Assembly: GCA_964525635.1 (NCBI GenBank)
Contig: CAZGJX010000003.1
Span: forward strand, 39,465-103,464
DNA length: 64,000 nt
Direction of reading: 5' to 3'
Source of the DNA: an uncultured archaeon
Lineage (GTDB): Archaea; Asgardarchaeota; Lokiarchaeia; Sigyniarchaeales; SOKP01
Shown: positions 1-64,000 of the stretch, one piece after another
How the letters are laid out: every line of letters starts with the position of its first letter
How positions within the stretch are numbered: position 1 is the first letter of the stretch
The notes under the pieces: generated by a model
Databases searched by the model: none
Told to the model about the DNA's origin: nothing
The model's input: the letters and a program-made list of their open reading frames with translations, nothing else
Made by a program: the position numbers and the translations under genes

Positions 1-13
1 AATATCTAAAAAA

Positions 14-226
14 ATGAATGAATTAAATGATTTAGATTCAATTATAGATTCAAATGAGTTACATATCTCTCAAGAGAAGATCTATACTCAAGTAATGAAA
101 CTTATCAATAAAAAAAAGACAATCATTTTTGGTCCAGAAAAAAGTAAAACAGCAAAATTTATTGCTGAAAATTGTATGGATGTGTACAATATAATTAGAA
201 AATATTATATGGAGAATTCTGATTAA
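14..226 (+). CDS. hypothetical small protein (70 aa) directly upstream of trpD
   Basis: The ORF stops 1 nt before the trpD ATG. It has no recognisable motif and no Trp codons, so it is not a trp leader. Confidence 0.3.
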   Translation: MNELNDLDSIIDSNELHISQEKIYTQVMKLINKKKTIIFGPEKSKTAKFIAENCMDVYNIIRKYYMENSD

Positions 227-227
227 G

Positions 228-1286
228 ATGTCTGAAGAGATTAAGATATTAACAGGATTAAACAGTGTAATTAAGAATATAGATCTATCAACCAATGATG
301 CAGAAGAAATAATGCGTGAGATTATGAGCGGAAGAGTCACTAACGCTCAATTAGGAGCATTTTTAACTGCATTAAACATGAAAGGTGAATCTATTGATGA
401 AATAGTTGGATTTGCAAAAATTATGAGAGAATTTGCAAATCGTATCGAACCAAATGTTTCAGGTGAATTATTGGATACATGTGGAACAGGAGGAGATAAA
501 ATAAAAACATTTAATATTAGCACGATTTCTGCAATAGTTCTTGCTGGAGCTGGAGCTTATGTTGCAAAACATGGGAATAGAGCAGTTACAAGTAAATGTG
601 GAAGTGCTGATTTATTAGAAGGACTTGGAGTAAATATAGCTTTAGAACCAGGAAAAGTAAAGAATTGTATTGAACAAGCAGGAATTGGCTTTATGTTTGC
701 TCCTCTGTTTCATCCTGCTATGAAATATGCAATGCCTACTAGAAGAGAATTAAAAATCCGAACTGTCTTTAATATTTTAGGTCCTTTAACAAATCCAGCT
801 AATGCAAAATGTCATGTTTTAGGTGTATTTAAAAAAGAGATGGTTCCAATCATGGCGAAGGTTCTAAAAGGATTAGATGCAAAACATGTCTTTACTGTTC
901 ATAATTCATATGGAATTGACGAACTTGCTCCCACAGGAGTAAATTATATTACAGAATATATGGATGGAAACCTTGAAAGTTATGCAATTACCAATAAAGA
1001 ATTTAATATTCCTGATTGTTCTATTAATGAATTGTTAGCCGGAAATCTTGAGGAAAATTTAAAAATAGCAATTGATATTCTCAAAAATCAATCTTCTGGG
1101 GCAAAATTTAATACGGTTTTAATGAATGCTGCTTTAGCATTAAAAAGTATAGATATTGCTCATGATTTTCAAGAAGGTGTGGCAATTGCTAAAGAAACGA
1201 TTGAATCTGGAAAAGCCTTTGATAAATTAAAAAAATTTATTGAAATTTCTGGTGGAGATATCCAAAAATTAATGAATCTTACATAA
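228..1286 (+). CDS. trpD: anthranilate phosphoribosyltransferase
   Basis: Has the DTCGTGGDK and KHGNRAVTSKCGSADLLEGLG motifs. It is the first gene of a trp operon. Confidence 0.92.
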   Translation: MSEEIKILTGLNSVIKNIDLSTNDAEEIMREIMSGRVTNAQLGAFLTALNMKGESIDEIVGFAKIMREFANRIEPNVSGELLDTCGTGGDKIKTFNISTISAIVLAGAGAYVAKHGNRAVTSKCGSADLLEGLGVNIALEPGKVKNCIEQAGIGFMFAPLFHPAMKYAMPTRRELKIRTVFNILGPLTNPANAKCHVLGVFKKEMVPIMAKVLKGLDAKHVFTVHNSYGIDELAPTGVNYITEYMDGNLESYAITNKEFNIPDCSINELLAGNLEENLKIAIDILKNQSSGAKFNTVLMNAALALKSIDIAHDFQEGVAIAKETIESGKAFDKLKKFIEISGGDIQKLMNLT

Positions 1287-1305
1287 ATTAAGAGTAAACT
1301 AAATA

Positions 1306-2109
1306 ATGGTTTCAGATAAAATAAGAGAAATAGTAAACAAGAGATTAAAAACAATATCTAATGATATTGAATATGAAAAACATATGGAAAGTTCAATTCA
1401 AAATAAAAATATTTTAAATCTAAGTGAAACTATTAAAAATAATAAAGGAATTTCAATCATTTCTGAAATAAAACCAGCATCACCAACATTAGGAGAAATA
1501 AGAAGCAATATTAACGTTCCAGATATTGCTAAAATCATGAAAGATTCAGGTGTTATTGGATTAAGTATTTTGACAGAACCAAATTATTTCAATGGTTCAT
1601 ATACTAATTTGAAATTAGCTGTTGAAACTACAGAATTACCTTGCTTGATGAAAGATTTTGTTATTAATCCTATCCAATTTTCTATAGCTAGCAAACTTGG
1701 AGCAACGAATATTTTAATTATTAACTCAATTGAAAATCTAAATTTAGAGGAGTATTATAATTTAGCAATGAATTATCATCTTGAACCACTTATCGAAATT
1801 CATGATATAGATGAAATTAAAGATATTCAACATTTATTCGAAATTGGTTTTAATCCAAAATTAATTGGTGTTAATAATCGCAACCTGAATACCTTATTAA
1901 TAGATCTTAATACATCTAAGAAAATTATACCAGAATTAAAACAAGAATTTGGAAATAAAATTCAAATTGTAAGTGAAAGTGGTATAAATTCTCATAGTGA
2001 TATTAAAGAATTGCAATCTTATGGTGCTAATGCATTTTTAATAGGATCTTCAATTATGAAATCAATTGATATTAGTAAAAAGATCCATGAATTAAGAGGT
2101 GTAGATTAA
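1306..2109 (+). CDS. trpC: indole-3-glycerol-phosphate synthase
   Basis: Has ISEIKPASPTLG, LTEPNYFNGS and a TIM-barrel-like pattern. Operon context supports the call. Confidence 0.88.
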   Translation: MVSDKIREIVNKRLKTISNDIEYEKHMESSIQNKNILNLSETIKNNKGISIISEIKPASPTLGEIRSNINVPDIAKIMKDSGVIGLSILTEPNYFNGSYTNLKLAVETTELPCLMKDFVINPIQFSIASKLGATNILIINSIENLNLEEYYNLAMNYHLEPLIEIHDIDEIKDIQHLFEIGFNPKLIGVNNRNLNTLLIDLNTSKKIIPELKQEFGNKIQIVSESGINSHSDIKELQSYGANAFLIGSSIMKSIDISKKIHELRGVD

Positions 2110-2762
2110 TGGAATATATTAAAATCTGTGGTATCAAAAATTTTGATGATGCCAAACTATGTATTGAAAATGGAGCAGACGCAATAGGATTTGTATATAA
2201 TGTCCCTTCTTCTCCAAGAAATCTAGAAATAAATGAAATTAATTCACTTATTAATCAGATAAATAATAAGATTTCTACAGTCTTAGTAACTAAATCTAAT
2301 AATTTGGAGGAAATTCAAAGATTAATAAAGGAGTATAATATTACATATTTTCAAATACATTCAAATTTAGATATTAATGAGTTTAATCAACTTCCAACTG
2401 AAATAAAACAAAAACTTATTATAACTCTTAAAGTAAATAATGAAAATAAAGATTCAATCACATCAATCATCAATAAATTCAATGACCAATTTCATGCCTT
2501 TTTATTAGATAATAGTGAAGGTCATGGAAATGAATTAGATATAAATCTAGTAAAAAAAATTATAACCAATTTAAAAGATACGAGAATTATTCTTGCGGGA
2601 GGAATAAATATTAAAAATATTGAAAATATTATTAAAATTTTAAATCCCTATGGTATTGATCTTAGTAGCTCTTTAGAATCTGAAAAAGGAGTGAAAGACC
2701 CTAATAAAATTATAAATTTCTTAGAAAAAATAAATGGAATAAAAAATAACATTAAAAATTGA
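2109..2762 (+). CDS. trpF: phosphoribosylanthranilate isomerase
   Basis: Has an IKICGI N-terminus and GADAIGFVY. Its start overlaps the trpC stop (ATG/TAA overlap at 2107-2111), and an AGAGGTG SD lies upstream. Confidence 0.8.
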   Translation: MEYIKICGIKNFDDAKLCIENGADAIGFVYNVPSSPRNLEINEINSLINQINNKISTVLVTKSNNLEEIQRLIKEYNITYFQIHSNLDINEFNQLPTEIKQKLIITLKVNNENKDSITSIINKFNDQFHAFLLDNSEGHGNELDINLVKKIITNLKDTRIILAGGINIKNIENIIKILNPYGIDLSSSLESEKGVKDPNKIINFLEKINGIKNNIKN

Positions 2763-3983
2763 GTGAAAATGGACTATATTGGAAAATATCCTGATAAATT
2801 AGGAAAATTTGGTGATTTTGGGGGTATGTTTGCACCTGAGATCCTTATGCCTGCACTAAATGAATTGACTGAAGCATATAATAAATATATACATGATGAT
2901 GAGTTCCAAAAAGAATTTTATGACATTCTTAAAGATTATAGTGGAAGACCTACACCATTGTATTATGCATCTAAACTAAGTGAACAGATTGGGTGTAAAG
3001 TTTACTTAAAGAGAGAAGATCTCTCCCATGGAGGCGCTCACAAGATCAACAATGTTATAGGACAATCGCTGCTCGCAAAGAAAATTGGTAAGAAACGCTT
3101 AGTAGCTGAAACCGGTGCTGGGCAACATGGATTCGCAACGGCAATAGCGGGGGCTTATTTTGGAATGCCAACAAAAGTATTTATGGGAGAGGTAGATATA
3201 GTAAGACAATCTATGAATGTATATCGAATGCAACTCCTAGGTGCTGAAGTTATTCCTGTTAAATCAGGTTCTAGAACATTGAAAGATGCTATTAATGAAG
3301 GTTTAAGATATTGGATAGCAAATGTTCATGATACACATTATCTCATGGGGAGTGTAGTTGGACCACATCCATATCCTATGTTAGTAAGAGAATTTCAAAG
3401 AGTTATTGGTAAGGAAATAAAACAACAAATATTAGAAAAAGAAGGTAAGCTTCCTAATGCGATTATTGCGTGTATTGGAGGAGGTAGTAATGCTATTGGA
3501 GCTTTCTATGACTTTGTAAATGATGATGTTCAATTAATTGGTGTAGAGGCGGGTGGAGAGGGAATGGAGAGTGGTAAACATTCAATAGCATTAGGTTTAG
3601 GACGTCGAGGTGTTTTACATGGTGCTATGCAACATCTTTTGCAGGATGAGTTTGGAAACATTCTTGAAACTCATTCTATCAGTGCAGGATTAGATTATCC
3701 AGGGGTCGGACCAGAACATTGCTATTTAAAAGAAATTAATCGCTTAAGAGTTGGGGAAGCAACTGATCAGGAGACTTTAGAGGCATTTAAGAATTTATCT
3801 CGTGTTGAAGGTATCATTCCAGCCTTGGAAAGCAGCCATGCTCTTGGATATCTATACAAAATTAGAAATGAATTCGATAAATCAGATATAGTTATTATCA
3901 ATCTTTCTGGATCGGGAAGTAAAGATTTATCAATTGTGGCAGATCATATAAAATTTAAAATACATCCTAAGAACATATTGTAA
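2763..3983 (+). CDS. trpB: tryptophan synthase beta chain
   Basis: Has the [12 protein letters not shown]-lysine motif, [14 protein letters not shown] and a LSGSGSKDL tail. The start is either GTG 2763 or ATG 2769. Confidence 0.95.
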
Positions 3984-4025
3984 TTTTCTTTAGAAAATTA
4001 AATTAATTATTTAAAGTATTAATAA

Positions 4026-4160
4026 ATGATGGAAAATATGGGAATTAACAAGAATAAAATTGAAGAATGTAATGATGATACAGTTATTGTTAAATTATCT
4101 GGTTCAGGATAAAAAGATCTTGATATAATTAAAGAATATATGGTGTTTAAAGTAAAATGA
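4026..4160 (+). pseudogene. relic 3' end of a second trpB copy (about 44 codons with an internal TAA)
   Basis: The frame reads ..DDTVIVKLSGSG*KDLDIIKEYMVFKVK*, parallel to ..[23 protein letters not shown].. of the intact TrpB. Its final TGA overlaps the trpA ATG (ATGA, 4157-4160). Confidence 0.5.
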
Positions 4161-4993
4161 GTAATACAAATAGATTATTTAAGTTATTTAATGGTAGAGA
4201 TGTCAATGACAAATATTTTATGCCCTTTTTTGTAGCAGGAGATCCGAGTATTGATGAGTTTAAGAATATCATCAAGAAAATTGAGCCATATGCAGATATC
4301 ATTGAAATTGGGATACCATTTTCCGATCCTATTGCAGATGGTCCAACAATTCAAGAAGGAAATGTAAGAGCCTTTAAAGCAGGAATTAATACAAAAGTAG
4401 CTCTGGATGCAATTAAAGAACTAAGAAAATCAACTGATAAACCTTTTGTTATTTTAACTTATTATAATATACTTATTCAAGGAGCTGAAACAATAGAAAA
4501 GTCAATTGATAAAACATTTAAACAATTAAAAGAAAGTGGAATAGATGGAATGGTTATCGCAGATCTACCAATTGAGGAAGCAAATTTAGTTTTAGAAGCA
4601 TGTGAAAAGTATGATTTAGCATTAATATTTCTTGTTGCACCTTCTACCACAGAAGAAAGATTAAAAAAGATCTTGCTTAAAGCAAAAGGATTTATTTATC
4701 TAATATCAGTAATGGGTGTAACTGGAGCAAGAGAAACGGTTGCTCAAATTACAAAGGAGAATATAGCAAGAATAAAGCAAAAAACTGATAAAAACCTTCC
4801 CGTTTTTGTAGGATTTGGTATATCAAAACCAGAACATGCAAAAGCTATTATTGAAGCAGGAGCAGATGGAGTTATAATTGGTTCTGCGATTGTAGATCTT
4901 ATTAAAAATAATCTAAATGATTTTCAGGAAATTGAAGGAAAATTAGTAGAATTTCATGAAAACATAAAAAATTCAATAAAGAGGTCGAATTAA
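4157..4993 (+). CDS. trpA: tryptophan synthase alpha chain
   Basis: Has IEIGIPFSDPIADGPTIQ and GFGISKPEH motifs. Confidence 0.92.
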   Translation: MSNTNRLFKLFNGRDVNDKYFMPFFVAGDPSIDEFKNIIKKIEPYADIIEIGIPFSDPIADGPTIQEGNVRAFKAGINTKVALDAIKELRKSTDKPFVILTYYNILIQGAETIEKSIDKTFKQLKESGIDGMVIADLPIEEANLVLEACEKYDLALIFLVAPSTTEERLKKILLKAKGFIYLISVMGVTGARETVAQITKENIARIKQKTDKNLPVFVGFGISKPEHAKAIIEAGADGVIIGSAIVDLIKNNLNDFQEIEGKLVEFHENIKNSIKRSN

Positions 4994-4994
4994 A

Positions 4995-6491
4995 TTGGAT
5001 TTTGACATACATATAGAAAAAATTGGAGAATTAGATAATATCTTTAATTTTTATAAATATCTCATCGAAAAATATGATTTTAAGAAGCATGTCCTATTAG
5101 AATCCTCATCAGGAAACTCAAACGAAACCTTATATAGTTTTATTGCTCTTGAACCTGATTTTATGTTTGAAATTAATGGGAAGAACTATAAAATTTTCGA
5201 TATCACTTCAGAAAGAGGTGAAAATATCAAAAATTATGTTGAATCTAAAGATCCCGCTAAGGAAATACCACGTAATCCCCTACCATTTAATGATAATGTC
5301 GATTATAATATGATTGCTTTAGATACCTTAAGTCATCTTACCCCATATTCTAAATTACCTTTTACTGAACTATTTCCAAGAAATATATTTTTTGGAGGAG
5401 TAGTAGGGGTGATCTCTTATGATATAGTAGCACCATATGTTGGTTATCAATCTAATAGTGAATTTCCAGATATTCTCATGGGACTTTATACAAAAGTACT
5501 TGTATATTCGCACAAATCTAATGCTTTATTTATGATAGATAATAGCCTTGATGATTATTCAAGGGACAAGGACATTAGATATCAATTAGAATTGTTTAAA
5601 AGAAATAATATTAAAAATAAAAAGAAAGATATTCCATTAGATCTCGACGATATAGATGAAAGTATGTTTAGATCGAATACTTCTAAATCAGCTCACGAAC
5701 AAATGGTGAACAAGACTAAAGAGCATATATATGCTGGCGATATAATTCAAGCGGTTATCTCTAGAAGACTATATACTGAAAGTAAAGTAAATCCTATTAA
5801 TTTTTATGAAATACTTAGAGAGCTTAATCCCTCGAATTATATGTATAATATCAATTTCAATTATATTAAAATAATTGGTAGTAGCCCCGAAGCTCTTATA
5901 ACAAAAAATAAAGATGTTCTATCAACTATGCCAATAGCAGGAACGATAAGAAGAAGTAAGGATCCAGAAGAAGACTTGAATTTAGAGAGAGAATTACTAG
6001 GTAATATAAAGGAGAGGGCCGAGCACCTCATGCTAGTAGATTTGGCAAGGAATGACTTAGCTAAGGTCTCATATCCTGGAACTGTCGAAACATTTGATTT
6101 TATGACGATTCAGAAATACCAAAAAGTTCAACATATCGTAAGCAAAGTTAGAAGTAAGACACCTCTTGATGGTTTTCAAGCATTAAAAAGTGTTTTTCCT
6201 GCAGGGACATTATCAGGAGCACCCAAATTAGAAGCTATGAAAATAATCCAAGAACTTGAAACTGAAAATCGCTCATTTTATGGTGGAGCAATTGGCTATT
6301 TCAGTTTTAATGGGGATCTAGCAATGGCAATTGCCATTAGAACATTATTTGGTCGGGGAAATAAATATTTTGCTCAAGCAGGGGGTGGAATTGTCGCAGA
6401 CTCCCAACCAGAACAAGAATTCCAAGAAACTTATAACAAATTATACAGTGTTTTGAAATCAATTAAGATAGCGGAGGCAAGAGAACAATGA
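4995..6491 (+). CDS. trpE: anthranilate synthase component I
   Basis: Has LVDLARNDL, GTLSGAPK, FYGGAIGY and AGGGIVADS. It uses a TTG start 10 nt after an AGAGGT SD. Confidence 0.92.
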   Translation: MDFDIHIEKIGELDNIFNFYKYLIEKYDFKKHVLLESSSGNSNETLYSFIALEPDFMFEINGKNYKIFDITSERGENIKNYVESKDPAKEIPRNPLPFNDNVDYNMIALDTLSHLTPYSKLPFTELFPRNIFFGGVVGVISYDIVAPYVGYQSNSEFPDILMGLYTKVLVYSHKSNALFMIDNSLDDYSRDKDIRYQLELFKRNNIKNKKKDIPLDLDDIDESMFRSNTSKSAHEQMVNKTKEHIYAGDIIQAVISRRLYTESKVNPINFYEILRELNPSNYMYNINFNYIKIIGSSPEALITKNKDVLSTMPIAGTIRRSKDPEEDLNLERELLGNIKERAEHLMLVDLARNDLAKVSYPGTVETFDFMTIQKYQKVQHIVSKVRSKTPLDGFQALKSVFPAGTLSGAPKLEAMKIIQELETENRSFYGGAIGYFSFNGDLAMAIAIRTLFGRGNKYFAQAGGGIVADSQPEQEFQETYNKLYSVLKSIKIAEAREQ

Positions 6492-7081
6492 ATATTTTAT
6501 TTATAAATAATTACGATAGCTTTGTTTATAATTTAGTTAATTATTTCTGTCAGTTGGCTCCAGACGCTAGAATCATGATCGAAGACAATAATATCTCTAT
6601 AGAAAAAGTTGAAGAATATTCTATTGATAAAATTATAATATCACCTGGCCCCGGTCATCCCAAATACGATACAGGAACTGTCATTCCTATTATTAAACAC
6701 TATCATAAAGAAATTCCGATCTTAGGGATTTGTCTTGGACATCAAGCAATTGTTGAAGCTTTTGGTGATAAGCCCGATTTGGAATATATTGGACGAGCTA
6801 AAGTAGGACCTATGCATGGAAAACAATCAAAGATATTTCATGATCAAGAAAAAATCTATAAGGATATACCTAATCCAATCCAAGTTATTCGCTATCATTC
6901 TCTTGCAGCTAAAGGGGACATTCTTCCTCAAGACCTTAAAATCACAGCTACTGCAGATGATGGAACAATTATGGGGGTTCGACATAAACAATTTCCAGTT
7001 GAAGGGGTTCAGTTTCATCCCGAATCAATACAAATGAAGCCCCATGGAATGCAAATTTTAAAAAATTTCTTAGATATATGA
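6488..7081 (+). CDS. trpG: anthranilate synthase component II (glutamine amidotransferase)
   Basis: Has the GICLGHQ nucleophile elbow and FHPES. There is a 4-nt ATGA overlap with trpE. Confidence 0.92.
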   Translation: MNILFINNYDSFVYNLVNYFCQLAPDARIMIEDNNISIEKVEEYSIDKIIISPGPGHPKYDTGTVIPIIKHYHKEIPILGICLGHQAIVEAFGDKPDLEYIGRAKVGPMHGKQSKIFHDQEKIYKDIPNPIQVIRYHSLAAKGDILPQDLKITATADDGTIMGVRHKQFPVEGVQFHPESIQMKPHGMQILKNFLDI

Positions 7082-7083
7082 AA

Positions 7084-9855
7084 TTAACTAAGAGAAAGTT
7101 CAAGTAATTCTCTACCTAACTTAGTAAGAGAATATTTATATTGTCTTTTATTATTACTTAAGGTAGAAGGATTATAAGCAATTATTCTTTTTAAATATCT
7201 TTTCTTATAAAGATCTCGTATCATCCATTCAAGGCTCTTAATATCATCCAAGTAATTTAACTTTAATAGATCTAAAGCAAAATAAGATCCTTTGCTAAAT
7301 TCTAGTAAAATTCTTCGCTGAAAATCTGTTAGATAATTGAAACCTTCACGGTCACCTAACTTTTTTCTATATTGAATCTCATCTTCATAGTCTTCTACAA
7401 AAAATTTTCGATGATCAAATTTCGGAATGGGAGGTAATTTTTTTCCTGTTTTTTCTTCAATCTGTCTTATTATTTTTTCTTGCATTTCTTCAAGCTCAAT
7501 TTTTTTCCATTCTCCATTTCGCATTTCATATCCAAGCACTATTAATAATATATATTGTTTCTCACAAAATTCAATTTTGAACTGATCAATTTCTAATTGT
7601 CTTTCATGATCCTCTTCCTTTTTTTGCCATTCTGGCACTCTAATATAATGTTGCCTTCCTTGTCGCTCAAAACCTACTAATAATTCAAGATTAAAACCAT
7701 CTAAATGCATTCTAGTAATATCAAAATTGATTTTATTTGGATCATATCTCGCTAAGCCTTCTCTACCTTCGATATTTAAAACTATTTGAATTAGTGGTGT
7801 CTCAAGAAATTTAATTTGTTTCTTATACAAGTAAGAAAATATTCTTTCCATATAACATCTGAATACTTTCTCATAATAACCCTTTGAGCAATGAGGACAC
7901 CATGACCTTCTTTTTTTCACTTTATATATCCGCTTTTTAAAAATTTTCTTACACTTTCCACATCGCCAATTATGTAGTTTATCGCTTCCCTTATATATAT
8001 TCGATAAAAATTCACCAGGTGCTCCCGTTTTTTCTAAACCCACTTCATAAGCCAATTTTCTTAATCCCTTAATAGTAGGCGTAACTTTATGAGCACACTT
8101 AGAACACCAACTTCTTCTCGATTTCACTTTGTTAGGTGTCATAGTAAACTCATGTTTGCAAGCACCACATTTCCATCTAAGTTTGGATGTCGCTCCTTTA
8201 TATTCATCAGACAAACAAAATCCAGGGACTTTAGTTTTTTCTAGCCCAACTTCATATGCCAAAATTCTCATATCTTCAATAGTCTGTTCTTTACCAGCAC
8301 ATCTAGGACACCATGACCTTTTCGATTTTATATCATTTGGTGTCATAAAAAATTTATTTTCACATTTTCCACAATACCATTCTAATTCTGTGGAAGAATT
8401 AATATACTTATTGGATAAACACCGTCCAGAAACACCCGTTTTCTCCATTCCAACATCATAAGCTAATTCATGCATATCCTCAATTGTTATTTGTTTATGT
8501 AAAAAATGTGGATTATTACTACATCTAGGACACCACTCCTTTCTAATTTTCACTTTATCAGGGTTTTTTGAGAATACATATCTGCAAGCTCCACATCGCC
8601 ATTTTAATTCAGTTTTCATATTTATATAATTTTTTGATAAACACTCACCTTCAATCCCTGTTTTTTCTATACCTACCACACGGGCTAGTTCTTGCATATC
8701 TAATATAGAATATTTCTTAATTTCTTTAACCCCTCTTACTTTTAATTTAATGTTAACTTCGTTTGCTAATTGTTGCAATAAATTAAAAGAATCCTCAGGG
8801 ATAGATTTACTTTGATAGATAATATCTCCAATTCTGGTATGAATATAATCACTAATAGATTTGTTTGTCATACTTAACTCTAACCTCAATTTATCTATTA
8901 AAGACTTGGTCTTTTCCTTATCAAGTATGAAATATTTTTTTATAGGGAATGTCGATTTAGTATAAATTCCATCATAAATCGTTTCGCTCTTCTTATAATC
9001 TTCTTCATTCATAAAATTATAAAATTCATAACCACACTGACCACATTTCCATAGAAGTTTTGTTTTATTATTAAAATATTCTTTGGATAAACATTTTTTT
9101 GGAACTCCAGTTTTTTCTAATCCCAAATCATGGGCTAATTTAATCATATCTCTTATTTTTTCCTCTTTTTTCTTTTTATAAATTATAAATTTCTTTAATT
9201 CATCTCTAATTACTTCATAGAAATGAGAGAGATTATTTGAATTCCATTTTTCTTTTATGATGATAAAAATATGAGAGATGATCCATTTTAAATATACTTC
9301 AACATCAGATTTATAAAAAGGATCTTTTTTTATTTTTTCTTGAAACTTAGCATGATATGTATTAAATTCTTCTGTTCTCAACTTTTTGTAAAGATTTTCA
9401 AGATAAATTCTTTGAATCTTCTTTTCTGTAATTGGCAAAATAAAATCTTCTAAATTTTTTAATACTTCACTTTTTAATTTACTTTTTTTTATTTTTTGCT
9501 TTAAATGTCTTTCCACATCTCCGATTATATCATATATGAGGCGAGAGATTATAATGACGAGATTTTGTTTAAATAATTTTGGAAAATCAGGGTCATAATA
9601 AACCCTCTCGATTGGATATTTATATGTTTTTCTTATTTCTTGTTCTTTATTGTTAATTCTTTTATCCTCATATTTTTCCTCAGAATGAATATTATCTTGA
9701 ACAAAAATATTTTTTATCTCAAATTTCGTTCCACAATATTGACAAAATGCGAATTCATCGGCTATTGGATTATTTTCTATATCTTTTATCTGTAATCTAA
9801 TACCACAATTTTCACAAAATAAGGAGTTCCCATTCTTGTTTTTTGACTCATTCAT
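7084..9855 (-). CDS. 923-aa multi-zinc-ribbon protein with a candidate restriction-endonuclease-like domain and a C-terminal winged-helix-like tail
   Basis: The N-terminus has CENCG..CQYCG. Five copies follow of a module of about 65 aa (LAxxVGxEKTGxxGxCLSxxY..LxWxCGxC..F...P..VK...SWCPxC). Then comes MHLDGFNLELLVGFERQGRQHY, and the protein ends in ..YKYSLTKLGRELLEL. Confidence 0.6.
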   Translation of the reverse strand: MNESKNKNGNSLFCENCGIRLQIKDIENNPIADEFAFCQYCGTKFEIKNIFVQDNIHSEEKYEDKRINNKEQEIRKTYKYPIERVYYDPDFPKLFKQNLVIIISRLIYDIIGDVERHLKQKIKKSKLKSEVLKNLEDFILPITEKKIQRIYLENLYKKLRTEEFNTYHAKFQEKIKKDPFYKSDVEVYLKWIISHIFIIIKEKWNSNNLSHFYEVIRDELKKFIIYKKKKEEKIRDMIKLAHDLGLEKTGVPKKCLSKEYFNNKTKLLWKCGQCGYEFYNFMNEEDYKKSETIYDGIYTKSTFPIKKYFILDKEKTKSLIDKLRLELSMTNKSISDYIHTRIGDIIYQSKSIPEDSFNLLQQLANEVNIKLKVRGVKEIKKYSILDMQELARVVGIEKTGIEGECLSKNYINMKTELKWRCGACRYVFSKNPDKVKIRKEWCPRCSNNPHFLHKQITIEDMHELAYDVGMEKTGVSGRCLSNKYINSSTELEWYCGKCENKFFMTPNDIKSKRSWCPRCAGKEQTIEDMRILAYEVGLEKTKVPGFCLSDEYKGATSKLRWKCGACKHEFTMTPNKVKSRRSWCSKCAHKVTPTIKGLRKLAYEVGLEKTGAPGEFLSNIYKGSDKLHNWRCGKCKKIFKKRIYKVKKRRSWCPHCSKGYYEKVFRCYMERIFSYLYKKQIKFLETPLIQIVLNIEGREGLARYDPNKINFDITRMHLDGFNLELLVGFERQGRQHYIRVPEWQKKEEDHERQLEIDQFKIEFCEKQYILLIVLGYEMRNGEWKKIELEEMQEKIIRQIEEKTGKKLPPIPKFDHRKFFVEDYEDEIQYRKKLGDREGFNYLTDFQRRILLEFSKGSYFALDLLKLNYLDDIKSLEWMIRDLYKKRYLKRIIAYNPSTLSNNKRQYKYSLTKLGRELLELSLS
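7885..8709 (-). repeat. four tandem, diverged coding repeats (about 195 nt each) of the helix + CxxC..CxxC module
   Basis: Protein residues 383-657 of the 923-aa ORF form four near-collinear modules. A degenerate fifth copy lies at 9022-9156. Confidence 0.8.
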
Positions 9856-10104
9856 TTATAATTCATATATGCACAGGTATATAAACAAAAAAAAATAATA
9901 AAAAAATTCCCTAATTTATATCTCAATCTTCATACATTTTTTATAAAATTTTTATATATTACTTCACTAGACCTATTAAGGATAGAAATTATTTTAAAAT
10001 AAACAACAAATAGATTTCATCTTTATTTCTAACAAGAGTCAGTCACAATTAACTTTCTATATTTTTGGTTTAAATCATCTAAATATCAAGAGAAAACTAC
10101 ATAG

Positions 10105-12309
10105 ATGAATCATATTAAGAACGATCTAATAGAAAATTGTATTTTACATGGTAAATTTCATGAAGCACTTAATAGTCTTAACTCAATTGAAAGAAGAAGA
10201 GTTTTATCTGATAATGAGTTGCTAATGAAAAAATTAACTAAGATTTATATTTGTATTGATAAAGGAGATTTTAAGAAAGGTAGATCAATTGCTGATGAGA
10301 TGATTAAGCTTTCACAAGAAAAAAATAATATATTGAGGGAGATTGATGGCCTTATCGGTAAGGTTGAAAATATGCTTTGTTTAGTTTTATATAATGATGC
10401 GCTTCAATTATTAAAAAAAGCAGAATCGATATTAATTAAAGCTCAAAATATATCAATAAAAGAATTTAAACGGAAAAAAGCATATATAATCTATCTTAAA
10501 GGAAGAATTTGTCAAGATACCCATAAAATCAATGAAGGAATAAATTATTTTAAGGAAAGTCTTAAAATAAGAAAAGATATAAATGATAGGATAGGTATAA
10601 TCTGGACTTTATTAAATCTAGGTATATTAACCGTAGCTATTGGAGAATTTCAAAATGCAGAAAAATATATTACCAAAAGTTTAAATCTTGCTGAAGAATT
10701 CAATATTGAGGCTGCAATTATTTGGAGTTTGATTCATTTAGGGTGGATTAAATATCACAGAAGAGAACTAGATCTTCTAATGGTTTATGCCCAAAAATGT
10801 CTTTTGATTTGTAAATCACAAAATTTTAAGTATTCATTAGCTTATTGTTATGATCTTATTGGACATTATCACCTCATTAAAGGAAATTTAAATGACGCTT
10901 TACATAATTTTGAAATAAGTTTAAATTTAAGATTAGAAGAAGGATATAGATATTCATTACCACAATCGTATTATAGTATTGGAGAAGTATATAGTCAGAA
11001 AGGTGAACTTAGAGAGAGTTTAAAATATTATCACAAAATTATAGATATTCCCTTAATTGATGAGAAAGAATTCTTTACACCAGTTTATTTAAGTACAATG
11101 GGTAAAATCTATGGTGAACTCGGTGATTTTCCTAAAGCTAAAAAATATTTATCATCTGCTTTAGACTTATTTAAAAAAAACAAAATGTTAACCATTCACT
11201 TCCAAAATTTCACTATGTCAATTGCTAAAACTTATCATTTTTTAATTGTTCTTTCAATACGGAATAATGAACTCGAGAATATAAATAATTACTTAGAGGA
11301 TTTACATCAAATAAGTCAGGAGCACCCAAATCTTAAATATATTAGCCAAATATATAAATTAGATAAAGCTATAATATTAAAAATAAGTAATCGTGTTAAA
11401 ATTCGAATGAAAGCAGCCAATATTTTTAAAAAACTTTCTGAAGAAAAAATAATTGATCATGAAATTACAATTGAATCTATGACAAATTTATGCGAACTTT
11501 TGATATATGAATTAGAATTGACAGGAAATGAGGATATACTTATAGAGATAAAGGATATTTCTAATAAATTACTTAAAATAGCAGAAGCGCAGTATCTATA
11601 TAATTTAATGGTCGAAATATATTTATTTAAAGCTAAAATATCATTATTAGAGTTAGATCTTAATAAGGTACATGATTTTCTATCAAAAGGTCAAAGAATA
11701 GCATTGAATTTTGATTTAAAATTATTATTAAAAAGAATTTCCAGTGAATATGATTCATTACTAGTTAATAAAGATAAATGGGAGGAAATGATTAAAAAGC
11801 AAATCCCATTACAAAAGCGAGTGAATTATTCAAGATATGAATTTTTATTTTCTAGTATGGTTCGAACTAAAATCAAAAAGTCAATAGAACTTCCAGAATT
11901 GCCTTATTATTTTATAACTCTCAGTAATATCGATGGATACTGTTTATATGAGAAGAATCTCCAAGAGAAATTAAATATAGAGGGAGATTTTATAGCAGGA
12001 TTTATTTCAACTATAAATCTATTTGGTAAAGAAGCTTTCTCTTCCTTAGATTCAATTAACCGAATTAAACATGGAGATTTTTTTATAATTCTACAGTCTA
12101 AGGAAAATTTTTTATTTGGTTATGTATTTAAAGGTCAATCTTATTCTGCAATAACTAAATTAGATCTTTTCATTAAAAAATTAACAGAATTTAATGATAT
12201 ATTCAAAAAATTGTATTATTCTTTACAGAGCCATCTTGAATTATCAGAAGAAACTAAAATATCAATAGATAATTTAGTTAATGAGATTTTTATACAAGAT
12301 AATAAATAG
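10105..12309 (+). CDS. TPR-repeat protein with a C-terminal longin/roadblock-like alpha/beta domain
   Basis: Shows repeated 34-aa TPR-like periodicity (..AYIIYLKGRI..,..LLNLGIL..,..YDLIGHYHL..). The C-terminal 140 aa follow a beta-beta-alpha-beta-beta-alpha pattern (YFITLSNIDGYCLYEKN..FIAGFISTINLFGKEAF..IKHGDFFIILQ..FLFGYVFKG). Confidence 0.7.
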   Translation: MNHIKNDLIENCILHGKFHEALNSLNSIERRRVLSDNELLMKKLTKIYICIDKGDFKKGRSIADEMIKLSQEKNNILREIDGLIGKVENMLCLVLYNDALQLLKKAESILIKAQNISIKEFKRKKAYIIYLKGRICQDTHKINEGINYFKESLKIRKDINDRIGIIWTLLNLGILTVAIGEFQNAEKYITKSLNLAEEFNIEAAIIWSLIHLGWIKYHRRELDLLMVYAQKCLLICKSQNFKYSLAYCYDLIGHYHLIKGNLNDALHNFEISLNLRLEEGYRYSLPQSYYSIGEVYSQKGELRESLKYYHKIIDIPLIDEKEFFTPVYLSTMGKIYGELGDFPKAKKYLSSALDLFKKNKMLTIHFQNFTMSIAKTYHFLIVLSIRNNELENINNYLEDLHQISQEHPNLKYISQIYKLDKAIILKISNRVKIRMKAANIFKKLSEEKIIDHEITIESMTNLCELLIYELELTGNEDILIEIKDISNKLLKIAEAQYLYNLMVEIYLFKAKISLLELDLNKVHDFLSKGQRIALNFDLKLLLKRISSEYDSLLVNKDKWEEMIKKQIPLQKRVNYSRYEFLFSSMVRTKIKKSIELPELPYYFITLSNIDGYCLYEKNLQEKLNIEGDFIAGFISTINLFGKEAFSSLDSINRIKHGDFFIILQSKENFLFGYVFKGQSYSAITKLDLFIKKLTEFNDIFKKLYYSLQSHLELSEETKISIDNLVNEIFIQDNK

Positions 12310-12481
12310 AACTTCTTTGATTATATATTGAAGCAGTAATTTTGTATATATTTTTTAAGACTATATCTTTGTAGGGAATATAAAACTGAAAAAAAAAGAT
12401 TCAAAATTATTTGTTATAAAAAAATATATTTTACTAATGATAATTTAATTTTTACAAAACTAATAAACATATAGCTATAAG

Positions 12482-14677
12482 ATGGATGATAATCAGATAG
12501 AAAAGTATATTTCAATTGGAAAATATGAAGATGCACTAAATAACCTCAAGTTAATTGAGAAAGAGAGAATTTTATCAACTGATGAAGATTTATTAAAAAA
12601 ATATGTATTATCTTTTATTTCTCTTGATAAAGGAGATTTTGAGAAAGGAATAAGAATTGCTGATAAACTTATAAAGGAAGCCTATGAAGAAAATAATATT
12701 TTAGGGGAGATTAATGGTATAATTGCAAAGACCGAAAATACTAGTACCTTAGGGCTATTTAAAGAATCGCTTAAATTAATAGAGGAGGGCGAATTAATCC
12801 TTAAAAATTGTAAAAATATTTTCCCAGTTGTTAAAAAACAAAAACAAGCTTATCTAATTTATTTAAAAGGAAGAATATATCGAGATACTCATTATATTTT
12901 TGATGCAATAAAATTTTTAAAAAAAAGTTATAAATTAAGAAAAGAAATAAATGATAAAGTTGGAATGATGTGGTCTTTATTAAATTTGGCCTCCATCATT
13001 AATGTTAATGGTAATTTTAAAAGTGCAGAAAGATATTTTAATGAAAGTCTAACAATAGCAGAAGAATTAAATATTGAGGAGGGAATAACATGGAATTTAA
13101 TTTATTTTGGTTGGTTAAAGTATCATCAAAGAGATCTAACTAAAGCAATTTCTTATGCTAAAAGATGTCTCTCTATTTGTGAACCAAAAAATTATAATTA
13201 TCCAAATACAAGATGTTATGATCTTATCGGACATTGTTATCTTTTAAAAGGAAAATTAAACACAGCTTTACTTTATTTTGAGAAAAGCCTGAATATAAGA
13301 GAAATTGAAGGATATAAACAGATGCTACCAGTATCATATTATTCTATTGGATTAGTTTATTGCCAGAAAGGAGAATTTAAACGAAGTTTAAGTTATTATG
13401 AAAAAACTTTAGAATTATTAGATCTTGAAGTAAGAGAACTGGTAATACCTGTGTATTTAAACGCAATTGGTAAGGTTTATGGTGAAATAAATAATTTCCA
13501 AGCTGCAAAAGAACATTTACTAGAAGCTTTAAATATATTAGAAAAGAATGAAATACCATTGTTTCAATTTTTAAACTTTAACGTCTCTATTACATCTACA
13601 TTACATAATTTAATTTTACTCTCCGTGAATAATAATGATCTTAAGAATGTTAAAAATTACTTAGAAAAAATACATAAAATAAGTATGGATAATCCGGATA
13701 TTAAGCAATTTGATCATCTTTATCATTTAGATAAAGCTATAATTTTAAAATCAAAAAATCGTTTAATGGATAAGATGGAAGCAGTAAATATTCTTGAAAA
13801 TATAATAAAAGAAGAAATTATAGATCATGAAATAACAGTAGAGGCTATGAAAAATTTATGCGAAATTTTATTATATGAATTAGAATTATCGGGAGATAAA
13901 GATATTCTACGAGAAATAGAGGCCCTTTCAGAAAGATTACTTGAAATTAGTAGATCAGAATATTTATATGATTTATTAGCTGAAACTTATTTCTTTAAAG
14001 CAAAAATATCCTTATTAAATTTAGAGACTCAAAAAGCACGTTTATTATTAACAAAAGCACAGAATATTGCAAATGAGCATGATTTAATAAGATTAGCATC
14101 CAAGATATCAAATGAGCACGATTCGCTTTTAAAAAATCTTGATGAATGGGAAATAAAAATTAAACAATCTGAATCTTTAAAGGATATATTGCATAATAAA
14201 AAAGATGATTTTCTTTTTATAAAAAAAGACTTATCCGATAATAATAAAGAATCAAAGAATTATGATATTCCTGTCTATTTCATTATTATTAATAATATAA
14301 ATGCTGAATATTTATATAATAAAGCATTTCAAAATATTAATATTGATAATGCGAGCCTTATAGCAGGATATATATCAGCAATTAATATATTTGGGAAAGA
14401 AACCTTTTCATCCTCAGGTACGATCTCTCGAATTAAACATGGAGAATATCTAACAATTCTTCAATTAAAGAAGGAATTTTTATTTGGATATGTCTATAAA
14501 GGATATTCTTATTCCGCTATCTCTAAATTAAATAACTTTATTCAATCTTTGAGTAAAGCAACGAATGATCTTGAAAATATTACTATAGATTTTGAAAAAT
14601 ATCTTAAACTTCCAGAAGGTATAAGTATAACAATTAATAATTTAGTAAATGAAATTTTCTTGGAAAACAAAAATTGA
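12482..14677 (+). CDS. TPR-repeat protein with a C-terminal longin/roadblock-like domain (tandem paralog of 10105-12309)
   Basis: It is collinear with the upstream paralog over its full length. It has the same C-terminal core (LIAGYISAINIFGKETFSS..IKHGEYLTILQ..FLFGYVYKG) and the same terminal I.I.NLVNEIF motif. Confidence 0.7.
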   Translation: MDDNQIEKYISIGKYEDALNNLKLIEKERILSTDEDLLKKYVLSFISLDKGDFEKGIRIADKLIKEAYEENNILGEINGIIAKTENTSTLGLFKESLKLIEEGELILKNCKNIFPVVKKQKQAYLIYLKGRIYRDTHYIFDAIKFLKKSYKLRKEINDKVGMMWSLLNLASIINVNGNFKSAERYFNESLTIAEELNIEEGITWNLIYFGWLKYHQRDLTKAISYAKRCLSICEPKNYNYPNTRCYDLIGHCYLLKGKLNTALLYFEKSLNIREIEGYKQMLPVSYYSIGLVYCQKGEFKRSLSYYEKTLELLDLEVRELVIPVYLNAIGKVYGEINNFQAAKEHLLEALNILEKNEIPLFQFLNFNVSITSTLHNLILLSVNNNDLKNVKNYLEKIHKISMDNPDIKQFDHLYHLDKAIILKSKNRLMDKMEAVNILENIIKEEIIDHEITVEAMKNLCEILLYELELSGDKDILREIEALSERLLEISRSEYLYDLLAETYFFKAKISLLNLETQKARLLLTKAQNIANEHDLIRLASKISNEHDSLLKNLDEWEIKIKQSESLKDILHNKKDDFLFIKKDLSDNNKESKNYDIPVYFIIINNINAEYLYNKAFQNINIDNASLIAGYISAINIFGKETFSSSGTISRIKHGEYLTILQLKKEFLFGYVYKGYSYSAISKLNNFIQSLSKATNDLENITIDFEKYLKLPEGISITINNLVNEIFLENKN

Positions 14678-14689
14678 ACTTATAGTTAA

Positions 14690-14697
14690 TTTTTTTT
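14690..14697 (+). terminator. oligo-T tract (T8) 13 nt after the stop of the TPR paralog
   Basis: Oligo-T tracts act as archaeal intrinsic terminators. Specificity is low in a genome this AT-rich. Confidence 0.25.
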
Positions 14698-14842
14698 GAT
14701 ACTTTTCAGATTTTTTATCAAATAGTTTGACTGAATAAAACTATTTTATAATAAAATGAGGACAATTTCAATTCCAAAAGAGAATATTAAAAGATTTTAA
14801 ACATTTATGAATATAACTTTATTATTATAATATTGAATTAAA

Positions 14843-15231
14843 ATGGTACAAGTAAAAATTTATGGTCTAAAAGTTGAATTAACTAAAATTATTGATAAAT
14901 TATCAAACACAATTCATTCCTGCATTATTGAAATTTTAGGATTACCAAAGGAAAAGAGATTTCATCGTTTTTTTTTATTAAAAAAAGAAGAATTTTACTA
15001 CCCATCTAATCGTTCAAATAACTATAAATAATAGAAATTATTATGTTTGAAGGAAGATCTATAAAAATAAAGAAGGATTTAATCAAATCACTTTATAAAG
15101 CAATTGGGGAGAAGTTATTTATTTCATCAAAAGATATTGAAATTGTAATCTTGGAAAGTCCCAAATATAATTGGGGTATTAAAGGTCTATCTGGAGATGA
15201 ATTATCATTAAATTATAAAACAGATATTTAA
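14843..15231 (+). pseudogene. tautomerase-family (long, Tautomerase_2-like) gene split by a 1-nt frameshift
   Basis: ORF1 reads MVQVKIYGL..IHSCIIE..LPKEKRFHRFF..EEFYYPSNRSNNYK*. The second frame continues IIEIIMFEGRS..KKDLIKSLY..ESPKYNWGIKGLSGDELSLNYK. Together these form one collinear family pattern, with the frame changing at about 15026-15028. Confidence 0.65.
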
Positions 15232-15242
15232 TATATATAATT

Positions 15243-15758
15243 ATGATTAATATTAATGAAGCAGATGTAAATGATGCAGAGGAAATATTGGATTTACAGA
15301 AAGAAGCTTATATAAGTGAAGCTGAAATATATAATGATTATACAATTTCCCCACTCCATCAAACATTAGAAGAAATAAAACATGACTTTTCATATAAAAA
15401 ATTTGTCAAACTAATAATCAATAGAAAGATTATTGGCTCTATTAGAGGATTTAATAAGAATGACACTTGTTATATAGAAAGAATAATCGTTCAACCTAAT
15501 TATCAGAATCAGGGTCTTGGAAAAAAGTTATTAAGAAAGTTAGAGAAAATATTTGATAAATCAAAAAGATATGAGCTTTATTCTGGATATAAGAGCGAAA
15601 AAAATTTGTATTTTTATAAAAAGAATGGATATAGACCATTTAAAGAAGAAATATTGAATGAAAATGTAAAACTTATCTTTTTAGAAAAATATAAACAAAA
15701 GAATAATATTAATATTCAATTTGATTTCTCTAAATCTTGGATTAGCAATAATTTATGA
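15243..15758 (+). CDS. GNAT family N-acetyltransferase
   Basis: Has motif A, IIVQPNYQNQGLGKKLLRKLE, and is 171 aa long. Confidence 0.8.
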   Translation: MININEADVNDAEEILDLQKEAYISEAEIYNDYTISPLHQTLEEIKHDFSYKKFVKLIINRKIIGSIRGFNKNDTCYIERIIVQPNYQNQGLGKKLLRKLEKIFDKSKRYELYSGYKSEKNLYFYKKNGYRPFKEEILNENVKLIFLEKYKQKNNINIQFDFSKSWISNNL

Positions 15759-15999
15759 AAAGAATAAATTAATCTATAAATTTAAAAAAGGGGAATATAT
15801 TGAATCAAATAGGACTGTTTAAAAAAAAAATGATTTTAAAGAAAATTTGTTTACTCCCCTATAAAGAAATATAAATAAAAGACAAATAATCATCATAAAA
15901 TAGATTTATAAAAGAATACTTCTTTATAAATTAATCAAGCAATATATCTACTCTAAAGGTTATTTGTAATAGAGAAAAAAATAAAAAAATCATTGAGAT

Positions 16000-17502
16000 A
16001 TGTCAGATTACTTAAAGAATAAAAGTTTTTTGGATTTTATTTTAAAAGAATCAAATGAAAAGTATAATTTCATACTTCAGAATACAAATGATTTGATTCA
16101 AATTCTCAATGATAAATTTAAAATTGATTATATAAATGACCAAGCTCATTTTAAAACAATAGGATATTCTAGCGAAGATTTAATTGGAAATAACTTAGGA
16201 GAACTCATTCATCCAAATGAGTCCAAGGACGTCAGACTTTTCTTAGAAAACCTTCTAAAAAATGGTGAAACAGAACGTGAAGGAAGATTAAAACATAAAA
16301 ATGGGAATTGGATTTGGTTTAATATAAGAGGAAAAAAAATTTTAGATCTAAATGATGAGATAAAATATTTGATAATTTCGAGAGAAATCTCAAAAGAAAA
16401 AAAAGTAGAAGAAGAGTTAAAAACTTCTGAAGAGAAATATCGTCTTATAACAGAAAATGCAAATGATTTAATTGATATTATTGATAAAGATTTTAAAATT
16501 GAATATATCAATGAAGAAGTCCATAAAAAAATACTAGGTTATTCAAAAAAAGATTTAATTGGAAAATTAGCTATTAATTTTGTCCATCCAGATGATTTTT
16601 TAACTGCTATGAAATCTTTAAAAAGAGGAATTAAGCAAGGTGAGGGAGAAGCAGAAATAAGATTTAAACATAAAAATGGAAATTGGGTATGGTTAGAAAT
16701 TAGAGGGAGAATATTTATAGATATTAATGGTAAGGAGAAAGGATTATTAATTTCTAGAGATGAAACAAAAAGAAAAGAAGCTGAAGAAAAATTAAAAAAG
16801 ACATTAGAAGAATTAAAACGTTCTAATGCGGATTTAGAGCAATTTGCTTATATTGCTTCACATGATCTTCAGGAACCTCTCCGTATGGTGGCTAGCTTTA
16901 CACAATTATTGGGCAAACGTTATAAAGATAAATTAGATTCAGACGCAAATGATTTTATTAATTTCGCAGTAGATGGTGCTAAACGAATGCAAGAATTGAT
17001 AAATGATTTATTAACCTATTCAAAAGTAAGAACACATGGGCAACCCTTTGAGGAAGTTGATTTAAATAAGATCCTGAAAGATGTTCTAAAGAATTTAAAA
17101 TTTTCTATTGATGATTCAGATACTATATTTACCTATGATCCTTTACCTGTAATAATGGGTGATAGCTTACAGATCTCTCAATTATTTCAAAATTTAATTT
17201 CAAATGCAATAAAATTTAATGATAAAGAACAACCTATGGTTAGTATATCTATAAAAACAAAAAAAAAAGATTGGGTTTTTTCTATTCGTGATAATGGAAT
17301 TGGAATAGATCCTAAATATTATGATACCATATTTAAAATCTTTAAAAGATTGCATAGTAGAAAAGATTATCCAGGATCAGGAATAGGACTATCGATATGC
17401 AAGAAAATAATTAAACGTCATGCGGGAGAGATTTGGGTTGAATCAGAAGAAGGAAGAGGTTCAGTATTTTATTTTTCAATTCCAAAAATTAAAATTAGAT
17501 AA
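16000..17502 (+). CDS. sensor histidine kinase with two PAS domains
   Basis: Two PAS-like repeats (..RLKHKNGNWIWF.. and ..RFKHKNGNWVWLE..) are followed by H-box ASHDLQEPLRMV, N-box ISNAIKF, DNGIGI and GSGIGLSICKKI. Confidence 0.9.
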   Translation: MSDYLKNKSFLDFILKESNEKYNFILQNTNDLIQILNDKFKIDYINDQAHFKTIGYSSEDLIGNNLGELIHPNESKDVRLFLENLLKNGETEREGRLKHKNGNWIWFNIRGKKILDLNDEIKYLIISREISKEKKVEEELKTSEEKYRLITENANDLIDIIDKDFKIEYINEEVHKKILGYSKKDLIGKLAINFVHPDDFLTAMKSLKRGIKQGEGEAEIRFKHKNGNWVWLEIRGRIFIDINGKEKGLLISRDETKRKEAEEKLKKTLEELKRSNADLEQFAYIASHDLQEPLRMVASFTQLLGKRYKDKLDSDANDFINFAVDGAKRMQELINDLLTYSKVRTHGQPFEEVDLNKILKDVLKNLKFSIDDSDTIFTYDPLPVIMGDSLQISQLFQNLISNAIKFNDKEQPMVSISIKTKKKDWVFSIRDNGIGIDPKYYDTIFKIFKRLHSRKDYPGSGIGLSICKKIIKRHAGEIWVESEEGRGSVFYFSIPKIKIR

Positions 17503-17594
17503 TTTTATTTTATACTAAATTTAAAAAGTGTGGAAAAAAATAATAGAATGGATAAAATAAATATAATTCTATTATAAAAAAAAAATGAGATAAA

Positions 17595-18032
17595 ATGACT
17601 GTTATTAATATTTTATTAGTTGAAGATAATCCTGGTGATGTTAGGTTATTTAAAGAATCATTTAAAGAAAGTGAAATTGAAAATAAACTTCATGTGGTTG
17701 GAGATGGAGTTGAGGCGATGTCATTTTTAAAGAAAGAGGGGAAGTATATAGATAGCCCACGTCCTAACCTTATCCTCTTAGATATTCGAATGCCAAAAAA
17801 AAATGGATATGAAGTCCTTGATGATATTAGAAAAGAAGAATCATTAAGTAATATTCCAGTTGTAATTCTTACTGCTACAGAAGTAAAAGATGAAAGTATT
17901 AAGAATTACTCGAGTGATGTAATTTGTTTTCTTAAAAAACCAGAGAGTATGGATCAATTTATATTAGGTGTACAATCAATCTTCCGCTTTTTATTTTTAT
18001 CAAATACATTTAATAAAGATAAAGAGAAATAG
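17595..18032 (+). CDS. single-domain response regulator (CheY-like receiver)
   Basis: Has ILLVEDNPGD, LILLDIRMPKKNG, VVILTA and FLKKP. Confidence 0.9.
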   Translation: MTVINILLVEDNPGDVRLFKESFKESEIENKLHVVGDGVEAMSFLKKEGKYIDSPRPNLILLDIRMPKKNGYEVLDDIRKEESLSNIPVVILTATEVKDESIKNYSSDVICFLKKPESMDQFILGVQSIFRFLFLSNTFNKDKEK

Positions 18033-18065
18033 ATATAACTATAATTTAAGAAAAAAATCAATAAA

Positions 18066-18506
18066 ATGAATAAAATTGAGATTTTATTAGTTGAAGATAA
18101 TTCAGGAGATATTCGTTTAATAAAAGAAGCATTTAAAGAAACTAAAATCCCAAATAAACTTCATGTGGTGGGAGATGGTTTAGAAGCTATTTCATTTTTA
18201 AGAAATGAAGGTAAATATATGGATGAACAACAACCAGACCTCATTATATTAGATTTAAATTTACCTAAAAAAGATGGATATGAAGTTTTAACCACAATTA
18301 AACAGGATAAATCTTTAAAAAAAATACCTGTTTTAATTCTCTCCGTGTCAGCAGCAGAAGAAGATATAAAGAAATCTTATGAATGTCATGCAAATTGTTT
18401 TATTAAAAAACCAGTTGATATGGATCAATTTATTGATATTATAAAAAGCATTGGTAATTTTTGGTTTGAAATTGTTAAACTACCACCAAAAGAACATATA
18501 AAATAA
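18066..18506 (+). CDS. single-domain response regulator (CheY-like receiver), paralog of 17595-18032
   Basis: Has ILLVEDNSGD, LIILDLNLPKKDG, VLILSVS and FIKKP. It shares long identical nucleotide runs with the upstream paralog. Confidence 0.9.
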   Translation: MNKIEILLVEDNSGDIRLIKEAFKETKIPNKLHVVGDGLEAISFLRNEGKYMDEQQPDLIILDLNLPKKDGYEVLTTIKQDKSLKKIPVLILSVSAAEEDIKKSYECHANCFIKKPVDMDQFIDIIKSIGNFWFEIVKLPPKEHIK

Positions 18507-18540
18507 AAGAATAAAAAAAAATAAAATTAAGAAATAGAAA

Positions 18541-19413
18541 TTAATTATTTCTAGAGAGATCTAATTCCCCGTTTAACGCCTCAGATATTCCAAACCTTTT
18601 TGCCCAATTTTGAATGAATTTTCTCCTTTTGTTAAACGTCATATCTAAAGCAATTATTCCTAAGACCATCATAAAAGCAATAAATATAGGCATAAATGGC
18701 CAAATTATATAAATTAACAGATTAGCTGCACCTCCATCTGATTCAATTGATAACAAGTGTGTATAGAAAGTATAAAAAGAGATAATAACTGCAACTCCAG
18801 CATAGCCCTTCATAAGATATATATACCACCCACCAACACTTCTAATTTCAATTGGATCAGAACGATCTCTTACTTTTTTCTTATTAGTATAAACAATTCC
18901 AGCATCCAACAAGAACCAAGTGGGAGAAAATATAGCCATAGAAACTCCCGTTATTAAAGGGAGTATTACCGAAAATGCAAGCATTTGTGCCATAGATGTT
19001 TCGGGTTCACGAAGGGTTATTTCTTGAATAGTTGAATTAGCACTAAAAACTAAACATAAATTAACTGTCAATAATGCAGGAAATAATGCTTTAAAAAAAA
19101 CTCCTTTAATTTTATTACTTTGAGCTCTATTTTGAAATCCGTATATCATCTTTCGGCCAATTGTTTTTTTATGAACAAATAAAAAGAATGGTCCAAGAAT
19201 ATAGCCACCAACTATAGCTCCAACTATACTCCCAATAATTGTAAAAATTAAAATCCATAAAGATTGAGTTCCTTGTGTAGGAACAGGAATAACTTTTGCA
19301 TAACCTTTATCTCCCCTACCTACAACATACAATGTTATAAAAATAAAAACCATCATTAAACCAATTATTATCAAATAAGGAGTTAAGATTTTCTTGTATT
19401 TTTCTATTGTCAT
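18541..19413 (-). CDS. polytopic membrane protein, unknown function
   Basis: A 290-aa ORF with several long hydrophobic segments and no catalytic motif that I recognise. Confidence 0.5.
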   Translation of the reverse strand: MTIEKYKKILTPYLIIIGLMMVFIFITLYVVGRGDKGYAKVIPVPTQGTQSLWILIFTIIGSIVGAIVGGYILGPFFLFVHKKTIGRKMIYGFQNRAQSNKIKGVFFKALFPALLTVNLCLVFSANSTIQEITLREPETSMAQMLAFSVILPLITGVSMAIFSPTWFLLDAGIVYTNKKKVRDRSDPIEIRSVGGWYIYLMKGYAGVAVIISFYTFYTHLLSIESDGGAANLLIYIIWPFMPIFIAFMMVLGIIALDMTFNKRRKFIQNWAKRFGISEALNGELDLSRNN

Positions 19414-19729
19414 TTTTTAAGAGAATTAATTATAAATTTTTGTTATAATAATTATCAACTCCATATTTTTAACTTATTTATATTCAAATGCTTAAATTTA
19501 AAAATAAAAAGAAAATATTTTTAAAAAACTGAATTTTCATCTTGAACTAATAATATGTTTATCCTCTGAATATAATAATATTAGAAGTTATATTACTTAT
19601 TTTTGGGATTAGCTAATCTATTTTTTTTCTCATTATAATATAAAATATAGTTTTTTCCCAATATTTTTTCTAATTGGGAATGGAATTGGGAATTTTTTTT
19701 TTAATCCATCTCATTCCATGTTTGATTGT

Positions 19730-20530
19730 CTAAATCAATCTTTTTTCCACTCTGTTTAGTCCTATTTCAGTTGCTAGTTCATCATGAACTCTAATATTTG
19801 CTTCTTTAATCCAAGTTTGCATTAGATCGATTATTTTCTGTGACATATATTTTGATAAGTCCTTAATATTATTTCCCACAGATTTTCTCACAGATATTGA
19901 TGGATCACTATTTAATTTAGTTAAAATATCTAAGATCTTATCATTTTGATTTGAATCTCTTAACCATTTGATTTCTGCTTTTGGTCTTAAGGATTCAGCA
20001 ACAAACCGTCTCAAATTCTGATTTTTATCATTAATCCAATTTGTTAGAACCAATAAAACATCATCAGGTTTTTTTTTTAATCCAGATAAGACACAAAAGC
20101 AGATACTCTCTCTAACAGTCCAATCATTATGATCAGCATATATTTTTATAAAGGGTACAATATCCTCAAAATTATCAGGAAAATTATAGATATATTCTGA
20201 TAAAATAAGTAAAGCAAATTGTTGTATAGATCTATTATTATAGGTTTCTCCCTATTTAAATGCTTTTTCTGATAATTCTATATAGTACTCCTTATCTATA
20301 TTGATTATTTTTTTTAAATAATTCATTATCTCTTTTGAAACATATGTAGAGATATAAGAACTCCCCTTGCCTATTCTCTCATTTTCAGGAATAATATTAT
20401 ATTCATTTTTGAGAAATAGATTCATTTTATTAAGTAATAAATTATTTTTATCGATCTTCCAACTCTTAATTCTTTTACAAAATTCTAATGTGCATTGCCT
20501 GATTAAATTTGAAGAACTTATTGATACCAT
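19730..20530 (-). pseudogene. DNA alkylation repair (AlkD-like HEAT-repeat) family gene interrupted by one in-frame TAG
   Basis: A single reading frame of 267 codons runs from 20530 to 19730 with TAG at 20252-20254. The C-terminal half reads ..WTVRESI..WINDKNQNLRRFVAESLRP..DPSISVRKSVGNNIKDLSK.., typical of the family. Confidence 0.6.
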
Positions 20531-20568
20531 TTTTCTTAATAAATAAATAATTTTTTCAAGTGATTATT

Positions 20569-21927
20569 CTATCTTATGTAATAATGATAATCACATGTTA
20601 ATTCTTTATTTTCCCCTGGTGCTATTCGAATATTCCATTTTACTAGACTATGTCCCGTTAGTGCCTCTGATCCCTTGAAAGATGCCCAATCATTACTTCT
20701 AAAATCAGATATAGTTATTTTCCCATCATGCGATGCAGTTATAGCATTACCTCCTAGATCACATTTGATTAAAAGATTTACAGATTCTTTCTTATAATTT
20801 ATTATTTTTAGAGTCCCCTTTTTAGATACTTTATTGTAGTCATAATCATCAAAATGGATTGCATTTATTTCTCGTTCTATTTCTTCTTCAGAATATGTAC
20901 CTCTGATATCAACTGCAATTGACAGAGGGATAAGGAGATTCTCCCCAATAGAAGTATAAGTTAATAATTCCTGACATAATGGTAATAAATCTTTTATTAT
21001 TATCGCAGGTCCAGTTGTCCAAGGTACATTAGTATTATTTGATATTTCAATTTGATGCCAAATCTCATTCTTGGTTAATTTAACAGGGGATATATATGAC
21101 TTTGAGGATTTAGATTGAACATTAATACTTGAATGACTTAAATGTAAATCCCAAGTATAGATGTGTTTAAATTCTTGTTTTGTAGAAATTAGAGGAATTA
21201 TTGCTCTTTCTCCTACATTAACCGATATTTTTGAAACTTTGTAGAGAAAAAAATCTTCTGATTTTTCACCACCTAATTCTGAGGGAATTGTAGGAGTAGT
21301 TGAGGTAAAATCTTCTGTACTAGGGGTTCTTTCTTCCATACCACCCATTCTTTGATCCATCATTACATTAGAGAACATTTGTTGTCCTACTAATTGAGGG
21401 GCTGTTTCTCTAAGAGAATTCTTAAGAATTGATTCAAAACTAAGAGGAGAAACCGAATCTTTGAATCTAAAATTGGGTACCCCAACAACTAAATCAATAG
21501 CAACATTTTCAAGATCTTCTGCTTCATTGATAAGTTCTGCTTGCATCCTAAGATTACATTCATTATTCTCATTTATTTTAATATGATATGTAGGAATCCA
21601 ACGGATTCCAGGTCCAAAATAGATTATATTTGCCTCAATTGTCGTTCCTGCTGCTTTAGATTCAAATTGAAGTTCAAAATACTTTTCTTTTTCTTGAAGA
21701 GATTTTCTTGTAAAAATTTGTTGCTTTGCAATAATATTAAGGAGTGTACCATTACTTGGAATTATCCAAAAGGACCCAATAACCATAGATTCAGGGATTT
21801 TATCAATAATTCCTTTACTATTTAGGTCTAAAGTGCCTATAGCTTTTTTAACAAATAAACAGTACCCATCTTTAAAGATAATTACTCTTAATGTCTTCAA
21901 TTCAAATATATTTTTATTATTTTGCAT
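20569..21927 (-). CDS. beta-rich hypothetical protein, DUF4139-like
   Basis: The core ..IIYFGPGIRWIPTYHIKI..LRMQAELINEAEDLENVAIDLVVGVPNF resembles the conserved W.P.Y...N..gedw..v.l.lv pattern of DUF4139. This is recalled from memory and not searched. Confidence 0.45.
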   Translation of the reverse strand: MQNNKNIFELKTLRVIIFKDGYCLFVKKAIGTLDLNSKGIIDKIPESMVIGSFWIIPSNGTLLNIIAKQQIFTRKSLQEKEKYFELQFESKAAGTTIEANIIYFGPGIRWIPTYHIKINENNECNLRMQAELINEAEDLENVAIDLVVGVPNFRFKDSVSPLSFESILKNSLRETAPQLVGQQMFSNVMMDQRMGGMEERTPSTEDFTSTTPTIPSELGGEKSEDFFLYKVSKISVNVGERAIIPLISTKQEFKHIYTWDLHLSHSSINVQSKSSKSYISPVKLTKNEIWHQIEISNNTNVPWTTGPAIIIKDLLPLCQELLTYTSIGENLLIPLSIAVDIRGTYSEEEIEREINAIHFDDYDYNKVSKKGTLKIINYKKESVNLLIKCDLGGNAITASHDGKITISDFRSNDWASFKGSEALTGHSLVKWNIRIAPGENKELTCDYHYYIR

Positions 21928-22130
21928 TATCTTTCCGTCTATTACTTTATGTTATTAAAAATATTTAAGAAATAATATAAACATTTAGTTAATCAACTTT
22001 GATATCTTCAATAAAAATTTCTACGTAATAAAGAAATAGTAGAAAAGTTAAATATATAATATGATCTTTTATTCAAATAAAACGATTAAGAATATATCCC
22101 CATAATTCATTAACTATATAAGTATTTATT

Positions 22131-23285
22131 ATGAATATAAGTGGTTTAGTCAGAAAAGAATTTGGTCGATTAAGAAGTGATAAAAGGACTTTAATTCTAT
22201 TATTTGCAATTCCGCTTGTATTAATAATAATATTTGGATTAACTTCAGGAGGGGGTCCTTCAGAATTCTTTCATGCATCAATTATAACAAGAGATGATAT
22301 GGATTCTTCATATCCGTTTCCCCCGATGAGTTCTGAATATGATGAAGTATTTATATCGATTTTTAATGATAATCTTACCTCCTTTGGCCTTGAAAGTTAT
22401 TATAATGTATCAAATGAAGAAGAATATTCTGAAGCCTATATTAATTGTAAAAATTTACTGAAAAAGGAGATTATTGATATTTTTATAGTATTACCAGAAA
22501 ATTTCTCCGAGACCGTCAGGGATAACTTAGACACGCATTTAATTTACTATATAGATGGATCGGATCTACAAGCAGTGAAAGCAATTAATGTTTCAATGTT
22601 AGAGCCTATAGTCCAATTCAAATTAAGAACAGGAAAGATGGTTAATTTTACTATGTTGTTGCCATATTTAGAATTTGAAGTACCTTTTTGGGAATCACAA
22701 GTATTAAATTATGCTTTTGCATTAACAATTCCTTTAATAATTATAGGAACAACAATGAATCTTTCATGTTTATCAATTGTGTCAGAAGGACCTTTACCAA
22801 GAATGCTTATTACTCCTGCTTCAAAAAGATCTATTATACTAAGTAAATTAGTCGCAAATTCATTAATTATGATACTTCAAGCAGGAGAAATTTTTATTGC
22901 AACTGCTATATTTGGTCTTTATAGTTTAGGTTCATTATTTGATTTATTTTTAGTATTTCTTGCAATTGGATTTAGTGGAGTAACTATAGGTATTTTTATA
23001 TCATCAATAAGTAAAACGGATCAACAAGCAAATCAACTCTATATGGTCTTTTTTATTATTATTTTATTATTTTCAGGACAATTTGTAAGTGTTGGGAATC
23101 TTCCTGCCTATATGCAGGCCATTATCTATTCACTTCCTTTAGGACATGGTATACCGCTTACATTTGATATAACATTAAAAGGATTGCCATTAAATCTTAT
23201 AACTTTTTCCAGTATAATATTTATATCTTTGGTATATATACTCTTGGCTTATATCATTTATTTATTTAAAAGAATAGAGGTTTGA
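22131..23285 (+). CDS. ABC-2 type transporter permease
   Basis: Has an N-terminal TM, a large sequon-rich loop, then five C-terminal TM segments with SKTDQQANQ. Confidence 0.7.
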   Translation: MNISGLVRKEFGRLRSDKRTLILLFAIPLVLIIIFGLTSGGGPSEFFHASIITRDDMDSSYPFPPMSSEYDEVFISIFNDNLTSFGLESYYNVSNEEEYSEAYINCKNLLKKEIIDIFIVLPENFSETVRDNLDTHLIYYIDGSDLQAVKAINVSMLEPIVQFKLRTGKMVNFTMLLPYLEFEVPFWESQVLNYAFALTIPLIIIGTTMNLSCLSIVSEGPLPRMLITPASKRSIILSKLVANSLIMILQAGEIFIATAIFGLYSLGSLFDLFLVFLAIGFSGVTIGIFISSISKTDQQANQLYMVFFIIILLFSGQFVSVGNLPAYMQAIIYSLPLGHGIPLTFDITLKGLPLNLITFSSIIFISLVYILLAYIIYLFKRIEV

Positions 23286-24511
23286 AAATGAATAGTGAAA
23301 ATGAATTAAAAGATAAAAAGAATGATCAAGGAGGATTAATTAGAGTTAAGAGTAGCTTATTTAGGATTTTAAAAATGATTAAAAAAGAATTTAGATTATT
23401 AAAAACTGATCCTTGGAATTTAGTAATTGCTATATTAATACCTCCGCTCATTATTATGTTATTTTCTTTTATGACGGGAGAAGCAGGAGAATCACCACCA
23501 TTACCTGTAGTTATTGTTTCAAATGATTCAAATACTTTTATAAATCCAAATAATTACACAGAATCAACATTGGATAGTTATTCCATACCTTACATAAATG
23601 CTGCGAATAAGTCAGAATTGTTAGATCTTAAGGCCGTCTATAACTCAACAAAATTTCCATATTCTATGGAAATTGCAAGAGAAGAGTTACTTAAAAGCAA
23701 AATTGGTTGTATTATTGTTATTCCTGTAGAATTTACGGAATTGTTAGTCTTAGGATATCCCGGAATAATTGAATGTATCCCAGATTCTTCGAGAATTTCT
23801 AAAGTTCAAGATAGTATTAATGCAGTATATGATTCGATCAAGATTTTTGTTGAAGATAATCATTTAACTCCTCAAATTATTTTAAATGGATTTGAAGAAT
23901 TTTCTGTCCCAGAAGAATATAATTTAAAATTTAGCTCTAATATAATACAATTATTACCTCTCATGGTATTTGGGATAGCAAATGTATTGACGATTCTTGT
24001 TATCGTTAAAGAAAATCCTATTTCTAGACTCTTACTAACTCCTGTTAAAAAAACAGAGATACTCATCTCAAAATATTTTACTTATTCGGTCGTATTATTC
24101 TTTCAAAATTTGGCTATAATTCTTGCTACAGTATTTAGTGGATTATATATAAGAGGATCTACTTTCGATCTTTTTGGAGCATTGTATATAATTGGTTATA
24201 CTGGAATAAGTATGGGTCTTTTTATTAGTTCCATTAGTAAAACAAAAACAGAAGCAAATCAATTATTTTTTGCTTCTTTTATAATAATAATCCTTTTAAG
24301 TGGATTATTTGTCCCATTAGGAAGCATGCCCATATATCTAAGTTTATTCGCTCAATTATTGCCTTTATCTCATGCAAATCCCCTAATTAGAAGTGTATTA
24401 TCAAAAGGGAACTCTATTTTCGGATATCATTTCTATATATTATTATTAGTAAGTTTAGCTTTGAATATTATTACATTTTTAATATTTTATAAAAGGAGGT
24501 ATGAAGTATAA
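23282..24511 (+). CDS. ABC-2 type transporter permease (paralog)
   Basis: Same topology as the upstream permease, with SKTKTEANQ. It overlaps the upstream permease stop. Confidence 0.7.
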   Translation: MKMNSENELKDKKNDQGGLIRVKSSLFRILKMIKKEFRLLKTDPWNLVIAILIPPLIIMLFSFMTGEAGESPPLPVVIVSNDSNTFINPNNYTESTLDSYSIPYINAANKSELLDLKAVYNSTKFPYSMEIAREELLKSKIGCIIVIPVEFTELLVLGYPGIIECIPDSSRISKVQDSINAVYDSIKIFVEDNHLTPQIILNGFEEFSVPEEYNLKFSSNIIQLLPLMVFGIANVLTILVIVKENPISRLLLTPVKKTEILISKYFTYSVVLFFQNLAIILATVFSGLYIRGSTFDLFGALYIIGYTGISMGLFISSISKTKTEANQLFFASFIIIILLSGLFVPLGSMPIYLSLFAQLLPLSHANPLIRSVLSKGNSIFGYHFYILLLVSLALNIITFLIFYKRRYEV

Positions 24512-25512
24512 TTCTGGGAAATTTAAATTCTAAAAATATAATCGTCAATGTAAGAAATCTCAAAGTTAACTTTAAAAAAAAAAAAATTATTCATGACGTA
24601 TCCTTTCAAGTCTACAAAGGAGAAATTATTGGATTATTTGGAATATCTGGGGCAGGTAAGACAACTATAATTAGAGTTCTAACTTGCCAAATAAAGGAAA
24701 AAAATTGGAAAGGGATAGTATCAGTAACTAATTTAAATCCTAAAAGAAAAAAGAATCATTCAAAAATACTGAGTAATATAGGATATGTTCCTCAGTTAGA
24801 ATTACTTAATCTATATTATGATTTATCTCCTTTGGTAAATGTTGAAATATTTGCATCTAATTATGGACTAAAAAAAGAAATTGCATTAAAAGCTGCAAAA
24901 GATTTATTTTCAATTTTAGATATCCCAAAAGATACCTGGAAAAATCCATTAGAAAAACTTAGTGGTGGTGAGAAAAAGAGAGTTTCTATGGCTATTGGTT
25001 TAATTCATAAACCTAGTGTATTATTTCTCGATGAGCCAACGACAGGAGTAGATGCAAACAAACGTTATGATATTTTAAATTATCTAAAGATATTAAATAG
25101 AAAATTGGGAACAACTATGTTTTTAATTACACATGATCTAGAAGCAGCTTTAATATGTGATAAAACAGCAATTTTAAGAGAAGGAAAATTATTAGAATTT
25201 GATGAACCACACAATTTAATATCCTCTCTTCCAAGTGAAGGAAAATTAGCAAGATTTATAATAGAGGACTTAAATGAGGATATAATTAATTTAATACAAG
25301 AATTTCCTTATTGTGAGTTTGTAGTTCGCACGGGAAATGATGTATTAGAAGTATTTATGAATGATTTTGAAAAAAATTTTATGGAATTTATCAATTTTTT
25401 ATTTAACAATAAAGTAAAAATAATTTCAATGAGTAGAGATATAGCAAATTTTAGGAGATATTTTCAAATACGAATTCAAGAAGAAGAAAGAAAAATTTAT
25501 GAAAATTTATGA
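24508..25512 (+). CDS. ABC transporter ATP-binding protein (5' end extended beyond the ORF-track start)
   Basis: Walker A GISGAGKTT (about 24640-24666) lies upstream of the track start at 24832 in the same open frame, which contains no ATG/GTG/TTG. LSGGEKKRVSMA and LFLDEPTTGVD lie downstream. An AAGGAGGT SD at 24493-24500 is followed by an in-frame ATA at 24508. Confidence 0.8.
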   Translation: MILGNLNSKNIIVNVRNLKVNFKKKKIIHDVSFQVYKGEIIGLFGISGAGKTTIIRVLTCQIKEKNWKGIVSVTNLNPKRKKNHSKILSNIGYVPQLELLNLYYDLSPLVNVEIFASNYGLKKEIALKAAKDLFSILDIPKDTWKNPLEKLSGGEKKRVSMAIGLIHKPSVLFLDEPTTGVDANKRYDILNYLKILNRKLGTTMFLITHDLEAALICDKTAILREGKLLEFDEPHNLISSLPSEGKLARFIIEDLNEDIINLIQEFPYCEFVVRTGNDVLEVFMNDFEKNFMEFINFLFNNKVKIISMSRDIANFRRYFQIRIQEEERKIYENL

Positions 25513-25538
25513 TTAATTTTACCGAAAGGTGATAAATA

Positions 25539-28500
25539 ATAGAAAGAAAGAAAAAAAGACGATTAATATATATTATATTAATTATTGGTATATTTACAGG
25601 TGAATTTATACTCCAATGGATTATCAATATACCATTTATAGAATATTTAAGTGAAAGTGAGGTAAAAAAGTATAAAGATAATATGGGTTATTTTGCTTAT
25701 ACTCACCAAAATCCTGACAGTGGGCTTTTTGTTGAACCTTCTATCGCTTATAATTATAGAGCAATAGATTCAATTAATTTTTCTGACTCTACTTTTAAAA
25801 ATTCTAATTTAACTAATCCTATTGATAATTCTTATCTTGATGTAGAAAATAGTCAATTTTTCTTGGATTATTTATTTGAGAAGCAAAATTCAGATGGTTC
25901 TTTTTCGGATATTGGAGGAATTGGAAATATGATTTCAACTTATCAAGTTGTTAAAACTATAGATAAATTAAATAGTTCTTATTTAGATACACCAGATAAA
26001 TTGGAAAGAGTTGATAAAATTATTGATTTTATAAATATTTCTATGGGTGAGAATGGTTGGGGCTTTAAAGCTCATCCAATCGCAAATGTTTCAGATATTA
26101 TTTCAACATATTATGCAATAAAACTAGCTAAACGGTTTAATAATTATTCAATATTACAGAATAGTAACATAAGTGTATTTATAAATTCTACTAGGTATTT
26201 AGCTCAAGGAGGTTATGGCCTCACAAGTTATAGTCCCATAGTAACTCCAGAAACTACCTATTTTGGAATAAAAGCTCATCTAGAAATGGATTATAATTTC
26301 ACTTTAGAGGATTTAGTCTTACTTGAAACATTTTTTTTTTTAAGAAGAGATCTTTTAGGGGGATATAAAGACTCTATGACGGGTATAACCAATGTAATAT
26401 CAACATATTATGCACTTGCTTCACAATATCTTCTAAATATACCACTCTCTGATTCATTTGAAGAAGTTACATTAGATTTTATACTTGATTGTCAATTACC
26501 TGATGGAAGTTTTGAATATTATCTTAATGTAATTTTGGATATCCCACGATTTAAATCTGGTTGGGCTGCCATGAAAGCTATTTCTTTATTAGAATATAAT
26601 GCTACAGCACCTCTTAGCGTAGCTAATAGTGTTAAAAGCAAATATTATAATTGGTTATATAAAAATCAAGCAATGAATGGTTTAGTTGGACAAATATCTC
26701 TCCAAACAAATTATTTTGGGGTATTATCTTTACATAACTACGATATTCAGAATTATACTTATTATATTAAGATGAATGAAATCTTAAAATATGCGGATTC
26801 CTGTTACAATCCTAATGATGGTGGTTTTGGCTCTAAACCAAATTCTAATTCAACTATTTTTTCAACTTATTGTGCGATTTTTTTATATAACTTATTTCTC
26901 CCTTATAATATATCTTATCTTCCTAATGCAACAGCAACGAAATTATATTTTAAAACAATTCAAAATGAGGATGGAGGTTATAAAGTAGGTGAAGATATAG
27001 ATGTTGTTATTTCCTTCTTTGGTTCCGTATATGAGCCAATCTTACATTTAATAAATACAAATATCTCTACAGTTATAAGTACATATTGGGCATTAAGTAG
27101 TCTAAATGATCTAGATGCATTAGATATAATCAATACTACTTCTTTACAACATTGGATTTTTTCATGTCAGAATGCAGATGGAGGATATTCATTATTCATT
27201 GGATTTCATTCAGATGTAATTTCAACATATTATGGATTAGAAATTCTTAGATTCTTTAATCTAGAACCCCTTTCTAAAATAGCTGCGCTAGAATTCCTTA
27301 AAAAAGCACAATCAGAAGATGGAAGTTTCATTCTAATACCATATCTTTCGTTATTATTTGATTTACCCACTTCCTTTATTGGTAATTATTTAGGCTCAAT
27401 TTCCTTATATTATTATAGATCACAACCCCAAAACTTACCTAATCTAGCTAAGTGGTTTAGAAATTGTTTCAGTAATATTACAGGGGGAGTTGGAGATTAT
27501 CCTTTTTTTGGAGGGGATCTTAGAAATACTCCTTATGGATTACTTATAATTGATCGTATTAGATTTGATCAAGCTTTTGATCCGTTACCATGGACTCGAC
27601 TGATTTTTTGGATAATGATTTCAGAAATTATAGTACTATTGTTAATTGTGATGCTTAATATGGTTTCATATGTAAACCTATCTGTAGTTAGAATACTAAA
27701 ATTAAAATTAGGTATAGGAGACAAATTAAATGTTGAATATTTAAAAAGATATCCAGCAATATATTGTGAAAATTTAAATATCTTTGTAGGTAAAAAGCTA
27801 ATTGTTGATGGTGTATCTTTAGAATTAAATCATGGAAAAATATTAGGCGTATTAGGAGAAAGTGGAGCAGGAAAATCGACTTTTATAAAAGCTTTGTTAG
27901 GTATGAGAAAATATAAAGGTAAATGTGAAGTTTATGGGATGGATGCACGGAAAAACAGAAAGAAATTTAGACCTGTTTTTGGATATGTCCCGCAAGACTT
28001 AGGTAAAATTTATTCCAATTTTACTACTCTACAAAATTTAATCTATTTTGGAAGTCAATACGGTCTTTCTGAAAAACAAATAATTAGTAGAGCAAAAAGA
28101 TTATTAAGAAGCTTAGAGATTGAAGATAAAATAAATGAACCTGTAAAAACACTATCAGGAGGTCAAAAAAGAAGAGTTAGTATTGCAATGGCTTTAATTC
28201 ATACACCAATCTTTTGTATATTGGATGAACCTACATCTGGCTTAGATCCTGTAGTTAGAGAAAATCTATGGCTTGCACTTACTAAGATAAATGAAAGATT
28301 TAATACTACTCTTCTGGTTATTTCTCATTATCCAGAGGAATCAAGATTTTGTAATAAAGTCGTAGTATTTGGTAGAAAAAGAGGAATGATAGATTTTGGC
28401 AATCCAAAGGATTTATTAGCTCAATTACCTGGAAAAGGAAGAACTATTGAATTATCTTTTAATGATTTATATGAAAATGGAGTTCAACGTTTAGAATCAA

Positions 28501-28697
28501 TAATAGGAATTGAAAAAGCTCTTGAAAATAAAGTAGGGAAGGATTTTATAATATTAACAGATTTGAATTTAAATGAAACTAAAAATAGAATTGAAATGGA
28601 ATTCGGTAAAAACTCAATATCAGAATTGAAGCAATCTGATGCTAAAATGGAAGAATATTTTAGGTATAAAGCACTAGAAATTCAGGATTTAATTTAA
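25539..28697 (+). CDS. fusion protein: N-terminal signal anchor, prenyltransferase/terpene-cyclase-like alpha/alpha-toroid repeats, TM helix, C-terminal ABC ATPase
   Basis: At least 9 repeats of the Q..DG(G/S)F...(I/V)STYYAL type are present. The TM is WTRLIFWIMISEIIVLLLIVMLNMV. The ATPase has Walker A GESGAGKST, LSGGQKRRVS and ILDEPTSGLD. The first ATG is at 25683, but the open frame upstream encodes KKKRRLIYIILIIGIFTG. Confidence 0.75.
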   Translation: MERKKKRRLIYIILIIGIFTGEFILQWIINIPFIEYLSESEVKKYKDNMGYFAYTHQNPDSGLFVEPSIAYNYRAIDSINFSDSTFKNSNLTNPIDNSYLDVENSQFFLDYLFEKQNSDGSFSDIGGIGNMISTYQVVKTIDKLNSSYLDTPDKLERVDKIIDFINISMGENGWGFKAHPIANVSDIISTYYAIKLAKRFNNYSILQNSNISVFINSTRYLAQGGYGLTSYSPIVTPETTYFGIKAHLEMDYNFTLEDLVLLETFFFLRRDLLGGYKDSMTGITNVISTYYALASQYLLNIPLSDSFEEVTLDFILDCQLPDGSFEYYLNVILDIPRFKSGWAAMKAISLLEYNATAPLSVANSVKSKYYNWLYKNQAMNGLVGQISLQTNYFGVLSLHNYDIQNYTYYIKMNEILKYADSCYNPNDGGFGSKPNSNSTIFSTYCAIFLYNLFLPYNISYLPNATATKLYFKTIQNEDGGYKVGEDIDVVISFFGSVYEPILHLINTNISTVISTYWALSSLNDLDALDIINTTSLQHWIFSCQNADGGYSLFIGFHSDVISTYYGLEILRFFNLEPLSKIAALEFLKKAQSEDGSFILIPYLSLLFDLPTSFIGNYLGSISLYYYRSQPQNLPNLAKWFRNCFSNITGGVGDYPFFGGDLRNTPYGLLIIDRIRFDQAFDPLPWTRLIFWIMISEIIVLLLIVMLNMVSYVNLSVVRILKLKLGIGDKLNVEYLKRYPAIYCENLNIFVGKKLIVDGVSLELNHGKILGVLGESGAGKSTFIKALLGMRKYKGKCEVYGMDARKNRKKFRPVFGYVPQDLGKIYSNFTTLQNLIYFGSQYGLSEKQIISRAKRLLRSLEIEDKINEPVKTLSGGQKRRVSIAMALIHTPIFCILDEPTSGLDPVVRENLWLALTKINERFNTTLLVISHYPEESRFCNKVVVFGRKRGMIDFGNPKDLLAQLPGKGRTIELSFNDLYENGVQRLESIIGIEKALENKVGKDFIILTDLNLNETKNRIEMEFGKNSISELKQSDAKMEEYFRYKALEIQDLI

Positions 28698-28720
28698 AAA
28701 TGATTGATGTAAGAAAATAC

Positions 28721-29440
28721 TTATTTAAATCGCTCAATTAATCCTTTATAAATTAGATAAAAACATATTATTGATGAGAGTGCTGTAATATTCATAATTA
28801 TTCTTAACAATTCGATATTTAGATAATTAATAAGGAATTCTGATAAAAATATTGCTAATAATCCAAAAACTCCCAAATAAAAAATTCGAAAATGTTCTTT
28901 TAATTTTTCATTTTCCATAGCATTGTATATTTCTTTTATAGTTCTCAATAAAGGAATAATCGAAATAAGAAGGACACAAATTATTATAAATAGGAAGAAA
29001 TAAATATTAAGGACTATGTATCCTGACTTAAAGGTTATTTTATCAAGAATAGCTGCAAAAGTCATACCTAATATTAAAGATACTGCATAAATCTTTAGAT
29101 AGTTGTTAATTTGAGACTTTTGAAAAGTTATCGATGATTTAATAATTATTTTATTTACTATATATAAAAATCCAAAAGCATAACAATTAAAAAAAGCAGA
29201 AATAATGTAGAAAATGATTAGTATAATTTCAAATACACCAACTATTAATAAAGTAAAATATACAATCATTGCAATACTCCCTAATGCAATTGCTATAAAA
29301 AACCAGGAAAAATATAAATTTAATTGCTCATCTTTAGATTTTAATATTTTATAGCTAAATAATAAAAAGAAACTAACTAAAGCTAACTGCATACAATATG
29401 TTAGTACTATATCATAAAGAGAGAATATTTCATTAATCAT
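28721..29440 (-). CDS. polytopic membrane protein (about 6-7 hydrophobic segments), unknown function
   Basis: A 239-aa ORF that is almost entirely hydrophobic helices separated by short K/N-rich loops. Confidence 0.5.
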   Translation of the reverse strand: MINEIFSLYDIVLTYCMQLALVSFFLLFSYKILKSKDEQLNLYFSWFFIAIALGSIAMIVYFTLLIVGVFEIILIIFYIISAFFNCYAFGFLYIVNKIIIKSSITFQKSQINNYLKIYAVSLILGMTFAAILDKITFKSGYIVLNIYFFLFIIICVLLISIIPLLRTIKEIYNAMENEKLKEHFRIFYLGVFGLLAIFLSEFLINYLNIELLRIIMNITALSSIICFYLIYKGLIERFK

Positions 29441-29644
29441 ATGTTATTTTGAAAAGATTTTGAATTTTTTTTATGAATATTTTAATTATTATATAAACTT
29501 AGATATAAAAGTTATATTTCTATTTTTGGGAAAAAATTATTTTTTATTTTGTAATCCTAAACTATCACAATAACTCATTCTTTTAATTTATTTTAATATA
29601 TTAGGATTAATAATTTTATAATTTTCTTTTTGTACCAAAGAGAT

Positions 29645-30103
29645 TTATTTAGAGAAAAGCAATGATATTTTATCCTCTATATTATTCTTAGATATTCCAA
29701 GAATATTATCAATAATATTTTTGAATTGGATAAATTGTGTGGAATATGAAAAATCATGACCATGATAATTTACTTTAAATTTATGTAAAATGTTTTCTAA
29801 TAGAGGATTAATTTTTCTTTTTACATTTTTATCGAATTTTTCATTCTTATCTAATATAAGATAGGCAAAGATATCTGTTATCTCTGAATTAATAGTATTA
29901 ATTTTTTCCTTTTTAAAAATAAAATTATATTTAGTACTTTCAAAAGACTCTATTGGCGAAATAAGGGTTTCAGCAAAATTTAATAAACAAGAAAGTAATG
30001 CACATTTATGAATTAAATCCTCATCCTTTTCACTAGGATTAATATAATTAGCACTTATTATAGGAATACCCCCGATAATAATACCTGCTTCATAAATTTG
30101 CAT
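29645..30103 (-). CDS. small soluble protein with a longin/roadblock-like N-terminal pattern
   Basis: MQIYEAGIIIGGIPIISANY..DEDLIHKCALLSCLLNFAETL..YNFIFKK..IFAYLILD follows the same beta-beta-alpha-beta-beta order as the C-termini of the TPR proteins. Confidence 0.45.
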   Translation of the reverse strand: MQIYEAGIIIGGIPIISANYINPSEKDEDLIHKCALLSCLLNFAETLISPIESFESTKYNFIFKKEKINTINSEITDIFAYLILDKNEKFDKNVKRKINPLLENILHKFKVNYHGHDFSYSTQFIQFKNIIDNILGISKNNIEDKISLLFSK

Positions 30104-30382
30104 TTTTATTATATATTTCTTTAATTTAAATATATATTTATAAAAATTTTAACCCGATATAATAGTAAATTCCTCTATATTTATATTTTTTTTAGGAAAA
30201 AAAAAATATTAAATTATCTTTTTATGGTACTTGATATTATTAAATTGGGAAATAACCATTTATTCCAGTAATTCATATGAATTAACATTAAAGTTAATAA
30301 ATCTAAAAATATATCAAATTCATAAGCATTTATAAGGATAATTTATTCTTAAGGTATTTATAAAATAACGGTTTTGTGAAGA

Positions 30383-32095
30383 TTGAATAACTATAGAAAA
30401 GAAGAATTAGAATTAATTAGAAAAAAAATAATAGATGCTATTCGATTTTCTGAGCGTTATTGGATGATTTATAAGAAAAATACTTTTGGATTTTCAACAA
30501 TATTAGATTTGAATTATAAAAAGAGTTACATCGAAGTATTACTATTTTCGAATTATGATGTCTTGCATGAAGGAGTACCTTTAATAGAAATAAACACACC
30601 TATAGAAACAGAACTTGATTTTAATACAATTATTGTTGATCCTGATTTTGATGATGATGGACTAATAAGTCCTATAAAAATAATTGAACGAATTAATATA
30701 TTAATTAATAAGGAATATCAATATCATATTGATTTTTTAAATAAAGAAATTGAATTAATGAACGAAGAATTTGAGAATTATCCATTTAAAGATATCCCCT
30801 ATTTTAGGAAAATTCGAATTTATTTCCCTGATTTTTATATTAAATTGAAAATTAATTTTGAGCTTTATCCATCAAAACCAACATTTTACTTTTCAAAATT
30901 TCTTTCAAGAATAATAAAATTAGTAGAATTTTTAAATATTGATCCTATTAAGAATTGGAATGAATTAGAACCTCCTCATTTAGTAGATATATTAAAATAT
31001 TTAATTAAACTTATTATTAAATCCCTTAAAATTAAGAATTATTACAAAAATTCTCAATATTTATTATTAGATAATTTTTTGTTAGAAAAAGATATAGATA
31101 AAATATCTTTTAAAATTCACAGAGGACAATCAATTGGAATATTATATGAGGGAACATCTGAAGAAAATAATGATCAAACTAGCATGAACATATTATTTAA
31201 AAGTATTATGGGGGAAATAAAAAATTTTTCAGGAGTTATAGATATATTTGGTAAATTTATTCAGCTGGTAGATAGAAAAGATCTAACAGGTATTATTAAT
31301 ATATCTAATTCAATAGATTTCAAAAAAGAAAATATGAAAATTAAGAAAGCAATTAAATATGGTATTAAATTAAAACCTAAATTAACACCCTATAGCACAG
31401 TTATATTAGGTAACCTACAAAATAAGGATAATATATTATTAAGAAAATCATGGCTTTTAAAAAATCCTATTTTTAAAAGTTTCTCAATTCTTAAGAAATT
31501 TAATAAAAAAAGAGAAATTATCAATAAAACTTTAGAAATAACAGGATTATCAAGTAAACTAAATTTAAAAGTATTTCAATTAAAGAAATTTGATCTTTTA
31601 TTATTATCTATAGCAAGGGCTCTTGTTCAATTACCAAAGATAATAATTTTTCCGATTCCTCAAGGCATCTTAAATAGATTGGAATATGAAAGATTAAATA
31701 ATTATTTAGAAATTATAAAAAAAAAGTTCCATATTGCACTTATAATTCATGGACCCGAGATAGTTGTTTCTAAATGTGACAAAATTTTAACTATTACAGG
31801 GAAGAAAGCTGATTCTGGAACAATGAAAGAATTAATTAAAAAAATACCACAATCAGGAGAATTAATTTCAATTGAATTAAATTATCCAAAAGAGGAAGAG
31901 TTAAATGAATTATTTCAATTAGAATCGGTTATAGTCCTTGAAGAGAGAAAATATGAAAAATATAAATTATTTCCAAAAGAAGATCCAGATAAATTAATTA
32001 GAAAAGTAATCCGTATATTTGGAGCTGATTTATATAGTTTTAAACGTTATAAAGCGTCTCTACATGAATTTGTTGAATTTTTAAGAATTTCATAA
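30383..32095 (+). CDS. UBC/RWD-like domain fused to a degenerate (catalytically dead) ABC-type ATPase domain
   Basis: The C-terminal 340 aa are collinear with ABC-2-type ATPases, but Walker A reads ILYEGTSEENNDQTS, the signature reads QLKKFD and Walker B reads IIIFPIP. The N-terminal part contains KLKINFELYPSKPTFYFSK...W...PPHLVDILKYLIKLI (YPxxxP-type). Confidence 0.55.
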   Translation: MNNYRKEELELIRKKIIDAIRFSERYWMIYKKNTFGFSTILDLNYKKSYIEVLLFSNYDVLHEGVPLIEINTPIETELDFNTIIVDPDFDDDGLISPIKIIERINILINKEYQYHIDFLNKEIELMNEEFENYPFKDIPYFRKIRIYFPDFYIKLKINFELYPSKPTFYFSKFLSRIIKLVEFLNIDPIKNWNELEPPHLVDILKYLIKLIIKSLKIKNYYKNSQYLLLDNFLLEKDIDKISFKIHRGQSIGILYEGTSEENNDQTSMNILFKSIMGEIKNFSGVIDIFGKFIQLVDRKDLTGIINISNSIDFKKENMKIKKAIKYGIKLKPKLTPYSTVILGNLQNKDNILLRKSWLLKNPIFKSFSILKKFNKKREIINKTLEITGLSSKLNLKVFQLKKFDLLLLSIARALVQLPKIIIFPIPQGILNRLEYERLNNYLEIIKKKFHIALIIHGPEIVVSKCDKILTITGKKADSGTMKELIKKIPQSGELISIELNYPKEEELNELFQLESVIVLEERKYEKYKLFPKEDPDKLIRKVIRIFGADLYSFKRYKASLHEFVEFLRIS

Positions 32096-32118
32096 TTAAA
32101 TTAAAAAGAGGAAGTTAT

Positions 32119-32943
32119 ATGATTAAGAATATCTATATTTTAAGCAGAAATGGGATGTTGCTATATTCAAAAAATTTTATTGAACAAAAATACGATGATA
32201 ATTTATTAATTGGATTCTTTACGTCAGTAGAAAATTTTAGTCGAGAAGCTTTAGAAAGTATTGTAAAATTTATAGATCTTGGTGTAGATAATAAATTAAT
32301 CCTTAAACCAAAACCAGATGAAAAGATCTTTGGTGCAGCTATAGTAAGTTCTAAGGATAACAATATATTAGTGGGTAAGATACTTGATAACATATTGCAA
32401 GATTTTATTGATGATTTTTCACCTGATTATAATCTTGATAGAAAAAGTAAAAGTAAAATGGATAAAAATATAGAGGACAATCTAAAAAAACGGACATCTT
32501 CATCATTAAGAATTAGAATATTAAAAACTTGGTTAATATTAGGACCACTTGGATTATTACTTACAATTATTAACATAATGGCGACAGAATATTTTATTTC
32601 ATCCAGACAATCTGAATATGGATCTTTTTTTTATATGGAAGATATTCTATTAAGCATAATACCACAAGTAGTTTTAATTTCTTTAGCTGAACTTGTTTTA
32701 GTATTTGGTGTTGCTAATTTCATATCTGGATATATAATATTAGACCTCAAGCTAGCTGCTATAAATGTACTTCTATATTTTGGTTATATTCTTATCTTTT
32801 ACTTTATATCTGTAAAACCTGTCTTAGCTCTGATTATTCTCACGTTTTTTCCATTCATTATAGTCGCATCTTTATTGGCAGCATATCTTGGTTATGTTTT
32901 AGCGCTTCAGAGAATAACACTTAGAGTAAAAGAAATAGATTAA
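32119..32943 (+). CDS. longin/SNARE-like (AP-sigma-like) domain protein with a C-terminal multi-TM anchor
   Basis: MIKNIYILSRNGMLLYSKNF..LLIGFFTSVENFSREAL..IFGAAIVSS..ILDNILQDFIDDF parallels the sigma-adaptin/longin pattern. Four hydrophobic segments follow. An AGAGGA SD sits 7 nt upstream. Confidence 0.55.
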   Translation: MIKNIYILSRNGMLLYSKNFIEQKYDDNLLIGFFTSVENFSREALESIVKFIDLGVDNKLILKPKPDEKIFGAAIVSSKDNNILVGKILDNILQDFIDDFSPDYNLDRKSKSKMDKNIEDNLKKRTSSSLRIRILKTWLILGPLGLLLTIINIMATEYFISSRQSEYGSFFYMEDILLSIIPQVVLISLAELVLVFGVANFISGYIILDLKLAAINVLLYFGYILIFYFISVKPVLALIILTFFPFIIVASLLAAYLGYVLALQRITLRVKEID

Positions 32944-32959
32944 AGAGGATTATTTTCAA

Positions 32960-32966
32960 TTTTTTT
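32960..32966 (+). terminator. oligo-T tract (T7) 17 nt after the stop
   Basis: An oligo-T run at the end of the 30383-32943 two-gene unit. Specificity is low. Confidence 0.25.
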
Positions 32967-33119
32967 GTAACTCAAATTATTTAGTCTAATAATTCTAATG
33001 ATAATAATTTAATAATCTATGAATAATCTTAAAAATAAATATAATTTATTTATAGTAAAATAATAAAATAATGAGCTAAAGGCAACAAAGAATAGGATAA
33101 AATAAAGGGAGATATAATA

Positions 33120-34604
33120 ATGAGTTATAAAGCTCCAAATGAAAAAGATTTAGAATCTTTAAAATCAATTGTGGGTAAGGACTATGCTTCAATGGATGAA
33201 GCAATTACAGCATCTTATTTATCTAAATCTGTTATGGGTTTAGAAGGTCAAATTCCTGATATTGTCATACGACCAAAATATGTTGAAGAAATCAGGAAAA
33301 TATTACTTTATTGTTCAGAAGAAAAAATAGCGGTAAGTCCCGTTTCTGGTGGCCTTTCAGGAGGATTTGCTTGTCCTACAATTAAACCTGCTGGAGTATT
33401 ATTAGATTTGGGCAGGATGAATAGAATTATTGAGATAGATGAGGATAATCGATATGCAATAATTGAACCAGGTGTTACAAACGGGCAAATTTGGGCATAT
33501 ATGCTTAAAAATAATTCTGATTTTGCCCCACCTATAGCTGACGGAGCCCCCCCTGCTGCAACAGTCATGGGAGATGCTATTGATCGAGGATTTTCACTTT
33601 ATACTTCAAGTGTTGGACCTCAAGGGGATAATTTTATGTGTGCTGAAGTTGTTTTTCCAAATGGAGATGTCTTACGTACTGGATCGTGGGTACTTCCAAC
33701 AGCTAAACCATTTTACAAGTACGGAATTGGCCCAGATATGTGGAGCCTTTTGATGGGTTCCCAAGGAACATTTGGGGTTATAACAAAAGTAGCTGTAAAA
33801 ATTTATCCTCACCCAAAATATAAGACAATTGTTGCTTGGGGAATGTCTAATCCTTATGATATGCAGAATGTAACTTATGAATTGGGTATAAGAGAGTTTA
33901 GCATTGCCCATAATACAGTTATGGTTCAAGGGGGAAATTACCCCTTAATTATGGCTCGATGGCCTAAAGATAAAATCCCCCACGATTATGAATTCTTTAA
34001 AGAGATGGGAATACCTAAATGGTGGATGAATTGGGAATGTTGGGCTTGGAATGATAGGGAGTTGGAATATATAACAGAAACAATTAATAATCATTGTAAA
34101 GAATTTGCAAAGAATAGAGCTAAAGATGGTAATAATATGCAACCATGGGAACTTCATCCAAAACAAATAACGAGTAGATTGAAAAAACCAAATAAAATTG
34201 CGATACCTTATGCACTTTGGGAGTCTGGATTTTTATTTATCACATGGTATACTCCCTGGAAAGATTGTGCTCAATTCGCTGAAAAATATATATCTATCTT
34301 AGAAAAATATGGTTTTCCTCCAGTAATTTGGATTGCTTCTATTGAACATTGTCGACAAGCAATATGTATGCCAATACTTGTTTTTGATAGTTCAAAATCA
34401 GAAGATATCGAACGTGTTCAAGATTTTAATAGGGAGACTACCGAATATAGTTTAAAACAAGGTTGGCTTAATTATAGACCTGATCCAAAATTTTCTATAA
34501 AAGCATATTATCAATCAGGATTATATTGGAAATATTTAAGAATGTTTAAAAGATTGGTTGATCCTAATATGATAATGCATCCTGGAAGACTAGGATTACC
34601 ATAA
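33120..34604 (+). CDS. FAD-linked oxidase (PCMH-type FAD-binding domain, GlcD/VAO-like)
   Basis: Has ..IRPKYVEEIRKIL..AVSPVSGGLSGGFACP..LDLGRMNRIIEIDEDNRYAIIEPGVTNGQI. Confidence 0.8.
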   Translation: MSYKAPNEKDLESLKSIVGKDYASMDEAITASYLSKSVMGLEGQIPDIVIRPKYVEEIRKILLYCSEEKIAVSPVSGGLSGGFACPTIKPAGVLLDLGRMNRIIEIDEDNRYAIIEPGVTNGQIWAYMLKNNSDFAPPIADGAPPAATVMGDAIDRGFSLYTSSVGPQGDNFMCAEVVFPNGDVLRTGSWVLPTAKPFYKYGIGPDMWSLLMGSQGTFGVITKVAVKIYPHPKYKTIVAWGMSNPYDMQNVTYELGIREFSIAHNTVMVQGGNYPLIMARWPKDKIPHDYEFFKEMGIPKWWMNWECWAWNDRELEYITETINNHCKEFAKNRAKDGNNMQPWELHPKQITSRLKKPNKIAIPYALWESGFLFITWYTPWKDCAQFAEKYISILEKYGFPPVIWIASIEHCRQAICMPILVFDSSKSEDIERVQDFNRETTEYSLKQGWLNYRPDPKFSIKAYYQSGLYWKYLRMFKRLVDPNMIMHPGRLGLP

Positions 34605-34658
34605 AAAATTCTATAATTTCATTTGAATATATTATTAGACAATTTCATTATGTAAAAT

Positions 34659-36038
34659 ATGATTAAAACTAAAAATAAAAAGCCTGAAAAAACAGATTCT
34701 GGATTGCAAATATTATTTGGATTTCCTAAATTCGGAACATCATTAATCCTAGGATTAGAAACATTTTCCATGTTTACCCTTTATCCAAGTATTTTTGGAT
34801 TGAATTACATTCTAACAGGAATTTCTTTAGCATTTGGTTATATATGTATAGCTTTAGGTCAATTAACTTTTGGATGGTTAAGTGATAGACGCTATACAAA
34901 ATTAGGAAGAAGAAAACCTTATCTTTTGATATTATCACCAGTATTAGGTTTATCTTTTATTTTTCTATTTCTGCCTAATATGTTCTTACCAAATATTGAT
35001 GATCAAATTATTTTATTTCTTTGGTTATTCACTTTTGAGGGTTTATTTAAATTTAGTTATGCAGTAACAATCCCTTATCAATCATGGATGGTAGAAGTCT
35101 TCCCTAATGAACAAAGACCAGAAGTATCTCAAATACAAAATATATTCAATTATATTGGGGTAGGTCTCATGGCAGTTATCACTTTTTTTATATTTGATGA
35201 GATATATGATTCTTTTAAAATTAATCCATATCTAATTCCAATCAAATATTTATCTATTGTTATAATCACAGGTATTACAATTTGGATAATATTTTATTTA
35301 ATAGTATTAGTTTTTCCAACGGAACCATATCACGAAATTAAACATACTGGTATCAAAGAAAGTATAAAGATTATGAAGGAGAATAAGGATTTAATGAGGG
35401 TAATTCTCTCAAATGGTATAGCAGCGATAGCATGGGCAATTTTTGCTAGTGGTACGTTACTCTTTAATAAAGAAGTATTAGGGTTAGAAAAAACACAATA
35501 TTTAATCATAGGAGTTTTTCTGGGAATTGGCACTTTACTTTTCCTATCTTTTTGGAGAGAAAGAATTGAATTAAAAGGAAAAAAAAAAATTCTTTTACAA
35601 TTATTGATTATAGCAACTATTTTATCACCAGTCACATTATTGGGCTTATTATGTGATTATATTTATCCATTAATTATAGGAATAATATTTACCACTTCAA
35701 TGGGATTAATAAGAGCAGGTTTGAATTTATTTCCATATATTATATATGCAGATATTTCCCAAGATAATGCAAAAAAATCAGGACAATTATTAGCAGGTAT
35801 CTTTACAGGATTCCCTCTAATGATTTTAAATGCGTTTCAAGCTCTTGGAATGATATTATTGGGTATTTTTGGTACCTTTCCAAAAATAACTATTAATTCA
35901 ATTGAATTTCCGATAGGATTAACTCTATGGGGACCAGTTTGTTCTATTATATTAATTATAGCTTATCTAATTACAAAAAAATATGTTATTTTAGATTTTG
36001 AATGGGAAAAGAAAAAAAATGGTAAAAAAGAAAAATAA
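34659..36038 (+). CDS. MFS transporter, glycoside-pentoside-hexuronide (GPH)-like
   Basis: Has about 12 hydrophobic segments and the GWLSDRRYTKLGRRKPYLL loop motif. Confidence 0.7.
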   Translation: MIKTKNKKPEKTDSGLQILFGFPKFGTSLILGLETFSMFTLYPSIFGLNYILTGISLAFGYICIALGQLTFGWLSDRRYTKLGRRKPYLLILSPVLGLSFIFLFLPNMFLPNIDDQIILFLWLFTFEGLFKFSYAVTIPYQSWMVEVFPNEQRPEVSQIQNIFNYIGVGLMAVITFFIFDEIYDSFKINPYLIPIKYLSIVIITGITIWIIFYLIVLVFPTEPYHEIKHTGIKESIKIMKENKDLMRVILSNGIAAIAWAIFASGTLLFNKEVLGLEKTQYLIIGVFLGIGTLLFLSFWRERIELKGKKKILLQLLIIATILSPVTLLGLLCDYIYPLIIGIIFTTSMGLIRAGLNLFPYIIYADISQDNAKKSGQLLAGIFTGFPLMILNAFQALGMILLGIFGTFPKITINSIEFPIGLTLWGPVCSIILIIAYLITKKYVILDFEWEKKKNGKKEK

Positions 36039-36052
36039 ATTTAGATAAAAGT

Positions 36053-36822
36053 TTAAACGTCTCGTGTTCTAAATCTTAGATAAGCAAGAATAATACTAGG
36101 AATTAAATAACATAGCAACATTACTACTACCCAATCGACTTTTAATATAATAACAATTTCTTCAGAGGTAACTTCACCTCCAAAAATAGATTGTCCGACT
36201 AATTCAGAATAAAAAGGGAAATAATAGGGGCTATTGACAAAAGCAAGGAGTATTCCAAAAGCAGCTCCTAATATAATCAGTGTAATAAAAGCCATAGTCA
36301 TAGCTTGAGAACCAGATCGGAAAATGGTACTATGTAATATATATATAGCCGCATAAGTGATTCCAGATAAGCAAGAAAGCCCAAACCATATAAATAATTC
36401 AGTTGGAATTTGTTGATAATATATAATTGAATAGATCATTAATTCAATCAAGCAAGGTCCAATCCATATTAAAATAATTGTTAAAACAGCAAGAGTTTTA
36501 CCAATAAAAAAGTTTGTTCTCCCTGTTTTAGTAAAATTTGTAAGTACTGTTCGTTTATCAAACTCATCTGTTAAAATTCCTCCTGCAAAAAATAGGGAAA
36601 TAATTAATATTATCATCCCATAATTTTGGGTTATGGAGGATAAAAACTCTTTCGGATTTGGTGGAAGAAAAAAACCAATGAGAATCCCATATAAATTTAT
36701 AATTAATATTCCTAAAAAGAGAAGATGTAAATATCTTTTCTTTTTAGAGATAATTCAAACTTATAAACTTCAGATATTAATCTTGGATTAGTTCCTCTTT
36801 TGATTTCTATATCAACGGACAT
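36053..36822 (-). pseudogene. ABC-2 type permease disrupted by a frameshift
   Basis: ATG at 36822 gives MSVDIEIKRGTNPRLISEVYKFELSLK.. The frame then changes in an A-rich run near 36745-36755 to ..KKKRYLHLLFLGILIINLYGILIGFF..MIILIISLFF.. (track ORF 36053-36616). Confidence 0.7.
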
Positions 36823-36823
36823 T

Positions 36824-37858
36824 TTAATTATAACCTCTTTTCTTTTTTAATTTAGAATCCGTTTCAATCAGATCTAGATATAAATCTTCTAGACGAGAAG
36901 ACCTGACTTTACTAAATCCAATTATAGGTAGCTTTAAATCTAATGATAAAATATCATGTATTTCTTTTCTCGATTTAGGCTTCCCATCATAGTATATATA
37001 GAATCCAGATAAATTTTCATTATATTGAACTATTGCTTTTGTATCTTCAACACAATAAGGAACGATTCTTTCAGATAAATCTTTAGTATAGTATTCAATT
37101 TTATTATTTTTGATAGGATCAAGTAATTCAACGGCTATTTCTTTTATTGTCATTTTTTGTTCAAGATTAACTATTTTATCAACAGCTATGAGTTCTCCAT
37201 GATTTATAATGGCAATTCTATCACAGATTTCAGATATTTCATATAGCATATGTGAAGATAAGAAAATTGTTTTTCCTAATTCTTTATTTTTTTTCATAAT
37301 GTTTCTTACTTGTACACGCCCTTCAGAATCCAATCCGGTTTGAGGTTCATCTAAAACAGCCACAACGGGATCATGAATAAGAGCTTGAGCCAATCCAAGT
37401 CATTGTGTCATTCCATTTGAAAATTCTTTAATCTTTTTATTTTTCCATTGGATCATTTCAACCAAATCTAATACCCAATCAATTTGCTGTTCTATTTTAT
37501 GTCTTGGAACACCTAATAAACTACAATAATAGCTAAGATTCATTTTTGGTGTTGCCTATCCATAAAAAGCGGGTATATCAATTAAAAAACCAAATTTTTT
37601 GTATAATTCTAATGGGTGATCATTTATATTAATAAAATCTCCATTACCTGTGTTAATTTCAATAAATCCAGAGGTTGGTTTAACTAATCCACCGAGCATC
37701 TTCATCGTAGCTGTTTTACCCGCACCATTTGGTCCTACAAATCCTAAAATCTCTCCTTTTTAAACTTCAAGATTCAATTTATTCACCGCTATAAGATCAC
37801 TATATTCCTTAGTTGTGTTATTAAATCTTGCGATAGTGTTATCTATCATATTTCTCAT
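36824..37858 (-). pseudogene. ABC transporter ATP-binding protein with three in-frame stop codons
   Basis: One frame reads [68 protein letters not shown]. The stops are TAA at 37760-37762, TAG at 37556-37558 and TGA at 37400-37402. Confidence 0.85.
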
Positions 37859-38089
37859 TTAATTTGATTTAGAATCATATCAATTATCTTTTGTTTGAAA
37901 AAAGTCATATTTAATTTTAAAAAGATTTGGAGTCCAATTTTTCAATTTATAAGAGTGCCATGACCTTAAATAAGAAAATATAATCAGATGTAACTTTTTA
38001 AAAAATAACTGAAATTGAATTAATCATTATAATTAAAATCAAAATTCTTTTAATTGATTTATTTTTATTAATTAAATAGAATAATCATA

Positions 38090-39502
38090 ATGAATATAAG
38101 GGAAATGTCAAAGTCAGGAATAGAACGATTAGAAGAATTAAAGTCAAAAATCTATCAATGTATTCATTGTAAGGCTTGTAGATTTGCCTATTCAGGTCAA
38201 CCAAGTAAGGAAGGCATTGGTGAATATGAAGGGAAACAGGGAAAAATTCTTTATGAAGGTATGATTGATTCCTGCCCTGCAGGTATTGAATATGGTTGGG
38301 AAGCTTTCTGGAATGCTGGGATAATCTGGATTGCTCGTTCTATTTTAAGTGGAGATCTAAATATTTCTGAATCCGTGAGAGATGTTATTATGCCATGTAT
38401 TACATGTGGAATGTGTTCAACTCAATGTGAAAATAAAATTCCAACTGTAGATATCATTGAAGCCTTAAGAGCTGCTTGTGTTGAGGCAGGTGTACCTTTA
38501 GTAGAAAAACATGAAGTAATTAAAAAATTAGTAGAAGAACTGAATAATCCGTATGGAGGAAAAGCTGAAGAACGTTTTCAATGGGTAAAGGATGCTGGTT
38601 TCGAAAAATATATTAACAATAAAGATGCAAAAATCGCTTATTATGTTGGATGTACAGCAAGTTATCGTCAAAAAGAAATCGCTATTGCAACCTGTAAAAT
38701 TTTTGAAAAGCTTGGAATTAATTTCACCCTGATCCGTGAAGAAGTTTGCTGTGGAAGTCCATTTTTCAGAATTGGAGCCACAGAAACAGCCCAAGAATTA
38801 ATGAAAAAAAATCTTGAGAGTTTTAAAAAAGTAAAAAAAATATTTTTCTCCTGTGCTGGATGTTATAGAACTTTTACAATTGATTATCCAAAATGGAATA
38901 AATCAAAAAAAAATCCATTTCAGACATTACATGCTTTTGAATTAATCACACAATTGATAATTGATGATAAAATTAAATTTAAAGCAAATAAAAATCTGAA
39001 GGATAAGGTAGTTACTTATCATGATCCATGTCATACGGGTAGACACTTTGGTATCGAATTTGAACAAGAACTTATTGAACAGAGTGAAAATTTAATGTTT
39101 GATATGAGGAAACTCAATGAAAAACTTGAGGAATGGTTTGAAAAACCACGTATCATTCTAAAAAAGTTAGAAGAAGATGTAGGAATTCAATTTAAAGAGA
39201 TGTATCGTATTAAAATGGATTCTATGTGTTGTGGGGCTGGAGGCGGAGTAAGAGCAGCTTATCCAGATTTCTCTCTAAAAACTGCAAGTCTAAGGTGTGA
39301 TGAAGCCAATGCTATAGGCGCAGATATATTAACCACAGAATGTCCCTTTTGTTTTCGAAATTTAAGTGATGCTAATGAGAAATTTAAACATGAATTACAA
39401 GTGTATGGATTATTGGAAATTATCGATAAATTCGATTTATTAGAGATAATAGATACTCCATCTGAAGAATATGTATTAGATTTAAGGAGAAATATTCTCT
39501 GA
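38090..39502 (+). CDS. Fe-S oxidoreductase with two 4Fe-4S motifs and two CCG domains (GlcF/HdrD-like)
   Basis: Has CIHCKACRFAY and CITCGMCSTQCEN, then ..VGCTASY..CCGSPF.. and ..HDPCHTGRH..MCCGAGGG...CPFC. Confidence 0.8.
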   Translation: MNIREMSKSGIERLEELKSKIYQCIHCKACRFAYSGQPSKEGIGEYEGKQGKILYEGMIDSCPAGIEYGWEAFWNAGIIWIARSILSGDLNISESVRDVIMPCITCGMCSTQCENKIPTVDIIEALRAACVEAGVPLVEKHEVIKKLVEELNNPYGGKAEERFQWVKDAGFEKYINNKDAKIAYYVGCTASYRQKEIAIATCKIFEKLGINFTLIREEVCCGSPFFRIGATETAQELMKKNLESFKKVKKIFFSCAGCYRTFTIDYPKWNKSKKNPFQTLHAFELITQLIIDDKIKFKANKNLKDKVVTYHDPCHTGRHFGIEFEQELIEQSENLMFDMRKLNEKLEEWFEKPRIILKKLEEDVGIQFKEMYRIKMDSMCCGAGGGVRAAYPDFSLKTASLRCDEANAIGADILTTECPFCFRNLSDANEKFKHELQVYGLLEIIDKFDLLEIIDTPSEEYVLDLRRNIL

Positions 39503-39612
39503 TATGAAATATCATTTATAGAATTTCTCACTTCTTCCTTTATTAATTAACCACAAAAAGGTTTTATCTAAGTGATTTTAGATTAGTTTATCAGTAATTT
39601 TAATAATTTTCT

Positions 39613-41142
39613 TTAAAAACTTATTACAGCAATCATTCCAATTATAATTAAACTTAAATTAATTGATAATATTATAACTTCCAATCTCCTACCCTTCTTT
39701 AAAAACCTAAGAATAAATGTTAAATTAACTATTAATGCTACATTAAAAATAAATAAAAGAAGAGCACGAATATTATCATCAATAGTAAATGAGGGTAAAT
39801 GAAAAAGATCACGAACTATAAATAAAATTCCATATAAAATTAAGCTAAATATTATTATTGCTAATATTGGTTCGAACTTCTTCTGCTTACGGATCCACTT
39901 CCCCAATTTATTATATGGATAAGCTATTAAAGTAATACCTATTAGCATAATAGGGAGGGAGATGAACCAAAAAGTTCCAAGATAAACACCATCAAAATAG
40001 TTATAAAATATAAGACTATTTGTTTTTACTGAAAGGTTATGTAGTATATAAATTGCAAATATCTCTCTACCAGGTAATTCAATTGCTTTCAAAACTTTAT
40101 TTGGTTTTTTTTTTATCATGGTAAAAGCGAATATAAGAACAGAATATCCTATCATAGGAAAAATAAATGTTCTAATAATATTTGTAAAAGGAATGTGAAT
40201 ATCTGGTATATTTAGAATTATAAAAGCACGGCTATCTGTAGTTAAATAGCTTCTATTTCCCCATGGATGCATAAAAGATGCTAAAATCAGGTATAATCCA
40301 ATAAAAAATGTCAAAGATATAAAAGAAATATTCCTGATTGTTACACTTTCCTTTAATTTTTTTAAATTTGCCATATTATCTTGACTTAACCAGTATCCAA
40401 ACATAACTCCAAAAAAGAATGAGAAATATTTTGGCGGTAACATATACATACCTTCAATATATAGATCTTGGTTTAGAAGATCTTTACTTAAATCTATAGA
40501 TAATTCATTTAAATTTGTATAAAAAATAACATAAAGAACATAAAGAATAATGACTGAAATTAATGTAATATAGAAATATCTTCTTACCAAATAATAAAAT
40601 AGTGGAAAAATTAAATATACCGATAAAAGAAAAGTAATAAACCAATAATGGGCGCAAATCCCCCAGAAATTAGTTCGAGTAGCAAAAGGATATGATTGTA
40701 ATCCACTTAGATATAATAAATCATTATCTAAAGAATAAGGTCTTAAATCATCTTGTTGGAAGTAAAAAATAAAGATGATATTTATTATTACACCTAAAAT
40801 AAATAAAGGAAAGATCCTTATTAATCTACTTTTATACCATTTTAACCACGAATGGTTTTCTCTTTTTCGTGTCTCTATACCAATTACCAACAACATTCCA
40901 ATAAAAACTATGATAACTTCAACCGTAGGATATCCAATCTCTATTAAAAACATGAAAATTGGATGTCTAGTATCTTTAGAAAATGGAATAAATGACATAT
41001 TCCAATGTTGGACAACAGTGAATAAAATAAAAATAGCTTTTAATAGATCTATTGCTGAGGAAGTACCTGGATCAATAGGTAACTTGCTTCTTGGAACTTT
41101 TTCTAAATTTATTATTGATTCTATTTCATTATTTTCCGTCAT
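39613..41142 (-). CDS. membrane acyltransferase, acyltransferase-3 family-like
   Basis: Has the N-terminal SAIDLLKAIFILFTVVQH motif followed by about 10 TM segments. Confidence 0.55.
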   Translation of the reverse strand: MTENNEIESIINLEKVPRSKLPIDPGTSSAIDLLKAIFILFTVVQHWNMSFIPFSKDTRHPIFMFLIEIGYPTVEVIIVFIGMLLVIGIETRKRENHSWLKWYKSRLIRIFPLFILGVIINIIFIFYFQQDDLRPYSLDNDLLYLSGLQSYPFATRTNFWGICAHYWFITFLLSVYLIFPLFYYLVRRYFYITLISVIILYVLYVIFYTNLNELSIDLSKDLLNQDLYIEGMYMLPPKYFSFFFGVMFGYWLSQDNMANLKKLKESVTIRNISFISLTFFIGLYLILASFMHPWGNRSYLTTDSRAFIILNIPDIHIPFTNIIRTFIFPMIGYSVLIFAFTMIKKKPNKVLKAIELPGREIFAIYILHNLSVKTNSLIFYNYFDGVYLGTFWFISLPIMLIGITLIAYPYNKLGKWIRKQKKFEPILAIIIFSLILYGILFIVRDLFHLPSFTIDDNIRALLLFIFNVALIVNLTFILRFLKKGRRLEVIILSINLSLIIIGMIAVISF

Positions 41143-41494
41143 ATAAACAAATTTTAAAATAATATATGAATATTAAATTTAATTTAATACTATAAAGGTA
41201 ATTATGATTAAATCATCTATTTTTCGCAAATCCAATAATTCTTGATTATGATTGTTAATATCAGCTATAATTAACTAAAAATTTATAAAAACAAAAAACC
41301 AATCAAATAAATTCCTCGATGATTATAATTATCATAAAAATAAAATTTTCATATAAATCTGTTGAAAAATTTAGCTTATAGTTATCCTAAGAAAAAAATA
41401 ATCATAAGGAGATTGAATAAATTAATTTAGAAAAAAATACTTGCAGATTTTAAATATCATTTAGAATTGATAAGAAGAGAAGATTTTTGGTATA

Positions 41495-44089
41495 ATGAAT
41501 ATATTATTTGAAAAGATCTTAAAATATAAATTTGAGATCATTTGTTTTACTATATTCTTCTATTTTTTATTATATTTAAGGGTCATTACTCCTTATCACG
41601 ATACTTACTTAGAATGGAAATTTGATCCTTATCACGATACTTACTTAGAATGGAAATTTGATTGGGATTTTTATAGACTTATGTACAACGATATAACAAT
41701 TGTCTTTAACCGGGAGAACCCAGAGGTTATAGCTCCTTTTTGCTATAGGATTTTAACACCACTTGTAGTAAGATTATTTCCTTTTGAAGACATGACTTTA
41801 AACTGGGGATTATATAGTTTTATTTTTATTTATTTAACGGGTATAGTGCTTTATTTTATATTTAGAATTTATTTCAATAAATATATCTCAATGGTGGGAC
41901 TTATTTTATTCTGTTATTTGTGCTTTACCTCTCCAACGATTCCTTCATTTGGTGATAGTATATATGATTATTATTTTATGCAATACTATTTTTACATGGT
42001 TTTTCATGTTGATCCTTTAGCGTATTTTCTTTTAATGTTATGTTTCTATAGTATTTTAAAATCAAATAAAAAATTATTTTGTATTTCTCTCTTATTAGGT
42101 ATATTAACAAAAGAATCTATTCTATTCACAATTCCGGTGTATTTAATCCATGAATATTTAAAGAGAAGAAAAATCAAGAATCGAGAAAAATCAATCTATA
42201 ATTTTCTAAACGGTTTTAAACCCATAGTACCAACTATATTAATCTTTATTTTAATGAGAATTATAATTACTCCAAAATCTTCCTTAGAAGAAGTCTATTG
42301 GGATGAATACTATCAAGGAAATGAATATATGTCATTAGGAATGATAGAAGTGTTATTAAAGTATTTAATTTCCGATTATCATGATTTTGGCTGGGGTATA
42401 TTGGATTATTCAATTCTTTTTTGGAGTCCACTATTATTTATTTTATTTTGTTTTAATAAAAAGAAAGATGTCTTCAATTGGTTTAAATTATATAGTGTTT
42501 TTATAGCTGCTATATATTTTCAAATGATGATAGCAGGTGAAAGATCTCGTGCTCTCTTTTTTGGTTTTTTCCCAATACTTTTATTAGCGGTTTCTGGAGT
42601 AAATAATATTTATGAAATTATCCAAAAAAAAATCAATTATCGAAAAGCAAAAAAAGAGAATAATAACTTACCAATTAAAGAGGTTTTAATAAAAAAAGAA
42701 GAATTAATCCCATTGGATCCTATTTCACAATCCCAATTATTTTTTAAGCATCCTATTCTTCCAGAGGTACTTTATGGTGCTGTTATTTTAAGAGGGAAGT
42801 TGAAATTGGATGTATTAAATAATTCATATAAAAAAGTTATGGAAAAAAATCCTCATCTTCACGATATTTTAATTAAAAAGCGTGTGGGTGTGTTTTATAA
42901 AATATTTAGAAAACCTATTCAACCTCTCCCAATAGGAGAAATTAATTTGGTAAATTCAAATCTTCCATATCGGGAAAGATTACTTGAACATTTTAAATCT
43001 TCATTATCTAAGCATATTGATCCATTTAGAGAACCGACTTTTTATGCATATTATGTAAAATTAGATGAAAATATATTTGCTATTGCTTACATTTCTCATC
43101 ATACTACATTGGATGGAATTGGATTTGTAAATTTTTATCAGGAATTATTTTCATATTATTATAAAGAAATCTATAAAAAAGAAAGTGAGTGGTCGAAGTC
43201 AGTAGGATTTATAAGCCTTAGAGATAAAAAAAATGAGGGTAATATAAAAATGGTCCCTTTAATTAAGCCACGATTTTCAATTAAAAAAACTATAAAAACA
43301 ATAACAGTATTTTTATCATTTAGAAAAGCCCGAAAATTCACAATAAACCGTCCTTTATCTGAACTAAGCCATGCAAACCTTTTAAAAATCGAAAAAAATA
43401 CTTTAAAGAAAATAAAACAATATGGAAAATCACTTAATTCTACTGTAAATGATGTTTTATTAGCATTATTATTTAGAACACTCTTTATTATATTTCCTGA
43501 GATAGAGAATAAAAAAAAAACCCATTATACAATAAGCGTACCAATTAATATTAAGAAAAAAATATCACCTAATAAAAGGATTATAAATAACATGACAAGC
43601 CTTTTTATTAGCATAGAAGGTTCTCAATTTAGAAATGTGGAAAAGATACTTAAAATAATAAACACAACCAAGAAAAAACAAATTGAAATGGGATTAGATA
43701 TTTATCAATATCATGTTTTACGCATATTATTAAAAATCACTCAATTATTTCCCTTTAATCTAAGTCGGAAATTATTTCATAAGTTATTTCAATTCCCATT
43801 TACGTCATTATTTAGTAATTTTGGGATATTATGGCCTGAAATTGTTGATGGAGGCGTTACGGGGAAAAGTTTCTTAACAAAAATTGGAGACGAACTTGAA
43901 ATATTAGATGTAGATTTGGGTTATTCTCTACTTCCCCATATTGGACATGAATTTGTTACTTTTACTTATCGAGAGCAACTTCATATTTATCTTTCTACTT
44001 ATGATGCATTTTTTTCTAAAGAACAATCAAAAAGATTTATAGATGTATTCCATCAAGAAATAGAAAAATTATCAAATAAAAAAAGCTAA
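41495..44089 (+). CDS. fusion of a polytopic membrane domain with a condensation/WS-DGAT-like acyltransferase domain
   Basis: The N-terminal ~390 aa are hydrophobic. The C-terminal half carries ISHHTTLDGIGF (HHxxxDG) and TVNDVLLALLFRTL. Confidence 0.6.
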   Translation: MNILFEKILKYKFEIICFTIFFYFLLYLRVITPYHDTYLEWKFDPYHDTYLEWKFDWDFYRLMYNDITIVFNRENPEVIAPFCYRILTPLVVRLFPFEDMTLNWGLYSFIFIYLTGIVLYFIFRIYFNKYISMVGLILFCYLCFTSPTIPSFGDSIYDYYFMQYYFYMVFHVDPLAYFLLMLCFYSILKSNKKLFCISLLLGILTKESILFTIPVYLIHEYLKRRKIKNREKSIYNFLNGFKPIVPTILIFILMRIIITPKSSLEEVYWDEYYQGNEYMSLGMIEVLLKYLISDYHDFGWGILDYSILFWSPLLFILFCFNKKKDVFNWFKLYSVFIAAIYFQMMIAGERSRALFFGFFPILLLAVSGVNNIYEIIQKKINYRKAKKENNNLPIKEVLIKKEELIPLDPISQSQLFFKHPILPEVLYGAVILRGKLKLDVLNNSYKKVMEKNPHLHDILIKKRVGVFYKIFRKPIQPLPIGEINLVNSNLPYRERLLEHFKSSLSKHIDPFREPTFYAYYVKLDENIFAIAYISHHTTLDGIGFVNFYQELFSYYYKEIYKKESEWSKSVGFISLRDKKNEGNIKMVPLIKPRFSIKKTIKTITVFLSFRKARKFTINRPLSELSHANLLKIEKNTLKKIKQYGKSLNSTVNDVLLALLFRTLFIIFPEIENKKKTHYTISVPINIKKKISPNKRIINNMTSLFISIEGSQFRNVEKILKIINTTKKKQIEMGLDIYQYHVLRILLKITQLFPFNLSRKLFHKLFQFPFTSLFSNFGILWPEIVDGGVTGKSFLTKIGDELEILDVDLGYSLLPHIGHEFVTFTYREQLHIYLSTYDAFFSKEQSKRFIDVFHQEIEKLSNKKS
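41591..41662 (+). repeat. perfect 36-bp tandem duplication (2 copies), in frame
   Basis: ccttatcacgatacttacttagaatggaaatttgat occurs at 41591-41626 and again at 41627-41662, encoding PYHDTYLEWKFD twice. Confidence 0.95.
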
Positions 44090-45222
44090 TTTTTTTCTAA
44101 ATAGTCAGGTATATCATAATTCCATTCCTTTAAAGCAAAATCCCAATATTTCTTAACCTTTTCTATTGTAGAAATACTATATACATATTTATTCTTTTTA
44201 TAATTTGCAGTTTCTTTAAGATAGTCTTTAAAAAGAGGTTTAATATCTTCAAATCCATTCAATTTGAACTTTTGATAGATTTTTTTTAATTGCTTAATTG
44301 GATTCTCTTCTAAATCTTTAAAGGTAAGTTCAATGTAATTTTCTTCTGGAATTAAATCTTTCTCTTTTAAGAAAGTAAGCATCATATCTTTATATATCGT
44401 TATTATGTTTTTATCAATTTCTTTTTTGGAAATTGGTTGCAAATTGAGCCATGGTAATACAGAATCATATAATTTATGAGTTGACATATAAATTTCAAAA
44501 GGATTTCTATGAATATTGATAAACTTTGCGTTGGGGAATAATTCCAAGAGAATTTTTATACGAACAGTATTAGCAGGGTTCTTTATAACGAGAGACTTCC
44601 TTCTAATGTAGTATTTCGCTTTCTTTAATAACTCAAGATAAACTCTTTTCCATTCTTCCTTCACTTTGGATGGAACTTTTTTTAAACATGTGTATTTTAT
44701 ATAATTCTCTATCATTTGTTGAGGAAAATACCAACTAACATAAAATCCATAAGGACATAAACTTCCTAAAGCAAATTCATCTTCTTGTGGCTCATCAACT
44801 CCAATTTTTACATTATCTTGGGGACGTGTATCTGGCATAAAAACTTTCATCATATTTCTGAAAATTTTAAGATATATAAATGATTTTGGAAAAAAAGCTT
44901 GAGTCATTGTGACGTACCCAAATTGAGGGTCTTTACATAGTAAATTATGAAGATGAGTTGTACCACTCCTCCAATGACCTAAAATAATAACAGGATCATC
45001 TGGTAATTTAACTTTCTCAACAATTTTCTTTAATTTCTTAGATTCAAGATAACGAACTGGTATTCCAATCATATTTATAAGAACAATCCCTACTAATCTT
45101 GGAAAATATTTTTTAGATATCGTTCGATTCATGACAAGGATTCTTATTAAATTTCTCAATGAACCTCCTATAGCAGGATTTATTGATCTCTTCTTTTTCT
45201 GTTTCTTATCATTTGAAACCAT
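44086..45222 (-). CDS. PAPS-dependent sulfotransferase family protein
   Basis: Has the 5'-PSB motif GHWRSGTTHLHNLL and a 3'-PB-like IHRNPFEIYMS. Its stop overlaps the stop of the 864-aa gene by 4 nt (convergent). Confidence 0.75.
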   Translation of the reverse strand: MVSNDKKQKKKRSINPAIGGSLRNLIRILVMNRTISKKYFPRLVGIVLINMIGIPVRYLESKKLKKIVEKVKLPDDPVIILGHWRSGTTHLHNLLCKDPQFGYVTMTQAFFPKSFIYLKIFRNMMKVFMPDTRPQDNVKIGVDEPQEDEFALGSLCPYGFYVSWYFPQQMIENYIKYTCLKKVPSKVKEEWKRVYLELLKKAKYYIRRKSLVIKNPANTVRIKILLELFPNAKFINIHRNPFEIYMSTHKLYDSVLPWLNLQPISKKEIDKNIITIYKDMMLTFLKEKDLIPEENYIELTFKDLEENPIKQLKKIYQKFKLNGFEDIKPLFKDYLKETANYKKNKYVYSISTIEKVKKYWDFALKEWNYDIPDYLEKN

Positions 45223-45357
45223 TATCCCTAACCTCTTATAAAGTTTTAATATCTAACCAGTTAGTAAGGTAAATCTTTTTTTTGTATTAAATCTATAGCT
45301 TATTCGAATATCTTGGTAAACTTAAACTTTTTAAAAATAAAAAATTTTTAAAATTAT

Positions 45358-46659
45358 ATGAGAAAAATAAAACCAAAAAGGATTATATATTTGGGTTTTA
45401 TACTTTTATTATTGTTTTCAAACCTCATAGCTTTTTATATTTTTAGTTATAATGATTGGTTAGAGGGATATTTTGATGTTCAAAGAAAAGAAAATGGAAA
45501 CACCCTTATTTGTAGACTTCCTTTGGCAGAAATATTTGAACATCCTAAAAGAGTGGCAAACCAAATACCAGTAAAGCCAAATAGTTCTGGTCATAAAATA
45601 TTTGAAGTTGATCAATATAAAAATGTTGTATGGGAATTCAGTGGTTTAGCATATCCTCATGATATGGAAGTGCTTCCAAATGACCATATATTAGTTGCTG
45701 ATACTGCTTATGATCGAGTTATAGAAATTAATTATCCCAACAAAGATATAGTATGGAGTTGGGAACCTGCAAAAATAAATTGGACAGAAGTAAATCCTGA
45801 GTGGATAGATAAACCTCTCTTGCCACATTATTATTTACATAATTTTACTTATGATTGGACTCATCTTAATAATGTTGAATTTAAGAATTATGGAAGCTAT
45901 GATGCATGTTTAATTTCTATAAGAAATTTTGATTTAATCGTTGAAGTAAATTATACTGCTGAAAGAATTGGGCCTTCAAACAATCCAGATAATATAATCT
46001 GGTGGTATGGAGATTATAGGAATGTTACTTTAATAAGTCGTCAGCACAATCCAATATATACAAGTTATGGTACTATTTACATTCCAGATTCAGGAAATAA
46101 CCGCATTATTGAAATAAATATGACAACTAATAAAATTATCTGGAATTATAGCAAAGGACTTGATTGGCCTAGAGGAGTGGATAAATTAGAGAATGGAAAT
46201 CTTTTAATCACAGATTCATTACATAATAGAATTATTGAGATTGAGAAGGATAGTAAGAAAATTGTTTGGAGCTATACCAGAGATTTAATTATTCCCTATG
46301 ATGCTGATAGATTAGAGAATGGAAACACGCTAATAAGTAATGGATATAGTGGAATTGTTTATGAAGTAAACAGAGCAGGGGAGATAGTTTGGCGCTATGG
46401 TCTATCCTTTGATAAGAGTATGATTTACTTAAATGTTATCATTATGCTTGGATTTTCCTCAACGGCAATTATATTTATATCAAAAGATATTATTAAAAGA
46501 AGAGAATTAACTAAATTTAGGAAAGAAATAAAGGGAATAAAGATTGGAATCTTAATTATCCCAATTATATTTAGTTTGTTAGTACTTTTTAGCTATACTA
46601 CTATTATTGGAAACTTAGTGATCGAGACTATGAAAAACATATTATTAAGTTATAGATAA
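45358..46659 (+). CDS. membrane-anchored beta-propeller protein, arylsulfotransferase (ASST)-like
   Basis: An N-terminal TM is followed by repeated blades ..D(R/N)(V/I)IEIN...IVW(S/N)(W/Y).., then DWTHLNNVEF..LISIRNFDLIVEVNY (D.tH.N...S.R motif), then C-terminal TMs. Confidence 0.55.
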   Translation: MRKIKPKRIIYLGFILLLLFSNLIAFYIFSYNDWLEGYFDVQRKENGNTLICRLPLAEIFEHPKRVANQIPVKPNSSGHKIFEVDQYKNVVWEFSGLAYPHDMEVLPNDHILVADTAYDRVIEINYPNKDIVWSWEPAKINWTEVNPEWIDKPLLPHYYLHNFTYDWTHLNNVEFKNYGSYDACLISIRNFDLIVEVNYTAERIGPSNNPDNIIWWYGDYRNVTLISRQHNPIYTSYGTIYIPDSGNNRIIEINMTTNKIIWNYSKGLDWPRGVDKLENGNLLITDSLHNRIIEIEKDSKKIVWSYTRDLIIPYDADRLENGNTLISNGYSGIVYEVNRAGEIVWRYGLSFDKSMIYLNVIIMLGFSSTAIIFISKDIIKRRELTKFRKEIKGIKIGILIIPIIFSLLVLFSYTTIIGNLVIETMKNILLSYR

Positions 46660-46701
46660 ACACTTATTGATATTAAAATCGATAAAATTTTATTCAAAAA
46701 T

Positions 46702-47052
46702 TTATTTTTTTTTTAAAAAATCAGGTATTATTCCTTTAAGTCCCAAACTTTTCAAGATTGTTTCTTTTATATCCATTTGTAGCTTAAATTCAGACATTTG
46801 TTTTACAGTATTCTCCAAAGAAGTTGAAAAGTTAAGACTCATATCTTTGATTGTTTTCGACATAAGATCAAATGATTCCTTCATAGTGATATTGGTATCT
46901 TGAAGTACAGAACTCATCTTATTAACAGAATTAGAAATTTCTGAACTAAAAGTAATTAAATTTACTGAGAGGTTTTTTATTTGTTCTGCTATAGCTTTCA
47001 TCTCAGTATTCATTTTAACAAGTTGTTCGTTAAGATCTTTTATTCCCAACAT
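46702..47052 (-). CDS. small coiled-coil protein, unknown function
   Basis: A 116-aa ORF with a heptad-like pattern. I prefer it over the overlapping plus-strand ORF 46667-46903, which looks like a shadow ORF. Confidence 0.35.
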   Translation of the reverse strand: MLGIKDLNEQLVKMNTEMKAIAEQIKNLSVNLITFSSEISNSVNKMSSVLQDTNITMKESFDLMSKTIKDMSLNFSTSLENTVKQMSEFKLQMDIKETILKSLGLKGIIPDFLKKK

Positions 47053-47159
47053 TATATTTCTGATAATGTAATTTGTTTAAAATATTTAAATAATTTCTAA
47101 TGCTTTTTAATTATAACTTATTAATTATCATAATTTCAATAAGAATTTAAGAATAAAAA

Positions 47160-47924
47160 ATGAGCGAAAATAATAATAAAAATAGATTCTTTAAAATGGC
47201 AGATATTTATGATAAGCTAGCTCAGTATCTTGTGCCAAAATATGACTATCTACAAGAGGAAGTAATAGATCTTTTACCTTTTAATATAAATAGACAATAT
47301 AATGTTATAGATTTAGGTGCGGGAAGTGGGATTTTTTTAGAAAGATTTTTAAAAAAATATCCAAATGTTAAATGTTTTTGGATTGATTATTCTGATGATT
47401 TTCTAAATGTAGCAAAAAATAGATTGAATAAATACAATAAAAGGATTAATTTTATAATATCTCCAATAGAGGAGGATTGGACAAAATTAATTCATGAAAA
47501 AGTTCATTTAATAACTTCTATGTCAGCAATTCATCATTTAGAAACCCAAGAAAAAAAAGAATTATATAAAAGATGTTATGATTTGTTAGAAGAAACGGGT
47601 TGGTTTTTTAATATAGATGAGATGAAAACATTAAATTTTGATGCTTATAAAAGTAGTTTAGAAAGATGGTATAAACATGGTGAAGAAATTAAAAAAAAAA
47701 TTCCTAACCATTTACTCAGTTCTTATAAACTATTAAAAAATCAATTTGATAATTGGAAAATAAGAAATCTTGATAATATTGAAAAGCCAAAAACTAAGGG
47801 GGATGATATACATGAAACATTTATAGATCAAATTAATTGGTTGAATGAAATTGGATATAAAAACGTTGATCTTTTTATTAAACATCATCTTTGGTGTGTA
47901 ATTGGAGGACAAAAATTGAATTAA
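47160..47924 (+). CDS. class I SAM-dependent methyltransferase
   Basis: Has motif I, VIDLGAGSGIF, and a post-I acidic residue (WIDYSD). Confidence 0.8.
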   Translation: MSENNNKNRFFKMADIYDKLAQYLVPKYDYLQEEVIDLLPFNINRQYNVIDLGAGSGIFLERFLKKYPNVKCFWIDYSDDFLNVAKNRLNKYNKRINFIISPIEEDWTKLIHEKVHLITSMSAIHHLETQEKKELYKRCYDLLEETGWFFNIDEMKTLNFDAYKSSLERWYKHGEEIKKKIPNHLLSSYKLLKNQFDNWKIRNLDNIEKPKTKGDDIHETFIDQINWLNEIGYKNVDLFIKHHLWCVIGGQKLN

Positions 47925-48569
47925 TTACATTATATTTCTTCCTGCTAATTCATCTTCAAGGTATTGATCTCCATAATTTTGTCTTATTTTTTCTAACCAT
48001 TCATTTGTTTTAATTTTAACCATCCCTACACGATTTCCCTTTATTTTTTCTATTGTTTTACAAACAACTCCTTCTTTTAAATTATATTTATTTTTTCTTA
48101 CAGATTCTATAAACTTTAGAGTTAAAGGTCCTTCATAAATCATTCTTGGGGTTCCAAGATGTCCAAAATCTTCAATAAATTCTTTTGGAGGTATAATTCC
48201 CTTTCCAATTGGATTTACATCAAATAATATTAAATCAAGTTCATCATCAGGATTATGTCTACCTGCAAAAGAATGTGGTCCGACCCATTCACAAAAAACA
48301 ATGGCTTTTTTTGTTTTATTATATTTAGGATTACTTTTAAAAATATATACCAATTCTTTTGCATATTTTAGCATAAACAATGAAATAGCAGCACTAAATT
48401 CTTTATGTGAAGGATTAATTATCATTCTTCGTGTACCAAATTGATACCAACCCATTTTTTTGGACCATTCAAAACGCATATTATTCCCGTCCAGTTTATC
48501 GAATGCTATTATTTCTTTACCTAGTAGTAATTTACCAACAAAATATGGAATAGATACATATTGCTTCAT
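47925..48569 (-). CDS. ATP-dependent RNA ligase-like nucleotidyltransferase (Rnl2/REL-type, adenylyltransferase domain only)
   Basis: Has motif I FDKLDGNN, III VFCEWVG, IIIa LILFDV, IV EGVVCK and V MVKIKT. Confidence 0.7.
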   Translation of the reverse strand: MKQYVSIPYFVGKLLLGKEIIAFDKLDGNNMRFEWSKKMGWYQFGTRRMIINPSHKEFSAAISLFMLKYAKELVYIFKSNPKYNKTKKAIVFCEWVGPHSFAGRHNPDDELDLILFDVNPIGKGIIPPKEFIEDFGHLGTPRMIYEGPLTLKFIESVRKNKYNLKEGVVCKTIEKIKGNRVGMVKIKTNEWLEKIRQNYGDQYLEDELAGRNIM

Positions 48570-48780
48570 TTTTCGACCATTTTAATATATATTATTAACT
48601 ACTCTTTTGGAATATCATAAAATTAACCATTAACTTATTATCATTCTATTTTGATAAGGAATTATTATTTATATTAATATTTAGTTAAAAATTTTAAGGT
48701 AATAATAAATATATTTTATACATTCAAATTTCTTAATTTTTAAATGTGTAATATGACTATTCTATTTTAAGTGATATTTT

Positions 48781-49968
48781 ATGATTAAACAATTTAATTT
48801 TACTAATATTCCCAAAATAATATTTGGCTCAGGAAAACTTCAAGAGCTTTATAAAATAATTCCAGATTTTGGGACGAATATTTTATTTGTTATTGGAAAG
48901 AGTTCTCTAAAAAATTCAGGTAAATGGAAAGAAATTACACATAACATAGAAGGAAAAGATTTTAGTTTTTCTCATGTTTCAATTTTAGGAGAACCATCTC
49001 CTTCAATTATTGATAAAATAACATCAGAACTGAGAAATAAATCAATTGATTTAATTATTGGAATAGGAGGAGGAAGTGTAATAGATGCTGGAAAAGCTAT
49101 ATCCGCTATGTTAACCAAAGAAGAGTCTATAACAAATTATTTAGAAGGTGTTGGTTATAAACAACATAATGGATCAAAATTACCATATATCGCTATCCCT
49201 ACTACATCAGGTACTGGAAGTGAGGCAACTAAAAATGCTGTAATAAGTCAAGTTGGCCCACATGGATTTAAAAAATCTCTTAGGCATGATAATTTTGTTC
49301 CGAATATCACAATTATCGATCCTGAATTAATGATCACCTGTCCATCCTCAAAAACAGCAGCTTGTGGAATGGATGCTTTCACCCAATTACTTGAAACATA
49401 TGTTTCTTCAATTGCAAATCCAATAACGGATGCTTTAGCTTTTAGTGGAATAAAAGTGATGAAAGATAATCTTATACCTGCTTGTACTTCTGGATCGAAT
49501 GATATAAATGTAAGAAGTGGGATGGCATATGGAGCTTTAATGTCAGGAATAACATTAGCAAATGCAGGTTTGGGAATAGTGCATGGATTGGCATCACCAA
49601 TAGGAGGTTTTTTCGATATTCCTCATGGTATAGTATGTGGAACTCTTTTATCTAATGCAACAAGAATTAACATAGAAAGATTAAAAGAAATAGGTCAAAA
49701 AGGAAGGAAATCCTTAAAGAAATATGCTGAAATTGGAGCATTAATTTTAAATCAATATAATGTGGAAGAAAAGAAGATAAATCATTATTTAGATACTTTA
49801 TTGAAGACATTAGATAAATGGACAAAAGATCTAAATATAGAAAGATTAGGATCTTATGGAATTACTGAAAATGATATAGATAAAATAATAAAAAATACAA
49901 GTCTGAAAAACAATCCAGTAGATTTAACAGCTAGAGATATAGAAACAATAGTAATTAATAGATTATAG
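48781..49968 (+). CDS. iron-containing alcohol dehydrogenase
   Basis: Has GIGGGSVIDAGKAI, PTTSGTGSE and the metal-binding HG..H region. Confidence 0.9.
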   Translation: MIKQFNFTNIPKIIFGSGKLQELYKIIPDFGTNILFVIGKSSLKNSGKWKEITHNIEGKDFSFSHVSILGEPSPSIIDKITSELRNKSIDLIIGIGGGSVIDAGKAISAMLTKEESITNYLEGVGYKQHNGSKLPYIAIPTTSGTGSEATKNAVISQVGPHGFKKSLRHDNFVPNITIIDPELMITCPSSKTAACGMDAFTQLLETYVSSIANPITDALAFSGIKVMKDNLIPACTSGSNDINVRSGMAYGALMSGITLANAGLGIVHGLASPIGGFFDIPHGIVCGTLLSNATRINIERLKEIGQKGRKSLKKYAEIGALILNQYNVEEKKINHYLDTLLKTLDKWTKDLNIERLGSYGITENDIDKIIKNTSLKNNPVDLTARDIETIVINRL

Positions 49969-50053
49969 ACCAATTTATAAAAAATTTTAGTAATATTTTA
50001 ATTATACCAATATATACTTAATATAGCTAATAAATATCTAAGGAATAAAAATA

Positions 50054-50155
50054 ATGAAGATGCTTCAAAATATAAAAGATAATTATAATATGAGCAATTT
50101 GGGGCAAGTTTTATCCTTAGGTTTACTTTTAAATTTACTTTTATTATTATTATAA
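50054..50155 (+). CDS. candidate leucine-rich leader peptide (33 aa) upstream of leuA/cimA
   Basis: Encodes MKMLQNIKDNYNMSNLGQVLSLGLLLNLLLLLL*. 11 of the last 14 codons are Leu (9 TTA, 2 CTT). An AGGA lies 10 nt upstream of the ATG. The ORF is too short to appear in the ORF track. Confidence 0.4.
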   Translation: MKMLQNIKDNYNMSNLGQVLSLGLLLNLLLLLL

Positions 50156-50159
50156 AGCG

Positions 50160-50214
50160 CCTTCTAATGTTTTATAAGATTTGATAATTCTACTTCTTAT
50201 AAACATCTAGAAGG
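50160..50214 (+). promoter_or_regulatory. imperfect 18-bp stem / 17-nt loop hairpin between the leader ORF and leuA/cimA
   Basis: CCTTCTAATGTTTTATAAG (50160-50178) pairs with CTTATAAACATCTAGAAGG (50196-50214) with two 1-nt bulges. The stem starts 4 nt after the leader stop codon. Confidence 0.45.
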
Positions 50215-50253
50215 TTATTGAATTAATACACAGTTTAAAGTAGGTAAAAGAAA

Positions 50254-51867
50254 ATGGTGGAAATGGATGAAATAAGTGTTTCAGGAATGATGGAAAAGAT
50301 TAGGAATACTCTTACTCTTCCGGAGAAGGCATATTTTTTTGACACAACTCTTCGTGATGGAGAACAAACACCAGGTATAAGTTTTACTCATGAAGAGAAG
50401 CTATCAATTGCCGAAGCACTTAGTAATTTAGGAATAGATATTATTGAAGCAGGATTTCCCATAACTTCTGAAGGAGATTTTACCGCTTGTAGAGATATCG
50501 CCAAGCTTGGATTGAATTCTGAGGTAATTGGATTAGCTAGAATGAAAAGAATTGATATAGACAGAGTAATAGAGGCAGACATGGACAGTATTCATGTTTT
50601 TATTTCAACTTCAGACTTACATCTAAGAGAACAAATAAAAATGACGAGAGATCAGGTAATAGACTGTATTATTGAAGAAACTACATATGCAAAAGAGCAT
50701 TATAATACAGTATTATTTTCTGCTATGGATGCGACTAGAACAGATTTAGATTATCTAATAAAAGCAAACTTAACTGCAGTTGAATGTGGTGCAACACGGG
50801 TTAATATCCCAGATACCGTTGGAACGATTACACCCACTGCTTTTGGACATATTATTAAAAAAAATTATGAAGTTTTACCTAAAAATATAAGGATTGCTGT
50901 TCATTGTCATAATGATTTTGGTCTAGCAGTTGCAAATACTATTGCTGGTTTTGAGAATGGTGCTTCTGAAGCTCAAACGGCTATCATGGGTCTTGGAGAA
51001 AGGGCTGGAAATGCCTCTTTTGAAGAGACTGCAATGTCCTTTTACGCTCTATATGGATTGCCTATGAACATTAATACAAGACTAATATTTCCAACAGCTA
51101 AATTGGTAGAGAGTTATTGTGGTGGAAAAATAAAGATTGGACGCTTGCAACCTCTAATAGGACAAAATGCTTTCGCACATGAGGCTGGAATTCATGTAGC
51201 TGGGCAGATTAAACATGCAAGAACTTTTGAACCAATAACTCCTGAATTGATAGGAATTAAAAGAACCGATAATCTAGAAGAAATAGTCAAACAATCTATA
51301 AAACTTGGAAAACATACAGGAAGTCATGGATTAAGAGCAAAATTATCTGATCTAGGATTAAATCCAACAGAAGAACAGTTTAAGAAAATCTTTGACCATG
51401 TTAAAAGTTTTGGGGATAAAGGACACGAAGTCTCAGAGGAGGATCTCTTTGCTATAGTTAAAGACGTGATGGGAGAGCTTCCAGAAGTAGAACAATATGT
51501 GATACTTGAAGAACTTACAGTCTTGACTGGTTCAGTAACTCCTACCTCAACAGTTAGATTAAGAATTAGGGACAATGGTTCCTCGATTCGTAAAACTGCT
51601 TCTTCGGTAGGAGTTGGTTCTGTTGATGCTTCTATTAAAGCAATTGTAAAATGTTTTGGACCAATGAGTAAAGTAAAACTACTTGAATATAATATTGATG
51701 CAGTTACAGGAGGGACTGAAGCATTGGGTCATGTAACAATTGAATTAATGGATCTGGATACAAATCAAATTGTAAAAACAAGTGCCACTCATGAAGATAT
51801 TGTAATGAGTTCTGTGCTTGCACTTCTTAAAGGTCTAAATCAAATAATGAAGTATAAGAGTGAATAA
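50254..51867 (+). CDS. leuA: 2-isopropylmalate synthase / (R)-citramalate synthase family
   Basis: Has FFDTTLRDGEQTPG, HCHNDFGLAVANT and a C-terminal LeuA-dimer-type regulatory domain. LeuA and CimA cannot be separated by eye. Confidence 0.9.
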   Translation: MVEMDEISVSGMMEKIRNTLTLPEKAYFFDTTLRDGEQTPGISFTHEEKLSIAEALSNLGIDIIEAGFPITSEGDFTACRDIAKLGLNSEVIGLARMKRIDIDRVIEADMDSIHVFISTSDLHLREQIKMTRDQVIDCIIEETTYAKEHYNTVLFSAMDATRTDLDYLIKANLTAVECGATRVNIPDTVGTITPTAFGHIIKKNYEVLPKNIRIAVHCHNDFGLAVANTIAGFENGASEAQTAIMGLGERAGNASFEETAMSFYALYGLPMNINTRLIFPTAKLVESYCGGKIKIGRLQPLIGQNAFAHEAGIHVAGQIKHARTFEPITPELIGIKRTDNLEEIVKQSIKLGKHTGSHGLRAKLSDLGLNPTEEQFKKIFDHVKSFGDKGHEVSEEDLFAIVKDVMGELPEVEQYVILEELTVLTGSVTPTSTVRLRIRDNGSSIRKTASSVGVGSVDASIKAIVKCFGPMSKVKLLEYNIDAVTGGTEALGHVTIELMDLDTNQIVKTSATHEDIVMSSVLALLKGLNQIMKYKSE

Positions 51868-52015
51868 TTAAATTTTATTTTTAGCTTCTCTATCTTTTTA
51901 TATTATATTTCTTGCTTTTTCAAAAAAAGAAGATATCAGAAAAATATATTCTCTATATTTAAAAATAACCATATCTTATTTCTTTACAAATAATTATAAA
52001 TTTAAATGAGAATAT

Positions 52016-53506
52016 ATGGATCCAAAAAAAAAAAAATTTTTAATTCCATTATTAGCAATTATCATAATTATTGCTATATTAATTCCTATGTTAATTATAT
52101 TATTGCAACCTCCCCCAATTAAAAATAGATTAGATGGAGATGAAGGAGTTAGAAAAGCAATTATTCTATGTAGTGCTAATGATTTCTATGGAACTGATGT
52201 AGAACTCCATTTTACAGCTGAAGGAGATTTTGGACCTGTTTGGGAACTGGAAAATGAAGGTGCTTGGAATTATGGATCGAATCCAGGTTTTGGAAATTAT
52301 ACTCCAAATGCATTATATTTCGAACCAGTAAATTCACCACCTGCATACAGTATCGCTAATTACACATATAATTATGTTGATAGAGGTAATAAGTTAATGG
52401 ATGAAAGTTTTTATATTTTGTCAGCAAGTGTTTATCTAAATACTTCAGAACCAATAATAGGACCAGGTGCACGAGTGGGAATACAATGGTTAAATGGCAG
52501 TGGTGTCGTGAGAATTGACTGGTCAAGAAATATAAATTCCACATTATATCAATGGAGATTATTAAGCGTTATGAGTCAATTTAATAATAATAGTATAGAC
52601 AATATTACAGAAATGAAACTAGTATTATCAGTTAAGGGTATTTTTATGGGAGTACCCACGGATCGTGTTTATTTTGATGATGTATTTTTAGAACGATGGG
52701 ATGCTGTTAATAAAACTGATCCTACCAATCCAAATACAAATAACTTATTGAATACTGATGGATTTCCTGCCCAAGCACTTCAAGTCTATAAGACTTTAAA
52801 GAATCATCAGTATACAGATGATAATATATTCCTTATGTTATATCATACAGGAGACGATACAATAGATATTGAAACGGGAGATGGAATTTCAAATGATTTA
52901 ACTGGAGTTATAATAGATGTAGAAAATGATGATGTTAATGCTACTAGATTCAAACAAGAGCTTAATGTTTCTGAAACCGGCTCATTTGCTTCTCAAATTA
53001 ATCCAAAAGATCAATTAATTATCTTTATGTCAGATCATGGTTCAAATGGAATACTACCTGACCGAAATGCAACATTTCATTTTGAAGCCGATCATAGTTA
53101 TATCATGGAATTAGAATTTTATAATTTAGTTAAGGATATTAATTGCACAAGAAAATTAATTAATGTTGATAGTTGTTATAGTGGAAATTTTCTAAATGAA
53201 CAGACACCAATAGGTGCTAGTTGGTATAATTTAACTAATTGTACTTATATAAGTTCTTCAGCGGACCTAGTGTCTTGGTATTGGAGCACAAATCAAAATG
53301 GTGATGGTTGGGCGGGTTCATGGTTTTTCCATCCTTTCTGGAGTCAATTAGATCAAGGTCAATCAATTTCAAATGCGTTTAATTTTGCGTTTAATTTTAT
53401 TCCTGCAGGGCATACACTACCAGTAGGTATGCGTCAATCACCATTAATATATGATAATATGGGAATAATTAATACATGGAGTTTTAACGGTCCAATCCTG
53501 CTTTAG
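52016..53506 (+). CDS. membrane-anchored clan CD cysteine peptidase, C13 (legumain/GPI8)-like, with an inserted beta-rich domain
   Basis: An N-terminal TM is followed by KAIILCSANDFYG ... LQVYKTLKNHQYTDDNIFLMLYH ... IIFMSDHGSNG (His), and 46 residues later NVDSCYSGNF (Cys). About 170 aa ending in YFDDVFLE are inserted after the first strand. Confidence 0.65.
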   Translation: MDPKKKKFLIPLLAIIIIIAILIPMLIILLQPPPIKNRLDGDEGVRKAIILCSANDFYGTDVELHFTAEGDFGPVWELENEGAWNYGSNPGFGNYTPNALYFEPVNSPPAYSIANYTYNYVDRGNKLMDESFYILSASVYLNTSEPIIGPGARVGIQWLNGSGVVRIDWSRNINSTLYQWRLLSVMSQFNNNSIDNITEMKLVLSVKGIFMGVPTDRVYFDDVFLERWDAVNKTDPTNPNTNNLLNTDGFPAQALQVYKTLKNHQYTDDNIFLMLYHTGDDTIDIETGDGISNDLTGVIIDVENDDVNATRFKQELNVSETGSFASQINPKDQLIIFMSDHGSNGILPDRNATFHFEADHSYIMELEFYNLVKDINCTRKLINVDSCYSGNFLNEQTPIGASWYNLTNCTYISSSADLVSWYWSTNQNGDGWAGSWFFHPFWSQLDQGQSISNAFNFAFNFIPAGHTLPVGMRQSPLIYDNMGIINTWSFNGPILL

Positions 53507-53618
53507 TTTAATATCTTTTTTCTTTTATTTTCTATATATTTTTAACAATAATGTTTTTTTAAAATTATTTTATATTTATCCACTATAGAGTATCTAATTA
53601 TTCTGAGACTTCTATAAA

Positions 53619-55679
53619 TTATTCGATATAAACTACCAGTAGTTCTTTTAAATTAATAAAATTTTTAAAAGAATTAACTAAATTTCCTTTTTCTAAGTCA
53701 TCTAATCCATGGTTATTCAATTTAGTAATCTTTTCTTTTAATTTTCCGTATTTGTGGAGTTCTAATAACCCATAATGATTTTTTACCTTTTCTATTGCCA
53801 TTGGACCAATATTCCATTTTATTAGATTACTTGAATTCGATTTTGTAATTTTTTTAGGCTTTATATTTTTTGGTTCAATTATAATATTTATAAAATAATT
53901 AGGGATAATATCTTCTATAACAATACTCTCTAATTGTTTTCCATATCTATTATTAAAGTGCATTTTTACATCATAATGACCTTCAATTTCTCGATTTTCT
54001 ATATTTGAATGAGTTTTTATTAAGTTAATTTGATTTTCTATAATAAAAATAATCGTTCTTGAGATTCTTTTTTGTAACTTATATGTTATTTCAAATTTTT
54101 CCTTTTTCTTTACTTCTTGAACATTCCATATTAATTCTAGTCCTGAACCCGTTAAAGTTTTTTTAGGTGATTTACCTTGATCAACAGGATTACCATTTAA
54201 TTCAATATTTGTAAGCTCAAAATTATAAGGAATAAGATCTGTTAAGATCCCTTCTTTAATAATATCATTAAAGGAGTTTTCAAAACCAGATATTACCTGA
54301 AAACTTGATATTTTATCAGATTCATTGTCATTTTCCTTTATATTTCGGATATTGATTTTTTTTTTTAACTCAATAATTTCGCCAGAAGCACTTGTAAGGA
54401 CGTATTTATTCAAAATTTCATTTTTAATCTCAACTCGATGGTGGTCTAATAATGAATTTATTTGTTTAAACATCTCTTTTTTATCATCAGATAAATCACC
54501 TACAAGTTTTTTTACGGAATATTTATCAATTATGGGTAAAATATCTTCATCTGTTTCTATTATGTTATTAAGTTCTTTAGCTTTTTCAATAAATTTTGAT
54601 ATTTGATTTTTTCTTAGCTCTTCTGATTCTTTTAAATTTGTTTTTAAATTATCAGATAATTGATTATACTTACTTTCCTTATCCTTATCTTCAATTTCCT
54701 TAACTAATTTTATTATATTTTTACAAATAGAGATTGATCTGAGGATATGATTATTATTTTGTGATTCTTCAAGTTTCTTTTCTAATTCTTGAAGATTTTT
54801 AATTTTTGTGTTATATATTTCCTCAAGAGTAGATATATCATTCTTGATATTTTCTAATTTTTTAAGTTGTTCGGGTAAATCTTTATTTTTTAATTTTTGG
54901 ATGATTGAGGTTAATTCAATTCTTGCTTCAGTATAACGCTTATTTTCTTTTAGAATCTTACATTCAGATATTACATTAGCTATATCCCTTTTTAATTGAT
55001 TTAAATCTTTAATATGGATATATCTTTCTTCGAAATTGCTCCATTTTTTGAGAATATCATCATCATATATTTCTTTCAGAAAATTTTTAGATTCATTTAA
55101 GATCTGTTCTACTGATTTAAGATCGTAAGAATCTAAAGAATTAATAATTCTTTTTTCAAGTTTAGCTAGATCCTTTTTAATAGTGTCTTGTTTCTTTTTA
55201 AATTCCTCCCAATTTTCTTTCTCTTCAATGAAAAGTGCCCTAATATCAGAAATAGATTCAAGTTTTACTTTAGTTCCATATTTTTTTTTGAAATCTATGA
55301 TCAAATTATGTGCTTGAAATATTTTCTCTTGTTCTGTTAAATTAATAAATTGAGTTTTTAATCTTTCATAAATAGTATTAATCTCTTTAGTTAATTTTCT
55401 TTTTTCTATTAATAATTCACATTTCCTAATATATTCTTCTTGTTCTTTAACAATTGATGGTAAATTGCCTTCTTTAGCAAGTTCTATTATATCCTTAGTT
55501 ACTTTTATTGCTTCTAAGAAATCTCCAAGCATAAAACAATTATTTTGAGGTATTGTTAAATCTTCAATTCTTTCGAGATATACCATTTTTTTCTTAATTA
55601 TCTTTTTCTTCTTTTTTTTTTCTATATCATACTCTTCTTCTTTATTTTCTTCTACATTATTCTCTTTCATAATCATCAC
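53619..55679 (-). CDS. long coiled-coil protein with a conserved C-terminal beta-rich module (paralog of 55680-57611)
   Basis: K/E-rich heptad-like sequence spans about aa 40-380. The C-terminal ~300 aa are collinear with the paralog (ILPII.(K/E)YSV, H(H)RV(E/K)I, L(T/I)DL(I/V)PYNFE(L/I)TNI, RRISRTII(F/Y)I). Confidence 0.5.
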   Translation of the reverse strand: MMIMKENNVEENKEEEYDIEKKKKKKIIKKKMVYLERIEDLTIPQNNCFMLGDFLEAIKVTKDIIELAKEGNLPSIVKEQEEYIRKCELLIEKRKLTKEINTIYERLKTQFINLTEQEKIFQAHNLIIDFKKKYGTKVKLESISDIRALFIEEKENWEEFKKKQDTIKKDLAKLEKRIINSLDSYDLKSVEQILNESKNFLKEIYDDDILKKWSNFEERYIHIKDLNQLKRDIANVISECKILKENKRYTEARIELTSIIQKLKNKDLPEQLKKLENIKNDISTLEEIYNTKIKNLQELEKKLEESQNNNHILRSISICKNIIKLVKEIEDKDKESKYNQLSDNLKTNLKESEELRKNQISKFIEKAKELNNIIETDEDILPIIDKYSVKKLVGDLSDDKKEMFKQINSLLDHHRVEIKNEILNKYVLTSASGEIIELKKKINIRNIKENDNESDKISSFQVISGFENSFNDIIKEGILTDLIPYNFELTNIELNGNPVDQGKSPKKTLTGSGLELIWNVQEVKKKEKFEITYKLQKRISRTIIFIIENQINLIKTHSNIENREIEGHYDVKMHFNNRYGKQLESIVIEDIIPNYFINIIIEPKNIKPKKITKSNSSNLIKWNIGPMAIEKVKNHYGLLELHKYGKLKEKITKLNNHGLDDLEKGNLVNSFKNFINLKELLVVYIE

Positions 55680-57611
55680 TTATTTTATTTTATATTCCTT
55701 AAATTGATTAATGATTTTTTCATAGAATTGTAATGTTTCTAATAAATTGCCATTATTTAAGGAATTAATACCATCTCTAGCAAGATCTTTAATGCTATTT
55801 TTTAGTTCCTCATATTTATATAATTCCATTAATCTATAGTTAAAATTAAGAACATTTTTTTCTATATTCTCGATAGACCATTTAATAATATTACCTATTT
55901 CAGTTTCATTTTGTTCTGAAGGTAATATATTTTTAGGTTCTTTAATTGAACTGATATAATACGAGGGGATAATATCTTCTATAACTAATCCATTTAATTG
56001 GTTTCCATATGAATTATTAAAAGGCATTTTTGCTTCAAATATACCCTCTAATTGAAGGGAATTTAAATTATTATGTGTATTGATTATTTTTATTTGATCG
56101 TTAAAAATATATATAATAGTTCTTGAAATTCGCCTGCGAAGTTGATAATTAATTTCGATATTTTCTTTCAGTTGGATATTTTCAAGTTTCCATTTATATT
56201 CTATTCCATCTTTAGTAAGTTGTTTATCGGGAGTTTTTTCTACTTCTTTATTATTTATTTTTATATTAGTGATCTCAAAATTATATGGGACTAAATCTAT
56301 AAGAATTGCTTCTTCAATTATCTCATCAAAGGGATTAGAAAATCCAGAATGCCCATATAATAGCAATTTTTCATTATTTTTATTTATTTTTTTTATTTCC
56401 GTGTCTTTTTCGAATTCATGAATTTCTCCTGATAAGCCAAAAAGGAATACTTTAGTTTTTATATTTTTATTTATTTTTACACGATGTTTTTCAAGTAAAA
56501 CTCCAAGTTTTTCAAGTTTCTTATTAGGTTCTTTACTTAAGTTTTCAAGAATTTCACTTACAGAGTATTCATATATTATTGGTAATGTATTCTCATTAAC
56601 CTCTATAACTTTTTTTATTTCTTTCATTTCATTGATTAATTGCTCAGATTCAATCAGTTTTTCCTTATTCTTTTCTTCTAATTCAGATTTAATTTCTTTT
56701 AGAACTAACTTATATTTTTCTTTGATCTCAGACTTTTTATGCTCTTCTGAAATGTTAATTAATTTCTCACATATTTTTAAAGCGGCATATAATTGGGATT
56801 TTTCACGATTTGTATTTAAATTTGTTTCTAGATTTTCAATCTTATTAAAAAAAACTTCATTTTTTTCTTTGAATTTTATTAAATCATTTTTTAGATTAAC
56901 AAGATTCTCTTCATAGCCTTGAATTTCGTTTTCTTGAATTAGTTTTAAAGAGTTTTCAATTTTTGACAAAATAGCATCATATTGATCTTGATTCCATGAT
57001 TTAATTAATTCTTTCTTAGAGGTTTCTATTTCATTTAGAGCTTGTTCCACTTGCTTATTTATATTCCTCCTCTTTACTTCACTGATAAAATCCTCTTGAT
57101 CAATTATGATCGATCTATCATCAAAATTTTGTGCTAACTGAATTATTTTATCTGAAATTTCAATTGCTTGGTTATATTCTTCAGAAAGGAGATATTTATC
57201 TGCTTGAGTCTTTAAATCATCTATTTCCGACATTATAGGAAATAATTTATTTTCTTGATCTTCTATTTTTTTAGTGAGCTGTTCCTTTGTTATTGTAATT
57301 CCACCAGTTTTCATACTATCAAAAAAATCTTGAGTTTCTGATTTTGCATCAATTGTTATATTTCGGAGTATTCTTAATTCAGGGTAGCTTTTCAAAAAAA
57401 TTGCTCTAACACTCGCAATATAATTTTTCAATGATTCAGATACATATTCCCCAACCCAGATATAAAGACGTTTCTGTTTGAATATATATATAGCTAAGAG
57501 GGATACAACTGAAAAATAATCGAGAATATTTTCGGGATTCTCATTTTCTTCACAACTTTCAAAACTCCCACGATATCGTAGACGAAAAATCTTTATTCCA
57601 GAGGATTGCAT
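55680..57611 (-). CDS. gelsolin-like N-terminal domain + coiled coil + C-terminal beta-rich module
   Basis: The N-terminal 100 aa read IKIFRLR..DYFSVVSLLAIYIF..KRLYIWVGEYVSESLKNYIASVRAIFLKS..ITIDAKSETQDFFDSMKTG. This parallels the gelsolin-homology pattern (IWR..F..DaYiL..lh.WlG...s.dE...AA......r..V.qg.Es..F..yFk.G). Confidence 0.5.
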   Translation of the reverse strand: MQSSGIKIFRLRYRGSFESCEENENPENILDYFSVVSLLAIYIFKQKRLYIWVGEYVSESLKNYIASVRAIFLKSYPELRILRNITIDAKSETQDFFDSMKTGGITITKEQLTKKIEDQENKLFPIMSEIDDLKTQADKYLLSEEYNQAIEISDKIIQLAQNFDDRSIIIDQEDFISEVKRRNINKQVEQALNEIETSKKELIKSWNQDQYDAILSKIENSLKLIQENEIQGYEENLVNLKNDLIKFKEKNEVFFNKIENLETNLNTNREKSQLYAALKICEKLINISEEHKKSEIKEKYKLVLKEIKSELEEKNKEKLIESEQLINEMKEIKKVIEVNENTLPIIYEYSVSEILENLSKEPNKKLEKLGVLLEKHRVKINKNIKTKVFLFGLSGEIHEFEKDTEIKKINKNNEKLLLYGHSGFSNPFDEIIEEAILIDLVPYNFEITNIKINNKEVEKTPDKQLTKDGIEYKWKLENIQLKENIEINYQLRRRISRTIIYIFNDQIKIINTHNNLNSLQLEGIFEAKMPFNNSYGNQLNGLVIEDIIPSYYISSIKEPKNILPSEQNETEIGNIIKWSIENIEKNVLNFNYRLMELYKYEELKNSIKDLARDGINSLNNGNLLETLQFYEKIINQFKEYKIK

Positions 57612-57815
57612 TATAATCTTAATATTTTATGTTTTAATTTATAATTTTCAGAATTTTAATTATTTAATAAAAAGTAATACTCATAATATTTAATTATTTT
57701 ATATGGATTTTTTTGATGTATTTTCATATATTCAATTTAATTATGAATTAAATTAATAAAATAATAAAGATAAGCCAATATTAAGGCCTATGATTTTAGG
57801 AATGTACTTGATCTT

Positions 57816-59000
57816 TTATTTTAAAAAATCTTCAATAAGATTATATACCGTTTCAAGTGTCTCTAAATCAGGTAGAAATGTTAATCTTAAATGATTCTTT
57901 CCGAAGTTTCCAAAACCTGAACCAAACACAGTACAAATACCAGTTTCTTTTAATAATTCAATAACGAATTCCTTATCATTTTTCCATTTTTTAAACTCAT
58001 TAAAATCAATCTTAGGAAAGAGATAAAAAGCACCATCAGCATTGTTAACTGAGATTCCTTCAATTTGTCTCAATCTTTTATATGAATAATCTCTTCTTTC
58101 TTTTAATTTTTCAACCATTTTATTGGTGTGAGGGCCGGGATTTTTTAGTGCCTCAATAGCAGCAAATTGAGCAATTGAATTTGCACATAGTCTTGCTCTA
58201 GCCATTTTCTCTATTGATTCTTTCAGTTCAATTAATTGCTCCTTTGGATCATAATAATAAATGTAGCCCATCCTCCAACCTGTAGCAAGATGAGCTTTTG
58301 AAAATCCATTTAGTCCAATAATTGGTATATCCTCTGTAAGAGTTGCTGGACAAAAATATTCTTTTTCAAAAACAATTTGATCATATATCTCATCTGAGAT
58401 AATTGGTATTTTGTATTCTCCTGCTAGATTTATTATATCTTTCATATTTTTAGAATTATATAAGACACCTGTAGGATTATTTGGAGAATTAATTATAATT
58501 GCTTTAGTTTTTTGTGTTATCTTTTTTCTCATATCATCAACATTTGGCTCCCAATCATTTGATTCATCAAGTTCATACTCTATAGGAACGCCATCAAAGA
58601 ATTTAGAATAAGTAATATAAATTGGGTAGGAAGGACCTGGGACTAAAATCTCATTTTGTTTTTCTAATAATCCTGCTAGTAAGAAAAATAATCCTTCTGT
58701 TACTCCTGAAGTTATTAAAATATCATTTGGTGTTATATCAATTGAATTTTTTGATTTTTCATACTTACATACTTCTTTTCTCAATTCAGGAACACCAAGG
58801 GAATCCACATAATAATTTTGCCCTGCAAAAGTCGCATCTGCTAACGCTTGTGAGATATATCTGGGTGTCATAAAGTCATATTTTACTGGATCGCCGATGT
58901 TTAAATGATATATTTCCTTCCCAGATCTCTCGACTTCATTAGCTATAACCGCAATATCTCTAATTGCATAAGAAATATCTTTTAATCTTTCCGTAACCAT
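57816..59000 (-). CDS. class I/II pyridoxal-phosphate aminotransferase (aspartate/alanine aminotransferase-like)
   Basis: Has NSPNNPTG, GFSKAHLATGWRMGY (PLP lysine) and an R near the C-terminus. Confidence 0.9.
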   Translation of the reverse strand: MVTERLKDISYAIRDIAVIANEVERSGKEIYHLNIGDPVKYDFMTPRYISQALADATFAGQNYYVDSLGVPELRKEVCKYEKSKNSIDITPNDILITSGVTEGLFFLLAGLLEKQNEILVPGPSYPIYITYSKFFDGVPIEYELDESNDWEPNVDDMRKKITQKTKAIIINSPNNPTGVLYNSKNMKDIINLAGEYKIPIISDEIYDQIVFEKEYFCPATLTEDIPIIGLNGFSKAHLATGWRMGYIYYYDPKEQLIELKESIEKMARARLCANSIAQFAAIEALKNPGPHTNKMVEKLKERRDYSYKRLRQIEGISVNNADGAFYLFPKIDFNEFKKWKNDKEFVIELLKETGICTVFGSGFGNFGKNHLRLTFLPDLETLETVYNLIEDFLK

Positions 59001-59173
59001 TAAAATTCACAGTATCAACAAAAAATAGAAATAATTAATATGCATAAAAATTATGAAAAATTAAAGAACATTATTATAAAATTAATTATATATTTTTCAA
59101 AATGTGATATATACACAAAAATATAAACTAAAATTTTTATTATTTACAAAAGTAAATTCGGTGTTAAATACTT

Positions 59174-62100
59174 TTGACGGTCATAGAAGGAAAATACGCA
59201 TATCCATATATAACAGTATTCAAGAAAGAACCTTTTCAATCCTTTCTTACTGTAAAAAAACAAGATATAGGATTATTTTATTTTAGTCAATATGAGAAGG
59301 TTTTAGAATTTTTGAATTATTTTACAGAGAATCTCTTTTTTATTCAATCATTAAATCTTGAAGATATTTATTGGTATTTATTATTGAAGAAATATTTAAA
59401 CGTGACTATAGAACCAGGTATTAAAGCAAAGATTTATGATTTTATTAAGGGTTGTGAAATAGATAAAGATGGAAAATTAGGATTTAAATTCTCTCTTCAT
59501 AAGGAACAAAAACAACCAGATATTTGGTCAACTTATTTAGCGATTTCAAATCTTTATTTATTGGGTGATCTTAGTTTATATCTTAAAACTAAAGGAGAAG
59601 GTATTGTTTTAACTCAAATAAAAGATTTTATTTCTTTACTTGATAAAGGAGATAAGTTCATACACTGTCTTGAAAAAGATTGTGAAATTTGTAAAAAAAA
59701 CCTATCTTATAAAACGTTATATTATGTCTTAGAAATTTTATTTTTATTAAATCTGGAAGTTAGAGAACATAAATCTAAATTTTCATCATATTTAAAGGAT
59801 TTGAAAAAAGATCCTTCTATAATTTTTAAATTATTAAGTCTTAAATTTTTGGATCTCGATCTTAATATTGATGAGAAATTTCTTCATTATTTGCTTGATT
59901 TTCAAAAAGATAATGGAGGTTTTAGTTTTAAAACTGTCAATGGGAAGGTTAATACGACCTTTTGGATAACCTATGTTTTAAACAATTATATATGGCTAAT
60001 GGATTATAATCCTTCAGGAATATATTCATTCATTAATTTACATTTAAATCAAATACTAAAAGATAAATCTTCTTGCTCCTCGAAAAGACTAATAGAAGTC
60101 TCAAAACTAATCATTATCCTTTCTATAATTTGGGATAAATTAATTGAAGAAATTGAGTCTGTATTATTCAAACAAATTGAAGAAAATAGATATATTGATA
60201 TTAAACAATTAAAAAACTCGTTTGGATTATCTGAAGGAATAGAAGAAATTGTGTCATATATTAATTTAAATTATTCGTTTAATCTTAAGATACTAGATAA
60301 TAATATAGAATTCAAGAATTATTTGAGAAGTCTTACCCCAGGAGATAAGTTTCTAGCTTCTGAAGTTTTTAACCAAAGTCAAAAAAAGAGTATAATCTCT
60401 TTGACGAATATTATGAATAAATACAATATGAAATACAATAAAGCGCAAATTAAAATAAAAGATTTTATCCCAATCATAAAAAAAATGATTGAAAATCATT
60501 TGTTAAAGGGTGAAATAAAGACTAAGAAAAAATATCTCTTTGTAACCAAATACTATTTTTATTTAGATTTTGTTTTAGAAAAAATAATAATCTCAGATAT
60601 GGCTATAAAATGCGAGCAATTATTCGAAGAAAAGAAGATCATTGAGGACATTAAAAATGATATTTATAATATGACTCTTAAACTTAAAACTACGGTTTCA
60701 CAAATTAAGGAGGAAATCGAAAGTTATTTATTAATTAATGAGATAAAAATAGCTAAAGATAGGTTAAAATTTATTACTAGAAATGCTCTTATGGAATCCG
60801 ATTTTTTGAATGAAAATATAGAAAACTCATTTAATGAAGAGTTATATTATATCAATATTCAAGCAACTTTAAGATCTGAAATAACTAATTGGCACAAAAC
60901 TTACTCTGTTTTAAGTAAAAGAATAAATAATATTGAATTGCAATTAAAAGAGAAAATATCTGAGAGAGAAGAAATTAGTAAGTTTGACAATATATTAGAT
61001 GAATTGGATAATAAGCTTAGTAATTTAGAAAATTATTTTAATAAGGAGATTGATAGTTTTCGTATATTTTTAACCACAACACTAGAAGATGGCTATAATT
61101 CTGAGAAATTTAATTTGATAGTGGAAGAATTCAATAAGATCATAAAAAGTATGGCAAAATTTGATAGTGTAATTTATAATGTTTCTCAACAAATTACAAA
61201 AAAGGAAGAAAGTCTGCTTAAAAAACATAAACAATTAATATCCTATTGGATTGGTATTAAAGAGGATCTAGATAAAGTAATTAATTTTTATTCCGAAGGT
61301 TTGCTCTTTTTTAAAGAGAAAATTAAATTAACTGAGAAAATACTTGATGAAGTAAAATATGAACTCTTAGCGATAAATGAAAAAGCACAAGAAAAAGTTA
61401 GAACGAATGACTTTCAAAATGCATTTGAAATTATCAAAAAGGAATCAGGGATACTTTTAGAAAAAAATCTTGAAGAAATAAAAACACTTCATAAAGAAGT
61501 AAAAAAAGAAATAAAATCAAAACATAAGCTCTATATACTTTTTCGATTTCTACAAGAAAAGATAGAAGAGTTAGAAGAAAAAATAATTGAAATTATCTCT
61601 AAGGGAACTTATTCTTTAAAAGAAAAATTAGTTGAAGAGAGAAATAGAGTAAAAATTGAAGAATTTGATAATTTTGTTTCTGAAAAAATTAGTTTAATTA
61701 GAAAAGGTCTAACAGATTATAAAATTCAATTAGAACATACAATTAAAACATCAAAATTAGATATTCAAGATGTTATAAAGGGTTTTGATGATATCTTAAA
61801 TGAATTCGAGGAATTTAACTCAATATATCTAAAGAAATTAAATAAGAATCAGGATATCATAGAAAAGATAGATGAAAAATCAAATCTTACAGTTATGCAA
61901 TGGGAAAGGTTCCGCGAATACGTTAGAAATGAAATAACAAACTTGAAAGAAGAATACATAAATGAAATTCTTAGCGTGAAAATTCTTTTTATAGCTGAAA
62001 ATAAAGGTTCAAATTATGTGAATATAAAAGAACTTGCGAGAAAGTTGAATATAAAATGTAAGGAAGCTAGTGACAGAATTAGGGAAATGATTGAAATCTC

Positions 62101-63601
62101 TAGACTCAACGGGGAGATTAATGAGGATGATAAATTTGTATTGATTTTTACTAATTATTATTATAAAAATAAAGAGCTAAGAAATTTCATTTATAATCAA
62201 ATAATTAAATACAATAATGAGACAATAGGTAAGACGTTATCTCTTTATGATTCATGTATTAAAAATAGAACCTTGGGAATAAATATGCTGGAGCTCTCAA
62301 ATAGGATAAATGAATTGGAAGATTTTGACGAAAAAATGCAAGAGAGATTCGAAAATAAAGTAAAAGAACTTATTATTGATATTGAGAGTAGAAAAGAATT
62401 TAAAGAAACAAAAGATTATTTCAGAAATATTATTGATGATTCAAAAAGCGGAATTGAAAATATTAAAAATAATCTAAATCAATTTAAATCACTTCAAAAT
62501 CTTGTTAATATAGAATATAATAATTTAACAATTGATTTTAGTCAAAAATTCCAAAAAATAGAAGAAGATCTTGATAAATTAGATACTTTCGAGAAAATGA
62601 ATGCTTATTTCGAAAGTATTAAAGTTAAGCTGGAAGAAAAAATAAAAGAAAGACAAGAAAAACTTGAGATTAAACTTAAAGATTCAATTGAAAAAAATAG
62701 TGAAACCATAAAATTAAATCCTGAAATAAGAGAATTCTTTGTTAAAAAGAAAAATATTTTTTTGCATGATTATGATGAGAAAATAAGGAATATAAATTAT
62801 AAAATTAGTCGAAAGAAAAATGAAATTCTTCAGGGAGAATTGCTAGATTTTATCAATAATAGTAAAATCCAACTAAACCAATTATTGGGTGTATTGCAAA
62901 CAAGAATAGAAGATGATGTTGAAGTAAAGGAATTTAAAAGAGCGACTAATAACATTGATAAGAGAATAACCAATATTAAAGTTCTATTGAAAATAAATAA
63001 AAGAAATTTGAAGGATCTTATTAGAGATATTAGTAGACAAGCAAAAGATTTTGAAACCAAGAATAAATATATCTTAGATGATTTTAACCAATATTTAATA
63101 GAATATAAATCAATTTTACTTGAGAAAGCTAAAACTCTTGAAAGATATATTTTAAGATCATTCATAGAAATGGCTATTAAGGCCGTTTCAAATGAATATC
63201 TAACCCTAGGTTTTATGAATAAAGAAATAGCAATAAAAAAGCAAAACATTCAAGATCATCTCTTAACTTTAATTAGTCAGGATAAATTAAAAGGTAAATA
63301 TGATCCTCGGTTGGGATTATATTATGAAAATCCTGATGTTATCGAAAATTTAGATGAAACTGAACTAGAAGTTATGAAGAAAATGAATTATAAAGTCTAT
63401 ATGTTCATGAACCGTCTAAAAAATTTTACCAGCCATTATTATTCAATTATTGGATTCTTTGCTAGTATGTTCACACTTAGTTACTATTTATTGTTATTTA
63501 GTGGATGGAATCTCGCTGTATTAATCATTCCTATATTAATTATTATTGTATTATTTTATTATCTATTCACAAGAAGAAAAGAAAAGAAAATGGATATTTG
63601 A
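59174..63601 (+). CDS. 1475-aa protein: prenyltransferase-like alpha/alpha-toroid repeats, winged-helix-like inserts, ~1000-aa coiled coil, C-terminal double TM anchor
   Basis: Has ..DKDGKLGFKFS..PDIWSTYLAISNLYLLG.. and ..FQKDNGGFSFK..NTTFWITYVLNNY... A long K/E/I/N heptad-like region follows. The C-terminus reads YYSIIGFFASMFTLSYYLLLFSGWNLAVLIIPILIIIVLFYYLF. The start is TTG. Confidence 0.55.
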   Translation: MTVIEGKYAYPYITVFKKEPFQSFLTVKKQDIGLFYFSQYEKVLEFLNYFTENLFFIQSLNLEDIYWYLLLKKYLNVTIEPGIKAKIYDFIKGCEIDKDGKLGFKFSLHKEQKQPDIWSTYLAISNLYLLGDLSLYLKTKGEGIVLTQIKDFISLLDKGDKFIHCLEKDCEICKKNLSYKTLYYVLEILFLLNLEVREHKSKFSSYLKDLKKDPSIIFKLLSLKFLDLDLNIDEKFLHYLLDFQKDNGGFSFKTVNGKVNTTFWITYVLNNYIWLMDYNPSGIYSFINLHLNQILKDKSSCSSKRLIEVSKLIIILSIIWDKLIEEIESVLFKQIEENRYIDIKQLKNSFGLSEGIEEIVSYINLNYSFNLKILDNNIEFKNYLRSLTPGDKFLASEVFNQSQKKSIISLTNIMNKYNMKYNKAQIKIKDFIPIIKKMIENHLLKGEIKTKKKYLFVTKYYFYLDFVLEKIIISDMAIKCEQLFEEKKIIEDIKNDIYNMTLKLKTTVSQIKEEIESYLLINEIKIAKDRLKFITRNALMESDFLNENIENSFNEELYYINIQATLRSEITNWHKTYSVLSKRINNIELQLKEKISEREEISKFDNILDELDNKLSNLENYFNKEIDSFRIFLTTTLEDGYNSEKFNLIVEEFNKIIKSMAKFDSVIYNVSQQITKKEESLLKKHKQLISYWIGIKEDLDKVINFYSEGLLFFKEKIKLTEKILDEVKYELLAINEKAQEKVRTNDFQNAFEIIKKESGILLEKNLEEIKTLHKEVKKEIKSKHKLYILFRFLQEKIEELEEKIIEIISKGTYSLKEKLVEERNRVKIEEFDNFVSEKISLIRKGLTDYKIQLEHTIKTSKLDIQDVIKGFDDILNEFEEFNSIYLKKLNKNQDIIEKIDEKSNLTVMQWERFREYVRNEITNLKEEYINEILSVKILFIAENKGSNYVNIKELARKLNIKCKEASDRIREMIEISRLNGEINEDDKFVLIFTNYYYKNKELRNFIYNQIIKYNNETIGKTLSLYDSCIKNRTLGINMLELSNRINELEDFDEKMQERFENKVKELIIDIESRKEFKETKDYFRNIIDDSKSGIENIKNNLNQFKSLQNLVNIEYNNLTIDFSQKFQKIEEDLDKLDTFEKMNAYFESIKVKLEEKIKERQEKLEIKLKDSIEKNSETIKLNPEIREFFVKKKNIFLHDYDEKIRNINYKISRKKNEILQGELLDFINNSKIQLNQLLGVLQTRIEDDVEVKEFKRATNNIDKRITNIKVLLKINKRNLKDLIRDISRQAKDFETKNKYILDDFNQYLIEYKSILLEKAKTLERYILRSFIEMAIKAVSNEYLTLGFMNKEIAIKKQNIQDHLLTLISQDKLKGKYDPRLGLYYENPDVIENLDETELEVMKKMNYKVYMFMNRLKNFTSHYYSIIGFFASMFTLSYYLLLFSGWNLAVLIIPILIIIVLFYYLFTRRKEKKMDI

Positions 63602-63632
63602 TAATTTTTAATCATAATTACTATTTTTCCTT

Positions 63633-64000
63633 TTAACAAAAATCTATTGCACATTTAAAATATTTAAATACATCTATTCTTTCAAAATCACTAAATCTAA
63701 TTGGGAATCTAATTTCTCCTATTATTTTTAGGATCTCAGAAGATAGACTATTTAATTTCAATGGATCAGATGGTTTTGACCAAATTTCATACATGTTAAT
63801 TCTATTATTTATACGATGGACATCATACCAATCAAAAGTATATATGCCTTGGCTAGCTCGTTTAATAGCATAATCCTGACATGGATCATTAATATAAAGG
63901 GTATAATTACTATATAGGGGTAAATCCGAGATTAATTTTTTCACATTATCATATTCAGGTCTTTTTTTAATTATATTTAATGGAATTGGTCCTTATCCTC
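63633..64000 (-). CDS. hypothetical protein, 5' end outside the window
   Basis: The frame stays open from the track start (GTG 63944) to the window edge (..GPIPLNIIKKRPEYDNVKKLISD..). No motif recognised. Confidence 0.35.

Follow-up and report, generated by a model that had tools for sequence, protein, structure and literature searches.

The gene considered here occupies positions 30383..32095 (plus strand) of the window, the whole stretch of 64,000 nucleotides of archaeal DNA that was analysed. It encodes a protein of 570 amino acids that begins at a TTG codon, as determined from the list of open reading frames, the homologues and their alignment. Its N-terminus, MNNYRKEELELIRKK, agrees with those of the aligned orthologues, and the reading frame is uninterrupted, as the initial annotation had noted. 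The domain order is a tandem alpha/beta N-terminus of predicted UBC fold, an ABC-type NBD devoid of its catalytic motifs (termed here the pseudo-NBD) and a C-terminal accessory domain. A homologue search returned 87 full-length homologues, and relatives, in single copy and with fixed synteny, occur in 73 GTDB species genomes. Existing annotations of the family read only "hypothetical protein" or, generically, "ABC-type ... ATPase", and Pfam yields only a sub-threshold KH_DEAH11 match to this protein (residues 529-555).

A conserved six-gene ABC-2 operon

The initial annotation overlooked the genomic context of this gene, which is new: it forms part of a conserved operon in which two ABC-2 permeases, an NBD, a toroid-TM-NBD fusion, the pseudo-NBD gene and a longin+4TM gene follow one another, an order kept even in relatives only 21-22% identical to our protein. 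In the window, all six genes lie on the plus strand. The ABC-2-type permeases (22131-23285, 384 aa; 23282-24511, 409 aa) were identified by Pfam and orthology: the second matches ABC2_membrane_3, ABC2_membrane and ABC2_membrane_2, and the first has the Pfam-annotated first permeases of loci L001-L007 as orthologues. They are followed at 24505..25512 by a stand-alone canonical ABC ATPase with an accessory domain (GISGAGKTT, LSGGEKKR, FLDEPT), whose frame is open from 24505 with no ATG, GTG or TTG before 24832. The fusion gene (25536..28697; Pfam Prenyltrans and ABC_tran, TM analysis) encodes an N-terminal TM segment, an alpha/alpha toroid of the prenyltransferase type (~600 aa) that is predicted to be extracellular, a second TM segment, a canonical NBD and an accessory domain; its first ATG is at 25683, and the frame is open from 25536, encoding the N-terminal TM.

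Within this fixed operon, the pseudo-NBD gene is translationally coupled. It lies directly 3' of the toroid-NBD gene in 66 of the 71 evaluable loci; called genes overlap by 4-11 nt at this junction, and a start/stop overlap of ~7 nt is projected in about half of the loci. Two minus-strand genes, one for a multi-TM protein of 239 aa (28721-29440) and one for a soluble protein of 152 aa (29645-30103), separate the two in the window's lineage, and strict co-translation is therefore dispensable. This lineage-specific insertion (28721..30103) occurs at the same position only in the closest relatives (L008 and L065) among the fetched loci, leaving the 152-aa gene outside the conserved operon.

The gene for the longin+4TM partner (32119..32943, plus strand; 274 aa), characterised through homologues, alignment, AF2, Foldseek and synteny, is directly downstream in all 65 evaluable loci. 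Its product consists of a longin domain (residues 1-125) and four TM helices. The AF2 model (pLDDT 78) gives residues 1-125 the beta2-alpha-beta3-alpha-alpha secondary structure of a longin fold, and Foldseek matches it to AP sigma/mu, zeta-COP and TRAPP longins (E 7e-5 to 1e-3, probability 1.0). There are 19 PDB matches at E <= 1e-3, and the top-ranked (including Bet5/Trs23) are all AP sigma/mu, zeta/delta-COP or TRAPP longin subunits. Unlike the AP, COPI and TRAPP longins and the longin SNAREs, however, the partner carries four fused TM helices, lacks a SNARE motif and belongs to an ABC operon. Both flanks of the pseudo-NBD gene had originally been described as longin-like, which is confirmed for this downstream protein; the upstream 152-aa protein has no above-threshold Pfam match and no similarity to the partner profile.

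Homology to the ATPases of the same operon

The pseudo-NBD (residues 223-490; 31049..31852, plus strand), delimited by homology searches and alignments, comprises the RecA-like and helical subdomains of ABC ATPases. The accessory domain (residues 491-570 plus the stop codon; 31853..32095, plus strand) is covered by hhalign to residue 567. When the family alignment, consisting of 33 orthologues, was compared with the NBDs of the operon, hhalign matched residues 237-567 over 279 columns (probability 98.7%, E 3.4e-16), including the accessory domain up to its end at ...KASLHEFVEFL, in agreement with the earlier proposal that the protein is collinear with ABC-2-type ATPases throughout this region. 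The accessory domain common to this protein and the two canonical NBDs of the operon reads IPQSGEIITIEL...ERKNEKYKIF...KASLxEYLEF; E498, R522, E525 and K528 are invariant within it in the family alignment.

The pseudo-NBD is closer to the toroid-fused NBD (E 7e-14 over 283 columns), its closest canonical paralogue, than to the stand-alone one (E 5.8e-6 over 168 columns); a BLASTP comparison with the toroid-fused NBD (gene 25683-28697) gives 30% identity over 143 aa (E 6e-9). Among solved structures, phmmer with the protein itself retrieves LivG (1g6h, E 8e-5), and the family profile matches about 290 ABC chains, MacB at E 4e-10; the best sequence matches are MacB, LolD, FtsE, LivG and TM_0544/1vpl. 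The Pfam profile ABC_tran (PF00005) does not match the protein at E <= 1, and matches 11 of the 33 family members at E up to 0.1 (best 2.7e-6). Compared with the ABC-2-type ATPases, the protein has an additional, variable insertion of ~40 aa in the helical subdomain (~residues 330-370) and an N-terminal extension of 222 residues, and lacks their nucleotide-handling motifs.

Loss of nucleotide-handling motifs

In the hhalign alignment, the Walker A sequence of the operon NBDs (GESGAGKST) stands opposite YEGTS-EENNDQ, the signature (LSGGQKRR) opposite LKKFDLLL, Walker B (ILDEPTSGLD) opposite IIFPIPQGILN and the H-loop (VISHYPEE) opposite LIIHGPEI. The consensus GxxGxGK[ST] is absent from the protein, which has YEGTSEENNDQTS instead, so that the replacements of Walker A, LSGGQ and Walker B listed in the initial annotation stand. 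They extend to the family: none of the 33 aligned orthologues keeps Walker A, the Q-loop, LSGGQ or Walker B, and relatives of only ~21-25% identity also lack an intact Walker A, which rules out that orthologues have kept the Walker motifs. The Walker A position is also the most variable, and its entropy (2.83 bits) is the highest among the regions examined (domains, 1.1-2.1 bits): the 12-16 residues at the P-loop position vary at about 3 bits per column, with indels, and neither Gly nor Lys is conserved. The signature is LKKFD in this protein and L-[STK]-x-[LIF]-[DE] in the family, without either glycine. At the Walker B site (IIIFPIP here, IIMFSIP in the family), Asp and Glu have given way to Ser/Pro and Ile/Leu/Val, and only the following Pro is conserved (94%). 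The H-loop His, described at first as the one motif kept, is present in this protein (H456) but in only 24 of the 33 orthologues (73%), the others having E, N, Y, Q or F. Because the P-loop, the Q-loop Gln, LSGGQ and the Walker B Asp/Glu are all missing, the protein is predicted no longer to bind or hydrolyse nucleotide.

The gene is nonetheless under purifying selection, with a median dN/dS of 0.18 over its full length and 0.20 in the pseudo-NBD part, against 0.10-0.12 for both catalytic NBDs of the operon; a separate estimate for the 19-codon P-loop stretch was too noisy to be usable. These values, together with its occurrence in 73 species genomes, bear out the suggestion that it is retained rather than decaying.

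ABC NBDs that have lost single catalytic residues are well known, and degenerate sites are found in heterodimeric ABC transporters such as TM287/288, TAP1/2, CFTR NBD1 and Pdr5, where usually single catalytic residues or the signature are changed, the P-loop is kept and ATP is still bound. The likeness is that one NBD-type unit is non-catalytic yet selected as part of a machine; the protein studied here differs from them in that its P-loop is gone and hypervariable, and in being a separate soluble polypeptide beside two canonical NBDs.

Two modules precede the pseudo-NBD

The N-terminal region contains two modules, not the one domain that was first suggested. In the AF2 model, module 1 (residues 1-96; 30383..30670, plus strand) runs helix, three strands, helix, strand, helix. 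No other part of the protein is as well conserved (mean column entropy 1.08 bits), and the module closes with a nearly invariant D88-x-D90-x-D92-G93 loop. Module 2 (residues 97-222; 30671..31048, plus strand) is, by AF2, Foldseek and profile searches, a non-catalytic UBC-fold (UEV/RWD-like) domain. In the AF2 model of residues 1-232 (pLDDT 87.7), residues 97-215 (pLDDT about 90) form a long helix (97-129), four strands (131-135, 138-147, 152-158 and 167-170) with a YPxxP motif (162-166) before the fourth, short helices at 171-191 and a further helix at 200-215. This stretch includes KLKINFELYPSKPTFYFSK (residues 153-171) and PPHLVDILKYLIKLI (197-211), with W192, invariant in the family, between them. 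The proline-rich turn before strand 4 is YPxxPP in E2 and YPxxxP in RWD domains. The motif was previously given as YPxxxP, whereas its spacing is in fact YPxxP (Y162-P163-S-K-P166), as in the E2 "YPxxPP"; Y162 hardly varies (at least 90% of 33), P163 and P166 do not vary at all, and all 11 distant relatives that have module 2 retain the motif. Inspection of the N-terminus revealed neither an HPN motif nor an E2 active-site Cys: the sole Cys, C465, is in the NBD part and residues 1-464 are Cys-free, as the absence of a catalytic Cys noted previously would have it.

The leading Foldseek matches of the N-terminal model in the PDB are tandem RWD/UEV proteins, namely Knl1 (4nfa), BRE (6gvw_C), FANCL (7kzp_L and 3k1l) and CENP-O/P, which align over 207-252 columns at E values of only about 1e-2. 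Dozens of E2s (UbcH5, Ubc13, Rad6) match over about 110 columns (probability 0.94-0.99, rmsd 3.6-4.0 A) and are the best single-domain structural matches; the best E value for the model is at least 8e-3, and none falls below 1e-3. A sequence profile of residues 115-220 retrieves Asgard multi-repeat proteins at E 1e-12 to 1e-8, which carry the Pfam domains UQ_con, RWD, UBC_like, FANCL_d1 and RING and are named "E2 variant" or "ubiquitin-protein ligase" by some sources. Pfam UQ_con, RWD and UEV have no direct match in the protein or its orthologues, and the sequence link between module 2 and the UBC fold runs indirectly, through these multi-repeat proteins. The modelled topology, the structural matches and the profile search together support a UBC/UEV/RWD-type N-terminus, as originally proposed, with module 2 as a Cys-less UBC-fold domain. 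Module 1 alone has no significant match by sequence or fold (hhalign, Foldseek), and an origin of the modules by internal duplication cannot be shown, since hhalign finds no similarity between them (E 0.45).

Non-catalytic UBC-fold proteins, including UEV proteins (Tsg101, Mms2, Uev1a), RWD domains and the tandem proteins FANCL (ELF/URD), Knl1, CENP-O/P and BRE/BRCC45, resemble this N-terminus in the order alpha, beta-meander, alpha, in the YPxxP turn before strand 4, in the conserved Trp before the next helix, in the absence of the catalytic Cys and HPN, and possibly in the tandem arrangement of two modules. They differ in that the region from strand 4 to the Trp is helical here instead of forming the E2 active-site loop, that module 1 is not recognisably UBC by sequence, and that fusion to an ABC NBD is an architecture unseen among the PDB matches. 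Several E2s, together with a Uev-like homologue and a domain resembling RWD, have been described in Asgard archaea (Tromer et al., 2019; PMC6601020), which places members of the UBC superfamily in the same organisms; its passages on these proteins mention neither an ABC-like fusion nor an operon context such as those found here. Likewise, searches of the literature on Asgard RWD domains, longins and ABC transporters/prenyltransferases turned up no description of the architecture or of the operon.

A putative accessory subunit of an Asgard transporter

The protein probably serves an Asgard-specific ABC-2-type transporter as a non-catalytic accessory subunit, a reading in which we place somewhat better than even confidence. 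Most likely, the NBD and accessory domain of the adjacent toroid-TM-NBD gene were duplicated to give the pseudo-NBD, which would have gained a pair of N-terminal alpha/beta modules, the second being a Cys-less UBC-fold protein-interaction domain. The transporter would consist of the two permeases, the two canonical NBDs (one of them with the extracellular toroid) and the longin+4TM protein, with the pseudo-NBD protein as a dedicated subunit. It may dock at the cytoplasmic face through its NBD scaffold, the shared accessory domain or both, while its UBC-fold modules may hold the longin+4TM partner or another cytoplasmic ligand, making it an adaptor or regulator and not the engine. This reading is favoured by homology that spans the whole NBD and accessory domain, the proximity to the toroid-fused NBD, family-wide motif loss under purifying selection, the UBC fold, the fixed operon order and a downstream partner confirmed as a longin. 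Against it stand the two minus-strand genes in the window's lineage, the lack of significant matches to module 1 alone and N-terminal Foldseek E values that never reach 1e-3. Moreover, the role of the protein could be peripheral, because the two canonical NBDs (with intact Walker A and LSGGQ) and two permeases could form a complete transporter alone.

Alternatively, the pseudo-NBD might be the obligate degenerate half of a head-to-tail dimer whose other half is the canonical NBD of the toroid-TM-NBD protein; joined by the longin+4TM protein, the two would form a second, asymmetric ABC-like machine with a single ATP site that moves the extracellular toroid (mechanotransmission). The identity of its closest paralogue fits this idea, as does the start/stop overlap at roughly half of the loci, a hint of 1:1 co-production. 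The NBD scaffold around the dimer interface is conserved (L400, the SIARAL helix, P426 and RLE after Walker B), and the two TM helices of the toroid protein would add to the four of the partner (2+4 = 6). In such a dimer, however, the only Walker A would face a "signature" without either glycine, and the LSGGQ of the toroid NBD would face a site without a P-loop; that this LSGGQ is kept argues that it works opposite a genuine Walker A, whether that of the stand-alone NBD or its own. The operon also already has two canonical NBDs for two permeases. On balance, we regard this pairing as rather unlikely.

The accessory-subunit reading can be taken further. The six-gene cassette might constitute an Asgard-specific membrane machine in which cytoplasmic control of a toroid ABC-2 transporter falls to two components, a Cys-less tandem UBC/RWD unit mounted on a dead NBD and a membrane-anchored longin, with the pseudo-NBD as the physical bridge. 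As a whole this is a speculative picture, to which we give only a small chance; if true, the regulatory assemblies with longin and RWD domains that act on eukaryotic membranes would have a prokaryotic precedent in this cassette.

It is less plausible still, given the absence of ubiquitin, E1, E2 and E3 genes from the conserved operon and of a catalytic Cys from the protein, that the UBC-fold module binds, in the manner of a UEV, a ubiquitin-like protein or an E3/E2 of the Asgard ubiquitin system and thereby ties cargo modification or recognition to the transporter. What speaks for it is that, outside the family, module 2 is closest in sequence to Asgard multi-UBC/RWD/RING proteins, which some sources give ubiquitin-related names, and that E2s are its best single-domain structural matches.

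A cryptic NTPase, binding nucleotide at a non-canonical site such as the strand with the invariant R247/G248/S250/G252 plus H456, is very improbable. The strand before the P-loop is nearly invariant (HRGQSIGI), the H-loop His persists in most family members, and a few distant members have signature-like LAAGEKRR or LTKGQ and a Walker-B-like VEP. The residues at the P-loop position are, however, essentially unconstrained and include no conserved Lys/Ser/Thr pair, both acidic residues of Walker B are replaced, and Pfam ABC_tran misses the protein and most aligned members. Finally, a decaying pseudogene or a chance frame in AT-rich DNA, for which a GC content of only 21-22% and the missing canonical start codons of two operon genes in the window might speak, can be dismissed in view of the intact 570-aa frame, the full-length homologues with fixed synteny across 73 species-level genomes, the dN/dS of ~0.18 and the confident AF2 model of the N-terminus.

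The initial annotation had also drawn an analogy to Gcn2 (RWD), Gcn1 and Gcn20 (ABC-F) of eukaryotes, in which an RWD-type domain and an ABC-type ATPase fold likewise belong to one functional unit. The present results support it only as a co-occurrence of folds, and homology was not seen past the level of superfamilies. Gcn20, soluble and catalytically competent, is a twin-NBD protein that acts on ribosomes, whereas the NBD described here is single, dead and encoded in a membrane-transporter operon.

The operon points to an uncharacterised Asgard ABC-2 transporter with a predicted extracellular toroid domain. Through the UBC-fold fusion and its invariable pairing with a longin, two "eukaryotic-signature" folds meet in a defined and testable candidate prokaryotic complex, which offers a handle on the roles of UBC folds and longins in Asgard archaea before their eukaryotic use in ubiquitin, kinetochore and trafficking systems. 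It is unusual for a free-standing NBD paralogue to lose all nucleotide motifs and still be maintained by purifying selection in more than 70 species, and the protein would be a clear example of a pseudoenzyme taken on as a structural subunit.

A degenerate ABC ATPase domain retained under purifying selection

A single unbroken ORF of 570 aa with a TTG start lies at positions 30383..32095 (+) of the window, where GC content is 21-32%. A phmmer comparison of its product with all PDB chains returned LivG (1g6h, E 8e-5) followed by ~55 further ABC nucleotide-binding domains (NBDs), and a profile of 33 orthologues matched MacB (E 4e-10) and 289 ABC chains altogether. The NBD of the adjoining gene (25683-28697) was matched by BLASTP over 143 aa (30% identity, E 6e-9), and hhalign aligned family residues 222-570 with the operon's own canonical NBDs (probability 98.7%, E 3.4e-16, 279 columns), the columns spanning residues 237-567 and including the C-terminal accessory domain (residues 491-570). 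These searches bear out the collinearity with ABC ATPases, accessory domain included, claimed in the initial annotation, all of whose quoted sequence strings were found in the ORF. Judged by homology, the protein is a member of the ABC NBD superfamily that fails on every catalytic count. Of the operon's two canonical NBDs, the toroid-fused one is the closer to the pseudo-NBD (residues 223-490), with E 7e-14 over 283 columns against E 5.8e-6 over 168 columns for the stand-alone one, which fits an origin by duplication of the 3' part of the adjacent toroid-NBD gene. A sub-threshold Pfam match to KH_DEAH11, a DEAH11-like KH domain, falls within the accessory domain (residues 529-555, window ~31967-32047) and recurs in 6/33 orthologues (best E 2e-4).

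Alignment to the operon's canonical NBDs by hhalign agrees with the earlier reading that Walker A, LSGGQ and Walker B are replaced: Walker A (GESGAGKST) has become YEGTS-EENNDQ, the Q-loop (VPQ) ISN, the signature (LSGGQKRR) LKKFDLLL and Walker B (ILDEPTSGLD) IIFPIPQGILN, with LIIHGPEI at the H-loop (VISHYPEE). Walker A, LSGGQ and the Walker B Asp-Glu were found in none of the 33 aligned orthologues. In the column statistics, the Walker A position was the least constrained stretch among those examined (mean entropy 2.83 bits, with indels); the H-R-G-Q-S-I-G-I strand immediately before it is nearly invariant, and 31/33 orthologues keep the Pro that follows the former Walker B. The H-loop His, described initially as kept, is indeed present in this protein, but in just 24 of the 33 orthologues.

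The loss extends to more distant members (P0101-P0113, P0118, P0120 and P0135; ~500-590 aa), recovered with an N-terminal 232-residue profile against 1.84 billion representatives, which have the same architecture and likewise lack Walker A. A signature-like LTKGQ / LAAGEKRR persists in P0118 and P0120, along with a VEP remnant of Walker B in P0120. Because these remnants occur where Walker A is gone, the sequences suggest that the nucleotide-binding motifs decayed stepwise, Walker A being lost first and the others later.

The homologue search yielded 87 proteins, the majority full length (~510-650 aa) and 35-70% identical; those with a taxon name all come from Asgard MAGs, mostly Lokiarchaeota/Promethearchaeota. 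Median Nei-Gojobori dN/dS, calculated on orthologue pairs with dS of 0.1-0.6, was 0.18 for the whole gene, 0.17 for the N-terminus and 0.20 for both pseudo-NBD and accessory domain, compared with 0.10-0.12 for the operon's two catalytic NBDs, indicating that the dead NBD is under clear, somewhat relaxed purifying selection. The argument for retention first made from the intact frame thus holds, and the unbroken ORF, the 87 homologues and the dN/dS rule out a pseudogene.

Orthologues from three MAGs labelled Hermodarchaeota, Odinarchaeota and Hodarchaeota (loci L015, L016 and L021) are 95-98% identical to one another at the protein level, so the phylum labels of that MAG series look unreliable; the family may be confined essentially to Lokiarchaeia-type genomes. 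One homologue (P0100, 748 aa) carries a ~200-aa N-terminal Lys/Pro-rich repeat (KKAPEKKxPV), with a below-threshold match to Pfam Extensin_1, ahead of the usual architecture.

A non-catalytic UBC-fold module at the N-terminus

Modelling of residues 1-232 by AF2 with a 24-sequence alignment gave a confident structure (mean pLDDT 87.7, pTM 0.73) with two modules. Module 1 (residues 1-96) is predicted as H3-21, E26-31, E34-42, E47-54, H57-63, E68-71 and H81-85; module 2 (97-222) begins with a long helix (H97-129) and continues with E131-135, E138-147, E152-158, a YPxxP turn (162-166), E167-170, two short helices and H200-215. Searched against PDB with Foldseek, this model gave no match under E 1e-3, and the list, individually weak in E-value, was very consistent: ranks 1-10 comprised the Knl1 tandem RWD (4nfa, 4nf9, 8ppr_K), BRE/BRCC45 (6gvw_C, 6h3c_C), FANCL (7kzp_L/M, 3k1l) and a CCAN chain (7qoo_O), followed by dozens of E2 enzymes (UbcH5, Ubc13, Rad6, UBE2E) at probability 0.94-0.99, superposing with rmsd 3.6-4.0 A over ~110 columns (TM ~0.48 normalised to the E2). 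Independently, profile region 115-220 matched Asgard multi-repeat proteins, each of two to four modules (P0114-P0137; E 1e-12 to 1e-4), in which Pfam finds UQ_con, RWD, UBC_like, FANCL_d1 and RING domains and which some sources label 'ubiquitin-conjugating enzyme E2 variant' or 'ubiquitin-protein ligase'.

The turn reads Y162-P163-x-x-P166, the E2-type YPxxP spacing rather than the YPxxxP reported initially; however, the protein is not an E2, as its sole Cys, at position 465, lies in the NBD part, it has no HPN motif, and short helices are modelled at the position of the E2 active-site loop. W192 is invariant and, with the PPH and helix that come next, presumably corresponds to the conserved Trp and following helix of E2s. 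By fold and motif the protein falls within the UBC superfamily, but it is not a Pfam-recognisable RWD. By predicted fold, motif and sequence profile, module 2 is therefore best described as a non-catalytic UBC-fold (UEV/RWD-like) domain, in line with the Cys-less UBC/RWD-like fold first proposed. Module 1, with 1.08 bits across the 33 orthologues the most strongly conserved region of the protein, has a modelled topology compatible with a UBC fold, but its sequence shows no similarity to that of module 2, and a 'tandem RWD' reading is no more than tentative.

Module 1 is linked to the long helix by a nearly invariant loop, D88-x-D90-x-D92-G93 (within DPDFDxDGLISP; window 30644-30661), which is reminiscent of the DxDxDG calcium-binding motif. 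Conservation of this loop extends across the Lokiarchaeial clade, and the distant ~520-aa relatives lack it. Some orthologues (P0042, P0043, P0044, P0048 and P0061-P0081) carry a Lys/Glu-rich, apparently helical insertion of 21-75 aa directly after the YPxxP turn (after residue ~168 in the 33-sequence alignment), in place of the FxFSK strand-4 sequence, and some of these are without the ~40-aa insertion of the NBD helical subdomain.

A fixed slot in a six-gene operon

Synteny was assessed by tblastn on orthologue contigs and GTDB species genomes (73 loci). Six genes follow a constant order on one strand: two ABC-2 permeases (window 22131-23285 and 23282-24511, +), a stand-alone NBD (24505-25512, +; 330-366 aa across loci), a fusion of a prenyltransferase-type alpha/alpha-toroid, TM and NBD (25536/25683-28697, +; 995-1119 aa), the pseudo-NBD protein, and a 262-275-aa partner (32119-32943, +). 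Even relatives at 21-22% identity (loci L006 and L007) keep this order. The toroid-NBD gene directly precedes the pseudo-NBD gene in 66/71 evaluable loci, with a projected ~7-nt overlap in about half of loci (4-11 nt between called genes), and the ~270-aa partner lies directly downstream in 65/65. The window keeps the operon order, but two minus-strand genes (28721-29440 and 29645-30103) intervene before the pseudo-NBD gene, an insert seen among fetched loci only here and in the two closest relatives (L008 and L065). The inserted genes encode a multi-TM protein of 239 aa and a soluble one of 152 aa, and the pseudo-NBD gene is left with a very AT-rich upstream region of its own (279 nt).

The partner has 97 homologues, Asgard wherever named, with an invariant GFFxSxxNFSRE core. 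Its AF2 model (pLDDT 78) shows beta-beta-alpha-beta-beta-beta-alpha-alpha followed by four TM helices, and Foldseek returned 19 PDB matches at E <= 1e-3, the top ones all longin domains (AP sigma/mu, zeta/delta-COP, TRAPP Bet5/Trs23; probability 1.0). Of the flanking proteins initially called longin-like, this downstream one is accordingly upheld, while the 152-aa upstream protein (29645-30103, minus) was not confirmed.

Family members are named 'hypothetical protein' or generic 'ABC-type ... ATPase' in databases, and literature searches found no description of an ABC/UBC fusion or of the six-gene operon; Tromer et al. (2019, PMC6601020) noted E2s in Asgard archaea, together with a Uev-like protein and an RWD-like domain. 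Degenerate NBDs and non-catalytic UBC folds are both of known kinds; the architecture that joins them here, and the conserved operon around it, are judged to be new.

A proposed non-catalytic transporter subunit

No nucleotide-handling motif is left in this NBD paralogue, which also carries a Cys-less UBC-fold module and a second highly conserved module. It is kept by selection in a fixed, often translationally coupled slot of the ABC-2 transporter operon, flanked by the genes for a canonical NBD and a longin+4TM protein. We infer that it is a stoichiometric, non-catalytic subunit of the ABC-2 transporter that would dock on the cytoplasmic face, most plausibly through what remains of the NBD scaffold and through the accessory domain it has in common with the catalytic NBDs. 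Its UBC-fold modules would bind the partner's longin domain or another ligand, giving it an adaptor or regulatory role. The leading alternative is an obligate asymmetric NBD heterodimer with the toroid NBD; against it, the intact LSGGQ of the toroid NBD would then face a site without a P-loop, and the operon already holds two canonical NBDs for its two permeases. A link to a ubiquitin-like system is possible but draws no support from gene context, and cryptic NTPase activity is unlikely because the P-loop position is unconstrained.

Further features of the locus

Orthologues of the toroid protein have an N-terminal TM, encoded in the window in frame upstream of the first ATG, and its presence implies that the toroid should be extracellular and the NBD cytoplasmic. 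This gene and the stand-alone NBD gene just before it both have no canonical start codon at the point where their orthologues start (stretches 25536-25683 and 24505-24832, respectively); this TM helix and the stand-alone NBD's Walker A half (GISGAGKTT) lie upstream of the first ATG/GTG/TTG, still in frame. In both, a stop codon immediately precedes the open frame, which starts on Ile codons (ATA/ATT), and an ATG at 24501 is off-frame by one base, so that non-canonical initiation or a 1-nt assembly error could be responsible.

An FAD_binding_4 oxidase (33120-34604) and a CCG/Fe-S protein (38090-39502) form a GlcD/GlcF-like pair, 72-75% identical across loci and loosely linked to the operon, 1-6 kb downstream in ~40/75 loci. 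In the window, the pair is interrupted by a multi-TM protein of 459 aa together with a second, minus-strand ABC-2 system (36053-37393).

Follow-up and report, generated by a model that had tools for sequence, protein, structure and literature searches.

A candidate cell-surface glycoconjugate tailoring locus in an Asgard archaeon, with a predicted GT-C glycosyltransferase joined to a condensation domain

We describe four adjacent genes at positions 39613-46659 of the window (the whole 64-kb stretch of DNA analysed here) that we read as an Asgard cell-surface glycoconjugate tailoring cluster, made of a conserved three-part core and two cytoplasmic add-ons; on present evidence this reading could equally well prove right or wrong. 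All four open reading frames were confirmed in an ORF check of the window (Table 1). Profile searches upheld each of the family assignments made in a first-pass annotation of this DNA, which had proposed an acyltransferase-3-like membrane enzyme, an HHxxxDG condensation-type domain behind a polytopic membrane domain, a sulfotransferase with an RSGTT motif and a membrane-anchored, arylsulfate sulfotransferase (ASST)-like propeller. The data show the families, folds and catalytic motifs of these proteins, a candidate set in the case of the propeller, and they show that the core module comes back in further Asgard genomes.

Table 1. Features of the island and their positions in the window
Feature	Position	Strand	Basis or detail
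AT3-family polytopic membrane O-acyltransferase, 509 aa	39613..41142	-	PF01757 Acyl_transf_3
AT3/fusion divergent intergenic region, AT-rich, 352 bp	41143..41494	.	sequence read
Fusion protein, 864 aa	41495-44089	+	membrane N-half + condensation C-half
Fusion N-half, aa 1-385, predicted GT-C-fold membrane glycosyltransferase	41495..42649	+	AF2 model + Foldseek
36-bp unit repeated exactly in tandem, PYHDTYLEWKFD x2, aa 33-56	41591..41662	+	external loop 1
Basic linker, ~14 aa, YRKAKKENNNLPIK...	42650..42691	+	match ranges of half-length homologues
Fusion C-half, aa 400-864, free-standing-type condensation/PapA-like acyltransferase domain	42692..44089	+	PF00668
HHTTLDG motif, aa 535-541	43097-43117	+	in fusion C-half
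Soluble PAPS-type sulfotransferase, 378 aa	44086..45222	-	PF13469 Sulfotransfer_3
Sulfotransferase/propeller divergent intergenic region, 135 bp	45223..45357	.	sequence read
Membrane-anchored extracytoplasmic six-bladed ASST/NHL-type propeller, 433 aa	45358..46659	+	PF05935 + AF2

The four genes alternate in strand (- + - +) and thus make up four transcription units rather than an operon. The fusion and sulfotransferase genes are convergent and overlap by 4 bp, and the AT3 and fusion genes presumably have their promoters in the stretch that separates them. A decayed ABC transporter lies immediately upstream of the island. The host is an AT-rich Asgard archaeon of Loki/Promethearchaeia-like type, and the GC content of the four genes (0.25-0.29, against 0.27 for the flanks) gives no sign of a foreign origin. 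Neither tRNAs nor Rfam elements were found within the window. A scan for Pfam families in ORFs of at least 120 aa returned no PKS, FadD, MmpL, Chp or Sap gene in the 64 kb, and the window likewise holds no gene for PAPS synthesis, a flippase or nucleotide-sugar metabolism.

One component of the proposed core is the membrane half of the fusion protein, which has about 10 hydrophobic segments. Its AF2 model (pLDDT 91.1, pTM 0.91) was compared with the PDB using Foldseek, and all of the top 31 matches are GT-C enzymes, including STT3, PglB, AglB, ALG9/12, PigU, PMT, ArnT, AftA and PimE; the E-values are modest (3.6e-3 for the best, at a probability of ~1, and weaker), with TMq values of 0.30-0.54. 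On this model the membrane domain of the first-pass annotation adopts the GT-C fold and is predicted to be a glycosyltransferase, which strengthens the earlier suggestion that the island makes an envelope glycan or glycolipid. Like the known GT-C enzymes (STT3/AglB/PglB, ArnT, PMT, ALG9/12, PimE), it combines this fold with an acidic residue in loop 1 and with glycan-related neighbours, and at ~380 aa it is comparable in size to PimE. Unlike them, it lacks any sequence-level match to Pfam GT-C families or PDB chains, belongs to a family almost restricted to Asgard archaea and is the one copy that is fused to a condensation domain. No member of this family has a Pfam match, and 26 of its 42 members match NF046093 ("cell surface glycopolymer formation protein"), remotely (best E=4e-11). 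Invariant or near-invariant positions are D56, Y60, P81, R85, P89, D173, G202, K206, E207 and R255. The acidic residue D56, in external loop 1 between TM1 and TM2, is present in 10/10 of the closest relatives and in at least 90% of the 42, and is the likely catalytic base of the predicted enzyme. A new GT-C family of this kind widens a superfamily on which N-glycosylation, GPI anchors and the envelopes of mycobacteria depend.

The AT3 gene product covers positions 3-322 of the 326 in PF01757 (E=2.7e-20; 73.1 bits against a cut-off of 31) and has at least 10 hydrophobic segments, with about three extra TM helices at its C-terminus. An R/K-x10-H motif in TM1 is a mark of Acyltransferase-3 proteins, and the translation carries K35-x10-H46 inside the first TM helix. 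In family, polytopic architecture, this helix-1 motif and the presence of a neighbouring glycosyltransferase, the protein resembles surface-glycan AT3s of the OafA/OafB/Oac type; it differs from them in having no fused SGNH domain and in its C-terminal three-helix block. It is 29% identical (E=3e-35) to an AT3 that adjoins GT-C paralogues in another locus (L009).

The propeller gene encodes a protein with one N-terminal TM helix and two to three C-terminal ones, three of them in its AF2 model. Its PF05935 (Arylsulfotrans) score is 30.8 bits, above the 24.2 set as cut-off, for a match that spans profile positions 92-208 of 374 only, and it also matches NHL; its orthologues match PF14269 as well. 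Foldseek searches with its AF2 model (pLDDT 92.9) returned generic NHL/YncE propellers, with Cpz4, a characterised ASST that targets sugar hydroxyls, at ranks 3 and 11 (9kf6, 9kf4); E. coli ASST was not found among the matches. A single-sequence PDB search with residues 95-250 mainly brought up designer NHL proteins of the "Pizza" type, and no ASST was aligned in it. By fold, the protein matches NHL propellers as well as it does ASSTs, and by sequence it matches them better.

The published ASST active site consists of His436 together with His252, His356, Asn358 and Arg374 (PMC13426309). The propeller carries DWTHLN (166-171), SIRN (187-190) and QHNP (229-232), and in a profile alignment with Cpz4 the DxxHxN, SxRN and WxxG motifs match, with QH downstream. 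A candidate catalytic set of H101, H169-x-N171, R189 and H230 is kept in 35-38 of the 39 propeller family members. Within it, H169-x-N171 and R189 fall on the motifs of Cpz4 in the alignment, and H101 and H230, each conserved in 38/39 members, may be the equivalents of His252 and His436, as judged from spacing and the QH motif rather than from structural superposition. The DxxHxN...SxRN...QH series would accordingly correspond to His356/Asn358/Arg374/His436, and the protein shares six blades, PF05935 and a predicted extracytoplasmic location with E. coli ASST and Streptomyces Cpz4. In contrast to these enzymes, it has no N-terminal beta-sandwich, is anchored in the membrane at both ends and is much shorter.

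GT-C paralogues, AT3s and membrane-anchored ASST-like propeller proteins recur together as a module in other Asgard genomes. We searched for loci of the GT-C family with an alignment of the 10 closest sequences, the 42-sequence alignment being too divergent, and obtained 13 non-redundant loci; an AT3 is present in 8 of them and an ASST-like protein in 6. The gene order giant ASST-like protein, GT-C, GT-C, AT3 is found in L015, L016 (twice), L017, L038, L039/L019/L042 and L009/L010/L047, and L017 has a PMT_2 GT-C gene besides. The giant ASST-like proteins, of 1,680 aa, begin with a signal or TM segment, end in a TM anchor and contain two propellers, both of which carry DW[TV]H[LV]N...LRN. Since ASST-like genes stand next to the same GT-C family in six loci, the position of the propeller beside this GT-C is unlikely to be accidental. 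None of the 13 non-redundant loci holds a sulfotransferase or condensation gene. The first-pass annotation had made co-location in relatives a touchstone for the island, and this divides its gene set: GT-C, AT3 and ASST-like genes recur together, whereas the sulfotransferase and the HHxxxDG enzyme do not recur with them.

These results bear on whether the four genes belong together at all. In a rival account, only the AT3 and the fusion would cooperate, the sulfotransferase being an unrelated housekeeping or small-molecule enzyme and the propeller a member of another conserved neighbourhood. The sulfotransferase orthologues (~50% identity) are solitary, with differing neighbours in each of 3 distinct contexts, and the propeller orthologues, which are 46-57% identical across Asgard phyla, occur in two contexts that lack GT-C and sulfotransferase neighbours. 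In one locus (L013) the propeller orthologue adjoins FAD_binding_4 and CCG genes, and the window propeller has neighbours of the same kinds, which would suggest that the AT3, fusion and sulfotransferase genes were inserted beside it; the alternating strands also fit a chance juxtaposition, and the decayed transporter points to local rearrangement. We gave the L013 synteny little weight as proof of an insertion, however, since identity to the window's FAD and CCG proteins is no more than 31-32%. Against chance also stand the six loci in which ASST-like propeller proteins adjoin this GT-C family and a Thorarchaeota glycan operon in which a Sulfotransfer_3 gene accompanies a distant member of the GT-C family and three GT2 genes. 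We consider this account, with its chance juxtaposition, somewhat unlikely. The preferred reading, that of a tailoring cluster, has against it the four alternating transcription units, the solitary sulfotransferase orthologues and condensation homologues, the propeller orthologues that lack GT-C and sulfotransferase neighbours, and the lack in the window of genes for PAPS synthesis, a flippase or nucleotide sugars.

The two remaining components, the condensation domain and the sulfotransferase, we read as lineage-specific cytoplasmic add-ons. Homologues of the fusion's N-half stop at query positions 372-384, and a homologue of the C-half (P0126) begins at query position 400, which delimits the linker. 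The strongly basic loops of the N-half, the linker among them, all fall on one side in the sequence, and by the positive-inside rule the linker and condensation domain would therefore be cytoplasmic; the cytoplasm, home of thioester donors, is thus the probable site of the domain. The C-half scores 37-39.5 bits against PF00668 (Condensation; cut-off 30.6). Of its HHTTLDG motif, all of 37 relatives keep H536 and at least 90% of them keep D540. Its family profile matches NRPS C/E domains in the PDB at 1e-29, PapA5 (1q9j) at 1.8e-14 and WS/DGAT (6chj) at 3.5e-8; for the WS/DGAT model TIGR02946 the C-half reaches 26.4 bits, below the cut-off of 309.95. PapA_C (PF16911) matches 10 of the 37 relatives and not the window protein, which matches PF00668 only.

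In a set of 1.84 billion representative proteins, these two halves are joined in this protein only. A word-indexed homologue search with the 864-aa protein returned only itself, an exact look-up gave no record, and no independent assembly spanning the fusion junction was found. The condensation homologues nearest to it in Asgard archaea and in bacteria both stand alone, the context of the bacterial one being otherwise uninformative, and a literature search on AZOBR_p60025 found nothing. If real, the fusion would be a natural experiment tying cytoplasmic acylation to extracytoplasmic glycosyl transfer.

The sulfotransferase, in which no hydrophobic segment was found, matches PF13469 at E=1.2e-28 (101 bits; cut-off 27). 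The 5'-PSB loop GHWRSGTT (aa 82-89), which contains the RSGTT motif, and the 3'-PB motif HRNP...S (aa 238-247; R239...S247) are both invariant in 28 relatives. The protein has more than 4000 homologues, the best of them ~50% identical and from Loki-, Hod-, Hermod- and Promethearchaeota. Its family profile finds 2zq5 and 2z6v in the PDB at E~2e-14 over the full length; we take these to be mycobacterial Stf-type sulfotransferases (Stf1/Stf3/Stf9 type), and some homologues carry the JGI name "omega-hydroxy-beta-dihydromenaquinone-9 sulfotransferase" (Stf3-like). The two structures are the best solved full-length relatives of the window protein, but identity to them is low, and in Asgard genomes the window family is common, its genes standing alone.

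With an HHxxxDG acyltransferase next to a PAPS-type sulfotransferase, the first-pass annotation had drawn a parallel to mycobacterial sulfolipid assembly (PapA1/PapA2 and Stf0). In a pathway like that of M. tuberculosis sulfolipid-1 (Stf0, PapA2, PapA1, Pks2, MmpL8), the sulfotransferase would sulfate a disaccharide and the HHxxxDG enzyme would then add fatty or polyketide acyl chains. The adjacency of the two activities, the presumably mycobacterial Stf-type origin of 2zq5 and 2z6v and the PDB match between the C-half family and PapA5 are in keeping with it. The parallel breaks down at the level of families, however. The window has a Sulfotransfer_3 protein with no match to the Stf0 family PF09037 at E<=0.1, and it has no clear PapA, the C-half lacking PapA_C and its family scoring far better against NRPS C/E domains. 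The PKS, FadD, MmpL, Chp and Sap genes are missing from the 64 kb, the pairing of sulfotransferase and condensation domain is conserved in no other locus examined, and the host is an archaeon. We regard a sulfolipid-1-like pathway as highly improbable.

The neighbourhood of the sulfotransferase and the propeller raises a second possibility, a two-step relay as in caprazamycin sulfation. In that pathway Cpz4 follows a type III PKS and a PAPS-dependent sulfotransferase. By analogy, the window's PAPS sulfotransferase would charge an aryl or lipid carrier, which after export would serve the ecto-propeller in sulfating a surface sugar that the GT-C enzyme produces. The two genes are divergent and 135 bp apart, the propeller is predicted to lie outside the cell, where PAPS is unavailable, and Cpz4, its closest characterised relative by profile, acts on sugar hydroxyls. 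Yet the window, with both a sulfotransferase and an ASST-like gene, has no type III PKS or other evident carrier-forming gene, and their adjacency is conserved in none of 5 distinct orthologue contexts. We think such a relay very unlikely.

Returning to the tailoring-cluster reading, we infer from these data the topology, substrates, order of steps and any tie of the sulfotransferase to the other three genes. In the core, the small GT-C enzyme would move a sugar from a polyprenyl- or dolichyl-phosphate carrier at the outer face of the membrane, the AT3 would add an O-acyl group, probably acetyl, to that glycan in a reaction that crosses the membrane, and the membrane-anchored ecto-propeller would carry out PAPS-free sulfuryl transfer on the outside of the cell. 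The add-ons, namely the HHxxxDG condensation/PapA-like domain that the GT-C enzyme carries at its cytoplasmic C-terminal end and the soluble PAPS-dependent sulfotransferase, would most likely act on the lipid-linked precursor, or on another lipid acceptor, before flipping. The product would plausibly be a sulfated, acylated glycoconjugate.

A bolder version of this proposal is an undescribed Asgard system for extracytoplasmic glycan decoration, comprising a new GT-C family, AT3s and PAPS-independent, membrane-anchored ASST-type sulfotransferases that include the 1,680-aa double-propeller enzymes. To this the present locus would add a GT-C-condensation fusion that couples thioester acylation to glycosyl transfer and a PAPS sulfotransferase that feeds a trans-membrane sulfate relay. 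Taken as a whole, this is unlikely. Little is known of Asgard cell surfaces; the literature searched yielded no papers on Asgard sulfotransferases, and the one Asgard glycoproteomics study found reported no sulfated or acylated glycans in its archaeon (PMC11284389). The recurrent GT-C/AT3/ASST-like module would point to specific genes that may modify surface glycans in the prokaryotes most closely related to eukaryotes, and it would be the first case in which PAPS-independent sulfation outside the cell is proposed for archaea.

The tandem duplication in the fusion gene ends on the invariant Asp56. It is also present in an independent JGI contig (L037), and one Logan contig terminates at it.

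Profile searches upheld all four family assignments of the first-pass annotation, and the four ORFs have exactly the coordinates it had given. The motifs it had quoted are likewise present: HHTTLDG at aa 535-541 of the fusion protein, RSGTT at aa 85-89 of the sulfotransferase, and DWTHLN (aa 166-171) and SIRN (aa 187-190) in the propeller. Strands alternate across the four genes, the convergent fusion and sulfotransferase genes overlapping by 4 bp, so the genes do not form an operon. The window is AT-rich (~27% GC), gives zero tRNA or Rfam matches across its length, and lies within a 108-kb NCBI MAG contig, the samples being JGI 3300031257 and SRR9707989. The best homologues of three of the proteins (sulfotransferase, ~50% identity; propeller, up to 57%; membrane half of the fusion, up to 46%) all come from Asgard MAGs (Loki-, Thor-, Hod-, Hermod-, Heimdall- and Promethearchaeota), and the relatives' contigs carry Asgard hallmarks, e.g. 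Arf/Ras-family GTPases and Roadblock.

Genes of the locus in the window, and giant double-propeller proteins at related loci
Feature	Sequence	Coordinates	Strand	Description
AT3	window	39613-41142	-	509 aa; PF01757 Acyl_transf_3, E=2.7e-20
Fusion protein	window	41495-44089	+	864 aa; PF00668 Condensation at aa 430-557; sub-threshold WS/DGAT match
Sulfotransferase	window	44086-45222	-	378 aa; PF13469 Sulfotransfer_3, E=1.2e-28
Propeller	window	45358-46659	+	433 aa; NHL; PF05935 Arylsulfotrans over gathering score
Giant double-propeller protein	L015	3107-8158	-	~1,680 aa
Giant double-propeller protein	L016	4559-9586	-	~1,680 aa
Giant double-propeller protein	L017	4720-9780	-	~1,680 aa

The N-terminal half of the fusion protein belongs to a family that no Pfam model covers and that has no PDB relative at the sequence level. 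From a 42-sequence alignment, AlphaFold2 produced a confident model of this half (pLDDT 91.1, pTM 0.91), for which the first 31 Foldseek matches in the PDB were all GT-C enzymes (best E=3.6e-3, TMq 0.30-0.54), including STT3, PglB, AglB, ALG9/12, PigU, PMT, ArnT, AftA and PimE. As modeled, the membrane half is a glycosyltransferase fold of the GT-C type. Residues conserved across the family include D56 in the first external loop, R85, P89, D173, K206/E207 and R255, and 26 of the 42 members weakly match the NCBIfam model NF046093 ('cell surface glycopolymer formation protein'). Strongly basic loops (aa 189-193, 220-233 and 321-331, and the linker at 377-390) all lie on one side of the membrane and acidic loops on the other, from which we infer an N-in/C-in topology that would give the condensation domain a cytoplasmic location.

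The C-terminal half is, by sequence, an acyltransferase of the condensation superfamily, of the free-standing type. Its profile, built from 37 relatives, matches NRPS C/E domains (1e-29), PapA5 (1.8e-14) and WS/DGAT (3.5e-8), and within HHxxxDG the second His is invariant among these relatives and the Asp at least 90% conserved. The window protein itself reaches neither the PapA_C nor the WS/DGAT threshold, and the domain cannot be filed as a PapA.

No other protein was found to combine the two halves: when 1.84 billion representatives were scanned exhaustively with HMMER, 280 relatives of the 864-aa protein emerged, 0 of which contain both. Relatives of the N-terminal half occur on their own, as membrane proteins about 330-430 aa long; the C-terminal half has its relatives among unfused condensation-like proteins (450-470 aa) and NRPS C domains. 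Over 29613-41988 and 43798-55118, the window is matched at 100% identity by independent Logan and JGI contigs. Each of these contigs breaks within the fusion gene, so that none covers 41989-43797, a stretch containing the domain junction. One such break, the end of a Logan contig, falls at an exact 36-bp tandem duplication (PYHDTYLEWKFD twice; window 41591-41662, aa 33-56), which short-k assemblers cannot traverse. This duplication ends on the invariant Asp56 in external loop 1, is likewise present in an independent JGI contig, and coincides with a drop in AlphaFold2 confidence. Both flanks of the uncovered stretch are consistent with a single locus. A mis-join would have had to arise at a non-homologous point, which is unlikely; the fusion nonetheless rests on a single MAG assembly.

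Using the GT-C family as query, we retrieved 19 genome and 22 metagenome loci and screened their ORFs with the window proteins. In a recurrent cluster, a protein of 1,675-1,686 aa and one or two AT3 genes lie on the minus strand and a tandem pair of GT-C paralogues on the plus strand. In the giant proteins, a signal/TM N-terminus and a ConA-like DUF1349 domain accompany a pair of ASST-type propellers (PF05935 at 1.9e-19; PF14269), both with a DW[TV]H[LV]N...LRN motif, and the C-terminus carries a TM anchor. At the three loci tabulated, the giant protein lies directly upstream of the GT-C pair and AT3; L017 has an additional PMT_2 GT-C gene, and another locus, L010, encodes an ASST of 551 aa. 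After near-identical contigs were collapsed, 13 non-redundant loci with close GT-C relatives remained, of which 8 contain AT3 and 6 an ASST-like protein, most of the remaining loci being too short to tell. The first-pass annotation had read the four genes as one island; in relatives, the GT-C, AT3 and ASST-like genes do recur together, but a sulfotransferase or condensation gene occurs in none of the 13 loci.

The propeller resembles generic NHL/YncE-type six-bladed propellers by both sequence and fold. Its family profile also matches the Streptomyces ASST Cpz4, two structures of which (9kf6 and 9kf4) take ranks 3 and 11 in the fold search. In the alignment from this profile, YDWTHLN, SIRN and WWYG of the propeller correspond to YDYVHIN, SGRN and IWRLG of Cpz4, each series being followed by a QH motif. 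The published ASST active site combines the sulfo-histidine His436 with His252, His356, Asn358 and Arg374, and the acceptors of Cpz4 are sugar hydroxyls (PMC13426309). Of 39 members of the propeller family, 35-38 share each of H101, H169, N171, R189 and H230. One N-terminal TM helix and three C-terminal helices in the model suggest that the propeller should be extracellular. We saw the 433-aa propeller's orthologues in two contexts, and both lack GT-C and sulfotransferase genes. At one, on a 991-kb Asgard contig (L013 5040-10308), the orthologue adjoins FAD_binding_4 and CCG genes, as in window 33120-46659; this synteny is weak, since the FAD_binding_4 and CCG proteins are only 31-32% identical and inverted. 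Another orthologue of this propeller lies ~5 kb from an HGSNAT_cat-type transmembrane acetyltransferase (L011 6626-7618).

The sulfotransferase is soluble and belongs to a large family, common in Asgard genomes, in which the 5'-PSB and 3'-PB elements are invariant. Its nearest solved relatives, 2zq5 and 2z6v (E~2e-14, full length), are mycobacterial Stf-type enzymes; it did not itself fall within the Stf0 family. The analogy to mycobacterial sulfolipid assembly drawn in the first-pass annotation fails at the level of families, the window having no Stf0, no clear PapA, and no PKS or MmpL. No sat or cysC gene was found within the 64-kb window, and a survey placed APS kinase and PAPS reductase only in Hod-, Gerd- and Heimdallarchaeota (bioRxiv 10.1101/2020.10.19.343400).

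The best-supported reading of the locus is surface-glycoconjugate tailoring, with a conserved core of GT-C, AT3 and an ecto-ASST-like propeller. In this reading, the GT-C enzyme, working outside the membrane, would take a sugar from a polyprenyl-phosphate carrier and transfer it; O-acylation of the glycan would fall to AT3, and PAPS-independent sulfate transfer to the propeller. Two cytoplasmic tailoring enzymes, the fused HHxxxDG acyltransferase and the PAPS sulfotransferase, would have been added in this genome, possibly acting on the lipid-linked precursor. With these two additions to the core, a sulfated, acylated glycoconjugate is a plausible product.

A putative role for the sulfotransferase in this locus has as its basis adjacency in one genome only. 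The main rival explanation is that the sulfotransferase, and possibly this propeller too, sits beside the AT3/GT-C pair by chance; the sulfotransferase orthologue is solitary among unrelated genes in three distinct contexts, and the condensation homologues, the closest Asgard one and one bacterial, are both solitary. An independent hint that PAPS-type sulfation is tied to Asgard glycan synthesis comes from a co-directional Thorarchaeota operon (L031 9730-15639) encoding a distant GT-C relative, GT2, GT2, an Asn-synthase-like protein, GT2 and Sulfotransfer_3. By analogy to caprazamycin, sulfate might instead be relayed from the PAPS sulfotransferase to the ASST, an attractive scheme given the divergent sulfotransferase-propeller pair; however, the window lacks a carrier-forming gene and the pairing is not conserved.

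The enzyme superfamilies at the locus are all already known. New are a GT-C family without a Pfam model, a singleton GT-C-condensation fusion, and a module of GT-C, AT3 and ASST-like genes that recurs in Asgard genomes and includes giant double-propeller proteins; our literature search found no paper on Asgard sulfotransferases or on this module.

Immediately downstream of the propeller (window 46702-47924) are a 116-aa ORF that matches no family and a class I SAM methyltransferase; they might add another tailoring step or have no connection to the locus. ABC-2 transporter fragments at 36053-38000, between the MFS and CCG genes, look like a decayed operon: a 187-aa permease C-half, several ORFs of ~40 aa, and a 189-aa ORF with a TTG start and no Pfam match whose sequence resembles the C-terminal portion of an ABC ATPase. 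A 1,004-aa protein (25683-28697) has an unusual architecture, joining prenyltransferase/terpene-cyclase alpha-alpha toroid repeats (aa 456-605) to an ABC-transporter ATPase (aa 709-852), and a 1,475-aa protein (59174-63601) has a weak Prenyltrans match. The window also holds a complete, ordinary tryptophan biosynthesis operon (trpD, C, F, B, A, E, G; 228-7081).

Follow-up and report, generated by a model that had tools for sequence, protein, structure and literature searches.

A leucine-codon leader ORF and stop-adjacent hairpin upstream of leuA in an Asgard archaeon: a candidate ribosome-mediated leucine sensor

Leader-peptide attenuation is the textbook case of control through coupled transcription and translation, and is treated as a bacterial speciality. 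Archaea also couple transcription and translation, and to our knowledge no regulatory use of this coupling has been established in them. Can a biosynthetic gene of an archaeon be controlled through the translation of a leader peptide? The question is raised by a 64,000 nt stretch of DNA (the window, analysed here at its full length; 27% GC), in which a short reading frame ending in leucine codons and a hairpin lie directly upstream of leuA. An earlier note, made from the letters alone, had read this arrangement as a candidate attenuator that would deserve attention if the host were archaeal. The host is indeed an archaeon, an Asgard (Promethearchaeota, Loki-type), and Asgard archaea are the closest known relatives of eukaryotes.

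The leader ORF and hairpin in the window

The region upstream of leuA contains the following elements:

49974..49984, + strand: TATA/BRE-like box TTTATAAAAAA, candidate promoter of the leader-leuA transcript, by motif only
50041..50044, + strand: Shine-Dalgarno-like AGGA of the leader ORF, 9 nt 5' of its ATG
50054..50155, + strand: leader ORF of 33 codons plus stop, encoding MKMLQNIKDNYNMSNLGQVLSLGLLLNLLLLLL (ATG at 50054, TAA at 50153-50155)
50061..50106, + strand: P1, a weaker hairpin within the leader ORF in the minimum free energy (MFE) fold, pairing UGCUUCAAA (50061-50069) with UUUGGGGCA (50098-50106)
50111..50152, + strand: leucine-codon run, 11 Leu in 14 codons, the final six all Leu, abutting the stop
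50159..50215, + strand: P2, a stand-alone hairpin with the GC-rich base CCUUC/GAAGG, starting 3 nt after the stop
50216..50253, + strand: A-rich linker with the leuA Shine-Dalgarno sequence AGGU (50242-50245)
50254..51867, + strand: leuA, 2-isopropylmalate synthase with LeuA_dimer regulatory domain (NF002085, Pfam)

The mini-ORF with its leucine counts, the AGGA, the hairpin and the downstream gene had all been described in the earlier note, and each lies where it had been placed. The identity of leuA is given by NF002085, which scores 568 bits against a cutoff of 517; the Pfam domains of the product are HMGL-like, HCS_D2 and LeuA_dimer. The leader peptide has 13 leucines overall, 11 of which fall within the final 14 codons. 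Its ORF was predicted as a gene by an automatic gene caller in a public assembly, and it occurs, without a name, among the NCBI, JGI and Logan protein sets.

Could the leucine run reflect low complexity of AT-rich DNA? The earlier note had raised this caveat, supposing TTA to be probably the commonest codon. In the genes of the window TTA is only the fifth commonest, at 5.8% of codons, and leucine accounts for 10.8%. As a background we took, from the six reading frames of the window, every open 14-codon window that lies before a stop. Among these 2,439 windows the leader ORF is the sole outlier, with 11 leucines against 8 and then 7 in the runners-up, so that the run goes beyond chance. Across about 150 kb of related loci, both strands included, 18 of 22 leuA leaders have at least eight identical residues before a stop, as do no more than three sites elsewhere; of the four remaining leaders, two (L001, L015) are cut by the contig end and two (L012, L024) have weaker runs. 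The six-frame null, applied to both the window and the related loci, rules out AT-rich low complexity as the origin of the run. No other codon-run leader was found within the window; neither the 227 nt available 5' of the trp genes (228-7081) nor the gap between trpB and trpA contains a Trp-rich ORF.

The P2 arms comprise positions 50160-50179 and 50195-50214, to which the MFE structure adds a G-U pair (50159-50215). The fold has an energy of -20.1 kcal/mol (z = -4.97) that none of 200 dinucleotide shuffles equalled; the antisense strand folds at -16.6 kcal/mol. The 3' end of P2 lies 38-39 nt from the leuA ATG at 50254, and P1 sits just 5' of the leucine-rich stretch. The linker is unpaired if the sequence from stop to ATG is folded alone. 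Its Shine-Dalgarno sequence is conserved, whereas most genes in the window have none. This is as expected of an internal cistron on a leadered mRNA. We rejected a TATA-like sequence (TTTAAATA) 19 nt 5' of the leuA ATG as a promoter of leuA itself, since the start predicted from it falls inside the conserved N-terminal coding region.

Conservation in Loki-type relatives and recurrence in a second clade

The Loki-type comparison set consists of 23 leuA loci with LeuA identities of 72-90%, all relatives being metagenome-assembled genomes; a protein search with the LeuA of the window gave relatives of at least 73% identity among the matches listed, so that within the Asgard archaea the sampling covers close relatives. 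The leader ORF and its terminal leucine run are present in all 23 loci. P2 is too, and thus the conservation at leuA orthologs that the earlier note had itself treated as decisive is borne out. Neighbouring genes vary among the loci while the linkage of leader and leuA is constant. The leaders are Leu-only and precede leuA or leuA-leuC, leuC being located 3' of leuA on the same strand in about half of the relatives.

In all 21 relatives with enough upstream DNA the ORF is 32-39 codons long. The leader frame contains no stop in 727 codons of the relatives, compared with 100 and 41 stops in the other two frames. The conserved coding feature of the run is that leucine codons reach the stop, and no other coding feature of the leader ORF is conserved. 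UUA occupies codons -3, -2 and -1 in 18, 22 and 21 of the 23 loci, respectively, and the synonymous codons UUG, CUU, CUC, CUA and CUG are found at other positions of the run. Most relatives have a GGA, AGGA or GGAT motif 6-12 nt 5' of the leader ATG. A 'GAAAnTTTTTAA/TTTATAA' box is located 53-64 nt 5' of this ATG in 17 of 21 relatives, which also show a second TATA-like box at -31 to -40; the TATA/BRE-like box of the window is at -80. On the other side of P2, the linker measures 30-43 nt in 18 of 21 relatives, indicating that its length is constrained, and the leuA ATG is preceded by a conserved 'AAAUUUAAAUAGGU' context.

P2 is 48-67 nt long in the Loki-type loci, except for one (L016) where the fold extends to 84 nt, and it starts 0-3 nt after the leader stop (0-6 nt from the first base of the stop). 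An alignment of all 23 leaders by MAFFT gave no structure in RNAalifold, because the hairpin was misaligned. We obtained the P2 alignment from an 8-sequence seed, a covariance model built on it and model-guided alignment. In this alignment the sequence drifts and the pairing is kept: 15 of 17 pairs have changed on both sides, and 89.6% of cells are paired, a value not reached in 500 shuffles and well above that of slid controls (49-59%). The covariance model matches the leuA leader on the sense strand in 22 of 23 loci (L014 weakly; L007 was missed), and its only further match at the E = 1 level is a marginal one in L017 (E 0.71). The cognate arms of P2 pair at -19 to -20 kcal/mol and non-cognate combinations at -11 to -12, the cognate partner ranking first. 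The compensatory changes follow mostly the path from C-G through U-G to U-A, and for this reason mutation rather than selection could underlie the pyrimidine-to-purine polarity conserved in P2.

An inverted repeat between a promoter-like box and leuA might instead be palindromic DNA to which a dimeric regulator such as an Lrp-type factor binds, the ORF being incidental. Lrp-family regulators commonly control archaeal amino-acid genes. It is, though, the pairing and not the arm sequence that is conserved in P2, and the 20-nt arms with bulges are unlike operators. G-U pairs make up 42 of 299 paired cells (14%); these are mismatches in DNA and on the other strand, and point to sense-strand RNA. 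The hairpin also folds better on the sense strand and scores higher there with the covariance model (82.7 against 31 bits). As the palindrome would leave the leucine run unexplained too, we regard it as the least probable of the readings considered here.

P1 is less consistent. The duplex between the start region and the pre-leucine region has an energy of -10.6 kcal/mol for cognate, -8.2 for non-cognate and -6.7 for shuffled pairs, with a median cognate rank of 4 out of 21, and P1 is missing in L003 and L019.

A similar leader was found in an unrelated, DPANN-labelled archaeal clade, where a Leu+Val run precedes leuA-ilvB in 8 of 8 loci. The codons of the runs thus match the pathway encoded downstream. 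In these leaders the hairpin adjoins the stop, with the same 0-3 nt spacing as in the Loki-type loci. A TATA box 22-25 nt before the leader ATG suggests that the leader ORF is translated first, on a leaderless transcript. In four of the eight loci U runs (AUUUUUCUUUUUAU) that resemble archaeal terminators lie about 10 nt 3' of the hairpin; they can alternatively pair with a downstream purine tract. More distant leuA-leuB loci showed no leader. Leucine-rich leaders are also carried by leuA relatives in bacteria; inheritance, transfer from bacteria and convergence are possible origins of the archaeal leaders. A metagenome scan with the DPANN LeuA alignment returned a mixed set of 48-63% identity, without taxonomy.

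These comparisons bear on the possibility that the mini-ORF encodes a small hydrophobic protein with its own job, P2 being the 3' end or stabiliser of its transcript, and that neither has a link to leuA. The prediction of the ORF by gene callers, its own Shine-Dalgarno sequence and promoter-like box, and its hydrophobic C-terminus would suit such a protein. However, the N-terminal two thirds of the peptide are not conserved, and enrichment is confined to leucine, joined by valine in the second clade; it does not extend to Ile, Phe and Met, although they would be as easy or easier to accumulate at 27% GC. The linkage with leuA is kept despite differing flanks, and the arrangement recurs in an unrelated clade with residues matched to the operon. 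In addition, no terminator follows P2, and the leuA Shine-Dalgarno sequence implies a leadered, read-through mRNA. An independent small protein is therefore very improbable.

Taken together, the retention of the leader in 23 of 23 loci, its analogue in a second clade and the archaeal host make it well supported, on the grounds of comparative sequence analysis, that the leucine-codon leader peptide and the hairpin constitute a regulatory leader of leuA. To this extent the attenuator reading of the earlier note stands; the bacterial leu/trp/his geometry that it had assigned to the leader does not, as the following section describes.

From leucine supply to leuA expression

A search of the 64-kb window against Rfam gave no match at the gathering score, including Leu_leader, T-box and riboswitch families, and the region 49850-50400 produced only chance-level matches (E >= 4) to unrelated families. 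A known RNA family of these kinds was rejected on this ground. No terminator-like site was detected between 48500 and 52500. A conserved oligo-U tract after P2 is absent: T runs of at least five within 15 nt occur in only 2 of 23 leaders, and the 12-nt tail after P2 contains 33% T, equal to the background. An oligo-T terminator 3' of P2 is accordingly absent at 21 of 23 loci, in agreement with the earlier note, which had seen no clear oligo-T after the stem. Gene 3' ends in the host genome have T5-T10 runs, 18 of 44 within 90 nt. By eye, pyrimidine-rich tracts are visible within the 3' arm of P2 in most Loki-type loci.

Comparison of cognate with non-cognate duplexes revealed no terminator/antiterminator alternative. 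Coevolution is evident for P2 (3:4), weakly for P1 (1:2) and for no other pairing, with no cognate signal for 2:3, 1:4 or 2:4. The candidates rejected by this test include pairing of the pre-leucine region with the P2 5' arm, of the leader start with the P2 3' arm, and of the P2 arms with the linker or the 5' end of leuA. Nor was a conserved masking of the leuA ribosome-binding site found across the family. The lack of alternative pairings, of oligo-T and of an Rfam match speaks against the classical attenuator geometry.

We propose that the 5' leader of the leuA mRNA senses leucine in cis, by means of the ribosome that translates it, as an archaeal counterpart of bacterial leader-peptide attenuation that is built differently; we assign this reading a probability of roughly 0.55. 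The speed of the ribosome through the leucine run would report the level of charged tRNA-Leu, and the position of the ribosome would decide whether P2 can fold. The ribosome geometry suggested in the earlier note holds for stalls at early leucine codons, which would leave P2 free. It fails for stalls on the last two or three, where the ribosome would cover the hairpin base.

Since no terminator/antiterminator alternative was detected, proposals on how P2 is coupled to leuA are tentative: the output step could lie in transcription termination, perhaps factor-dependent, in translation or in stability. The logic we favour, with less confidence than an even chance would imply, is that with ample leucine P2 is blocked and the transcript is ended or lost, and with scarce leucine P2 folds and leuA is expressed. 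Under ample leucine the pioneer ribosome would keep pace with the polymerase and reach the stop, where it would cover the GC-rich 5' base of P2 during synthesis of the 3' arm. The pyrimidine-rich 3' arm and the linker would then remain single-stranded behind a polymerase that no ribosome follows, and the transcript would be ended by archaeal factor-dependent termination (FttA/aCPSF1) or otherwise lost. FttA requires single-stranded U-rich nascent RNA at -1 to -36 (about 36 nt; PMC11616081). The T runs at gene 3' ends and the constrained length of the linker are in keeping with such an output step. When leucine is scarce, the ribosome would stall upstream in the run and P2 would fold at once, leaving exposed only the 30-43 nt of A-rich RNA 5' of the leuA Shine-Dalgarno sequence; a new ribosome could load there and leuA would be expressed. 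P1 may limit translation of the leader to the first ribosome. Against this scheme, the terminating ribosome may keep P2 open only briefly.

Alternatively, the U-rich leucine run may pair with the purine-rich Shine-Dalgarno sequence and AUG of leuA, with P2 as an apical clamp, so that a stalled ribosome frees the Shine-Dalgarno sequence. Such translational attenuation needs no terminator and fits the missing oligo-U. In the window, the MFE structure is exactly this one long hairpin, the Shine-Dalgarno sequence pairs with the run at a probability of 0.92, and with the run masked the leuA initiation region needs 4.4 kcal/mol less to open. The linker (30-43 nt) is about as long as the leucine-rich stretch (42 nt), and the mycobacterial Ms5788A has the same architecture, in which the run sits at the sORF 3' end, is followed by a spacer of about 97 nt and pairs with the Shine-Dalgarno sequence (bioRxiv 10.1101/834739). 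Across the family, however, the Shine-Dalgarno sequence pairs with the run at a mean of 0.36, and permuting the codons of the run gives 0.45; at 0.58, the leuA Shine-Dalgarno sequence is paired just as much as those of other genes in the window. Duplexes of run and linker reach -8.8 kcal/mol for cognate, -9.35 for non-cognate and -8.5 for unrelated initiation regions. Masking the run gains a mean of 0.5 kcal/mol, with negative values in several loci, and the DPANN loci are equally inconsistent (0.00 to 0.64). Sequestration of the leuA Shine-Dalgarno sequence by the run was thus rejected as a conserved feature, not exceeding the codon-permuted, non-cognate or other-gene controls. The gap of 0-3 nt between stop and P2 would also be left unexplained, and we consider this route unlikely.

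A further possibility is that P2 acts negatively, by signalling a pause or termination, as a site of cleavage or as a barrier, and that leucine-starved ribosomes on the last UUA codons melt its base and so switch leuA on. In each of the 23 Loki-type and 8 DPANN-clade leaders the run extends up to the stop, and P2 follows so closely that the GC clamp is within reach of a ribosome whose A site is on one of the last one to three leucine codons. The near-invariant UUA at the last three codons fits this reading at least as well as the favoured model, and the terminator-like U runs after the hairpin in half of the DPANN-clade loci are consistent with it. Yet a starved ribosome should halt first at the early leucine codons, 30-40 nt upstream, with P2 untouched, and the sign is wrong for a co-transcriptional decision. 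The Loki-type leaders have no U-tract, and the U runs of the DPANN clade have their alternative partner in the purine tract. The leuA initiation region is equally open with P2 closed and with a ribosome at the stop (2.86 and 3.09 kcal/mol), so no translational effect is predicted either. We therefore judge this inverted logic rather improbable, more so than masking of the Shine-Dalgarno sequence by the run.

In its most specific form the favoured model would amount to archaeal ribosome-mediated attenuation without a terminator/antiterminator switch: a single stop-adjacent hairpin, gated by ribosome position, would decide whether an uncoupled polymerase halts before leuA, through FttA/aCPSF1 or an equivalent fate. 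It would operate in Asgard (Loki-type) and DPANN-labelled archaea, with codons tuned to each operon. We put this forward as a possible scheme, well short of a probable one.

Comparison with known systems

Full-text searches of the literature turned up no leader-peptide attenuator described for archaea, Asgard lineages included. If the terminator-free scheme outlined above is true, it would show for the first time that archaea, among them the closest known relatives of eukaryotes, use transcription-translation coupling to regulate a gene. With such a leader, conserved, covarying and pathway-matched, present in two archaeal lineages, the question can be put to a direct test, leuA being the read-out. 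Having no classical terminator, the element may offer a view of the way in which RNA structure and ribosome occupancy jointly inform archaeal termination or RNA surveillance. It also suggests a rule for annotation: to seek homo-amino-acid runs that end at a stop and are followed by a hairpin.

The leader resembles the bacterial attenuators (leuL of E. coli and Salmonella; his, trp, pheA, ilvBN and ilvGMEDA) in the location of a short ORF between a promoter, here putative, and the first biosynthetic gene, and in its enrichment in codons for the end product, with Leu and Val before leuA-ilvB as in ilvBN. An RNA structure directly follows, and the stop is so located that a ribosome terminating there would cover the 5' strand of the next helix. 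Unlike these systems, it belongs to an archaeal host and has neither the exclusive 1:2, 2:3 and 3:4 pairings nor a terminator of hairpin and U-tract. E. coli leuL contains 4 Leu codons; the archaeal run is much longer, at 11 of 14 codons, and abuts the stop, and the leader does not match the Rfam Leu_leader.

With the mycobacterial polycysteine leader Ms5788A (bioRxiv 10.1101/834739) it has in common that the run of sensor codons closes the sORF, that some 100 nt separate the run from the regulated gene and that an intrinsic terminator is lacking. The sORF of Ms5788A is leaderless, as the DPANN-labelled leader ORF is predicted to be, and in our window the run is likewise predicted to pair with the downstream Shine-Dalgarno sequence. 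In the archaeal family, by contrast, this pairing is no better than in controls, and the conserved element is the stand-alone hairpin next to the stop. The two leaders also belong to different domains of life and concern different amino acids. The favoured model comes closer to the Rho-dependent attenuators (E. coli tnaC; Salmonella mgtL/mgtP and corL), in which a ribosome near the leader end gates the access of a factor without an intrinsic terminator. The factor would here be FttA/aCPSF1, a role that we infer entirely, and unlike in tnaC, sensing would proceed through a codon run and tRNA charging, not through arrest by nascent peptide and ligand.

In the proposed role of an upstream ORF that sets the expression of an amino-acid-related main ORF, the leader is reminiscent of the eukaryotic uORFs of GCN4 and ATF4 and of the arginine attenuator peptide. 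These depend on cap-dependent scanning and reinitiation or on peptide-specific arrest, whereas both archaeal ORFs have their own Shine-Dalgarno sequences and the putative sensor is a run of codons. The leader bears on whether uORF-type control predates eukaryotes.

The leucine-run leader ORF of leuA

The spacer between the Fe-alcohol-dehydrogenase gene and leuA contains a leucine-run leader ORF and two hairpins, P1 and P2. The coordinates and counts that the earlier note gave for the ORF and its stop-adjoining hairpin are confirmed.

Features of the leuA spacer and its borders (window coordinates)
48781-49968, Fe-alcohol-dehydrogenase gene, upstream border of the spacer
49974-49984, TATA-like box
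50041-50044, AGGA, upstream of the leader ORF
50054-50155, leader ORF, 33 codons, product MKMLQNIKDNYNMSNLGQVLSLGLLLNLLLLLL, then stop
50061-50069 and 50098-50106, arms of P1, first leader codons (UGCUUCAAA) with the segment preceding the Leu run (UUUGGGGCA)
50159-50215, P2, 57 nt, beginning 3 nt past the leader stop
38-nt A-rich linker from P2 to leuA, with AGGU at 50242-50245, then the leuA ATG
50254-51867, leuA, 2-isopropylmalate synthase (NF002085 above cutoff)

The nearest leuA loci in a species-level genome collection, all of them in MAGs, belong to Promethearchaeota/Promethearchaeia (Loki-type Asgard) at 72-90% LeuA identity, so by this placement the host is archaeal. The window has a GC content of 22-30%. 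The next LeuA relatives share at most 43% identity, and Asgard lineages of intermediate identity lie outside the comparison sample.

The Leu run and the stem are conserved upstream of the leuA orthologs in all 23 Loki-type loci. Every locus with sufficient upstream DNA (n = 21) has, after a GGA/AGGA-type motif, an ORF of 32-39 codons that starts with ATG; two further loci are truncated, with the 3' end of the leader still visible. The N-terminal two thirds of the peptide are not conserved among the loci, and its C-terminus is a Leu run touching the stop (for example, ...SLGLLLNLLTLLLLLL and ...PLELLSLLLLLLL). Synonymous Leu codons (UUA, UUG, CUU, CUC, CUA and CUG) replace one another within the runs, with UUA at codons -3, -2 and -1 in 18, 22 and 21 of the 23 loci. 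Over 727 leader codons, the leader frame contains no stops; the two remaining frames contain 100 and 41. In 17 of 21 loci, a purine-rich/TTTTTAA or TTTATAA box precedes the leader start codon by 53-64 nt. The ORF is predicted as a gene by an automatic caller in one public assembly, and the peptide is present, nameless, in protein collections. The leader remains linked to leuA although the synteny upstream of it differs among relatives; in one locus (L002, about 2551-2650) the DNA upstream of the leader holds a tRNA-like 3' half (…GGTTCAAATCCCTCCCGTTGCGC).

Leucine accounts for 10.8% of the codons in genes of the window, and TTA, which had been assumed to be probably the commonest codon, ranks only fifth (5.8%). 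Among 2,439 open 14-codon windows ending at a stop in six frames, the leader ORF has 11 Leu and the runners-up 8 and 7; no comparable run of any amino acid was found in other short ORFs of the window. On both strands of 22 related loci, windows before a stop that hold at least 8 identical residues fall in 18 of the 22 leuA leaders and, elsewhere, at three sites only; the four absent leaders are cut by a contig end (L001, L015) or have weaker runs (L012, L024).

A Shine-Dalgarno-like (SD) motif within 18 nt of the start is present for the leader ORF and leuA, and missing in 26 of the 44 window genes (starts inspected include 12482, 15243, 16000, 22131 and 45358). Since most genes have no such motif, this suggests that many transcripts of the window are leaderless or SD-independent. 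Three T5 runs lie within 55 nt at the end of leuA, which is therefore probably monocistronic here. The next gene (52016-53506) belongs to the peptidase C13 (legumain/caspase-like) family, and its initiation region has, by prediction, the highest degree of structure of any in the window (pairing 0.94-0.97).

Hairpins P2 and P1

In the window, P2 folds with -20.1 kcal/mol (z = -4.97); for AU-rich RNA, energies computed at 37 C may misrepresent cold-sediment organisms, and folding at 15 C gives the same picture. The stretch from stop to leuA folds into a hairpin in 23 of 23 loci, whose start lies 0-6 nt from the stop codon's first base and whose length is 48-67 nt (84 in L016, where the fold extends), with z < -2 in 19 of the 23. 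An unpaired linker of 30-43 nt follows in 18 of 21 loci. The arm sequences vary by locus (CCUUC/GAAGG, CCCUC/GAGGG, UCUCU/AGAGA), and with an 8-sequence seed RNAalifold gives 17 pairs, of which 7 show compensatory changes. The covariance model derived from this seed matches 22 of the 23 loci on the sense strand (L014 weakly, L007 missed); over 234 kb it yields one further match at the E = 1 level, a marginal one (E 0.71, L017). In a model-guided alignment of 18 sequences, the paired share of P2 cells is 89.6%, both sides have changed in 15 of 17 pairs, none of 500 shuffles matches any of five measures and slid controls reach 49-59%; fitting the alignment to the structure somewhat inflates these figures, and the covariation counts are non-independent events. 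An independent test of the arms agrees with the covariation: cognate arms pair at -19 to -20 versus -11 to -12 kcal/mol for non-cognate ones, with the cognate partner at rank 1.

G-U pairs account for 42 of 299 paired P2 cells, and folding is better on the sense than on the antisense strand. P2 is thus an RNA structure on the mRNA strand, and its interpretation as a DNA operator is very improbable.

The cognate signal of P1 is moderate (-10.6 versus -8.2; median rank 4 of 21), and the hairpin is missing in two loci. Relatives carry compensatory variants, for example ACGCUUC/GAAGCGU, ACACUUC/GAAGUGU and CCUCAGA/UCUGAGG. P1 could restrict leader translation to the first, co-transcriptional ribosome.

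Leaders with Leu and Val runs in a second archaeal clade

L026, one of the loci at 43% identity, has LeuA relatives that NCBI labels Nanoarchaeota/Woesearchaeota, a clade here termed DPANN. In its region 2817-2965 stands a leader encoding MPEQKQIKSISKILLVLLLVLVLL, with a hairpin (GCCCU...AGGGC) directly after the stop. Seven more loci of this clade, retrieved at >=70% identity (L082-L086, L167, L168), all share one layout: an ORF of 22-41 codons, about 120-290 nt upstream of leuA, that closes on a Leu/Val run; a GC-clamped hairpin 0-2 nt past its stop; and, downstream, the SD AAGGUGA and a leuA-ilvB operon. Because a TATA box lies 22-25 nt before the leader ATG in all seven, the second-clade leader apparently stands on a leaderless transcript. 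Three loci of the clade carry TTTATAAA upstream of leuA, at exactly 23 nt from its ATG, a position that hints at a second promoter there. Two more distant leuA-leuB loci have no leader.

The Loki-type leader precedes leuA alone or leuA-leuC, with ilvB absent nearby. Judged by gene content, the Leu-only run pairs with leu genes and the Leu+Val run with leuA-ilvB, a codon-to-pathway rule that bacterial leu and ilvBN leaders follow too. This match occurs twice independently and is, in our view, the strongest argument for ribosome-based amino-acid sensing by the run.

Bacterial leuA loci, of Planctomycetota (L032, L036, L045, L046, L048, L050 and L072; 39-40% identity) also have upstream Leu-rich short ORFs (for example, ...SLLLLGLLLTR before the stop), presumably classical attenuators. 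They raise the question of whether the archaeal leaders were transferred along with leuA or originated independently.

The window's trp genes (228-7081; trpD-trpC-trpF-trpB, a 174-nt gap, trpA-trpE-trpG) have no Trp-codon leader in the 227 nt upstream, where a 70-codon ORF (15-227) is without Trp, or in the trpB-trpA gap, where a 28-codon ORF (4026-4112, ending ...VIVKLSGSG) is possibly a remnant of the TrpB C-terminus. At 41495-45222 and 45358-46659, an 864-aa condensation-domain protein (NRPS-type, PF00668) adjoins a sulfotransferase and an NHL/arylsulfotransferase-like protein, a secondary-metabolite-like cluster that is unusual in an Asgard archaeon. Three large ORFs of 686, 643 and 1,475 aa, at 53619-57611 (-) and 59174-63601 (+), have no Pfam match at E <= 1e-5.

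The output step and known systems

The sequences support a leader that looks translated and ends in a Leu run, a stop-adjoining hairpin without an alternative partner and, ahead of an SD-dependent leuA, a short linker; the spacing is tight in both lineages. Ahead of its A site, a ribosome covers about 12-15 nt, so that at the stop or the last 1-3 Leu codons it would melt the GC-rich base of P2, and stalled further upstream it would leave this base intact.

Our leading reading, to which we assign a tentative probability of roughly 0.3, is a race with the sign of classical attenuation, its output step being one that we infer. With ample Leu, a coupled ribosome at the stop would block P2 during synthesis of the 3' arm, so that single-stranded, pyrimidine-rich RNA would trail an uncoupled polymerase. 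When Leu is scarce, the ribosome would lag and P2 would fold, so that the short A-rich linker alone is exposed until a new ribosome loads at the leuA SD. FttA/aCPSF1, which requires some 36 nt of nascent RNA in single-stranded form with a U-rich stretch at -30 to -36 (PMC11616081), would be a plausible executor of this step.

No bacterial-type terminator was found, and Rfam families gave no match. Runs of T5-T10 end 18 of the 44 window genes; T>=5 occurs within 15 nt after P2 in only 2 of 23 leaders, and the T content of the 12-nt tail equals background. A stall on the terminal codons with P2 as a negative element is improbable; in its favor are the nearly invariant UUA codons at the end of the run and, in four of eight DPANN-clade loci, U runs that follow the hairpin. 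These U runs are also able to pair with a downstream purine tract. No cognate signal emerges for the alternative pairings examined: the pre-Leu region against the P2 5' arm, the leader start against the 3' arm and, for each of the two arms, the linker/SD and the leuA 5' coding region.

Occlusion of the ribosome-binding site, of the kind described for the polycysteine sORF of mycobacteria, is unlikely, if less so than the terminal stall. In the window the leuA SD is predicted to pair with the Leu run (P = 0.92), with a gain of 4.4 kcal/mol when the run is masked. Across the family, SD-run pairing averages 0.36 versus 0.45 for codon-permuted leaders, and the mean gain is 0.5 kcal/mol. Pairing of the leuA SD is the same as for other window genes, non-cognate linkers and unrelated initiation regions, and masking by the run is equally inconsistent in the second clade. 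Conserved SD masking was rejected, as family pairing is no better than in controls: generic U-rich/purine-rich complementarity may contribute, and SD-run complementarity is, by these comparisons, not what selection kept.

Full-text literature searches, of incomplete coverage, found no archaeal or Asgard leader-peptide attenuator, and a review of archaeal transcription-translation coupling leaves attenuation unmentioned. The earlier note had likened the element to bacterial leu/trp/his attenuators. A terminator and alternative structures, two defining features of the bacterial systems, were not found in the archaeal element; the likeness holds for the sensing part.

Follow-up and report, generated by a model that had tools for sequence, protein, structure and literature searches.

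The window, which is the whole 64-kb stretch of DNA analyzed here, encodes a 643-aa protein that begins with a gelsolin-homology (GH) domain (residues 1-102) similar to ProGel of Thor. The head is followed by a putative coiled-coil region, a duplicated C-domain and a C-terminal tail motif, and the gene is adjoined by a paralog that lacks the head. We consider it probable that the protein is a cytoplasmic Asgard protein of the GelX (1DGelX) type, which is attached to actin together with its headless partner and serves as a regulator or linker rather than as a free severing enzyme.

Gene and domain layout

The first-pass annotation of this DNA had placed an open reading frame of 643 aa at 55680..57611 on the minus strand, and the list of open reading frames contains it exactly so. 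The protein and its neighbor have the following layout:

55680..57611, minus strand: complete open reading frame, 643 aa, ATG start (list of open reading frames)
57306..57611, minus strand: GH domain, residues 1-102 (AF2 with alignment, Foldseek, profile against PDB)
56487..57305, minus strand: predicted helical, charged region similar to "domain X", residues 103-375 (composition, heptad score)
56115..56465, minus strand: C-domain repeat 1, residues ~383-499, …DLVPYNFEITNI…GIEYKWKLENI…INYQLRRRISRT (alignment, hhalign)
55836..56114, minus strand: C-domain repeat 2, residues ~500-592, …GIFEAKMPFNNSYG…VIEDIIPSYY…IIKWSIENI…FNYRL (alignment, hhalign)
55689..55835, minus strand: C-terminal helical tail motif (~45 aa), residues 593-641, …LYKYEELK…LNNGNLLETLQFYEKIINQFKEY (tail HMM)
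53619..55679, minus strand: headless paralog, 686 aa from GTG (public gene callers: ATG at 55670)

The coordinates 57312-57611 correspond to residues 1-100 of the 643-aa protein. Public contigs hold a protein identical to the product of this open reading frame, and homologues with the full-length architecture range from 728 to 1417 aa. Members of the family are named "hypothetical protein" wherever the databases returned a name; cluster look-ups gave "hypothetical protein [Promethearchaeota]", and the accession of Thor 1DGelX, KXH72031.1, did not turn up among the results.

The head is a gelsolin-homology domain

When the window protein alone was compared with the PDB, the sole match was villin-1 (2LLF) at an E-value of 1.3, which is not significant. 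In Pfam, the window head scored 16 bits with DUF7904 (cut-off 30) and had no match to PF00626 (Gelsolin). A word-indexed homologue search yielded nothing with the head alone and only two short proteins with the head profile. The family was revealed by an exhaustive search of cluster representatives, which detected the head domain in 72 of them, 48 at E<=1e-10. A profile built from 69 heads matched Thor ProGel (7c2f_B) best among the PDB chains (E 4.4e-7, nearly full-length), followed by villin (1.2e-6), adseverin (1.2e-5) and the Loki 2DGel 7whg (9e-4). The GH HMM matched the window protein and every relative just once over its full length, always at the N-terminus.

Four segment matches to the gelsolin repeat had been noticed by eye in the first-pass annotation, and all four are also seen in profile alignments (HMMER) with gelsolin-family chains of known structure. 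In these, IKIFRL of the head is aligned with "VEIWRVE", ..LLAIYIF with "GGDCYIILYTY", the segment KRLYIWVGEYVSESLK with "IYVWIGNKCSVDEK" and "IFIWIGKDANEVEK", and the segment ITIDAKSETQDFF with "RIQEGEEPEEFW" and "KVPEGGESSEFKSLF". The WxG signature of gelsolin domains, located at the end of the strand before the long helix (PMC9433394) and named the "DWG motif" in PMC7444086, is present as W52-V53-G54 in the window protein; in the family, the tryptophan is found in 69/69 heads and the glycine in 65/69. The Pfam matches among the 69 heads are sub-threshold, with MPK1_gelsolin_C in 17, DUF7904 in 17 and Gelsolin in 7 (E<=1, best 9.2e-4). ProGel itself also matches these three Pfam families, and its Gelsolin score of 24.8 bits exceeds the threshold of 21.

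The AF2 model built with the 69-head alignment has a pLDDT of 88.4 and a pTM of 0.81, as compared to a poor single-sequence model with a pLDDT of 45. The model contains five strands (residues 6-11, 17-19, 38-43, 48-53 and 83-88), a short helix at 26-32, a long kinked helix at 59-75 and a short helix at 94-102, which gives the order of the gelsolin fold: four strands, long helix, strand, short helix. In this fold, a central mixed beta-sheet is flanked by the long helix and the short helix. Foldseek returned 71 PDB matches at E<=1e-3, and the best 50 of the 71 are all gelsolin-family domains. The list is dominated by complexes of gelsolin G1 with actin, and the best match is ProGel (7c2f_B; E 2.4e-6, TM 0.75 normalized to the target). 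Structure prediction, proposed earlier as the check on the head, thus gave a gelsolin-type fold, and the claim of such a fold is borne out by the model, by Foldseek and by the family profile.

It could be argued that an AT-rich open reading frame of low complexity resembles gelsolin by chance, as the GC content of the 64-kb window is ~26% and neither the search nor the model based on the single sequence was convincing. We consider the probability of this to be negligible, since it is refuted by the 72 cluster representatives and profile E-values down to 4e-7, and by a high-confidence model for which the best 50 of 71 matches are exclusively from the gelsolin family.

Two further assignments were rejected. 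Membership in the cofilin/ADF-H family is contradicted by WxG in place of the WP motif that marks cofilin (PMC7444086) and by the lack of cofilins among the best 50 Foldseek matches. A WH2-like motif in the conserved segment after the head ("…SEI[ND]xLK…") appears non-canonical, as the spacing of its LK differs from that of LLxxIxxGxxLKKV.

The calcium-site Glu is replaced in the head family

The type-II calcium site of calcium-regulated gelsolins comprises an Asp in the third strand and a Glu that starts the long helix. We placed these positions through the HMM alignments and the layout of gelsolin G1. The Glu position is occupied by L61 in the window protein and by L, V, I or M in 69/69 family members, and the Asp position by S37 in the window protein and by N (35), D (14) or S (12) across the family. 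Judged from the aligned residues, the type-II site of calcium-regulated gelsolins is absent from the head family.

Helical region, duplicated C-domain and tail motif

Residues 105-375 are rich in E, K, I, L and N, contain just three Pro and two Gly, and have a heptad score ~2.4 SD above that of shuffled sequences. This suggests that residues 103-375 are helical and have coiled-coil character. The first ~100 residues of the region are conserved in GH proteins of ~350 aa; for example, the window protein and a 353-aa protein of Loki_b31 are 42% identical over residues 8-213. Weak TPR-like matches were obtained in relatives.

The C-domain is ~220 aa long, internally duplicated and predicted to be beta-rich. 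Its two repeats match each other in hhalign with 95.7% probability (E 9e-9). Thus, of the further features described from the letters alone, the "double beta-rich tail" is supported by the match between its halves, and the "helical middle" is probably real, based on composition and heptad score. Nothing significant was found for the C-domain in Pfam or NCBIfam, and the merged repeat profile matched nothing in the PDB. A match of the C-domain profile to G-gamma in the PDB (E 0.016) was dismissed as spurious. Faint, sub-threshold Ig-like matches were observed, to GBS104-like_Ig in 3 of 16 members (E 0.018), to fn3_4 in one (8e-4) and to DUF11 in one (0.069); no significant match to a CARDB/DUF11-like Ig beta-sandwich was obtained for the repeats in the Pfam and PDB searches.

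The tail HMM identified the tail motif in the 643-aa protein (8.8e-22) and in its headless neighbor (1.1e-18), and also in both proteins of a Loki-type pair, of 353 aa (2.5e-9) and 329 aa (3.2e-11).

The GH gene has a conserved headless neighbor

The paralog is located on the same strand and starts 0-9 nt past the GH stop codon. It consists of the helical region, the C-domain (HMM E 2.6e-102) and the tail, with no match to the GH domain, and is 37% identical to the 643-aa protein over 400 aa (E 4e-76). The helical regions of the two proteins differ in length, with ~270 residues in the GH protein versus 414 in the headless protein.

Related loci were retrieved with a sub-alignment of 11 heads, as compared to no relative in the genome collection with the single 643-aa protein as the query. 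In 33 related loci, as in the window, the GH gene is followed by a headless gene that carries the tail motif, at distances of -49 to +38 nt. This arrangement is kept across Thor, Hod and Loki-type lineages, and in the relatives the C-domain and the tail of the headless gene are intact (HMM E 1e-84 to 1e-109). The GH domain and the C-domain are fused in some loci and encoded by adjacent, separate genes in others. The synteny of the other window neighbors (an aminotransferase, a 1475-aa giant protein, a C13 peptidase, LeuA and an Fe-ADH) is kept in none of the related loci.

From gene adjacency and paralogy, we infer that the 643-aa protein and the headless protein may form a heterodimer. It might instead be that the GH protein is a long stand-alone 1DGelX that severs and nucleates independently of calcium and binds the side of the filament with its C-terminal part, the headless gene being a degenerate duplicate without joint function. 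The published activity of 1DGelX was measured on one protein by itself (PMC7444086), the ~350-aa class shares the GH head and the proximal helical region, and in three loci (L039, L040 and L041) no partner adjoins the GH gene. However, the headless gene is conserved across lineages, its C-domain and tail are intact, its junction with the GH gene is tight or overlapping, and split and fused arrangements coexist. These points argue for joint function and not decay, and we regard the stand-alone explanation as improbable.

The family is confined to Asgard archaea

Among the 40 related loci collected, 32 have Asgard source names (Promethearchaeota, Promethearchaeia, Thor, Hod, Hermod and L. ossiferum), seven are labeled "uncultured archaeon" and one "Nanopelagicaceae". 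The latter contig carries Loki synteny and is probably mis-binned. All NCBI names for the homologues of the C-domain are Asgard. The named sources of the family are limited to Asgard MAGs and L. ossiferum, with all named homologues from Promethearchaeota, Thor-, Hod-, Hermod- or Lokiarchaeia, so that the window almost certainly derives from an Asgard archaeon. The homologue in L. ossiferum has 867 aa (CP104013, ~3.356 Mb). No relatives were found in a collection of viral contigs. To our knowledge, no prokaryotes except Asgard archaea have a regulated, eukaryote-like actin cytoskeleton, and the regulators of Asgard actin named to date are profilins and small gelsolins.

Neither an actin nor a profilin gene was found in the 64-kb window, and the related loci have no conserved actin or profilin neighbor. 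Lokiactin has been reported to be universal in the Asgard phylum (bioRxiv 10.1101/2025.11.30.690169). The lack of actin-related genes nearby would fit an explanation in which the head has the gelsolin fold but does not bind actin, serving as a generic protein-interaction module, as in Sec23/24 and plant MKP1, of a scaffold unrelated to actin. Consistent with this, the head is below the Pfam Gelsolin cut-off, and matches to MPK1_gelsolin_C and DUF7904 are at least as frequent as those to Gelsolin. Furthermore, ProGel binds rabbit actin weakly (Kd 337 uM) and the gelsolin-like domain of Sec23a is not known to bind actin (PMC7444086). We nevertheless find this explanation unlikely. The best sequence and structure matches are to actin-bound domains (ProGel, G1, villin, adseverin, fragmin and 2DGel), no Sec23/24 chain is among the best 50 of 71 Foldseek matches, the WxG signature is invariant or nearly so, and the family occurs solely in Asgard archaea, the single prokaryotic phylum known to regulate an actin cytoskeleton.

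Proposed mode of action and implications

In the crystal structures of ProGel and gelsolin G1, the long helix sits in the actin cleft formed by subdomains 1 and 3. By analogy, the head of the GelX-type protein would bind Lokiactin without calcium control, with its long helix in this cleft. The helical regions and tails of the GH protein and its headless paralog would associate, so that the complex carries a single actin-binding head, and the C-domains would engage a second partner, which may be the filament side, a membrane or another protein. The pair would then act as an actin-attached regulator or linker and not as a free severing enzyme. The role of "tether or crosslinker" suggested in the first-pass annotation would be compatible with these observations.

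A more far-reaching and rather doubtful hypothesis is that GelX proteins are obligate two-subunit complexes of a headed and a co-transcribed headless chain joined by the helical regions and the tail, and that in the window-type subfamily the duplicated beta-domain present in both chains anchors Lokiactin filaments to a second structure of the cell. If so, the published in vitro activities of 1DGelX were measured without the natural partner, and the pair could be seen, by analogy, as an archaeal forerunner of the head-rod-repeat actin linkers.

The results do not overturn the existing picture of Asgard actin regulation. The gene pair and the Asgard-specific C-domain are candidates for linking Lokiactin filaments to other cell structures, and they raise the possibility of an overlooked partner of the characterized 1DGelX. 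Surveys that count Asgard actin-binding proteins by their domains may undercount the family, because it falls below the Pfam Gelsolin threshold and its members are annotated as hypothetical.

Comparison with known systems

The analogy to filamin is purely functional: the overall plan would be similar, with an actin-binding module at the N-terminus, then an elongated region and beta-rich repeats, and an element for pairing at the C-terminus. There is no homology, the head of filamin is a pair of CH domains, and its Ig fold and dimerization are established, as compared to inferred here.

The eukaryotic gelsolins, villin, adseverin and CapG (PF00626) have the same fold and order of strands and helices, and the profile matches several villin and adseverin repeats. 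They contain three to six repeats, as compared to a single one here, and their calcium-site Glu is replaced by a hydrophobic residue in all 69 heads. The model of the window head also lacks the strand that follows the short helix in the eukaryotic repeat. Asgard 2DGels (Thor 7C2G/7C2H, Loki 7WHG and Heimdall 7WHF) have a homologous GH domain, with Foldseek ranks of 7, 37 and 48. Besides two GH domains, they have calcium sites and a WH2-like LKDV motif, whereas the window protein has one GH domain, no calcium-site Glu and, as far as the sequence indicates, no canonical WH2 spacing after the head. Some 2DGels carry lineage-specific C-terminal extensions (PMC9433394).

ProGel (7C2F_B) is the closest match to the head in both profile (residues 6-100 versus chain residues 4-93) and structure, and belongs to the same length class. 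It has a single domain of 88-94 residues and no calcium site (PMC7444086). The WxG signature and the "E-G-S-E-P..F" strand-helix motif are common to both. However, ProGel is a stand-alone protein of ~90 aa, whereas the window domain heads a protein of 643 aa; the Foldseek identity of the two is 18%, and ProGel passes the Pfam Gelsolin threshold, which the window-head family does not.

The relatives of ~350 aa are 31-39% identical to ProGel and have an estimated mass of ~41 kDa; the mass of actin is 42 kDa. These values fit the published 1DGelX, with 35% identity to ProGel and migration like actin (PMC7444086). In the 1DGelX class, a single gelsolin domain precedes a domain X with a predicted coiled coil (Akil et al. 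2020, PMC7444086). As a single protein, Thor 1DGelX nucleates and severs actin independently of calcium and binds rabbit actin with a Kd of 7.7 uM, and side-binding to the filament was proposed for domain X by Akil et al. (PMC7444086). Two 1DGelX genes are present in MKD1 and three in Loki GC14_75 (PMC9433394), and five GH proteins including B35_GelX co-precipitate with Lokiactin in L. ossiferum (10.1101/2025.11.30.690169). Based on the published descriptions, 1DGelX/GelX (KXH72031.1; B35_GelX UYP44381.1) and the window protein both have one N-terminal GH domain and a non-gelsolin region predicted to be helical. Both are restricted to Asgard archaea, and the missing calcium residues of the family match the published calcium independence of 1DGelX.

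Thus, the GH head itself and the plan of a GH domain plus a helical extension are already known, and the "new architecture" claimed in the first-pass annotation holds in part. A gelsolin head with a coiled coil is the 1DGelX plan (PMC7444086), whereas the duplicated C-domain and the headless partner go further. We found no description of the duplicated C-domain, the ~45-aa tail motif or the conserved headed/headless pair in the papers on Asgard gelsolins that we consulted, and it is the duplicated C-domain of ~220 aa, absent from the ~350-aa forms, that the window protein adds to the 1DGelX/GelX design.

Identification of a gelsolin-homology domain

The region at 57312-57611 encodes residues 1-100 of a 643-aa protein, and its ORF lies exactly where the first-pass annotation had placed it, according to the ORF list.

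55680..57611, minus strand: gene of the 643-aa protein with an N-terminal gelsolin-homology (GH) domain, the head; ATG start

Single-sequence analyses yielded hints only. The comparison with Pfam gave DUF7904 below threshold (16 bits vs a cut-off of 30), and the sole phmmer match in the PDB was villin-1 domain 6 (E 1.3), aligned over the 'KRLYIWVGEYVSESLK…' segment of the head. The AlphaFold model of the head from the single sequence was unusable (pLDDT 45). Thus, the alignment to gelsolin made by eye from this one sequence was a reasonable lead, without significance by itself.

When 1.84 billion cluster representatives were scanned exhaustively with HMMER for the head, 72 proteins scored E<=1e-3, including 48 with E<=1e-10. 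All 72, ranging in length from 82 to 1417 aa, carry the match at the N-terminus. In the alignment of 69 heads (A1), W52 is invariant, and G15, F33, Y42, Y50, G54, R83, E92 and F96 are each conserved in at least 90% of the sequences. The top match of the A1 profile among all PDB sequences was 7c2f_B, a 'Gelsolin-like domain-containing protein' (E 4.4e-7; profile positions 6-100 on chain residues 4-93), which is the Thorarchaeota ProGel crystallised on rabbit actin (PMC7444086). Below ProGel followed villin (1.2e-6), adseverin (1.2e-5), the Lokiarchaeota 2DGel (9e-4) and then villin-1. All four segment correspondences to gelsolin proposed by eye were recovered in the profile alignments to PDB gelsolin chains.

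With the A1 alignment as input, the AlphaFold model of the head displayed a pLDDT of 88.4 and a pTM of 0.81, and the element order b-b-(short helix)-b-b-long kinked helix-b-short helix. Foldseek returned 71 PDB matches at E<=1e-3, the best 50 of which were all gelsolin-family domains. ProGel ranked first (E 2.4e-6, TM 0.75 on target), followed by villin D6, gelsolin G1-G6, fragmin, CapG, adseverin and the Thor and Heimdall 2DGels. Thus, structure prediction agrees with the gelsolin-type fold that had been suggested for the head. Chance resemblance to gelsolin is excluded.

Scanned singly, the heads gave sub-threshold matches to DUF7904 (17/69), MPK1_gelsolin_C (17/69) and Gelsolin PF00626 (7/69). 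ProGel also matches these three families and narrowly passes PF00626 (24.8 bits vs 21). A gelsolin fold with a non-actin role, as in Sec23/24 or MKP1, is one of the two main rivals to an actin-linked regulator or linker; we consider it unlikely.

Robinson's group recognises gelsolin domains by the signature 'WxG' (PMC9433394), the equivalent of which has been named the 'DWG motif', with WP instead in cofilins (PMC7444086). The window protein has the signature as W52-V53-G54, with little or no variation among the 69 sequences. HMM alignments pair 'WIGNKCSVDEK' of the Loki 2DGel with 'WIGKNASQSLK', and place L61 of the window protein at the position of the type-II calcium-site Glu. All 69 heads have L, V, I or M here, suggesting that the head is calcium-independent, like ProGel and 1DGelX and unlike 2DGel. 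The type-II Asp position is occupied by S37 in the window protein and by N, D or S across the family.

Helical region, C-domain and tail

Three further features were mapped on the 643-aa protein.

57210-57300, minus strand: post-head segment '…KEQLTKKIEDQENKLFPIMSEIDDLK…' (residues ~104-135), conserved family-wide
Residues 376-643, minus strand: putatively beta-rich C-domain, from homology to relatives and to the neighbouring gene
56100-56150, minus strand: basic stretch between the C-domain repeats, from the C-domain alignment (A3)

The post-head segment has the family-wide consensus QExKLxPxxSEIxxLK and sits where 2DGels have a WH2-like motif, but the canonical WH2 spacing is absent. E, K, I, L and N abound in the helical region (residues ~103-375), which has 3 prolines and 2 glycines among its 271 residues. 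With a crude heptad score 2.4 SD over shuffles, the region is compatible with a predicted helical rod or coiled coil.

The C-domain is common to 14 other family representatives (728-1417 aa, 33-53% identity) and is also present in the neighbouring headless gene. Homology between its first and second half (hhalign 95.7% probability, E 9e-9) shows that what had been described as a double beta-rich tail is a genuine tandem duplication. Searched whole or as a merged repeat profile, the C-domain had no match in PDB, Pfam or NCBIfam; the Pfam comparison gave faint Ig-like matches only (GBS104-like_Ig, fn3_4, DUF11). The pattern …hxhxDhhPxxh…GxhhxWxh…hxYxL recalls the CARDB/DUF11 sandwiches, which we take to be a resemblance only. 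Alignment A3 contains 28 invariant positions, the RRR[IV]SRT…KTH stretch among them. This basic stretch, RRR[IV]SRT and then KTH, is near-invariant and lies between the repeats at residues ~488-505; its R-R-x-S is reminiscent of the sites of basophilic kinases or, alternatively, of a charged binding patch, and is a candidate for either.

The last ~45 residues form a separate helical motif, the tail ('…LNNGNLLETLQFYEKIINQFKEY'), and the tail HMM likewise matches the ~350-aa members and the proteins encoded downstream of them, in each case at the C-terminus. In the metagenomic 126-aa protein P0049, the first ~80 residues of the GH head run straight into the middle of the C-domain ('…RTIIFMLKDQLKIIKTH…'), which points to an internal deletion or else to a chimeric assembly.

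A headless paralog is encoded next to the GH gene

53619..55679, minus strand: gene of the 686-aa headless paralog, next gene downstream of the GH gene

This gene starts 0-9 nt past the stop codon of the GH gene, at GTG 55679 in the ORF list (686 aa) or at ATG 55670 in the public gene calls (683 aa); the 686-aa version is absent from the protein collection. The paralog shares 37% identity with the 643-aa protein over 400 aa (E 4e-76) and contains the helical region, the C-domain and the tail, the GH head being absent.

Related loci were scanned with HMMs for the GH domain, the C-domain and the tail. A headless gene behind the GH gene is the rule there: in 33 related loci with downstream DNA, a headless helical protein is encoded downstream of the GH gene in the same orientation, at a spacing of -49 to +38 nt, and in most of these the headless protein carries the tail motif.

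Configurations of the gene pair (X, helical region)
A: GH-X-tail (~350 aa), then X-tail (~330-390 aa); the commonest, Loki-type
B: GH-X-tail (300-570 aa), then X-Cdomain-tail (600-815 aa)
C: GH-X-Cdomain-tail (643-775 aa), then X-Cdomain-tail (656-704 aa); the window type, also in Thor and Hod MAGs

Depending on the locus, the GH domain and the C-domain are thus fused in one chain or split over adjacent genes. One locus (L038) has the head on both genes of the pair, and three loci, L. ossiferum among them, have no adjacent partner gene. A stand-alone long 1DGelX with a functionally irrelevant neighbouring gene is the other main rival, and we regard it as improbable. The combination of fused and split domains with tight gene junctions is a classical signature of proteins acting together. 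Since fused and split forms coexist and the junctions are tight, the GH protein and its headless partner are likely to act together, and we infer that they form a complex.

Distribution and genomic surroundings

Scanning one genome per GTDB species for the sequence pattern of the head identified 40 loci that encode it. Of these, 32 carry Asgard names: they come from MAGs of Promethearchaeota, Promethearchaeia, Thor-, Hod- or Hermodarchaeota, or from the complete Ca. Lokiarchaeum ossiferum genome. Another 7 are labelled 'uncultured archaeon'. The remaining locus, L016 (DATKTW010000003.1), is in a 'Candidatus Nanopelagicaceae bacterium' MAG. Its GH gene, partner and flanking families follow the full Loki-type gene order, which makes it probable that an Asgard contig was wrongly binned into this actinobacterial MAG. 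No head loci were found in the viral contigs searched. The C-domain homologues bearing NCBI names are all Asgard, and from this distribution the window itself is almost certainly of Asgard origin. The names returned by databases for family members are 'hypothetical protein' throughout.

The window has a GC content of ~26% and contains, besides the GH pair, a trp operon, two-component and ABC genes and several long helical proteins.

228-7081, plus strand: complete-looking, ordinary tryptophan operon (TrpD, TrpC, TrpF, TrpB-like PALP, TrpA, TrpE, TrpG)
25683-28697, plus strand: 1004-aa fusion of a prenyltransferase alpha-alpha toroid (E 1.4e-27) and an ABC-transporter ATPase
52016-53506, plus strand: peptidase C13 (legumain/caspase-fold) homologue (E 4.8e-11), convergent to the headless gene
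59174-63601, plus strand: 1475-aa protein with a weak N-terminal prenyltransferase/terpene-cyclase-like alpha-alpha toroid match (E 3.7e-5)

The 1004-aa fusion, an unusual combination, adjoins ABC-2 permease genes, and the peptidase is not conserved in related loci. In the 1475-aa protein the toroid is followed by ~1100 aa of charged helical sequence and a C-terminal hydrophobic segment (weak YajC-like match), an arrangement suggestive of a giant, tail-anchored rod protein. A conserved ~140-160-aa protein without a Pfam match accompanies the GH pair in many Loki-, Thor- and Hod-type loci (L004 5492-5920, L017 8103-8576 and equivalents in 25 loci), with a GNAT acetyltransferase and an enoyl-CoA hydratase co-occurring nearby; the window lacks this companion context. 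Neither actin nor profilin was identified by Pfam scans covering 42 of the 44 window ORFs of at least 120 aa; Lokiactin, the Asgard actin, is described as conserved across all Promethearchaeota (10.1101/2025.11.30.690169). By that description, the genome would be expected to encode the actin homolog whose absence was to count against the gelsolin interpretation.

Proposed role and comparison with published Asgard gelsolins

In the observed layout, the GH head is ProGel-like and lacks the type-II calcium-site Glu; a predicted helical stretch follows it, and then come the duplicated, putatively beta-rich C-domain and the conserved tail. The headless paralog next to the gene is conserved as well, and the distribution is Asgard-only. 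By analogy, the long helix of the head would dock on Lokiactin in the manner of ProGel and G1, the two paralogs may pair via their helical regions and tails, and the C-domains could contact a second partner. Taken as a whole, an actin-attached regulator or linker is the reading that we find reasonably probable.

Three Asgard gelsolin architectures have been defined, ProGel, 2DGel and 1DGelX (Akil et al. 2020, PMC7444086). The gelsolin domain of 1DGelX has 35% identity to ProGel, and the protein runs near actin on gels, binds rabbit actin with a Kd of 7.7 uM, nucleates at low ratios and shows robust severing without calcium (PMC7444086). Two 1DGelX genes were counted in MKD1 and three in Loki GC14_75 (PMC9433394). 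In L. ossiferum, five GH proteins co-precipitate with Lokiactin, including B35_GelX, which consists of a GH domain, an extensive linker and an X domain (10.1101/2025.11.30.690169). The L. ossiferum homologue of our family (867 aa; L039 5980-8583; CP104013, ~3.356 Mb) has a GH head and then a helical region, with roughly 50 tandem AREEAEQK copies; by genome position it appears to be outside the five GH proteins in the Lokiactin co-IP table (10.1101/2025.11.30.690169).

The ~350-aa members of the family have 31-39% identity to ProGel and an estimated mass of ~41 kDa, and the window protein has 42% identity to them over residues 8-213. On these grounds, the family fits the 1DGelX class, the comparison with the Thor 1DGelX (KXH72031.1) being by its published description only. 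Thus, the gelsolin head reported in the first-pass annotation is real, whereas a gelsolin head plus a coiled coil, taken there as a new architecture, is a published class. No description of the duplicated C-domain, the common tail motif or the headless partner was found in the Asgard gelsolin literature examined. Relative to the published classes, the novelty is in the C-domain, the tail and the gene pair.
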